32,000 nt of DNA from Cylindrospermopsis raciborskii Cr2010 (GTDB lineage Bacteria; Cyanobacteriota; Cyanobacteriia; Cyanobacteriales; Nostocaceae). This document shows positions 1 through 32,000 of this stretch, one piece after another. The translations under genes were made by a program, and so were the position numbers. Where the stretch lies: the NCBI RefSeq assembly GCF_003367075.2, contig NZ_CP065936.1, positions 1,950,001 to 1,982,000 on the forward strand, read 5' to 3'. A model generated the notes under the pieces. The model searched no databases. It was not told where the DNA came from and saw only the letters and a list, made by a program, of their open reading frames with translations. Within the stretch, counting starts at the first letter, position 1; every line of letters begins with the position of its first letter.

Positions 1-623
1 GCGATCGCCTGGGCGTGAGGATGTGCAATTTTTAACTCAACTATTTTCTTTTCAGAGAAGGTTTCATGTACAATACAGCTACCCTGCCATAAAAGCATAT
101 CCCTTCCTGTTTGTTGGCTTACGTATTTTCCCAGATTGCGATCAGGAGCAAAAATTATCCCTTGGTCTTTAGGTATTTGCTGAACAATTTTGACCGCGTT
201 GGAACTGGTACAGATAATATCGCTCATAGCTTTTATTTCAGCGGAGCAGTTAATATAGGAGATAACTATATGATCTGGATGAGCGGCTTTAAATGCTGCA
301 AACTTTTCCGGAGGACAACTGTCAGCGAGGGAACAACCAGCGTTTAAGTCTGGTAACAACACTAATTTATCAGGATTAAGGATTTTTGCCGTTTCCGCCA
401 TAAAATGAACACCAGCAAATACAATCACATCCGCGCTGGTTTTTGCTGCTGCTTTTGCTAGTTGCAGAGAATCTCCAATAAAATCTGCTATATCCTGTAT
501 ATCTGGTTCTTGATAATAGTGAGCTAGTATTACTGCATTTAATTCGGTTTTTAAATTATTAATGGCAGTAAATAAGTCCAGGGGTGGTTTGCTCTGGGTT
601 CGAGTTAGTGTGGTTGTAAACAC
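1..623 (-). CDS. nadA: Quinolinate synthase NadA, N-terminal ~207 codons (the gene runs off the window at position 1)
   Basis: Missing from the ORF track because it starts with GTG (623-621) and is open to the window edge. My minus-strand translation is (M)[107 protein letters not shown]...[15 protein letters not shown]...[12 protein letters not shown]. This matches the typical NadA N-terminal half. The + ORF at 111..347 is its antisense shadow. Confidence 0.85.
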
Positions 624-736
624 AATTAGGAACTACTTTTGATTACAAATTATTAACTTAGTTAATTATAGTAGTTTTTACCAAAAATGGTGAATGGTCA
701 GGGAAATTTTCAGTTAAAATATGAAGGATTAACCTA

Positions 737-1024
737 CTAAAAACTCTCTTCCATTTTTCGTGCCAGTTCCACATCTAAATTACTAATAACATCACCTAGA
801 TCATGGGTAGCGAGATTAACCACTACTCTGTTATAAACATTAAACCATTCTGGATGATGTCCTAGAGTATCAGCATAAACACCCACCTTGACCATCCAAC
901 CCAAAGCAGTAGCAAAGTCTTTAAACTTATATTCTTTGGATAACTTACCCCCTTGAACTTGCCATCCGGGTAAACTTTTGAGAGCTTGGGCTATTTCGAT
1001 TTCGTTAAGTTTTTGTGCTGTCAT
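737..1024 (-). CDS. Pterin-4-alpha-carbinolamine dehydratase (PCD/DCoH family)
   Basis: 95 aa. The family signature is visible in ADTLGHHPEWFNVYNRVVVNLATHD (HHPEW ... H-D). Size is typical for the family. Confidence 0.85.
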   Translation of the reverse strand: MTAQKLNEIEIAQALKSLPGWQVQGGKLSKEYKFKDFATALGWMVKVGVYADTLGHHPEWFNVYNRVVVNLATHDLGDVISNLDVELARKMEESF

Positions 1025-1101
1025 GGTGTGAATTTACTATAAATTTACTACAAATCAAGGCCTATACCTAAAACTATAGCGGTTAGTTCCCATTTTTTCC
1101 T

Positions 1102-2139
1102 CTAATCTGTTTCCTGAATTTGTAGTCTAATGGTATGCTCAGTAGCGCCATTAAGTTTGATTTCCATCATTTCACCACCTAGGGGTTCAATACAACCAAG
1201 TAGAGAACGTAAATTAGGTGTACTTGCCCCCGTATCAACATATAATCTATCAGCCAAATTACTAATCCGTTTCCAGACCAAATACAACTTAGCTATATTT
1301 TGCTCCATCTGAGACGCTTGATTCACCAGGTCAGCAGCAACACTTAAACACCCAACTCTTTGCGCTTCTTCCAAAGCAATTTCGATATCCACATTCTCCT
1401 CTGCTAACGCTTGAACTTGAGCTGCTGATTTGAGATATCTAGCTAACTGTCTAGCCTCTGTTGTTGCCTGCTTTAAAGTGTCCACATCAGGACTCACCTC
1501 TATTTCTCTTTGTAAGACCTTCTGATGTGATTCTGGTAGTTTCTCCATTTCCTTAACTAGGGGAGCTATATACCTAGCAGGAAGGCTATTATCCGCAGCT
1601 TTCTCCCTCACTGGTGTAGGTAATAATTCCGAGGACATGGCAGTCCATTCATCAGTCAATTGACGAACTTCTCGACGAGTAATGCGATCGCCCTTTTGAG
1701 CTGCTTCACTGACCATTTGCTGTACTTCTGGGGTTGCTTTAGCAGTTTCCACAAAAGCCCGTTTACTAAAATTATTGACTTTACCCGGGTCGAGCTTGCC
1801 ATCTTGTATTAAAGTATCAGCACTATTAGCCAGTTGAATCCAGTGATATGCTTGACTTTTGCTAATTTCCCTTTCTTTTAACCATTGGAGAAACCCAGTT
1901 CCCCTGCTGTCTCCACCTTTTTTTTCCCGGTCACGGATGGCACGTAAAATCCGACCCCGCCAGATTTCTGTCTGGAGGTCAAAACGGTCACATACCTGCC
2001 AAACTACCTCTAACCTCTCTAAAAAGTCAGTTTCGTCAATTTCTTCATCTTCTGGATCTGGTATTTCAAAGTCTAAATCTACAGGTTGTTGCAGTACAGC
2101 TGCAAGGTTATTCATAGGGTCAGTATCTTGCACGATCAA
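1102..2139 (-). CDS. Hypothetical protein with an acidic N-terminus, largely helical; no family recognised
   Basis: Long uninterrupted 345-aa ORF with cyanobacterial codon usage and an internal HIP1 site (1684-1691). I can name no catalytic motif. Confidence 0.6.
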   Translation of the reverse strand: MIVQDTDPMNNLAAVLQQPVDLDFEIPDPEDEEIDETDFLERLEVVWQVCDRFDLQTEIWRGRILRAIRDREKKGGDSRGTGFLQWLKEREISKSQAYHWIQLANSADTLIQDGKLDPGKVNNFSKRAFVETAKATPEVQQMVSEAAQKGDRITRREVRQLTDEWTAMSSELLPTPVREKAADNSLPARYIAPLVKEMEKLPESHQKVLQREIEVSPDVDTLKQATTEARQLARYLKSAAQVQALAEENVDIEIALEEAQRVGCLSVAADLVNQASQMEQNIAKLYLVWKRISNLADRLYVDTGASTPNLRSLLGCIEPLGGEMMEIKLNGATEHTIRLQIQETD

Positions 2140-2245
2140 TAAATATGGATAAAAATTTACGTATATCTGGAGATTATAGCTGACTATGTTGTCAAAATTC
2201 TCGAGACTGGGAAAATAAAAAGTATCAAAATTCGACTAAACAAAA

Positions 2246-3232
2246 ATGAACCAGATTAACTATTTACGTATTAGTTTAATAGACCGCTGTAATTTTCGTT
2301 GTGTCTACTGTATGCCAGATGATACGGAACTAAACTACATTCTCAAAAAACAACTGTTAACCAATGATGAACTATTAACCCTAATTAAAGATGTATTTAT
2401 TCCTGTGGGATTCAACCGGTTTCGTTTAACCGGCGGTGAACCCTTACTCCGTCCCGGGGTAGTGGACTTGGTAAATAAAATTGCCCATTTCCCCCAAACC
2501 CAAGATTTATCCATGACCACCAATGGTTTTTTATTAGCGCCCCTAGCACAGGATCTCTATAATGCAGGACTAACCAGAATTAACATTAGTCTAGACTCCC
2601 TTAACCCCCATACCTTTAATTTAATTATTGGCCATCATAGTTCTCACGGTTGGGAACAAGTTTGGTGTGGGATTCAATCCGCTGACAAGGTCGGATTTAA
2701 CCCCTTAAAGTTAAATGTAGTGGTCATTCCAGGTGTCAACGACCATGAAATTCTCAACCTAGCTGCTCTAACCCTAGACAAAAACTGGCATGTTAGATTC
2801 ATTGAGTTTATGCCCATTGGTAACAACACTCTATTTAGCGATCGCGGTTGGGTATCCTCCGCACAATTACGAGATCAGATTCGTCAGCGTTGGGGTTTGA
2901 CAGAATCACAGGTTTGTGGTAATGGACCTGCAGATGTATTTCAAATTCCCGGAGCCAAGGGAACCCTAGGTTTTATCAGTCAGATGTCTGAATGTTTTTG
3001 CGATCGCTGTAACCGGGTGCGTCTTTCCGCTGATGGTTGGTTGCGTCCTTGTTTATTGAATGAATCTGGACAAATAGACCTAAAAACAGCCCTGCGATCA
3101 AGTCAGACCATGGAGCAATTACAGCAACAAGTAAGGGAGTTATTAAACCTGAAATCAGAAATTAACTTTAAAGAGAGGAACCCAGGTACACTTGGCACTT
3201 ACAGTCGTACCATGTCCCAAATCGGTGGATAA
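2246..3232 (+). CDS. moaA: GTP 3',8-cyclase MoaA (radical SAM, molybdenum cofactor biosynthesis)
   Basis: N-terminal radical-SAM cluster motif CNFRCVYC in [18 protein letters not shown]. Second cluster Cys in [16 protein letters not shown]-terminal double glycine (SQIGG). 328 aa. Confidence 0.9.
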
Positions 3233-3240
3233 AGCAAGCA

Positions 3241-3269
3241 CCAAAACTACTTATCTGAAGTAGTTTTGG
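3241..3269. terminator. Perfect 12-bp hairpin between convergent moaA and rpsD, a likely shared or bidirectional terminator
   Basis: ccaaaactactt (3241-3252) pairs perfectly with aagtagttttgg (3258-3269) around a 5-nt loop. On the minus-strand transcript it is followed by the moderately U-rich ugcuugcuuua. There is no U-run on the plus side. Confidence 0.5.
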
Positions 3270-3287
3270 ATAGCCTCAAAAGCCAAA

Positions 3288-3896
3288 TTATGCCTGACGT
3301 GAATAGTATTCCACAACCAGCAGTTCATTCACCTGCAGTGCCACCCATTCCCGCTCAATCACACCATTGACCTTGCCAGCCAACTTGTTCTTATCGAATT
3401 CCAGATGATTAGGAAGATTAGCCAATCCAGGATACTGCAAATTATTTTCTACTAATTTTCTGGATGCTTCCTTATCTTTAACCCCAATTTCCTCTCCTGG
3501 ACGACATTGATAACTGGCAATGTTGACCACCCTTCCATTTATCGTCACATGACCGTGACTGACTAATTGTCTTGCTGCTGAGATAGTGGGGGCCATTCCC
3601 AATCGAAAAACTGTGTTATCCAAGCGCATCTCCAATAACTGAAGTAACACTTGTCCAGTAGATCCAGTGACTCGTCTGGCTTTGCGAACATAGCGTAACA
3701 TTTGCTTTTCCGTCAAACCGTAATTCAATCGGAGTTTTTGCTTTTCTTCCAGACGGATAGCATACTCAGATCTTTTCTTACGGTTTTGACCGTGTTGCCC
3801 GGGTGCGTAAGCACGTCTGGCACTTTTGCGAGTTAATCCTGGTAATTCCCCCAGACGGCGCACAATTCTGAGGCGCGGACCTCTATATCGAGACAT
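3288..3896 (-). CDS. rpsD: 30S ribosomal protein S4
   Basis: [21 protein letters not shown]... N-terminus and an S4 RNA-binding domain ([39 protein letters not shown]). 202 aa. Confidence 0.95.
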
Positions 3897-4037
3897 GAGT
3901 TTCCTTATCTAATCCTGTTTAAACTTTACCTAAACAATCCATTATCACATAAATTCTAGCAATTAGCCAAGAACTAGAGAAAATTGAGTCACATGATGAC
4001 TTATTTTTCTGAATATTATAGCCTACAAAACCAAATA

Positions 4038-4060
4038 TCTCCGACCTTCTGGGTCGGAGA
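4038..4060 (-). terminator. Rho-independent terminator candidate for the 4087..4998 gene
   Basis: 9-bp GC-rich stem: tctccgacc (4038-4046) pairs with ggtcggaga (4052-4060) around a 5-nt loop. On the minus-strand transcript it is followed by uauuugguuuug, 27 nt after the stop codon. Confidence 0.5.
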
Positions 4061-4086
4061 CTTTCACAACCATAGCTATTGAGAAT

Positions 4087-5040
<954 letters not shown>

Positions 5041-5241
5041 TTAGCTATTGTACAACAAAATTAAATTTTTGTCTTCAACCAGATGAAAGATCTGCCAAAC
5101 TTCCATGATCTTAACAAAATTTTGGACAAAATTTTATAAACAACTTTGTTGTTTCTAGTTTTTGGGTTCTACTTTTGGGAATAGGGGCCTTAAAATAACT
5201 TTGAAACCTCGTTCAGCCAATAGTTTCACGTGTTTACAAGA

Positions 5242-7242
5242 TTAAATCTTAGGGCTCGGTCGATTGTGCATTTTCTCCCAGCTAATAACCGCTGCTCCAC
5301 CCGTGACCAATATAACTCCTATCATCTGGGGTAAATCCAAATTTTCTCGAATCATTAGTCCGGCCAAGACCACAGTAAAAATGGGAATAAAAGCTCTAAA
5401 TAGAGTATAAAAATGTGATCCCAGCTTGTTAGTGCCTAAACTTTTTAACAACCAGGCACCAAGGGTGAGAACAGCCAACATAAAAGCGCTGAGGACTAAT
5501 TCCAAGAAGCCAGATGATTTCAGTACGATATTCCAGTCAGCTGGTAATGGTACTAATAGGCAAAGAAAGCTTAGTAGTAACATAGTAGCAAAGTTAAGAA
5601 AAGCAAAAGAGACAGGATGTATTGCAGATGCAGACAACCTAGAAATAATTACGTAGCTGCCAAAGGCTATTCCGGAAAGAATTGCAAAAATACTTGCCAG
5701 GGTATTGGTAGTGGTGGGACTGCTAAGGATGAATAATTGACCGCCTAGGATACCAAAAATAGCACCAATCTTGACCGGACTAGGACGTTCACTCAAGAGG
5801 AACCAAGCCAATATTCCGGTCACTAGGGGATAGACAAAAAATAAACTCATGGCTACCCCTACGGTTAGCTGACTAATAGCAACGTAAATAAACAACTCAG
5901 ACAAGAATAGACATCCACCACTTAAAAATGATAAGATTAGTAATTGTTTTCCTGTACTATGTTTGCTATTGTTTCTGTTAGGTTTCCCAAACAGATTTTT
6001 AATTTCTTGCCAAATTGGTGGATGGAAAGTAGGAGCCAAAAGCAACATTAAGGGTAGAACTACCAGAAATCTCAGCATTAATAAAAGGAAAATATTACCC
6101 AAAGTTGGTAATAGTAGACCCCCTCTCTGGAACTCTCCTAAAAGTTGAGAACCATCCCAGAAAAATGCCCGGATGATTACATTATAAAGAGAAGAGACAA
6201 TTGTGTATAAACCTAACCACAGAAACCCTATTTGTAATGATGAGATATGTCTATTATTTTTGGGCAATTTTCGCTCAAAAGTAGGTTCTTGATATGGTGT
6301 ATTTATGGGAGTATGTGGCGTACTTATAATTGTATCTACAGAGAAATGGGTAGTTGTTTTGTTTGCTAAAGCATCAGGAATTAAATCGGTTACTTCCTCG
6401 ACTGTAACTTCTTCAACTTGTTTGGGGGGTGATTCTATATTGCTGTCAAGTATTAACTCTGGGATTGAAGAGTAGGAGCTTTGGGGATCTGACACATCTT
6501 TCGATAATTCTTGAGGTGGTCCCAGCTGTAGTACGGTTGGCGATCCTCCCGTCACAAAGACCTGAGAATTTATTTGTTTAGCTTTGTCTAACTCAGTTTG
6601 TAACCGACTAACATAAGCTGTTAAAATTTGTTCTCCTTGTCGTTGTTGATCATAGATTTTTAAAAACTGTTGGGAAAGATGACCTTGATAATTCTTTAAT
6701 TCCTCCTGTAGGGAACTAAAAGCGACTGTCAAATTATTATCTAAATTGTTAACTATCTCCGTAATATTCTCACTTATCTGACCAGCTATTTTGGCATTAA
6801 CTTCTGCCCATTTCATGGCTACTTGGTCAGAAGATTCTGTCTCTACTAACTGTGCTTGACTAACCAAAATCTTTAGGGAAGACTGCAATTGAGAAGATAT
6901 GTGCTTGGACAAAACTTCCGCTAGTTGGCGAATTAAAACTTGTTGTTCGGTAATTTGTCGTGTTTGTTGTAATTTTTCCTTTTCTTCCGTTAATCTTTCA
7001 ATATCCTTAGCTAAACGACTTTTCTCACCTTCTAACCGCTTCACATCATCCTGTAAAGCTCGTAGAACATTCTGTTGGAGATTTTCTAAATCCTCCACCA
7101 TGTCCCAAAGGGCGTTTTCTGCTGACCTAGATAGGTCATTTCTACTGCGTTGGTTTTCTGGTCGCTTTTCAAGTCGCCCCATTAGTTTCTCACCTCTAAC
7201 ACCTTGAAGAGTTATTAGTTTTTTGTCATTATCACTTATCAC
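5242..7242 (-). CDS. Fusion protein: ~340-aa N-terminal coiled-coil/low-complexity region plus a C-terminal EamA/DMT-type 10-TM permease domain
   Basis: Residues ~40-230 are heptad-like and charged (KRLEGEKSRLAKDIERLTEEKEKLQQTRQ...). From ~aa 345 there are about ten hydrophobic helices in two EamA-like halves. The track start at 7242 is a GTG. An ATG at 7182 (MGRLEK...) is preceded by GAGGTGAG and may be the true start. Confidence 0.75.
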   Translation of the reverse strand: MISDNDKKLITLQGVRGEKLMGRLEKRPENQRSRNDLSRSAENALWDMVEDLENLQQNVLRALQDDVKRLEGEKSRLAKDIERLTEEKEKLQQTRQITEQQVLIRQLAEVLSKHISSQLQSSLKILVSQAQLVETESSDQVAMKWAEVNAKIAGQISENITEIVNNLDNNLTVAFSSLQEELKNYQGHLSQQFLKIYDQQRQGEQILTAYVSRLQTELDKAKQINSQVFVTGGSPTVLQLGPPQELSKDVSDPQSSYSSIPELILDSNIESPPKQVEEVTVEEVTDLIPDALANKTTTHFSVDTIISTPHTPINTPYQEPTFERKLPKNNRHISSLQIGFLWLGLYTIVSSLYNVIIRAFFWDGSQLLGEFQRGGLLLPTLGNIFLLLMLRFLVVLPLMLLLAPTFHPPIWQEIKNLFGKPNRNNSKHSTGKQLLILSFLSGGCLFLSELFIYVAISQLTVGVAMSLFFVYPLVTGILAWFLLSERPSPVKIGAIFGILGGQLFILSSPTTTNTLASIFAILSGIAFGSYVIISRLSASAIHPVSFAFLNFATMLLLSFLCLLVPLPADWNIVLKSSGFLELVLSAFMLAVLTLGAWLLKSLGTNKLGSHFYTLFRAFIPIFTVVLAGLMIRENLDLPQMIGVILVTGGAAVISWEKMHNRPSPKI

Positions 7243-7267
7243 CTATTATTTGTCAGTTATGGAACAT

Positions 7268-7384
7268 TAAGTAGGTGGGTGGAATTAAACATGAACGTAG
7301 GTTGGGTTGAGGAACGAAACCCAACACCCCCATGGGTTACCCTACCACTAACCCATCCCACAAATAATTGTGCCTCCCTACTTA
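7268..7384. repeat. MITE-like dispersed repeat (117 bp) with imperfect terminal inverted repeats and a central hairpin
   Basis: The left end TAAGTAGGTGGGTGGAATTA and the reverse complement of the right end TAAGTAGGGAGGCACAATTA share the first 8 nt and then AATTA. The internal hairpin pairs gttgggtt (7301-7308) with aacccaac (7318-7325). The right-hand ~54 bp recur in inverted orientation at 21033-21086. Confidence 0.6.
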
Positions 7385-7443
7385 CTCTTGAGTAGTGGGG
7401 GTTCTATATACTCAAAATATATTCCAAGATTTCTCGTGAGATT

Positions 7444-8700
7444 TCAGACAATCCGGATAATAATGAAGATTAGAGCACTGATAAAGGCACTAATGGGAAC
7501 TGTAATTAGCCAAGCTGCGGTGATTCCTCGAATGGTGGAAAAGTTAATTAAACGAGGGCTTTGGACTAATCCAACTCCTATTATACTACCTATGATCCCA
7601 TGGGATGTGGATACGGGTAAACCTAGGCGAGATGCTAACAAAACAGTGGTAGCAGTGGCTAATTCAGCGCAAAATCCTGCACTTGGTTGCAGAGGGATAA
7701 TATGTTGACCAATGGTGGTGATCACTTTTCTACCCCAAATCCCTAATCCGCTGACTATTCCTACACCTCCTAAAATTATTACCCACCCAGGAACGGTGAT
7801 TCCATGAATGGGAACTTTCTGGGTTTGGTCAATGTAGGAAATTACTGCCAAAGGAGCAATTGCATTGCCAATGTCGTTAGCACCATGGGCAAAAGCAACA
7901 AAGCAAGCACTTAAAAGTTGAAAATTGGCAAATAATCCTTCTATCAAGTTGTGGATGGGGGATGCTGAAATTTGCCCGGTGGTGTTTTCCACCTGTTTCC
8001 AACTATATATTGTCAGAACAATAATGCCAAGTACAATAGTAAAAATGGCAATACTGTGTGGAGGGATCTGTAAGCCCACTTGTTGATCGAAAAACCTGGT
8101 TATTGGTTCCGCTAAGGGAACCAACACTATGGCTCCAAATACACTCAGAACAATCACACTTAGCCAGGGAATCCATTCCTGTAATCTTTGCTGGGAGTTG
8201 GTTGGGGATAATATGTAATTCTGGATGATACTGTAAAAAATACCAGCTATACTGGCACTCACTATAGGTGTCAATACCCAAATCAGGGTTATGGTTCTTA
8301 TGGCTTGCCAGTCTATATTGTCTACACCCGTTGCTACCCAGGTAAAGCCGGCAATAGCACCAACTACCGCATGGGATGATGATACAGGTAAAGATAGGGC
8401 TGTGGCTAGTTGGAGCCATAATCCTGATGATATAAGCACTGCCATCATCCCTAACAACAGGGTTCTGGGTGTGGTGATAAACAATTCCGGATGGGCAATT
8501 TTCGTCCCCAGGGTTTCTGTCACACCTCTCCCAAATAATACAGCACCCGCAAATTCTAAAACCCCCGCTATGATCATGGCCTGTTTGAGTGTAACTGCTT
8601 TTGACCCTACGGATGTTCCCATGGCATTAGCTATATCATTAGCACCCAGGTTAAATGCAAGATAGAATGATAACAAGCTGGCAATAATCAATTGGTTCAT
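7444..8700 (-). CDS. Inorganic phosphate transporter, PiT (PHO4) family
   Basis: Two PHO4 repeat signatures, GANDIANAMGTSVGS near the N-terminus and HGANDIGNAIAPL in the second half. Polytopic membrane protein of 418 aa. It starts 1 nt after the upstream dehydrogenase stop, indicating an operon. Confidence 0.9.
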   Translation of the reverse strand: MNQLIIASLLSFYLAFNLGANDIANAMGTSVGSKAVTLKQAMIIAGVLEFAGAVLFGRGVTETLGTKIAHPELFITTPRTLLLGMMAVLISSGLWLQLATALSLPVSSSHAVVGAIAGFTWVATGVDNIDWQAIRTITLIWVLTPIVSASIAGIFYSIIQNYILSPTNSQQRLQEWIPWLSVIVLSVFGAIVLVPLAEPITRFFDQQVGLQIPPHSIAIFTIVLGIIVLTIYSWKQVENTTGQISASPIHNLIEGLFANFQLLSACFVAFAHGANDIGNAIAPLAVISYIDQTQKVPIHGITVPGWVIILGGVGIVSGLGIWGRKVITTIGQHIIPLQPSAGFCAELATATTVLLASRLGLPVSTSHGIIGSIIGVGLVQSPRLINFSTIRGITAAWLITVPISAFISALIFIIIRIV

Positions 8701-8701
8701 T

Positions 8702-9748
8702 TCATGGGTAAATTAAGATCTTATAGGTTTCTGCTGTGGGTGCGATCGCCTGCTCTACTGCTTGATGTAAGTTTTCTAAAGGATAGCGATCGCTAATTAA
8801 TGCCTGAACATTAATGCGGCGACGAAAAACTATATCTGCTGCGAGGCTTTGTAACCTATAGGATGAACTATAACTTCCTATTAAGTCTATTTCTCGACGA
8901 TAGAGAATATTGGGGTTAATGGGTATTTCCACCTCGTCAGGGAATTCGGCAAAAAAGAGTATTTTCCCACCCTTGCGGGTACTGTTCAAGGCTTGAAAAA
9001 AAGCCTTGTCACTGGGAACTGCCAACAATGCCACATCGGCACCTATTCCTCCCGTCAAGTCTTGGACTTTTTTAGCCAAGTCTGGATCACGAGCATCAAA
9101 TGCTGCTTCTGCTCCTATCTCCATAGCTTTTTCAATTCTGGATGGTAAGAGATCCGTGGCGATCGCCCTAGCACCAAAATATTGCACCAACATAATAAAC
9201 ATTAACCCAATGGGACCTGCTCCAGTAATTAACACTGTTTGTCCTGGTGCTATTTGAGCTTTTTTTACAGCTTTTAGACAGCAATTAGTAGGTTCTACAA
9301 AACTGGCTTCTTCAAAACTAATATGGTCGGGAATGGGGATTAAACCCCCGTTTTCCACAATATGACCTGGCACCTTCACATATTCGGCAAAACCCCCTCC
9401 ACTGGGGTTAAAACCTGCTGTGGTAGAAATATTTTTATAGACATCGCATACAGAAAAATTTTCATTCAGGCAATAGGCGCAGCGCATACAGGGTATATGA
9501 TGCATCACTGCTACCCGGTCTCCCACTTGCCAACCGTTGACCTGAGAACCCACTGCAGCAATAGTGCCAGCGGTTTCGTGTCCAAAAATCCGTGGGGGTT
9601 CATACAGAGGATAACGGATCTTTTTAATATCCGATTGACATAAACCCACCACTCTTACTTGCACTAATACTTCCTCTGGTGCTAAATGAGGAACTGGAAC
9701 TTCCTCATAGGATAACTGATTTACGCCTCTAAATACTTGTGCTTTCAT
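8702..9748 (-). CDS. Zinc-dependent alcohol/polyol dehydrogenase (MDR superfamily)
   Basis: Catalytic-zinc motif GHETAGTIAAVG. Structural-zinc Cys cluster CMRCAYCLNENFSVC. Rossmann motif ITGAGPIGL. 348 aa. Substrate cannot be assigned. Confidence 0.85.
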   Translation of the reverse strand: MKAQVFRGVNQLSYEEVPVPHLAPEEVLVQVRVVGLCQSDIKKIRYPLYEPPRIFGHETAGTIAAVGSQVNGWQVGDRVAVMHHIPCMRCAYCLNENFSVCDVYKNISTTAGFNPSGGGFAEYVKVPGHIVENGGLIPIPDHISFEEASFVEPTNCCLKAVKKAQIAPGQTVLITGAGPIGLMFIMLVQYFGARAIATDLLPSRIEKAMEIGAEAAFDARDPDLAKKVQDLTGGIGADVALLAVPSDKAFFQALNSTRKGGKILFFAEFPDEVEIPINPNILYRREIDLIGSYSSSYRLQSLAADIVFRRRINVQALISDRYPLENLHQAVEQAIAPTAETYKILIYP

Positions 9749-9822
9749 TGCTATTTTTAGTTAGTTTAGTTAGGTTTCAGTCGGGAATTAGTGAGCAATC
9801 ACCACTCCCCAACCATTCTCGT

Positions 9823-11415
9823 TTAAGCCGTAACCTCTTGAGTTGTTTTTTGATTTATAGCTGCATATAGCCTATTTAAAGCATTCACATAAGCCTGAGC
9901 AGAAGCTACAATTATATCTGTATTAGCTGCATGACCGGAAAACACGCGGGACTCGTAACGCAGACGAATGGTTACCTCTCCCAAAGCATCAATTCCAGCT
10001 GTCACGGATTGTACAGAAAATTCTATCAGATCATTAGGCACATTCACCACTCGATTGATAGCCCTATAAACCGCGTCTACTGGCCCTGTACCTATGGCCG
10101 CATCAGTCAGTTCTTGACCATCTGGAGTGCGAAGAGTTACGGTAGCAGTGGGTCTAGCATTGCTACCACAGGAAACCTGCACCAACTCAATTTTAAACAA
10201 ATCGGGAACTTGTTTAATTTCATCATTAACAATAGCTTCCAAATCCCAATCTGAGATTTCCTTCTTTTTGTCTGCTACATCCTTAAAACGAATAAATGCC
10301 CTATTGAGATCATTTTCCGACAATTCAAAGCCCAACTCTTTTAATCGGGATCTAAAAGCATTCCTGCCCGAATGTTTACCCAATACTATTTGGTTGTCAG
10401 TTAATCCAATCGATTGGGCATCCATAATCTCATAAGTGAGTTTATTCTTGAGTACCCCATCTTGGTGAATACCAGATTCATGAGCAAAAGCATTAGCACC
10501 CACTATGGCTTTGTTGGGTTGTACCAACATTCCCGTTAAATTGGAAACCAATCGAGAAGTCTTATAAATTTGTCTGGTGTCAATATTGGTTAAAGGTGCT
10601 TCCGAATCAGCTGGTCTACCAAAGAACGGATTAAAGTATTGTCGTCTGACATGAAGACCCATGACCAATTCTTCTAGAGCAGCATTACCAGCTCTTTCGC
10701 CAATACCATTAATAGTACATTCCAGCTGTCTAGCACCATTCTTTACTGCTTCTAAGAAGTTAGCAACCGCCAGACCCAGGTCATTATGTCCGTGTACAGA
10801 AATGATAGCTTGGTTTATATTGGGAACATTTTCCTTAATCCCCCTAATCAAATTGCCAAACTCTCCGGGGGTGGTATAACCCACCGTATCAGGAATATTA
10901 ACCGTGGTTGCACCAGCAGCTATCACCTCAGTTAAAACCTCATACAAAAATTCTGGATCCGATCTACCAGCATCCTCGGGGGAGAACTCCACATCATTAG
11001 TGAAGCTCTTGGCGTATGCTACCATGTCTCGAGCTATAGATACAACTTCTGGGCGAGTCTTCTTCAGCTTGTACTGTAGGTGGATATCAGAAGTAGCGAG
11101 AAAAGTATGGATTCGACCCTTAGCTGCTGGTTTAATAGCCGCAGCTGCTGTTTTAATATCATCCTGTTTAGCTCTAGCCAAACTACAAATAATCGGACCC
11201 TCTGGCAAACCTACAGTCTCAGCAATTTTGCTCACTGCGGCAAAATCACCCGGACTGGCAAAAGCAAAACCAGCTTCAATCACATCTACCCCTAAACGTG
11301 ACAACTGTTTGGCTATAACCAGCTTTTCTTCAATGTTTAAGGTAGCTCCTGGACACTGCTCTCCATCTCGCAGTGTGGTATCAAAGATGATAATTCTATC
11401 TGCTTGATTGTTCAT
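9823..11415 (-). CDS. leuA: 2-isopropylmalate synthase
   Basis: [13 protein letters not shown]-terminal motif, [17 protein letters not shown] metal-binding motif, and a C-terminal LeuA dimerisation/regulatory domain. 530 aa. Confidence 0.95.
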
Positions 11416-11691
11416 TGGTTTTGAGTTGGTTTTAAGTTAACTAATTGGTAAGGGTTAAAATACCTTGAACTTTATTAAAAGGAATGTAAGAGTCAGTTTA
11501 AAGAATGTAGAATTAATAGTTTAAAACTAGCTGATGTATAATTAAATTTCAAATAACCAGCAAATTTATCAATTGGCGGTTAGGGACTTGGCCTGGTTGG
11601 ACCGATCCATTGACTCCCACTCATAGTTACTGACTCCTTATTCATATCTAACTGTTGCTTTTTGACACTGCCTAGATTAGGTGTAATTCTA

Positions 11692-12213
11692 CTAAGCTTC
11701 GGTTTTTTCTATTTGATCTCTAATATCGTTCAGGTCTATATATCTATCAGTAGCATTACGTAACTCTCGGGCAATCATGCCCTCTGTCGACACAACGGTA
11801 ATATGGGTATTTTTAGAGCGTAACAGCTCAATTGCCCTTTCAAAGTCACCATCTCCACTAAATAAAACTACTCGGTCATACTGATCGACGGTATTGAACA
11901 TATCCACAACAATTTCAATATCCAAATTTGCTTTTTGTGAATAACGGCCAGAAACATCATCATAGTATTCCTTGAGGATTTTCGTGCGTACCGTATATCC
12001 CAGACTAATAAGTGCATCCCGGAAACCACGTTGGTCTTGAGGATCTTTTAAACCAGTGTACCAAAAAGCATTGATTAATGTTGTTTCAGGTTGTTCGTTC
12101 TTAAAATATTCTAACACTCGTCGCGGGTCAAAAAACCAGCCATTTTTTTGTTGAGCATAGAACATATTATTTCCGTCTACGAAAATAGACAGACGACTCA
12201 TGGGCAAAACCAT
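11692..12213 (-). CDS. NYN-domain protein (LabA-like/DUF88 family)
   Basis: IFVDGNNMFY near the N-terminus and VVLFSGDGDFERAIELL near the C-terminus are the acidic NYN/LabA signatures. 173 aa; the start could instead be the second Met (MSRLSIF). Confidence 0.8.
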   Translation of the reverse strand: MVLPMSRLSIFVDGNNMFYAQQKNGWFFDPRRVLEYFKNEQPETTLINAFWYTGLKDPQDQRGFRDALISLGYTVRTKILKEYYDDVSGRYSQKANLDIEIVVDMFNTVDQYDRVVLFSGDGDFERAIELLRSKNTHITVVSTEGMIARELRNATDRYIDLNDIRDQIEKTEA

Positions 12214-12371
12214 AGAAATTTACACCTAAATAATAAATAAGAATGTAAGTTTAAACAATAGATTATAGCAATTCTTAATTAGAGGGAAATCAGCACCGGG
12301 GATCACGGAACAGTTTGACCTGGGACAAAACAGCAACCCAGTCAGGAGAAACAACATAAAAGGGGAGTTAG

Positions 12372-15260
12372 TTAATTAGATTCCAACTCAGGAAGTCTCC
12401 CCATTTCTACTGTTCCCCGGGATCCATCAATGCGTACTTTTTGACCATCTCGTAATAAATCAGTAGCTCCATGTATATCCATGACCGCAGGAATGCCATA
12501 TTCCCTGGCCACAATTGCACCATGGGAAAGTTTGCCACCAGTTTCAGCAATCACCCCACCAGCACGAACTAAAATGGTGGCCCACCCAGAATCTGTGTAG
12601 GGTACCACTAGAATTGTCTGTTTATTAATTTCCCCTGCTTCCTGAAAATTGCGCACTATCTTCACTTTTCCTATGGCTTGTCCCCGACTGGCTGGAATTC
12701 CTACTAAAACTCGGTCAGAAACATTCACTGGTTTAGTTTTAGTCATTGGATAGGGTGGATTGTTGCCATAAACCACCGCCGGAATTTGGCTGATTTCACC
12801 ATCTTGCCCAAACTGCGATCGCCTGCTGGCTAACAATTTTACTAATTGTTCTGTCAATTGCGGATCTACATCAACAACTAAACGTCTAATCTCACCTAGG
12901 TTTAAATAGAAAATGTCTCCCGGTGCTGTTAATAGATGAGATGCTAACCAGGTCTTTTCTAAAGCCAAGAATGTCCAGCGTAATTCGGCCAGAAGTCGAG
13001 AATAAACTTCCGTAACTATTCCTTTTAAGTTGACACGATTTTGAACATTGCCCTCCTGGCGTTTTGTGGATCCCTGGTTACTGATAACTTCATGGGTTTC
13101 TAGGATCTGTATGAACATCTGCCTAAACAAGTCCGGTTGTTCCTTCCACCTAGGCACAGCAATATCAGTTGCTACTTGACTTAAATAACCATACTCTTCT
13201 AAAACCTCCTGGAATTCTTCTACAATCCCTTGACCTGAAGTGGTTTGTGCCAATTGGTCAAAAACTCTTTGAGGTTCTAAATCAGGCAATAGATCTTTTG
13301 CTGCTATGGCTAGACGTTGTAAAGAGTGCAATGATGATATTTCAGGAGCATTACTGTGATCAATTTCTTCATCTTTGACACGGAATAATTTCTGGCGGAT
13401 AGCAGCACTTAAAGGGGATAAAATACTATAGTAGGTAACCTTTTCCAATAAATCCAGAATTTGGTCCACCCTGTTCAAGAGTTGAGATGGTGATAATTCC
13501 CCCAAAGACTCATTAGCCAATTGTGTCATTCCGGGAAGAAAGAGTCGGGAGTAATCCAATTTGAACTGCTTTTCTAAAGCAATTTCCCGTTGCAATAGTT
13601 TGAGTAATCCCGGTAAGTTCTTGAAAGTCGAAGCTAGGGGGGGACGACTTATTTTCCCACCCCTGGTTAAAAACTCTAAACTTTCTGGCGGTAACCCCAT
13701 GGCCAGGAACACCTCACCCAACAAGGAAGCATTAAAGTAGGCTCTGGAGTAGTGAAGCGTAGCCATTTTAGTAAAGTCTAGACCAGAAGCACTCTCTCCT
13801 AAAACTATAGTAAATAGTTTTCCCCATACTCCACAGGTTAAAGGTAAATTAATCGACCAAGTTAGGGGACGAATCACACCGGGAATCACCTCAGCCGCTA
13901 TTTTTCTTGTCCAGATGGGCACTAGAGTAGTAATTGGTCGAGCTTGCAAGACCCACAGGGTTTGCCCATCGTAACTCCACTCTATATCCTGGGGAATGCC
14001 ATAATAATTGTCTTCTACCCTTCTGGCCAGATAGGCTACTTGTTTGATTAATGACTGAGGAATTTTTCCCTCTCCCTCAAATTGCACCGTAGATAATTTA
14101 TCTTCCCCCAACACAAACAGACGATATTGTTCGGGTGTTACCTTCCCAGAAACTACTTGCTCTGGAGTTCCTACCACAGCCTCAATTACTACTGCATCCC
14201 CCTGTTGAGAAATGGGATCACGACTAAATGCTACCCCCGAATAAACACTTTGTATCTGAGGTTGGATTAGTACAGCCATGCCCACATCCTTTACCCCTAA
14301 GTCCTGTCTATACTTTACCGCATTCTCACTATTGTAGGATCTCTTAACCTCTGCGATCGCCAGACTTAAACCTTGCTTGCTAGTAACATTTAACACTGTT
14401 GTATATTGTCCAGCTGCGGATGCCTGTTGGGAGTCCTCACCAATAGCAGAAGAGCGAACTACCAGGGGTGACAATGGAGATGGTTGGAGGAAATTAATCA
14501 ACTGGCCAGGATCGTCAAAAGGAGCTAAAACCCAACCTTTAGGTACGGAGTAACCCCGGCGCTTAACCTGTGATAATGTAGCGGATTTAGCACCAAATAC
14601 CTCCGGATCTAACACATCATCTAAGGTAATAATATTTGGTTTACTACCACTTAAATATTCCATTATTGGTTTAACTGGCAGCTGTGCTCCCTGGGGTGGT
14701 AATTCCAGGTCATCAGGGATTTGTTGATAAATCCACCCCATTAAACCAGCCAAAGTAAAGGCGGCAATAATTTTACTGAGGTCTTGACCATGGAGGAAGG
14801 CCACCAGCACAGGAAATAAAATCAGCACCCCAAATTGGATTACCTGTCTAGAACGGAGAAGGAGAAAGCCAATAGCTGCTGACAAAGTGACACATCCTGC
14901 TATTAATGGGTCATGGAGCAAAAATCCCCAGGCCACATTGGTAGTTCCTGCACCCCTGGTGAAAGTGTATCTACCTATGACTAAGGCAATGAGAGCAATT
15001 AATTCCCAGAAGGACCCTTGGGGGAAGAAGATGCGAGTAATTAACACAGCAGCAATTCCCTTCAAAGCTTCCGAGAGCACTGCTAAAACACCTACTACTC
15101 TTCCTCCGTGATAAAATGCTGCTGCCACACTAAGATTACCAGTACCCACCTGTTCTAATCGCCTACCCTGGATGATTTGGGTTATCCAAGCAATTATTGG
15201 CATTGCGCCCAAGAGTGGACAAGTAATTAAAATAACTAATAAACCCCAAAGCTGAGACAT
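12372..15260 (-). CDS. Fusion protein: PlsY-like membrane domain + PEP/pyruvate-binding ATP-grasp (PPDK_N-like) domain + PEP-utilizing mobile His domain
   Basis: The N-terminal ~190 aa are hydrophobic with a PlsY-like GTGNLSVAAAFYHGGRVVGVLAVLSEALKGIAAVL. The middle has FGAKSATLSQVKRRGYSVPKGWVL (PPDK_N/PpsA-type). The C-terminus has ILVVPYTDSGWATILVRAGGVIAETGGKLSHGAIVAREYGIPAV (swivelling phospho-His domain). 962 aa. Confidence 0.8.
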   Translation of the reverse strand: MSQLWGLLVILITCPLLGAMPIIAWITQIIQGRRLEQVGTGNLSVAAAFYHGGRVVGVLAVLSEALKGIAAVLITRIFFPQGSFWELIALIALVIGRYTFTRGAGTTNVAWGFLLHDPLIAGCVTLSAAIGFLLLRSRQVIQFGVLILFPVLVAFLHGQDLSKIIAAFTLAGLMGWIYQQIPDDLELPPQGAQLPVKPIMEYLSGSKPNIITLDDVLDPEVFGAKSATLSQVKRRGYSVPKGWVLAPFDDPGQLINFLQPSPLSPLVVRSSAIGEDSQQASAAGQYTTVLNVTSKQGLSLAIAEVKRSYNSENAVKYRQDLGVKDVGMAVLIQPQIQSVYSGVAFSRDPISQQGDAVVIEAVVGTPEQVVSGKVTPEQYRLFVLGEDKLSTVQFEGEGKIPQSLIKQVAYLARRVEDNYYGIPQDIEWSYDGQTLWVLQARPITTLVPIWTRKIAAEVIPGVIRPLTWSINLPLTCGVWGKLFTIVLGESASGLDFTKMATLHYSRAYFNASLLGEVFLAMGLPPESLEFLTRGGKISRPPLASTFKNLPGLLKLLQREIALEKQFKLDYSRLFLPGMTQLANESLGELSPSQLLNRVDQILDLLEKVTYYSILSPLSAAIRQKLFRVKDEEIDHSNAPEISSLHSLQRLAIAAKDLLPDLEPQRVFDQLAQTTSGQGIVEEFQEVLEEYGYLSQVATDIAVPRWKEQPDLFRQMFIQILETHEVISNQGSTKRQEGNVQNRVNLKGIVTEVYSRLLAELRWTFLALEKTWLASHLLTAPGDIFYLNLGEIRRLVVDVDPQLTEQLVKLLASRRSQFGQDGEISQIPAVVYGNNPPYPMTKTKPVNVSDRVLVGIPASRGQAIGKVKIVRNFQEAGEINKQTILVVPYTDSGWATILVRAGGVIAETGGKLSHGAIVAREYGIPAVMDIHGATDLLRDGQKVRIDGSRGTVEMGRLPELESN

Positions 15261-15587
15261 TATATAAATATTTATTGTTGTGTGTAATGTATTCTTACTT
15301 GAAAACTAGGTTAGGTTTTGGCAAGGTAAGTTCTTGTAGACTAATGTAATAATTATAGTAGTATGACAACTGAAATTATCCACTCCAAAATCTCAAATAT
15401 GATTATTTAATAGGATCAATGGGAATTTTCCATAAAACCGATGTTTTTCTCATAGGACTTATCATAGCACTTAGATTACAATCTTACCTGATAAGTCCAG
15501 CAACACATTTGGGAGTACCTGTAGCTCCCACCATCCGTGCCTAAAAAGTATGGGAAAGCTACAGGCTTAATCGAAATCTTAATAGAC

Positions 15588-15863
15588 TTAGCCTAATGCG
15601 TATGCTGATCTCAAAGCCCAGATAATGAGTATTGCTATAGAACCTAATACCAATACAGTAGATACCATTACTAGCTTGGGAGAGTCCGCACCCTCAAACT
15701 TCATAATTCCGCGATTCAAGTCGGACATACTTTTATGGCCCTCCTTTATTAGAGTTAGAGTCTGTCCGAATCGATTGTAATCCTTCCTTTGACTAATTGG
15801 GGTTAACTTTAGGTTATTTTTATTAAAGTGGTCAATAAAATGTCCGCGAATGCGGACATACAT
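15588..15863 (-). CDS. Possible small membrane protein (91 aa), hypothetical
   Basis: ORF only. It has one C-terminal hydrophobic helix (LVMVSTVLVLGSIAILIIWAL). No motif or RBS evidence. Confidence 0.3.
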   Translation of the reverse strand: MYVRIRGHFIDHFNKNNLKLTPISQRKDYNRFGQTLTLIKEGHKSMSDLNRGIMKFEGADSPKLVMVSTVLVLGSIAILIIWALRSAYALG

Positions 15864-16018
15864 CAGGGCTTGTTGTTACTTTTGTTGGCTACAATCATGG
15901 ATGGAACATGATGCTTTTATGTTTGACGATTATGAGGAAAAAATCAAGGGTTTGGCAGCATTTAATTAGACATAATTACAGTAATTATGAGAATTGTGTA
16001 ACCTAAGAAATACTTAAA

Positions 16019-17770
16019 CTATACTGAGTAGCGCCTTGATGTGTAAACCCAGATTTTCTCCAGGGGAGACTCTATTTTTTTAGTATGGGAAGAGCCAACA
16101 ATAATTAAAGTTCGCATATCCGCATCCGTAGGTTCTAAGTCTTGTAAACTTATGACTTTTAAAATTTCTCCTGGTCTACCAATATTACGTCCTAATATTA
16201 CAGGAGTATGGGGTTTCCTATATTTTAATAATATATCCCTAGCTGCTGTCAATTGCCAAGTTCTGGTTTGGGAAATTGGATTATAAAATGCGATGACAAA
16301 ATCCCCCTGAGCAGCATTAGTAATTCGCCTAGCTATGATTTCCCAAGGCTTTAAAATATCCGAGAGAGAAATTACACAAAAATCATGACCTAGGGGGGCG
16401 CCAACCGCAGCAGCAGTGGCCTGCATAGCAGAAATACCTGGAGCAACTTGAATATCAATTGTTTGCCATTCTGGTTGGTCATATTGGCTCAGCACATCAA
16501 AAACTGCTGTAGCCATGGCATAAATACCTGGATCTCCTGAAGAAACCACTGCCACATATCGTCCTTGAGCTGCTAAATCTAGGGCTTTTTTGGCGCGGGA
16601 TTCTTCTTCTCGGTTGTCTGATTCATGTATGTTTTTACCATCAGCTAAGGAACCAATGAGATTGATATAAGTTTTATAGCCTACTAAATCAGTAGCATTG
16701 TGGAGAATTTCCTGCACTTGGGGGGACATCCATTGTATTCCCCCAGGACCTGTACCGATGATGGCCAGTTTTCCTCTTGGTTGTCCAATAGTTTCTGGGG
16801 AAATAATTTCGTGAGCAATGCTGAGGGTAATTGGAGAAAATGGTGAATGAAAGTATGTATGATAGGCATTATTTATGATCATACTAGCACCAACCACCGC
16901 CTCATGAAAACTGCATCCTTTATCAGTTAGTTCCCGGATCTGATTTGTGTTCAGAAATCTCACCGGTAAGGAAAAAGTTTCACTAATATCCTGCAAAATA
17001 GAGTTATTAGCTAAAGTAAGAGGAGCAATTATCACTGCTAATGCGTGAGGGGAAATTTCTGATTTTGCCAATAATTCATGAATGTGGTTGAGTGTTTGTG
17101 AATGAAGCGCTGATAAAACAACTGCCACTGTTTGGGGATGATAAACTAAACAATTAGATGGGGGAATTAGGTTTTTTTCCGTAACTTGAATAGTTAATTC
17201 TCCCCTGTCATCAATGGGCAAATTACTCCCACTCAACCAAGGAGCTATACCCTGTAATTTAACTTTTGCTCCTGCTAATAAATCAGCTATAAATTTTTTT
17301 CCGTTGTCTGGATTAACTAAATAATAACCCCTGGGTGGAGATAATAAAGCGGTGCGAAATCTTAAATCTCCCGTAGTTGTAATGGCAGGTTTTATATTTA
17401 AACCGGCTCCTATTTGCCGTGCTAACTCATTTACTCCAGTTAGTCCACCCAAGAGAGGAACAACAGCACTACCATCTTCTGCTACAGCTAATAGAGGTGG
17501 TTCTTGATTTTTATTAGTAATTAATGGTGCGAGTGTTCTAATTAAAATACCAGCAGCACATATACCAATTATGGGGGTTCCCGTCACAAATAATTGTCCC
17601 AGGGTATGTCCAAAATCAGTAAAGCTCACATCCACATCACAGGTACGATTGGCTAAACCATATATTTTGGCACCCGGTATAACACCAACAATTTGTTTTG
17701 CCACTATGAGACTATTCTGACTGAGAATTATAACCACCGGTTTTGTTTTGTTTTTTTCCAATCCATTCAT
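16019..17770 (-). CDS. cobJ: Bifunctional CbiG-like / precorrin-3B C17-methyltransferase (CobJ/CbiH)
   Basis: The C-terminal ~250 aa are a tetrapyrrole methylase (GKLAIIGTGPGGIQWMSPQ..., VAVVSSGDPGIYAMA). The N-terminal ~330 aa resemble CbiG (ITTTGDL, LAVIIAP). 583 aa, last gene of the cob operon. Confidence 0.85.
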   Translation of the reverse strand: MNGLEKNKTKPVVIILSQNSLIVAKQIVGVIPGAKIYGLANRTCDVDVSFTDFGHTLGQLFVTGTPIIGICAAGILIRTLAPLITNKNQEPPLLAVAEDGSAVVPLLGGLTGVNELARQIGAGLNIKPAITTTGDLRFRTALLSPPRGYYLVNPDNGKKFIADLLAGAKVKLQGIAPWLSGSNLPIDDRGELTIQVTEKNLIPPSNCLVYHPQTVAVVLSALHSQTLNHIHELLAKSEISPHALAVIIAPLTLANNSILQDISETFSLPVRFLNTNQIRELTDKGCSFHEAVVGASMIINNAYHTYFHSPFSPITLSIAHEIISPETIGQPRGKLAIIGTGPGGIQWMSPQVQEILHNATDLVGYKTYINLIGSLADGKNIHESDNREEESRAKKALDLAAQGRYVAVVSSGDPGIYAMATAVFDVLSQYDQPEWQTIDIQVAPGISAMQATAAAVGAPLGHDFCVISLSDILKPWEIIARRITNAAQGDFVIAFYNPISQTRTWQLTAARDILLKYRKPHTPVILGRNIGRPGEILKVISLQDLEPTDADMRTLIIVGSSHTKKIESPLEKIWVYTSRRYSV

Positions 17771-17839
17771 AATATTATTGTCACGATTTAATTTGCTGTA
17801 GTTATACTAAATTAGATTTAATCATGTTAAATCTGTAAC

Positions 17840-18559
17840 CTACAGTCTTTGTTTAGTAGGTATGACAATCATGGAAAAATAAGGTACTTCTTCAGGGTCT
17901 ACCTCATCCAGTGGCACAATTCTCTGTTGTGTAGTAGTTGCGCGTTCAATATACTTTGCTCGGGAACTTAGTCCTAATTGATGCAGCACATCCCGGATTT
18001 TGACAAAATGACGACCGATCTTCATAATAGCAACAGCATCAGCGGAAAGAAGTTGACTAATTAACATTTCTCTAGGCAGCGTACCCGGTAAAACCTTCAA
18101 AATATCATTATAATAAGTAAAAGGTACACCCAAAGAAATCGGACAAGCCATTAAAGAAGAAATCCCGGGCACCACCTCCGTCTGATACTTATCTGAAAGT
18201 CGAGTAAATATATACATAAAAGATCCATAAAAAAACGGATCTCCTTCGCATAATACCACCACATCCCGACCAGCTGCCAAATGTGACCCAATAGGTTCAA
18301 CCTCGCGATCATAGATATCTTTAGCCTTTTCCGGTTCCAGAGCGCGGGGAAGATGATATAAAACCTCTATTTGATTCCCAGGTAAGTAGGGAGAGACAAT
18401 TTTTCTAGCAATACTTTCTCGATCTATAGCTGACTGATAGGCAATAACAGAAGCAGAACGTATTAAACGCAATGCTTTTAATGTTAACAGTTCCGGATCT
18501 CCAGGACCAACACCTACTCCATACAAACGACCTTTTAAATTCATGTTTCTTCCTCGCAT
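17840..18559 (-). CDS. cobI: Precorrin-2 C20-methyltransferase (CobI/CbiL)
   Basis: RLYGVGVGPGDPELLTLKA and VVVLCEGDPFFYGS methylase motifs. The second Met (MNLKGRLYG, ATG at 18544) overlaps the cobH stop as ATGA and is probably the real start. Confidence 0.9.
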   Translation of the reverse strand: MRGRNMNLKGRLYGVGVGPGDPELLTLKALRLIRSASVIAYQSAIDRESIARKIVSPYLPGNQIEVLYHLPRALEPEKAKDIYDREVEPIGSHLAAGRDVVVLCEGDPFFYGSFMYIFTRLSDKYQTEVVPGISSLMACPISLGVPFTYYNDILKVLPGTLPREMLISQLLSADAVAIMKIGRHFVKIRDVLHQLGLSSRAKYIERATTTQQRIVPLDEVDPEEVPYFSMIVIPTKQRL

Positions 18560-19170
18560 GCTAGCGCATTAATAGCAGAAGCGGCGATCGCACTTCCACC
18601 CCGTCTACCATGTAAAGTTAAAAATGGCACACCACGACTGTTCTCCGCCAGGGCGGCCTTAGATTCAGCAGCGCCCACAAAACCCACAGGAAAGCCTAGA
18701 ATCAGAGCTGGACGTGGCACTCCTTCATCCAACATTTCTAGCAATCTAAATAATGCCGTAGGAGCATTACCAATAGCCACAACCGCACCATCAAGATGAA
18801 ATCGCCATAGTTCCAGAGCTGCTGCTGAACGGGTATTGCCTAACCGTTTAGCTATTGTGGGCACTTCTGGATCATTCAAAGAACAAATAATAGCATTCGT
18901 AGTAGGTAATCTTTTTTTAGTGATTCCCTGTGCAACCATCTGACAATCACATAAAATGGGTGCACCCGCAGCCAAAGCGTTTTTGCCTAAATTTACAGCA
19001 TCTAGTGAGTATGCTAAGTCTTTTACTATATCCGTCATGCCACAGGCATGAATTAAACGCACAGCTATCTTTGCTACATCCTCCGGGAGACTATCTAATT
19101 GTGCTTCCGAGCGGATAATGTCAAAAGATTTTTTGTATATTTCTCCAGCATCTCGTATATAATTATACAT
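18541..19170 (-). CDS. cobH: Precorrin-8X methylmutase (CobH/CbiC)
   Basis: 209 aa with IHACGM and the C-terminal LHGRRGGSAIAASAINAL typical of CobH/CbiC. ATGA-coupled to cobI. Confidence 0.9.
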   Translation of the reverse strand: MYNYIRDAGEIYKKSFDIIRSEAQLDSLPEDVAKIAVRLIHACGMTDIVKDLAYSLDAVNLGKNALAAGAPILCDCQMVAQGITKKRLPTTNAIICSLNDPEVPTIAKRLGNTRSAAALELWRFHLDGAVVAIGNAPTALFRLLEMLDEGVPRPALILGFPVGFVGAAESKAALAENSRGVPFLTLHGRRGGSAIAASAINALACEEET

Positions 19171-19201
19171 AAACTACACATAAAATAGAAAAATTGCAAG
19201 A

Positions 19202-20788
19202 CTAAAAACACTCAACTGAGAGTTGAGTGAAAAACTCCTTGAGTTGAGATATATCATAACGATTGGCAAACTCGGTAAAGGACTCTTGAGGACTCAGACG
19301 ATTAAGTATATATACTTTGAATATATTTTCCATGAGTTGAGGTAATTGGGCAAAGGGGAAATTTTCATAAATTGGGCGGTGAATATTATTACCAATATAC
19401 ACTTGATATGCTGGGACAGATTGATTTTCTTGCTCAATGTTGACCCCAAGCAATGTAATATCACTTTCAGTGTGTTGGGCGCAAGACTTAGGACAGCCAG
19501 TGAAATGAATATTAATATGGGAATCTAGATTTATATAGGTTTGTAAATATTCGCTTAATATCAAAGCATGGGTTTTTGTGTCCGTAGCAGAAGAGGAGCA
19601 ACCACTGCTTCCGGAACAGGAGACCAACCCACTTTTTATGTTTGTAGGTGAGTAGTCAAGTTGCAAATCATGAATTTCCGAAGTTACCCAAGAAAGGTGT
19701 TGTTGAGGAATATTAGTGAGCAGTAAATTTTGCCAAGGGGTTAGTCTCAGTTCACCGGAGCCATATTGGGTTGCCATATTAGCCAATCGGCGAACTTGCC
19801 AAGTTTGTAATCGCCCCAGAGGTAAAACCAGACCAATATAAAACATTCCTGATTGTTTTTGGGGATGAATACCCAAATGGAAAACCTGGTCATGTTTTTG
19901 AGGGTTAAATTTGTGGTTAGGCAAAAGATTTGGAGAAGGAGCATGGGAGACTTGAAATTCCAGATCCCTTATCTTTTCTAAATCAAGTAACCTATTTTTA
20001 TGTAAAAGTACCAACATTTTATGTAAGAAACATTGCCATCCCACATTATTAATTACCTCTCGTAATCGGGGTTTGCGTTTAGCAAAGCATTCTTTAGAGA
20101 GCAAAGTGTATTCCAGATAGACTTGTGCCACAGATCCCAACACGGGTATACATTGTTCAGGAGTCAACCAAAGAGAGAAATTTGGGGAAAAATTTTCCTT
20201 TCCAGTGGCACAAAAATAAAAAATGGGATATATTGGTTTATGTCCCCATTTCCCCGTAGGAAAGAACTTAGGTTCTTTCCTACCCCCCTCAACAAGTAAA
20301 GAGATAGCATCCAGAGCAGTAAGAGATATGTCATTGGGAAAACTGGCGATAGATACTTTACCACCACCATCAAAACCCACACTAAACTTAGCTGAAAGCT
20401 CCCCTAGTTGGGGTTGATTATTAATATATTGCTCCCAATCTTGAATGAGCGGGCGAACATCTATTAACTCTCCTGGGTCTATACCAGCAGTAGGGCTAGT
20501 CATGATATTGCGGAGATGGTCTATAGCGGGATTAACAGCAGCCATACCAGAAGTTTGTAGGGTGTGCAGGTCATCCGTACTTATTTCCCGCTGAATTTCT
20601 CGGATTTGTAAGTTAGCGCGATTAGTAATATCAACATAACCACCCCCATAATCGTCAGCCATATTAGCGATCAGATGAAATTGTTGGCTATTTAAAATGC
20701 CACCAGGGGTGCGGATGCGACAGAGAATGCCATCTTGGGCAAAAGTGTTATAAAATAGACCGGGACAAGCTGTAAATGGACTTAACAA
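19202..20788 (-). CDS. cobG: Precorrin-3B synthase CobG (sulfite/nitrite-reductase-like ferredoxin fold); start re-set to TTG 20788
   Basis: ACPGLFYNTFAQDGILCRIRTPGGIL N-terminus typical of CobG. Siroheme/4Fe-4S Cys cluster in VSCSGSSGCSSSATD ... FTGCPKSCAQH. The track ORF runs up to ATG 20962, but 20828-20970 is a riboswitch aptamer. TTG at 20788 is in frame, 6 nt after a GGAGA Shine-Dalgarno, and gives MLSPFTACPGL... Confidence 0.7.
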   Translation of the reverse strand: MLSPFTACPGLFYNTFAQDGILCRIRTPGGILNSQQFHLIANMADDYGGGYVDITNRANLQIREIQREISTDDLHTLQTSGMAAVNPAIDHLRNIMTSPTAGIDPGELIDVRPLIQDWEQYINNQPQLGELSAKFSVGFDGGGKVSIASFPNDISLTALDAISLLVEGGRKEPKFFPTGKWGHKPIYPIFYFCATGKENFSPNFSLWLTPEQCIPVLGSVAQVYLEYTLLSKECFAKRKPRLREVINNVGWQCFLHKMLVLLHKNRLLDLEKIRDLEFQVSHAPSPNLLPNHKFNPQKHDQVFHLGIHPQKQSGMFYIGLVLPLGRLQTWQVRRLANMATQYGSGELRLTPWQNLLLTNIPQQHLSWVTSEIHDLQLDYSPTNIKSGLVSCSGSSGCSSSATDTKTHALILSEYLQTYINLDSHINIHFTGCPKSCAQHTESDITLLGVNIEQENQSVPAYQVYIGNNIHRPIYENFPFAQLPQLMENIFKVYILNRLSPQESFTEFANRYDISQLKEFFTQLSVECF

Positions 20789-20970
20789 AACAAATCTCCG
20801 TGCGACGCGGGGACAGGATAGGTGGAGGTTCTTAGAAGTGGCATTCTGACTTGTGCAATTTTTAGATTTTAGACCTTGAGACCAAATAGGTAAGGGGCTT
20901 AAAATCGTTGATTGCTGAACAGCTGCGGCACAGTCCCGGAATTTCACCGGAGTTTCCCACATCTAAGAAC
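20789..20970 (-). promoter_or_regulatory. Cobalamin (B12) riboswitch in the cobG leader: aptamer 20828-20970 plus a putative SD-sequestering platform 20789-20827
   Basis: The minus strand reads GUUCUUAGAUGUGGGAAACUCCGGUGAAAUUCCGGGACUGUGCCGCAGCUGUUCAGCAA...CAAGUCAGAAUGCCACUUCUAAGAAC. The core GGGAA-n-GGUGAAAUUCC-n-CUGUGCCGCAGCUGU matches the conserved cobalamin-riboswitch core. AGUCAGAAUGCCAC sits where the B12 box belongs. A 9-bp P1 (GUUCUUAGA/UCUAAGAAC) closes the aptamer. CUCC (20824-20827) could pair with the GGAG SD (20796-20799). Confidence 0.75.
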
Positions 20971-21032
20971 TTGTGCGAATTAGCAATTCAAAACTTCAGG
21001 AATTAGTTTTATTGCGATACTTTTTTGCTAAC

Positions 21033-21086
21033 TAAGTAGGGAGGCACAATTATTTGTTAGGATGAGTTAGCGGTAGGGTAACCCAT
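21033..21086. repeat. Partial (half) copy of the MITE-like repeat at 7268-7384, in inverted orientation
   Basis: taagtagggaggcacaattatttgttaggatgagttagcggtagggtaacccat aligns with the reverse complement of 7331-7384 with only a few mismatches. Similarity stops after gggtaaccca. Confidence 0.55.
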
Positions 21087-21208
21087 ACTGATTAACTAGC
21101 TGATTGCCATTGTAACACAATTATTTTATTTTTTCAAGACTTTCTACGATTTTGCGGAAATGCTATATCTCCCCTTACGAATAGCCACAGCTAGGAAAAA
21201 AATATGCC

Positions 21209-21237
21209 TCGCCAAATACCCTGAGTTATAGTATAAT
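21209..21237 (+). promoter_or_regulatory. Candidate sigma70-type promoter for the GTPase operon
   Basis: Exact TATAAT at 21232-21237, 38 nt upstream of the GTG at 21276. A weak -35 (tcgcca, 4/6 match to TTGACA) lies 17 nt upstream. Sequence match only. Confidence 0.25.
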
Positions 21238-21275
21238 CATACCCAAATGTACATACCTTAACAACAATTACATCC

Positions 21276-22022
21276 GTGGGAGTAGTATATATAGGCGATC
21301 GCGCAACGGGTAAGACACACTTAGCCCTAGAATTAACCAATCCGAGACATGAACATGTGAAAGTTACCAGTCCAGACTATGACCAACTTAAGTTATTATT
21401 ACTAGATGAAAACTCCATGTCTAAACCTACGGACACACTAAAGCCCTATCAAAGGTATTTAGAAATGAATGTTCAACTGCCATCTGGCAATAAAAGGGTT
21501 GAATTAGACTGGATTGACACCGGAGGGGAAGTATGGCGGGGAAATTGGCAAAGGGATAATTCTGACAAATGGAAAGACTACTTAGAACCCATTCGTCAGA
21601 GTGAGGGGATATTACTCATTCTTCCACCCCATAGGGGAATGACCTTTCAACCTGGTGTAGACACCCAAGAATTTCCCACAGAGCAACAATGGTGTAATCG
21701 TTTTGAAACCTGGGTGACATTTTTCTGCGACCAGTGTCCCCAAATTAGACATTTAGCCATTTGTCTCAACAAAGCCGACTTATTTTGTGATCTATCCCAA
21801 GAGGGAAAGAAACTGGCCTATAGACCTTATAATAGTCCCTGTAATTGGCAACAAAGACATGAACACGTACTAAAAAAATATTTTCGTCCCGTGTATTCCC
21901 AAATCCGGAGATTAGGTGAAGGTATGAGCAGTCCATCCGTAAAATGTTTTATCACATCAATTTACCATCGAAGCTTATTAGAACTACCTTGGATTTACTT
22001 AGGCAGTTTTTTAGGTAAATAA
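21276..22022 (+). CDS. Small Ras-like P-loop GTPase, paralog A (248 aa), with a canonical NKxD
   Basis: GTG start. G1 IGDRATGKTH (aa 6-15), candidate G2 KPTD, G3 WIDTGGEVW, G4 ICLNKADL, and a C-terminal aromatic tail LPWIYLGSFLG. No ATG is available upstream in frame. Confidence 0.8.
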   Translation: MGVVYIGDRATGKTHLALELTNPRHEHVKVTSPDYDQLKLLLLDENSMSKPTDTLKPYQRYLEMNVQLPSGNKRVELDWIDTGGEVWRGNWQRDNSDKWKDYLEPIRQSEGILLILPPHRGMTFQPGVDTQEFPTEQQWCNRFETWVTFFCDQCPQIRHLAICLNKADLFCDLSQEGKKLAYRPYNSPCNWQQRHEHVLKKYFRPVYSQIRRLGEGMSSPSVKCFITSIYHRSLLELPWIYLGSFLGK

Positions 22023-22100
22023 GATAACTTTGTTGACACTAGGCAAAAAACATTTTAAAAAAGGTTACCCAACTAAAAAAGAACTAAAAAGGGGAAGAGT

Positions 22101-22931
22101 ATGAGTAATATCCATATAATTGGGCCCCAGGCCGCAGGTAAAACCACATATTTAGCAGCTTTAGCCTACCAACCAGAGACATCGAGATCACCCGTGAGAC
22201 AGGCAAATATTAAGATAAAGACATTAAATGAAGAAACCAGAGAACTAGTAGACAAAGCAGAAAACATAATTTTACAGGGAGCTTCTTTAGAACCCACCCA
22301 GAAATATGTCAAAACCATTGATGATTTAAAAGTTTACTCATTTTTAATTGAAATCAAGAGAAAATGGCGGAACCTAGAGAGACTACAACTAACAGTAAGA
22401 GACTACCCAGGAGAAGTTTTTAAAGAGTTAGAATCTGGTTCTAGGGATCCGATACATGAAGAATTTATAAACGAGTGTTTGAGCGCAGACACCCAGGGTT
22501 GTTTAATCCTGCTAACCGAGTGGGAACAAGGGATAGACAAATTTTATAAACGAGTATTCAGAAGATTTATAGCCCTGATGGATGAACAACAAAGATTGCA
22601 AAATTTGCGATTAGCCATAGCCATGAGCAAATGTGAGAGAGGGGAATTATGGCCTGGTAGATTAGATCCTGAAAGCGACCTATTTGCCATTCACTTTCCA
22701 GACACACTACGCTTGTTAAGAGACAATATTCCCCAGAAAAACCTAGAATTTTATGCCATATCCGCCTTTGGAGTTTTAAGTAACAAAGATCCCCGACCCA
22801 ACCGTAAAGAAGAACTAGGAAAAAAAGACAGATACTCTGTTTTAAGAGATCCCGACAGATGGTCACCATACTGTTTAGTATCCCCCCTTTATTGGTTAAG
22901 TACAGGTAAGAGGATCCAAGGATATGTTTAA
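22101..22931 (+). CDS. Small Ras-like P-loop NTPase, paralog B (276 aa), with a degenerate G4
   Basis: RBS-like GGGGAAGAG before the ATG. G1 IGPQAAGKTT, G2 LEPTQ, G3 VRDYPGEVF, SKCE at the G4 position, G5-like ISAFGVL, and the tail SPYCLVSPLYWL. A clear paralog of C. Confidence 0.85.
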   Translation: MSNIHIIGPQAAGKTTYLAALAYQPETSRSPVRQANIKIKTLNEETRELVDKAENIILQGASLEPTQKYVKTIDDLKVYSFLIEIKRKWRNLERLQLTVRDYPGEVFKELESGSRDPIHEEFINECLSADTQGCLILLTEWEQGIDKFYKRVFRRFIALMDEQQRLQNLRLAIAMSKCERGELWPGRLDPESDLFAIHFPDTLRLLRDNIPQKNLEFYAISAFGVLSNKDPRPNRKEELGKKDRYSVLRDPDRWSPYCLVSPLYWLSTGKRIQGYV

Positions 22932-23787
22932 CTTCTTCAAAAAGAAAGATAAAACATCACAGGATAGTGCCTCAGTGAGACTAATAGGCGATCGCACTGC
23001 GGGGAAGACCACCTATATGGCATCCTTAGCGAGGTGGCCAAATGCCAACCCTGAAAGTTTAGTGCAAGCAGTAACAGCCATAGACGAAGGGGGACAGGAT
23101 CTAATCAGCAAAGCACAAAACATACTAGAGCAGGGACTAGAACTAGAAAGTACCCAACTATCCTCCAACGTATCAGACGTTAGAGATTGCACCCTGCAAA
23201 TCACCCTAAAAGAGAAAAATCAACTACTGAATTTAAACGTCAGTTGTAAAGACTACTCAGGGGAATTTTTTAGAGACCTATTGCACCAAAACAATTCCCA
23301 ACTAGAGGAATATTTAGAAGATTGCGTCCAGGCCAATGGTATTATATTTTTAGTTGATGGTAGTAGTAGACGTAAGGACTCAGAGTATGTGAATGGGCTA
23401 GATAAGTTTTTGTTACTATTAGATCGGAATGATATAGCGGGGAGTAAAAAGAGGATTGCTCTAGTATTAAATAAATGTGAACAACCGGACCTATGGGTAA
23501 ACCGAAACAAACCAGAATACCTAGCATCTGCGAGATTTCCCCAAGTGTGTAGTAGATTAAAGGCCTGGCAAAAAATGGGAGGGGGGAACATAGAGTTTTT
23601 TACAGCATCAGCATTTGGTATGTTGGGTACTAAATACCCAGAACCCAACGTAAACTTATTGACCAGAGGGAGATCAGGAGTGACAGCAGTCATTAGAAAT
23701 CCCAAATTATGGAGACCCTTTGGTTTAATTGCTCCCATTTATTGGCTATGTAAAGGTTCTCGTCATCCACAACTAGATAACGGTTAA
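22924..23787 (+). CDS. Small Ras-like P-loop NTPase, paralog C (287 aa), with a Lys-rich N-terminal extension
   Basis: The start overlaps the B stop by 8 nt (ATGTTTAA). G1 IGDRTAGKTT, G2 LESTQ, G3 CKDYSGEFF, G4 position LNKCE, G5-like ASAFGML, and the tail RPFGLIAPIYWL. N-terminus is MFNFFKKKDK. Confidence 0.85.
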   Translation: MFNFFKKKDKTSQDSASVRLIGDRTAGKTTYMASLARWPNANPESLVQAVTAIDEGGQDLISKAQNILEQGLELESTQLSSNVSDVRDCTLQITLKEKNQLLNLNVSCKDYSGEFFRDLLHQNNSQLEEYLEDCVQANGIIFLVDGSSRRKDSEYVNGLDKFLLLLDRNDIAGSKKRIALVLNKCEQPDLWVNRNKPEYLASARFPQVCSRLKAWQKMGGGNIEFFTASAFGMLGTKYPEPNVNLLTRGRSGVTAVIRNPKLWRPFGLIAPIYWLCKGSRHPQLDNG

Positions 23788-23791
23788 AAAT

Positions 23792-26500
23792 ATGAACTCA
23801 TCTGACAATAAAATCCACGAAATACACAAAATACATGAATTTAGTACAGGTATTCACTTTGAGCAGCGAGGTAATAGTTGGGTTTCTACAGGGTTTACTG
23901 GGCGATATATGAACAGCACCATGGGGGAGATTCCCAAAGTGGTAGAGAGGTCAATTGCCAATGAAGAATTTGCCCTAGCGGAAGGATCATCCACAGAGAA
24001 ACCAGCAATAATTGCCAGAATATTAGGGAGCGGGGATGATATTTGGTCAGTAATAGCAGTGGTTACCAGGGGGAGAGATGAAGTAGGGAGGAGTGCAGCT
24101 TTTCACCGTTATTTTTTATGTCAGGGAGATCATAAACTGAGGGTAATATTAGCCTGGTGGGAACAAAATAACCGACCAACATTTAACCCCCTGGATAAAC
24201 AAGATGAGGGTAGTCCCCATATATTTGAAGGGGAGGTTCCAAAATTACCAGATTTAGAGCAAATATTGCTATTATTCAAGGTACAAACTAAACCACAGGA
24301 AGAGCAAAGATTATCATCCCCCGCACAACAATCTGAATTTACACAGGAACTCTTACAACAGTCAGATGTACAAACTGAACCGCAGGGAGAGCAAAGATTG
24401 CCATCTCCTGCACAACAATCTGTATTTACATGGGGATCCCAACAACCCTCTGAACCACAGGTGGGTGGACACCAATCTACACAGAGAGTTCAACCATTAT
24501 CATTCGAGATAGGAAAGCCATCAGGACAGCAAAGATTATCATCCCCCGTACAACAATCTGAATTTACACAGGAACTTTCACAACCGTCAGATGTACAAAC
24601 TGAACTACAGGGACAGCTCCCATCTCCTGCTCAGCAACCTGTATCTACATGGGGATACCAACAACCATCTGAACCACAGATGGGTACAGGGGAATACTCC
24701 CTATTTCAGCAATTAAGTCCCATAGTTTTAGAGCCAAATGTCCAGTATGATTTATATACCATCAACGTATTAGCAATTAACAAATGGAACTCCTGCAAAA
24801 ATGGACTACCAGTATGTTGGGCATTTGACGTAGAAGCACTAGTCAAACCAGAAAGATTTCAGGTGATTAAACCAGCATCCCAAAAAGCAAGAGATGGAAT
24901 AAACAGAGCGATCGCAGCTGGGAGTAGAGTGATCAGAAATGCGGTAAACATTGATGAAGCAGCATTAAAATCTGCTCTCAGGAGTTTAGCAAATAGTTCT
25001 CAAGTGAAACCCGAATCAGTAGAGACCATTGTAGATGGGTTAAACAACAAAGATGTCACTCGTGAATATTGGTACAGTTTATTTAATGCTCAAGGGACAG
25101 ATAGAGCCATTAAAGAAAACATTTACAGTCCACAAATTGTCAGATTAATGACCTTGAGAGCATTAGTTATTCCAGAAACATTACCAGAATTTTTGCAATG
25201 GTTGAACATCCAAAAGGGTAGTAATGTTGATGGTAATCAAAGAGTATCATTGGAATTACAAAAAAAGATTCAGCCACTATTTCCCAAAGAGAAGATAGGG
25301 GCGGGTATTACCTATTTGTTACCTAGTTTATTAGCTGGTAAAATATCAGTAGATGGGTTATGTTGGTTATTAGCCAAGAGTGGTGGTGATACCATTTGGG
25401 CTTATGGTCGAAATCAGTTTATAAACAACATCAAATATGATCTACAATTGATTTATAATTATTATTCCAAACCAATAGTGGGACCTTTTAATGAAAGCAC
25501 CCTTGAATGTGGAGCGGAAGCTTGGAAAAGTTTAATTAACAGGTGGCAAGATATCCGAAGGATGTATAAAAAATGTGAAAAGTATCGACCTTTAGCTCAA
25601 TTATTTGAACGATTCAAAGAGTGTAATTTAGCTGGATATTTTTACCAAGTTAGTAATGGATTTGTTAAAAAGGATCTATTTTATGAAATAGCTGAGGCGC
25701 AAAATCGTCCTTCACCGGTTATTTATGGTTTAGGAATTGAAAAAGAACTAACTTTAGAGGATATTATTATTGGTTTAGCTGATGGCGTTGTTAAATTTTT
25801 TAATCAGGATGTAGATATGAAACTTGTATTTGTTATTCCCGCTTCACTGTTAATCTTAGGAAGTGGTTGGTTCATTGGCTCAAAAACTTGGCATTATTAT
25901 GTCAATGCTAATGAAGCTGAGAAGTTCTTGTGTAAAAAATTTGGTGGTGGTGAAAATTGTCCCATTATAATGTTCAATGGGGAAGCCCACTATTCTTTTG
26001 AGGAGATTAAAGAAGTAATTCCCACAGTTGTGCAGCAAGTTGTTAAGGAACGAAAGGAGTTACCAACTCCAGAATCAACAAAAGCTGCGGTGACAAAACC
26101 AGCAGGACAAAATTCTGGTCAACAAGATGATAATGAACCAAAAGTTGCTCAAAAGCTTGCTCAAATTTTAGGTGATTCAAACCTTCAATATGATGATTTA
26201 AAGAAAGGAACAATAGAACAAAAAGCCCAAACATCATGGGTAATAGCAGTGTATAATTATCAAATCAAACACAATATAGTAAAAAAAGTCATGCAGAAGA
26301 ATGATAAAGAAGAGTGCGTCTTACCCTTATTACCAATGTTTGATAATTTGTGTTTATGGAAAAATGAACCAGAGAAAAATAAACCAGAGAAAAACAAACC
26401 GGAAAAAATAACAAATTTTTCTGCATTGAAAAATAAATTAGTGGAAGATATCAATAAAACAATGAATAAACCAGAAACTTCAAAAAACAGTAAAGGGTAA
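23792..26500 (+). CDS. Large single-pass membrane protein, paralog D (902 aa): unique N-terminal domain + P/Q-rich repeats + shared ~515-aa module; no family recognised
   Basis: Starts 4 nt after the C stop. aa 1-135 are a unique domain and aa 164-302 a P/Q-rich repeat. aa ~388-902 are homologous to the whole of E. One predicted TM helix, KLVFVIPASLLILGSGWFIG (aa 677-696, nt 25820-25879), is followed by a ~205-aa tail with four Cys conserved in E. Confidence 0.8.
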   Translation: MNSSDNKIHEIHKIHEFSTGIHFEQRGNSWVSTGFTGRYMNSTMGEIPKVVERSIANEEFALAEGSSTEKPAIIARILGSGDDIWSVIAVVTRGRDEVGRSAAFHRYFLCQGDHKLRVILAWWEQNNRPTFNPLDKQDEGSPHIFEGEVPKLPDLEQILLLFKVQTKPQEEQRLSSPAQQSEFTQELLQQSDVQTEPQGEQRLPSPAQQSVFTWGSQQPSEPQVGGHQSTQRVQPLSFEIGKPSGQQRLSSPVQQSEFTQELSQPSDVQTELQGQLPSPAQQPVSTWGYQQPSEPQMGTGEYSLFQQLSPIVLEPNVQYDLYTINVLAINKWNSCKNGLPVCWAFDVEALVKPERFQVIKPASQKARDGINRAIAAGSRVIRNAVNIDEAALKSALRSLANSSQVKPESVETIVDGLNNKDVTREYWYSLFNAQGTDRAIKENIYSPQIVRLMTLRALVIPETLPEFLQWLNIQKGSNVDGNQRVSLELQKKIQPLFPKEKIGAGITYLLPSLLAGKISVDGLCWLLAKSGGDTIWAYGRNQFINNIKYDLQLIYNYYSKPIVGPFNESTLECGAEAWKSLINRWQDIRRMYKKCEKYRPLAQLFERFKECNLAGYFYQVSNGFVKKDLFYEIAEAQNRPSPVIYGLGIEKELTLEDIIIGLADGVVKFFNQDVDMKLVFVIPASLLILGSGWFIGSKTWHYYVNANEAEKFLCKKFGGGENCPIIMFNGEAHYSFEEIKEVIPTVVQQVVKERKELPTPESTKAAVTKPAGQNSGQQDDNEPKVAQKLAQILGDSNLQYDDLKKGTIEQKAQTSWVIAVYNYQIKHNIVKKVMQKNDKEECVLPLLPMFDNLCLWKNEPEKNKPEKNKPEKITNFSALKNKLVEDINKTMNKPETSKNSKG
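24305..24685 (+). repeat. In-frame tandem duplication inside D: two near-identical P/Q-rich units with a 225-nt period
   Basis: Unit 1 (24305-24466) is QRLSSPAQQSEFTQELLQQSDVQTEPQGEQRLPSPAQQSVFTWGSQQPSEPQVG. Unit 2 (24530-24685) is QRLSSPVQQSEFTQELSQPSDVQTELQGQLPSPAQQPVSTWGYQQPSEPQMG. DNA identity is very high; for example, gcaaagattatcatccccc occurs in both. Confidence 0.9.
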
Positions 26501-26534
26501 ATTAATAAACATACAACCACACTCCCAAACAAAT

Positions 26535-28133
26535 ATGAAGCCAGAAACCCAAACCTTGCTCAAACAAGCGATTCGCAAATTAATCCACACCTCCCAAGTC
26601 AAACCCGAAGCAGTACACACAATTGTAGATGGGTTAATAAATAAGGAAGTTACCTCCCAGGACTGGGAAGATCTCTTCAATCAAGATGGTGCCAGTATTG
26701 CATTGCAAGAGAAGATATACACCCCCCATTTAGTCAGACTAATCACACTCAGAGCATTAGTTATTCCAGAGACACTACCCGAATTTTTGCAGTGGTTAAA
26801 CATCCAAAAAGCCAGTATCACTGATGAGCACAAAAGAGTATCCTTAAAACTCCAAAAAGGGATTCAGACCTTATTCCCTAAAGAGCAAATAGTAGCAGGG
26901 ATTACTTACTTGTTACCCAATTTATTAAATCGTAGAATGCCAGTAGATAAATTATTTTGGTTATTAGATGGGAGTAATAGTAATAACATTTGGGCTCACG
27001 CTCGAAATCAGTTTATAAATAACATTAGAGATGATCTACAATTAATTTACAACTACTACTCAAAACCAATGACACAAGTTGTTGGTGAAATTACCCTGAA
27101 CTGTGGATCTGGGGTTTGGAGAAGTTTAATGAACAGATGGGAGGGTATTAGAGAATATAACAAATGCAAAGAGTATCGACCTTTGGCTCAATTGTTTGAA
27201 CAATTAAAAGAGCATGATTTGGCTGGATATTTTTATCAGGTTAGTGATGGAGTTGTTAAAAAGGATTTATTTTGTAAAATAGCTAAAGGGCATAGTCCTC
27301 GTTCACCAGTTGTTTTTGGCTTAGAAATTCGAGAAATACCTTTAGAGGATGTTATTATTAATTTGGTCTATAGTTTAAGATTCTTAGGAATTGAGGAAAA
27401 ACTAACTCATGAGTTAGTTGATTTTGTTCTTAAAATTAGATTGGTTTATAGATATAAAATTGTTAACTTTTTTAATCAGGATGTAGATATGAAACTTGTA
27501 TTTGTTATTCCCGCTTCGTTGTTAATCTTAGGAAGTGGTTGGTTCATTGGAGCAAAAACTTGGCAGTATTATATCAACGCTAATGAAGCCGAGAAATTAT
27601 TGTGTAAAAAATCGGGTGGTAGTGAAAACTGTCCGGTTGTAGTATTGGATGGACAAGCCCACTATTCTTTTGAGGAGATTAAAGAAGTAATTCCCAAAGT
27701 TGTGCAGCAAGTTGTTAAGGAACGAAAGGAGTTACTAACTCCAGAACGAACAAAAGCTGCGGGAACAAAACCAGCAGCAAAAAATTCTGGTCAACAAGAT
27801 GATACTGAACTAAAAGTTGCACAAAAGCTTGCTCAACTTTTAGGTGATTCAAAACTTCAATATGATGATTTGTTGAATAACCAGCCAACAGAAATGGTCA
27901 AAAGACAATGGGTAATAGCAGTATATAATTATCAAGTTAAACGCAGCATACAAAAAAAAGGGAAAGAAGAGTGCGTCTTACCCTTATTACCAATGTTTGA
28001 TAATTTGTGTTTATGGAAAAATGAACGAGAGAAAATAATAAACTTTCCTAAATTGGAACCTACATTACTGGAAGATATAAATAAAAAGAATGGACAAACA
28101 AGAAACTCGAAAAAAAAGCGCAAAGTAAATTAA
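26535..28133 (+). CDS. Single-pass membrane protein, paralog E (532 aa): the shared module only, homologous to D aa ~388-902
   Basis: Aligns with D from SQVKPE[AS]V.TIVDGL to the C-terminus. The TM helix KLVFVIPASLLILGSGWFIG (aa 320-339, nt 27492-27551) is identical to that of D. E carries a ~28-aa insertion before the TM (NLVYSLRFLGIEEKLTHELVDFVLKIRLVYRYKI) and has a basic C-terminus (SKKKRKVN). Confidence 0.8.
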   Translation: MKPETQTLLKQAIRKLIHTSQVKPEAVHTIVDGLINKEVTSQDWEDLFNQDGASIALQEKIYTPHLVRLITLRALVIPETLPEFLQWLNIQKASITDEHKRVSLKLQKGIQTLFPKEQIVAGITYLLPNLLNRRMPVDKLFWLLDGSNSNNIWAHARNQFINNIRDDLQLIYNYYSKPMTQVVGEITLNCGSGVWRSLMNRWEGIREYNKCKEYRPLAQLFEQLKEHDLAGYFYQVSDGVVKKDLFCKIAKGHSPRSPVVFGLEIREIPLEDVIINLVYSLRFLGIEEKLTHELVDFVLKIRLVYRYKIVNFFNQDVDMKLVFVIPASLLILGSGWFIGAKTWQYYINANEAEKLLCKKSGGSENCPVVVLDGQAHYSFEEIKEVIPKVVQQVVKERKELLTPERTKAAGTKPAAKNSGQQDDTELKVAQKLAQLLGDSKLQYDDLLNNQPTEMVKRQWVIAVYNYQVKRSIQKKGKEECVLPLLPMFDNLCLWKNEREKIINFPKLEPTLLEDINKKNGQTRNSKKKRKVN

Positions 28134-28192
28134 TCGATGTACAACCAGATCGCATTTTTAAAAACATTAACAACTATGGACTAACTAAAAAC

Positions 28193-28357
28193 ATGAACTC
28201 ATCTGACAATAAAATCCACGAAATCCATGAATTTAGTACAGGTATTCACTTTGAGCAGCGAGGTAATAGTTGGATTTGGATAGGGTTTACCATAAAATAT
28301 ATGAACAGCACCATGGGGGAGGAGATTCCCAAAGTGGTAGAGAGGTCAACACATTAG
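28193..28357 (+). pseudogene. Truncated third copy of the D N-terminal domain (54 codons, then a stop)
   Basis: MNSSDNKIHEIHEFSTGIHFEQRGNSWIWIGFTIKYMNSTMGEEIPKVVERSTH* is nearly identical at DNA level to 23792-23953 of D. Similarity ends abruptly at ~28350. The upstream context (aaaaacATGaac) resembles that of D (aaaatATGaac). Confidence 0.8.
28290..28333. repeat. Left copy of a 41/44-bp direct repeat bracketing the 3.3-kb cassette
   Basis: ccataaaatatatgaacagcaccatgggggaGGAgattcccaaa is identical to 31668-31708 except for the extra GGA. It lies within the truncated D-like stub. Confidence 0.85.
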
Positions 28358-28644
28358 GTTCTCCTCTTGTGTCAAACCTGGTTGATATGCTCTTACCCTG
28401 GAGAAAATCGTACCTTTAATCAGAAGAAATGCTTACATATCCCAAGTTACAACAATGTGTTCCCATGAGTTGACAAACTCTCATATTATAAGTTATTATG
28501 TCCGGGGTCAAGAAAAATGCAATTACCTTACAACCTTTTTCATCCTTGTGGGTAAAATCCCTTGTCTATTGAGAATAGAGTGATTAACTGCTAAAATTTA
28601 GTATCATCAAAATCTTAACATTCAATAATTCTGAGTTAAAATAT

Positions 28645-29514
28645 ATGAAACTAAATGATTTTAAATCTTTTTTAGGTAATCCTGTTTATGAAGATAAAGA
28701 TGTATTGATTTACCAAGGTGACTCATTAACAATCATGAATAAATTACCAGCAGGATGTTTACCCTTAACCGTTACATCTCCTCCCTATAATATCGGCAAA
28801 GAATATGAATCTATATTATCATTAGAAGATTATATTCAATGGACATCTAAATGGATTAATCAAGTTTATTATTGCACATCATCTTCTGGTGCGTTTTGGC
28901 TAAATCTTGGTTATCTTTCTATTCCTAATACAGCTAAAGCAATTCCAATCCCCTATTTAATTTGGGATAAAATTCCTTTTTATTTAATCCAAGAAATTGT
29001 TTGGAATTATGGTGCGGGAGTAGCAGGTAAATTGTTTTTTTCTCCTCGTAATGAGAAATTTTTATGGTATGTAAAAGACTCTCAAAACTATTTATTTAAT
29101 TTAGATGATATCCGTGATCCTAATGTTAAATACCCTAATCAAAAGAAAAATGGCAAATTAAAATGTAATGTTAACGGAAAAAATCCTACTGATGTTTGGC
29201 AAATCCCCAAAATTACATCTGGTCAAAATCGTAGTTCTAAAGAAAGAACTCCTCATCCAGCACAATTTCCAGTTGAGTTAATTAGTCGAATCATTTTAGC
29301 CAGTAGTCATCCTGGAGATATTATATTTGATCCTTTTTTTGGTTCTGGTTCAATAGCAGAAGCAGCTATAAAAACAGGACGTAAAGCAATAGGTATTGAA
29401 ATCAATCCAAATTATGTAAACATTGCAGTACAAAGAGTTAAAAATATCAGATATGAGAAAGAAAATCAAGTGAAACAAGGTAGTTTATTTGATTTAGTTA
29501 CTGATATTTTTTGA
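28645..29514 (+). CDS. DNA methyltransferase, beta-class N4/N6 (N6_N4_Mtase type; the SPPY motif suggests N4-cytosine or N6-adenine)
   Basis: Motif IV TVTSPPYNIG (aa ~42-51) precedes motif I IFDPFFGSGSIAEAA (aa ~226-240), which is the beta permutation. 289 aa, very AT-rich, with no HIP1 site. Confidence 0.85.
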   Translation: MKLNDFKSFLGNPVYEDKDVLIYQGDSLTIMNKLPAGCLPLTVTSPPYNIGKEYESILSLEDYIQWTSKWINQVYYCTSSSGAFWLNLGYLSIPNTAKAIPIPYLIWDKIPFYLIQEIVWNYGAGVAGKLFFSPRNEKFLWYVKDSQNYLFNLDDIRDPNVKYPNQKKNGKLKCNVNGKNPTDVWQIPKITSGQNRSSKERTPHPAQFPVELISRIILASSHPGDIIFDPFFGSGSIAEAAIKTGRKAIGIEINPNYVNIAVQRVKNIRYEKENQVKQGSLFDLVTDIF

Positions 29515-30228
29515 GAGATGAATTTCCTGTTTTTGACGCATAAATTGGGAACGTCTCTTTTTCACGATTTCGGGGATATATTCATTTTTATTATCTTGTC
29601 CATCAAATCCTAATCTTAAATAGACATTACCTCCTATTCCTGGTATTACTTCACCTTCGTTGGTGCGTTCATCGTCTTTAGCAAAATAAAGAAATTCAAA
29701 TTTACTATAAATATTTTCGTCAAATTCATCTTTGAGTTTTTGCTCTGCATTTTTATAAATGACAGGTGCAACTATAAATATCTTCTCTGGTTCTATTTTT
29801 TGAATCAAGTTCACTAAGTTAGTTCTGACTACACAAGCACCAGAAATAATAGATTTAATTACAATCAAATACTGAACCTTCCCATGGGAAGGTTCTTGAT
29901 ATTTTTTGAGGATGGGAGCTACTTTTAAATCTTCTATTTCAAATGGAGAAAATCGCTTGTTCCAAAAACAAGCAAAGCCAATATTGTGATAATGATTTTC
30001 TAATTCTGAAAGTATGCCTTTAGCTAAAAAATCAGCATCTTCTACTGTACAAGCAAGGTATATATCAGAAGTTTTATCATTAATTTTAGTCAGCAAGAAA
30101 TTACCAAGATTATCACCTATCTTGGTCATAGTTTCTTTGTACTGGTCTGGATTGACACCCTTATTGGCTAATGTTTCCAGTAATTTCCGAACGTCTTGGT
30201 TGCAAATATCTGTATATAACCTAGTCAT
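29494..30228 (-). CDS. Divergent uracil-phosphoribosyltransferase-like (type I PRTase fold) protein with a degenerate PRPP loop
   Basis: By eye it aligns with Upp. QYLIVIKSIISGACVVRTNLVNLIQK sits at the position of the PRPP-binding loop (xxLVDPMLATGGS in Upp). EVIPGIGGNVYLRLG matches the Upp C-terminal motif IIPGLGDAGDRxFG. 244 aa; its 3' end overlaps the methyltransferase by 21 nt in convergent orientation. Confidence 0.5.
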   Translation of the reverse strand: MTRLYTDICNQDVRKLLETLANKGVNPDQYKETMTKIGDNLGNFLLTKINDKTSDIYLACTVEDADFLAKGILSELENHYHNIGFACFWNKRFSPFEIEDLKVAPILKKYQEPSHGKVQYLIVIKSIISGACVVRTNLVNLIQKIEPEKIFIVAPVIYKNAEQKLKDEFDENIYSKFEFLYFAKDDERTNEGEVIPGIGGNVYLRLGFDGQDNKNEYIPEIVKKRRSQFMRQKQEIHLSKNISN

Positions 30229-30508
30229 ATCAAGAACACCTCCAAATCTTCAAAGGAAGTAGGGCGATTTTTTTTAATAAGTTCCTGAAATTTTTGAAAC
30301 CTTGCTGTTTCGATACTGTAAGGTAATGTTCCTGCATTAGACATCTCCGGAAATAGCCAAAGCGTTACCAATACTACTTTTTAAGGTGAGACACCCCAAT
30401 ACAAAAGTAGCTAGCTGGTATGTTAAAATAAGCGTTAGAGATGCCTCTTGTTGGGAATTAACCAAAAGATAACACCTATCTGAGATAATTTATTTTTAGC
30501 CAAGTCCA

Positions 30509-31559
30509 AATCTTGATAACTAAAATAAGTAGGTTCCCATTCGGAAACGAACAAGTCCACAAATAGTCATGATTACCTGTTCATACTTACTTGAATTTAA
30601 TCGAAATCTTTCTTGTGCCACTCTGAATATTTTCACTACACGAATTAAATGTTCAACAAAAATTCGTTCGGAAGCTAACTCTTTATTTTTTTCTTTTTGT
30701 TCAGACGTTAATTCTTGGTTTTTAGGTTTTTTTGTCGGAGTTTTCATTAACTCCTCTCCTTGATAAGCTTTATCACCACTAAATTTTTGTTTTTTATCAA
30801 ATATATTTCTGGTTTCACGGAATAAATTTACATCACTTTTTGGACCAGGTTTACCCGCTACTACATCAACAATATCTTTACCATTTGGTAAAACGATTAG
30901 TTGACTTTTTCTAGTATGACAGGCTTTTTTACCTGAATAATATTTTTTTTGTTCTTGGTACTCTCCAGGTCTGTCTATAGGCTGTTCATAGCTATCCACT
31001 ATTAACTCAAATTCTGTTAATATTTCTTTAACGACTTCGTAATCACTGGAGTTTTTTTTTACCTGTTCTAGCAAACTTGGTGGCAATAATTCTCCTATTA
31101 TTGGCAACCAATAGTTAAAGATATCATTTGCAGTTGTTTCACTTACTCCAAATTGAATACCTAGTAGCTGAAATGTTGTTAACTGCCGTAAATATGTTAA
31201 TGTTAAGATTATTTGCTCCGACGGTGATAATTTGGGTTTGCGCCCTCCACCGCCTTGAATAATTCGGGTTTTTTTTGATTCAACCAATTGTTGTTTCTGA
31301 TGATGCAGTTTTATGGCTTTTTCCAAAAGTTGCTGTAACTGCTCATACTTCAGACCCAATAAACGGTGTGATTCGTGAGGATTATTCTGGATATATTCAG
31401 ATATGTTGCTCATAATAAGTTGCCAAAAATACCATTTCATATTATTTTATCACACTTTGATTCTTTTTCGGAGATGTCTATTTAGACCGTCGAAATACTC
31501 CCATTGTAAAAACCCTCTGGTTAAATTATATGTGAAACCGTCTATTTTATCAAAGATTT
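30509..31559 (-). mobile_element. Insertion sequence carrying the DDE_Tnp_4 transposase (boundaries approximate)
   Basis: Imperfect terminal inverted repeat: the left aaatcttgataactaaaataag (30509-) matches the reverse complement of the right end, aaatctttgataaaatagac (-31559). I found no clear target-site duplication, so the ends are tentative. Confidence 0.4.
30520..31440 (-). CDS. DDE transposase, DDE_Tnp_4 / IS5-superfamily (Harbinger-like) type
   Basis: N-terminal HTH region (LTYLRQLTTFQLLGIQFGVSETTANDIF). DDE region with LIVDSYEQPIDRP, GKDIVDVVAGKPGPKSDVNLF, FSGDKAYQG and ERIFVEHLIRVVKIFRV. The true start is probably MSNISEY (31413). Confidence 0.85.
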   Translation of the reverse strand: MKWYFWQLIMSNISEYIQNNPHESHRLLGLKYEQLQQLLEKAIKLHHQKQQLVESKKTRIIQGGGGRKPKLSPSEQIILTLTYLRQLTTFQLLGIQFGVSETTANDIFNYWLPIIGELLPPSLLEQVKKNSSDYEVVKEILTEFELIVDSYEQPIDRPGEYQEQKKYYSGKKACHTRKSQLIVLPNGKDIVDVVAGKPGPKSDVNLFRETRNIFDKKQKFSGDKAYQGEELMKTPTKKPKNQELTSEQKEKNKELASERIFVEHLIRVVKIFRVAQERFRLNSSKYEQVIMTICGLVRFRMGTYLF

Positions 31560-31592
31560 CTTTTATTTCTGGATTTAGCTGTAGTTCTGTAT

Positions 31593-31660
31593 AATTACGA
31601 ATTACGAATTACGAATTACGAATTACAAATTACGAATTACGAATTACGAATTACGAATTA
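31593..31660. repeat. Heptanucleotide tandem repeat (AATTACG)n, about 9.7 copies, STRR-like
   Basis: aattacg repeats head to tail from 31593 to 31660 with one variant unit (aattaca). Period 7, no spacers. Confidence 0.95.
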
Positions 31661-31667
31661 TTTTATC

Positions 31668-31708
31668 CCATAAAATATATGAACAGCACCATGGGGGAGA
31701 TTCCCAAA
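31668..31708. repeat. Right copy of the 41/44-bp direct repeat bracketing the cassette
   Basis: ccataaaatatatgaacagcaccatgggggagattcccaaa matches 28290-28333. Both copies share the IKYMN-type variant (cataaaatatatg) rather than the GRYMN version in D (gggcgatatatg). Confidence 0.85.
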
Positions 31709-31718
31709 AATGATCAGT

Positions 31719-32000
31719 TTACAAACTCCCTAAAACCTCCAACCCCTCACCCCAATTCTCATTATACCGTAGAGTTAAAACTTGATAACTAGCATTGTAC
31801 CTGAGATTATCCCGCTCAATTTTATCTTGCTTTTTCTGCTCAGGACTATCATGAACTGAACCATCACAAAAGAGAGCGATCGCATCTTCCTTATACACAA
31901 AATCTGGTTTACAATTGGCTTCAGGAATAAATTCCTGTGCAGCATCAGGTAGTTTATACCCCCGTTGATAAATCTCCTGTAACACTACTCGTTCAAAATC
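31719..32000 (-). CDS. C-terminal end of a larger protein (open to the window edge) with a Vsr/DUF559-like PD-(D/E)xK endonuclease-type domain
   Basis: The frame stays open from 31985 to 32000 (DFERVV-LQEIYQRGY...), so the GTG in the track is not the real start. CKPDFVYKEDAIALFCDGSVHDSPEQKKQDKIERDNLRYNASYQVL resembles the (a)DF...(l)xxDGxxH...D..R core of DUF559/Vsr-type domains found at the C-termini of large helicase/defence proteins. It contains a HIP1 site (31876-31883). Confidence 0.45.
   Translation of the reverse strand, partial: DFERVVLQEIYQRGYKLPDAAQEFIPEANCKPDFVYKEDAIALFCDGSVHDSPEQKKQDKIERDNLRYNASYQVLTLRYNENWGEGLEVLGSL

Follow-up and report, generated by a model that had tools for sequence, protein, structure and literature searches.

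What system is formed by three GTPase genes and two genes for membrane proteins, lying close together on one strand in the cyanobacterium Cylindrospermopsis raciborskii Cr2010? An initial annotation, made from the sequence alone, had proposed a self-contained, undescribed five-gene system in which a GTPase switch is coupled to membrane-spanning partners. Here, we report a computational analysis of these genes, which were examined in a window of 32,000 nucleotides (contig NZ_CP065936.1, positions 1,950,001 to 1,982,000, forward strand); all coordinates below are those of the window.

21276-22022, plus strand: gene A, ORF with a GTG start, 248 aa; soluble small GTPase
22101-22931, plus strand: gene B, ORF, 276 aa; soluble GTPase, close paralog of C
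22924-23787, plus strand: gene C, ORF, 287 aa; soluble GTPase
23792-26500, plus strand: gene D, ORF; bitopic membrane protein with a single transmembrane (TM) helix
26535-28133, plus strand: gene E, ORF, 532 aa; D paralog without the N-terminal (N) domain

All five were confirmed as intact same-strand genes of C. raciborskii, and their coordinates, strand, and spacers (A-B gap, 78 nt; B/C overlap, 8 nt; C-D gap, 4 nt; D-E gap, 34 nt) were as first annotated. Interstrain dN/dS ratios (0.06 to 0.35), together with orthologs across Cyanobacteria, confirmed the predicted genes A, B, and C as real genes and not chance ORFs. A hydrophobic segment was looked for in A, and none was found.

The GTPase motifs annotated in A to C were present and invariant over 26 to 29 orthologs of each type, with a P-loop of GDRxxGKT in A and C and GPxxxGKTT in B. 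Invariant residues in A were G12, K13, and T14, Walker-B D81, G84, and E85 (DxxGE), and N165, K166, and D168, a canonical NKxD at the G4 position (N165-K166-x-D168). Their counterparts in B were G13, K14, and T15, Walker-B D101, Y102, G104, and E105, and S176, K177, and E179 (G4 position SKCE, S176-K177-C-E179); in C, they were G27, K28, and T29, Walker-B D110, Y111, G113, and E114, K184, C185, and E186 at the G4 position, and S229, A230, F231, and G232. G5 in B and C is SAFG/STFG. These comparisons support the assignment of A, B, and C as putative TRAFAC-type GTPases with the motifs for catalysis intact. An aromatic tail had been described as common to all three; it is found as PLYWL in B and PIYWL in C, and since A reads LPWIYL, the motif is only approximate there. 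Profile alignment confirmed the paralogy of A to C as real but uneven: the B and C families are a close pair (hhalign E = 2.6e-54, 32% identity, full length), A is an outlier (A versus C, hhalign E = 3e-9, 22% identity), and the three GTPases are not equivalent.

The family named in the initial annotation was that of the DO-GTPase/GAP1 "GTPase-centric" conflict systems, a computational prediction of Kaur, Burroughs, Iyer, and Aravind (eLife 2020; PMC7159879); a literature search found no experiment on any DO-GTPase system. Pfam DO-GTPase1 scores were 27.2 bits for A (cutoff, 27), 27.4 bits for B, and 37.7 bits for C, and C alone of the three reached the DO-GTPase2 cutoff (35.6 bits). A to C matched the DO-GTPase1 model in the N-terminal half only; the match of C to DO-GTPase2 extends further, to position 174 of 226. 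DO-GTPase1 was matched by 22 of 28 A orthologs and Roc by 16 (Pfam). Because A to C lie at or above the Pfam DO-GTPase cutoffs and keep the family-defining Walker-B Glu (PMC7159879), the family first named was right for the GTPases. The likeness includes paralogous GTPase copies, a large conserved protein directly downstream with a C-terminal TM helix and predicted extracytoplasmic variable parts, and a design of constant core plus variable component; the vWA, kinase, and PP2C genes of full cyanobacterial clusters (see below) resemble the third GAP1-N2 theme. Membership of D and E in GAP1 was not borne out: neither protein, nor any of 38 homologs, matched GAP1-N, GAP1-M, or GAP1-C, and there is no GASH or FNIII component. 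Further differences are the three GTPase genes here against one or two there, the lack of an N-terminal zinc ribbon or TM segment in A to C, and the phylum, such systems being "nearly completely absent in cyanobacteria" (PMC7159879). The locus is thus not wholly undescribed, because its GTPase family was predicted in 2020; the near-absence of these systems from cyanobacteria according to Kaur et al. and a D with no recognizable GAP1 are the part of that claim that stands.

The large partner, D, was divided into the following parts.

23792-24196, plus strand: D N-terminal domain, aa 1-135; alpha/beta, most conserved part of D
24239-24706, plus strand: P/Q-rich disordered linker, aa ~150-305; pLDDT <50 at residues 182-297
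24707-25771, plus strand: D middle region, aa 306-660; small alpha/beta part (306-388), then an all-helical domain (389-650)
25823-25891, plus strand: single TM helix, aa ~678-700; strongest hydrophobic 19-mer LVFVIPASLLILGSGWFIG
25922-26500, plus strand: D C-terminal tail, aa 711-902; four Cys, hypervariable among strains

Neither D nor E matched any Pfam, NCBIfam, or PADLOC model, and profile searches gave no nameable effector domain in either protein, in agreement with the initial annotation; PADLOC listed no component among A to E, and no effector was identifiable among the five genes. Since D has no sequence similarity to GAP1, its putative role as GTPase partner is suggested solely by gene order and conservation. 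The N domain has 24 invariant columns over 38 homologs (including R76, D96, R100, and R106) and an AlphaFold2 (AF2) model (pLDDT 90.6) with the strand/helix order bbb-a-bbb-a. Foldseek placed TagF first (E = 7e-3), followed by FNIP2, the Lst4 longin domain, the SEA complex, and an Asgard roadblock-longin protein; all are weak matches (E ≥ 7e-3; TM-score ≤ 0.39), and comparison with longin/roadblock proteins gave no similarity at the sequence level. The model weakly suggests a TagF/longin-like fold, and we propose that the GTPases dock on, and are regulated by, the N domain. Longin/roadblock domains are platforms for small GTPases, as in MglB-MglA, FLCN-FNIP and GATOR1 on Rag heterodimers, and DENN GEFs (PMC3521125, PMC3747258). 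D resembles them in having a small alpha/beta domain of b-b-a-b-b-b-a type layout encoded beside small GTPases, and in the longin proteins among its best fold matches; B and C are close paralogs, as RagA/C are, which would be an analogy of mechanism. D differs from these platforms as a membrane protein, and with weak structural scores and no sequence similarity, it was not filed as a longin/roadblock family member.

The middle region (pLDDT mostly >90) is kept across Cyanobacteria and had generic alpha-solenoid matches only in the PDB (all E > 0.08). AF2 places a helix at residues 681-705, and an equivalent TM segment was found in 38/38 homologs. A motif of D-family tails (AIYxYQ...DGII..T...L) is similar to the latter half of PG_binding_1; Pfam gave weak matches to that model in three of the 38 members, one above the cutoff, and no such signal in D and E of this window.

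Gene neighborhoods were compared at 78 loci found among the species representatives scanned, of which 63 were testable for gene order. Genes A-B-C-D lay in one order on one strand at 55 of the 63, across orders, with at least one bitopic D-family membrane protein downstream of three GTPases, and the conserved linkage that the initial annotation had marked for checking was thus found. Elsewhere, A-B-C-D are the front of a 12- to 15-gene cluster that adds a multi-TM protein (F) and vWA, ARC6-IMS, FHA, PP2C, and kinase genes; full clusters include a secreted vWA protein and a serine hydrolase whose annotation mentions beta-lactam catabolism, and one homolog is fused to PP2C. In Cylindrospermopsis and Raphidiopsis, the downstream cluster genes, including all periplasmic components, are absent at the locus, and the core is kept. 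Judged by this gene content, A to E are the reduced 5' core of a larger conserved cluster, the rest of which was lost at the locus in the Cylindrospermopsis lineage, and not a self-contained system. The D N domain stays 91 to 98% identical between strains, although this lineage has none of the other linked genes, which leaves the GTPases as its only conserved neighbors.

The cluster is present in all major cyanobacterial orders, and a module specific to filamentous cyanobacteria, the alternative first offered, does not fit the carriage of A-B-C-D genes by Gloeothece, Xenococcus, Geminocystis, and Chroococcidiopsis. Such breadth, with purifying selection on the GTPases, is what would be expected of a housekeeping-type envelope, cell-wall, or membrane-remodeling module in which the GTPases regulate peptidoglycan/septum remodeling through D, and the ARC6-like IMS proteins, serine hydrolase, and secreted vWA protein of full clusters and the PG_binding_1-like tails of some homologs point the same way. 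There is also a precedent: FtsZl1-vWA-GTPase-kinase neighborhoods, in which a diverged hypothetical P-loop GTPase is linked to vWA, Ser/Thr kinases, and peptidoglycan-binding proteins, were read as a "membrane remodeling" system (Makarova and Koonin, Biol Direct 2010; PMC2875224), although no tubulin/FtsZ-like gene occurs in the window or among the conserved neighbors and that paper contains no D equivalent. We consider such a module unlikely, given only 78 loci among the representatives scanned, carriage that includes plasmids, the loss of all periplasmic components in Cylindrospermopsis/Raphidiopsis with the core kept, and a hypervariable tail among near-identical strains with changing D copy number (1 to 5 across loci), which is unexpected for a core morphogenetic machine.

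Eight cyanobacterial plasmids carry the system (six mobilizable or conjugative), and it makes up ~16 kb of one 35.8-kb plasmid. At seven loci, a TraG/VirD4-like coupling ATPase is encoded a short distance upstream. These observations would suit a surface apparatus linked to plasmids or mobile elements (entry exclusion, mating-pair control, or secretion regulation). Control of type VI secretion involves TagF with Fha/PpkA/PppA threonine phosphorylation, and the binding partner of TagF is an FHA protein, not a GTPase. By this reading, the D N domain would act TagF-like on an FHA protein, with kinase and PP2C as a threonine-phosphorylation switch, and TagF as top structural match and the FHA, PP2C, kinase, and vWA genes of full clusters (with the PP2C fusion) agree with it. 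We regard it as very improbable, since the majority of loci lie on chromosomes without further genes for conjugation or secretion, type VI secretion genes are absent, the similarity to TagF is weak, and the window lacks FHA, kinase, PP2C, and coupling ATPase genes, yet the D N domain is conserved.

Comparison of conspecific strains separated constant from variable parts. A, B, and C were 97 to 100% identical and identical in length in all strains examined (A, dN/dS 0.13; C, 100% identical), and the D N and middle domains were 89 to 99% conserved; identity in the D tail was 51 to 55% (dN 0.31 to 0.36; dN/dS ~0.8 to 1). The high dS in tails indicates that recombination adds to tail variability, so positive selection does not follow from these ratios. 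DNA identity to Raphidiopsis brookii D9 was 89% in the flank, 77% in the GTPases, and 68% in the D middle domain, and a match between tails was not detectable. The constant parts are thus the GTPases and the D N domain, and the variable parts are D copy number and the C-terminal tail.

E had been described as a second membrane "giant" sharing a module with D. The shared module was found (D389-901 versus E6-529, 62% identity; one strong hydrophobic 19-mer in each), with E built from the helical domain, TM helix (aa 321-339), and tail. An N-less form with the same start point recurs in Dolichospermum, Cuspidothrix, Sphaerospermopsis, and Raphidiopsis; by sequence comparison, E is this recurrent form of D without the N domain. 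The four tail Cys are common to D and E, as annotated, but are not conserved in the wider D family. Mosaic similarity was also seen: D and E share 86% DNA identity in TM helix and tail against 74% in the middle domain (dS, 0.26 versus 0.92). Two further traces of D lie downstream.

28193-28357, plus strand: dead remnant of a further D copy (tblastn; D1-54, 84% identity, then a stop)
31668-31708, plus strand: second small D N-domain fragment (tblastn; D aa 38-49), direct repeat of 28290-28333

The first is the decayed third copy of the initial annotation, and its 54-aa ORF is also present in sister genomes; the second is an exact 32-nt repeat with a 16-nt extension, 3.4 kb from the truncated copy. 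Directly downstream in this lineage are a type II methyltransferase, a DEAD/MZB helicase, HepT/MNT, and an MmeI-type enzyme, a defense-island neighborhood documented in one lineage only, with a restriction-modification cassette and an insertion sequence within the former array. That interruption, the missing downstream half of the ancestral cluster, and the broken D copies could mean that all five genes are a decaying relic, non-functional since the downstream loss and merely not yet erased. This is improbable in view of the intact, equally long, and nearly identical GTPases with their low dN/dS, the conserved D N and middle domains, and R. brookii D9, which keeps an A-B-C-D-D arrangement at the corresponding chromosomal site.

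We therefore lean, with some reserve, toward reading A to E as the reduced core of a conserved envelope-associated cyanobacterial GTPase system related to DO-GTPase conflict systems: a GTPase switch docked on a transmembrane sensor/adaptor, in an accessory conflict-type system. Constant GTPases and sharply variable far ends of the membrane proteins among close strains are the pattern typical of systems that sense envelope attack. An accessory, mobile character is indicated by plasmid carriage, D copy number, dead copies, and the adjoining defense island, and an envelope link by the TM helix of every family member, the PG_binding_1-like tails of some, and the secreted vWA, ARC6-IMS, and serine hydrolase proteins of full clusters. 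The conflict-type signatures first listed (variable paralog number, dead copy, tail exchange, and defense island) were all found, with plasmid carriage and the hypervariable tail besides.

In such a GTPase switch, B and C may form a heterodimer, and A may be a third GTPase with a regulatory role. All three would dock on the predicted cytoplasmic N domain of D, with its weakly TagF/longin-like fold and invariant Arg residues, and this domain could serve as a GAP- or GEF-like platform, by analogy with longin/roadblock domains and MglA, Rag, and Rab GTPases. The tail, past the single TM helix and probably periplasmic near peptidoglycan, would confer specificity by sensing events at the envelope, such as an attack by phage or some other foreign or damaging agent, and the signal would pass the membrane via the helical domain of D to set the nucleotide state of the GTPases. 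In most cyanobacteria, the output may be passed to the periplasmic ARC6-IMS proteins and the products of the linked vWA, FHA, PP2C, and kinase genes; since these are missing in Cylindrospermopsis, it would come there from D/E themselves, possibly through clustering in the membrane driven by the GTPases, or else from partners encoded elsewhere. E, which has no N domain, would be unable to bind the GTPases; its likely role is that of a partner or decoy, pairing with D via the helical domain.

Compared with other genera, the D linker is inserted sequence; an 87-nt tandem repeat (24281-24446) lies within it, and its length varies among strains; D paralogs of sister strains have 800 to 896 aa. The D tail has a 15-nt repeat at 26359-26411 that encodes EKNKP units, and the Lys plus Arg residues of D number 54 on the N-terminal side of the TM helix and 79 on the C-terminal side.

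The five open reading frames that the initial annotation had grouped as one operon were recovered at the same coordinates, all on the forward strand, and the spacers and the 8-nt overlap described for them proved correct:

21276-22022, forward strand, A (GTPase gene, 248 aa)
22101-22931, forward strand, B (GTPase gene, 276 aa)
22924-23787, forward strand, C (GTPase gene, 287 aa), 8-nt overlap with B
23792-26500, forward strand, D (membrane protein gene)
26535-28133, forward strand, E (532-aa D paralog)

The nearest database proteins came from Cylindrospermopsis raciborskii, one of them 100% identical to D. Upstream, the opposite strand carries cobalamin-synthesis genes (CbiC, CbiG, tetrapyrrole methylases, and an NIR_SIR protein). 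Promoter and terminator scans gave counts no different from shuffled sequence.

A, B, and C were compared with the DO-GTPase families of Pfam (PF19975 / PF19993). They scored 27.2, 27.4, and 37.7 bits, respectively, against DO-GTPase1, for which the curated cut-off of 27 bits makes A and B borderline; the matches cover the N-terminal half of the model only, and C also reaches DO-GTPase2 (35.6 bits). Ortholog sets were taken from other cyanobacteria (26-29 per GTPase gene). DO-GTPase1 was matched by 22 of 28 A orthologs at E <= 0.01, and Roc was also matched by 16 of the 28. The P-loop (starting at residues 7, 8, and 22 in A, B, and C) is invariant in each set, as are the Walker-B DxxGE (A, D81/G84/E85; B, D101/G104/E105; C, D110/G113/E114), the G4-position motif of each type (NKxD in A, SKCE in B, KCE in C), and, in the B and C sets, SAFG/STFG. 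Over their full length, B and C align as close paralogs (hhalign E = 2.6e-54, 32% identity); A is much more distant (E = 3e-9, 22% identity against C). The family was defined by Kaur et al. (2020) as TRAFAC GTPases whose Walker B holds a conserved Glu, often present as two paralogs (38% of systems, implying dimers) and frequently, not obligatorily, bearing zinc ribbons at the N-terminus (60%) or TM segments (13%) (PMC7159879). The B and C pair corresponds to the paralogous copies of that description, whereas the third, more distant copy is an addition to it; neither the N-terminal zinc ribbon nor the TM segment is present, with no Cys cluster and no hydrophobic segment in A, B, or C. Profiles of the A and C families found no significant relative among solved structures, and NCBIfam and PADLOC had no name for A-E. 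Judged by these motifs and scores, A, B, and C qualify as members of the DO-GTPase family.

No Pfam, NCBIfam, or PADLOC model matched D or E. Models of GAP1 found nothing in D, E, or 38 D homologs, and GASH and FNIII, which like GAP1 are partner components of the GTPase-centric systems predicted by Kaur et al., were not found in D, E, or their homologs. D begins with an N domain (aa 1-135) that is highly conserved in the homolog alignment, followed by a linker, a conserved middle region, one TM helix, and a variable tail; E corresponds to D from residue 389 on (62% identity). In the window strain, the linker is a P/Q-rich insert of ~170 aa containing an in-frame tandem repeat with an 87-nt unit (24281-24446). 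A 15-nt tandem repeat, also in frame (26359-26411) and not present in E, encodes EKNKP repeats close to the C-terminus of D. Between strains, D ranges from 800 to 902 aa.

The AlphaFold2 model of the D N domain (pLDDT 90.6) has the strand/helix order bbb-a-bbb-a, and the full-length model shows a confident helical domain (389-640) as well as a disordered linker. The top PDB match of the N domain was TagF (Foldseek, E = 7e-3, probability 0.97, TM 0.36), followed by FNIP2 in the folliculin complex, the Lst4 longin domain, and SEA-complex subunits; an Asgard roadblock-longin protein was found further down, and PAS/LOV domains scored similarly. Because all of these matches are weak (E = 7e-3 to 0.3, TM-score <= 0.39), we keep "TagF/longin-like" as a lead on the fold class of the modelled domain, not as a family assignment. 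Searching PDB with the full D model returned TagF again for the N domain and only generic helical repeats elsewhere, and neither the helical domain nor the tail had a significant match in PDB or among viral structures. The best 150 of 587 matches to the D profile, from 1.84 billion representatives searched, were all D family members. At the sequence level, the D family is new, with no significant relative among solved structures.

Every D family member has one strong hydrophobic segment. By the positive-inside rule, charge counts on the two sides of the TM helix are not decisive for topology; the tail is predicted to be periplasmic because the long N-terminal part lacks a signal peptide, a weak PG-binding signal is present, and the four Cys of D and E are confined to the tail. 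The signal comes from a family tail motif, AIYxYQ...DGII..T...L, which resembles the second half of PG_binding_1 (PF01471). This model was matched by 3 of 38 D family members, one of them above the cut-off (25.9 bits vs 23). The window's D and E are without the DGII..T part, and the tail profile reached the PG-binding regions of L,D-transpeptidases in PDB at E = 0.2-0.5, which is not significant.

A species-level scan with the D alignment (one genome per species) found 78 loci, essentially all cyanobacterial, in Nostocales, Oscillatoriales, Pleurocapsales, Chroococcales, Spirulina, and others, with two in Trichodesmium erythraeum IMS101 (Oscillatoriales). Among the 63 loci whose upstream sequence extends for 3 kb or more, 55 carry A-B-C-D in this order on one strand. 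Identity of each GTPase is 48-78% within its type and only ~30% to the other types, so the three types are old. An apparent B-C gene fusion in two Pleurocapsales genomes was ruled out by a stop codon between the genes. Per locus, D is present in 1-5 tandem copies across the phylum and in 2-3 within the species. Copies that lack the N domain and start where E starts recur in Dolichospermum, Cuspidothrix, Sphaerospermopsis, and Raphidiopsis. The conserved unit consists of three intact DO-GTPase-like proteins and D-type bitopic membrane proteins.

In a D homolog of Planktothrix sp. FACHB-1365, an N-terminal PP2C phosphatase and a coiled coil are fused ahead of the conserved N domain. A partial D-type protein of C. 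raciborskii has a middle domain 93% identical to that of D and a GUN4 domain in place of the TM helix and tail; it is either a soluble variant with another C-terminal module or an assembly chimera. A D N domain with 71-76% identity to the Cylindrospermopsis protein is encoded on a 2-kb contig that has been placed in "Actinomycetales bacterium mxb001"; the contig most likely comes from a cyanobacterium and was wrongly binned with an actinobacterial MAG.

The five genes are part of a larger conserved cluster, which has 12-15 genes in other cyanobacteria. All ORFs of the 78 loci were clustered to find conserved neighbours, which gave the following same-strand genes 3' of D and one upstream gene:

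3' of D, 51 loci, F, a multi-TM protein of ~360 aa (FHA-domain protein in some databases)
3' of D, 50 loci, secreted vWA protein
3' of D, 34 loci, one to five ARC6-like IMS-domain proteins
3' of D, further vWA proteins
3' of D, K, a small protein
3' of D, zinc-ribbon-FHA protein
3' of D, Ser/Thr kinases
upstream, 7 loci, TraG/VirD4-like ATPase

In Trichormus variabilis ATCC 29413, the set occupies ~16 kb of the 35.8-kb plasmid B and has FHA and PP2C genes at its end; A-D and F are all annotated there as "hypothetical." Eight cyanobacterial plasmids carry C-like genes, and six of these plasmids are mobilizable or conjugative. We regard a role linked to secretion or to plasmids as one of the less likely explanations of the cluster. 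PADLOC-DB 2.0 gave no significant match for A-E or for five full-cluster proteins of T. variabilis plasmid B, and no GASH or FNIII Pfam match was found in the window or in representatives of F, the other conserved neighbours G, H, J, and K, the FHA protein, or the kinase. One of the eight plasmids, the mobilizable pNsp_h of Nostoc sp. ATCC 53789, has a divergent second subtype of the whole cluster (10279-20081), which adjoins a dynamin-family gene and whose C-like GTPase shares only 39% identity with C. The dynamin-like "Eleos" (LeoABC) system was considered and dropped, being without a PADLOC match.

No match to the downstream full-cluster genes was found in the window. The same truncated layout is seen in conspecific contigs and complete genomes: A-B-C with two or three D genes come first, then a D remnant of 54 codons, and beyond it a type II methyltransferase, a gene of 244 aa, a DEAD/MZB helicase of 1786 aa, HepT/MNT, and an enzyme of the MmeI type. 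None of the best 120 F homologs is named Cylindrospermopsis or Raphidiopsis, which is suggestive of absence and no proof of it. On these three observations, the Cylindrospermopsis lineage probably carries the core only. The window continues downstream as follows:

28645-29514, forward strand, type II N6/N4 DNA methyltransferase
29494-30228, reverse strand, 244-aa gene converging with the methyltransferase
30339-31479, IS element with a DDE_Tnp_4 transposase (30520-31440, reverse strand)
30338-30353 and 31465-31480, terminal inverted repeats of the IS element, 16 nt
31719-32000, reverse strand, C-terminus of the 1786-aa DEAD/ResIII/Helicase_C/MZB protein

The 244-aa gene had no Pfam or PADLOC match and may be the restriction partner of the methyltransferase. 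Both genes are bracketed by a direct repeat of ~44 nt with a 32-nt exact core (28290-28333 and 31668-31708), which encodes part of the D N domain (YMNSTMGEEIPK); because it lies on both sides, an R-M-like cassette seems to have landed inside a former D copy, the remainder of which is gone. The IS element is a clean insertion: two sister genomes and a metagenome contig whose E gene is identical lack it, and these three sequences otherwise match the window at 94-99.7% identity to the left and right of the insertion. Between the IS element and the helicase 3' end lies a perfect heptamer array (AATTACG, 9.7 copies, 31593-31660). In sister genomes, HepT plus a nucleotidyltransferase and an enzyme of the MmeI type come after the helicase, which places a defence island directly beside the locus.

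Two other Cylindrospermopsis genomes served for strain comparison with the window. Between strains, identity is 97-100% for A, B, and C (dN/dS 0.06-0.35), and simple decay of the locus is another of the less likely explanations. The D paralogs are only 67-83% identical: the N domain keeps 91-98% and the middle region 89-99%, and the tail only 51-55% (dN 0.31-0.36, dS 0.37-0.44). Within the window, D and E are far more alike in their tails (69% identity, dS 0.26) than in their helical domains (63% identity, dS 0.92), which supports tail exchange or conversion between the paralogs. The locus is syntenic with Raphidiopsis brookii D9, where DNA identity is 89% in the cobalamin flank, 77% in A-C, and 68% in the D middle region, with no detectable DNA match in the tails. 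The GTPases and the D N domain are the constant part of the locus, and D copy number and the tail are the variable part.

The main rival explanation is a role in remodelling of the membrane or wall, which Makarova and Koonin proposed for related neighbourhoods of GTPase, vWA, and kinase genes (PMC2875224). In favour of this role are the ARC6-IMS, serine-hydrolase, and PG-binding-like parts; against it are the mobility and the hypervariability. The accessory character of the locus (plasmid carriage, changing copy number, dead copies, hypervariable tail, and defence-island neighbour) is in line with the "constant core plus variable component" logic ascribed to conflict systems by Kaur et al. (PMC7159879). 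The locus shares layout and membrane-proximal themes with their systems, as well as a constant core with variable components (A-C at 97-100% vs the D tail at 51-55%, and variable D copy number), but it has no recognisable GAP1 and no GASH or FNIII component, parts that define those systems. In them, GAP1 (GAP1-N1 or GAP1-N2, GAP1-M, GAP1-C) is fused to the GTPase or encoded downstream of it, and a GASH protein goes with the N1 type and an FNIII-repeat protein with the N2 type.

In a conflict role, B and C, with A, would form a nucleotide switch docking on the D N domain, to which the GTPases are related by gene adjacency and co-conservation and for which a longin- or roadblock-type role would imply direct GTPase binding with GAP or GEF activity; the D tail would sense an event at the envelope, and the signal would be passed across the membrane. 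We rate A-E as a variant of an already known, purely predicted kind of system. A more far-reaching proposal, which we advance tentatively and consider rather doubtful, is an immune or surveillance system spread across the cyanobacterial phylum and not recognised before, in which A and B/C would form a hetero-oligomeric switch controlled by a longin-type domain on a TM receptor, a hypervariable periplasmic tail would recognise invaders, and D would be a new family in GAP1's place. If true, eukaryotic longin regulators paired with GTPase heterodimers would have a bacterial counterpart, in this case coupled to receptor diversification.

The DO-GTPase systems form a large class in bacteria that is known from prediction only, and the founding paper found them almost absent from cyanobacteria (PMC7159879). 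Full-text literature searches returned no further DO-GTPase paper beyond one passing mention, no experimental paper on these systems, and no paper on the A-B-C-D cluster. The locus represents a cyanobacterial branch that is compact and conserved and has another partner protein, whose well-modelled N domain may regulate the GTPases and whose tail diversifies between strains of a bloom-forming, toxin-producing species. With only three GTPases and two or three D-type proteins, the Cylindrospermopsis version is a naturally minimal form for testing the switches and any cyanophage-resistance effect. If the longin-like reading holds, it would also bear on the bacterial roots of longin/GTPase signalling.

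Elsewhere in the window, and unrelated to A-E, a 962-aa ORF (12372-15260, reverse strand) unusually fuses a G3P_acyltransf (PlsY-like) N-terminus to PPDK_N and PEP-utilizers domains.
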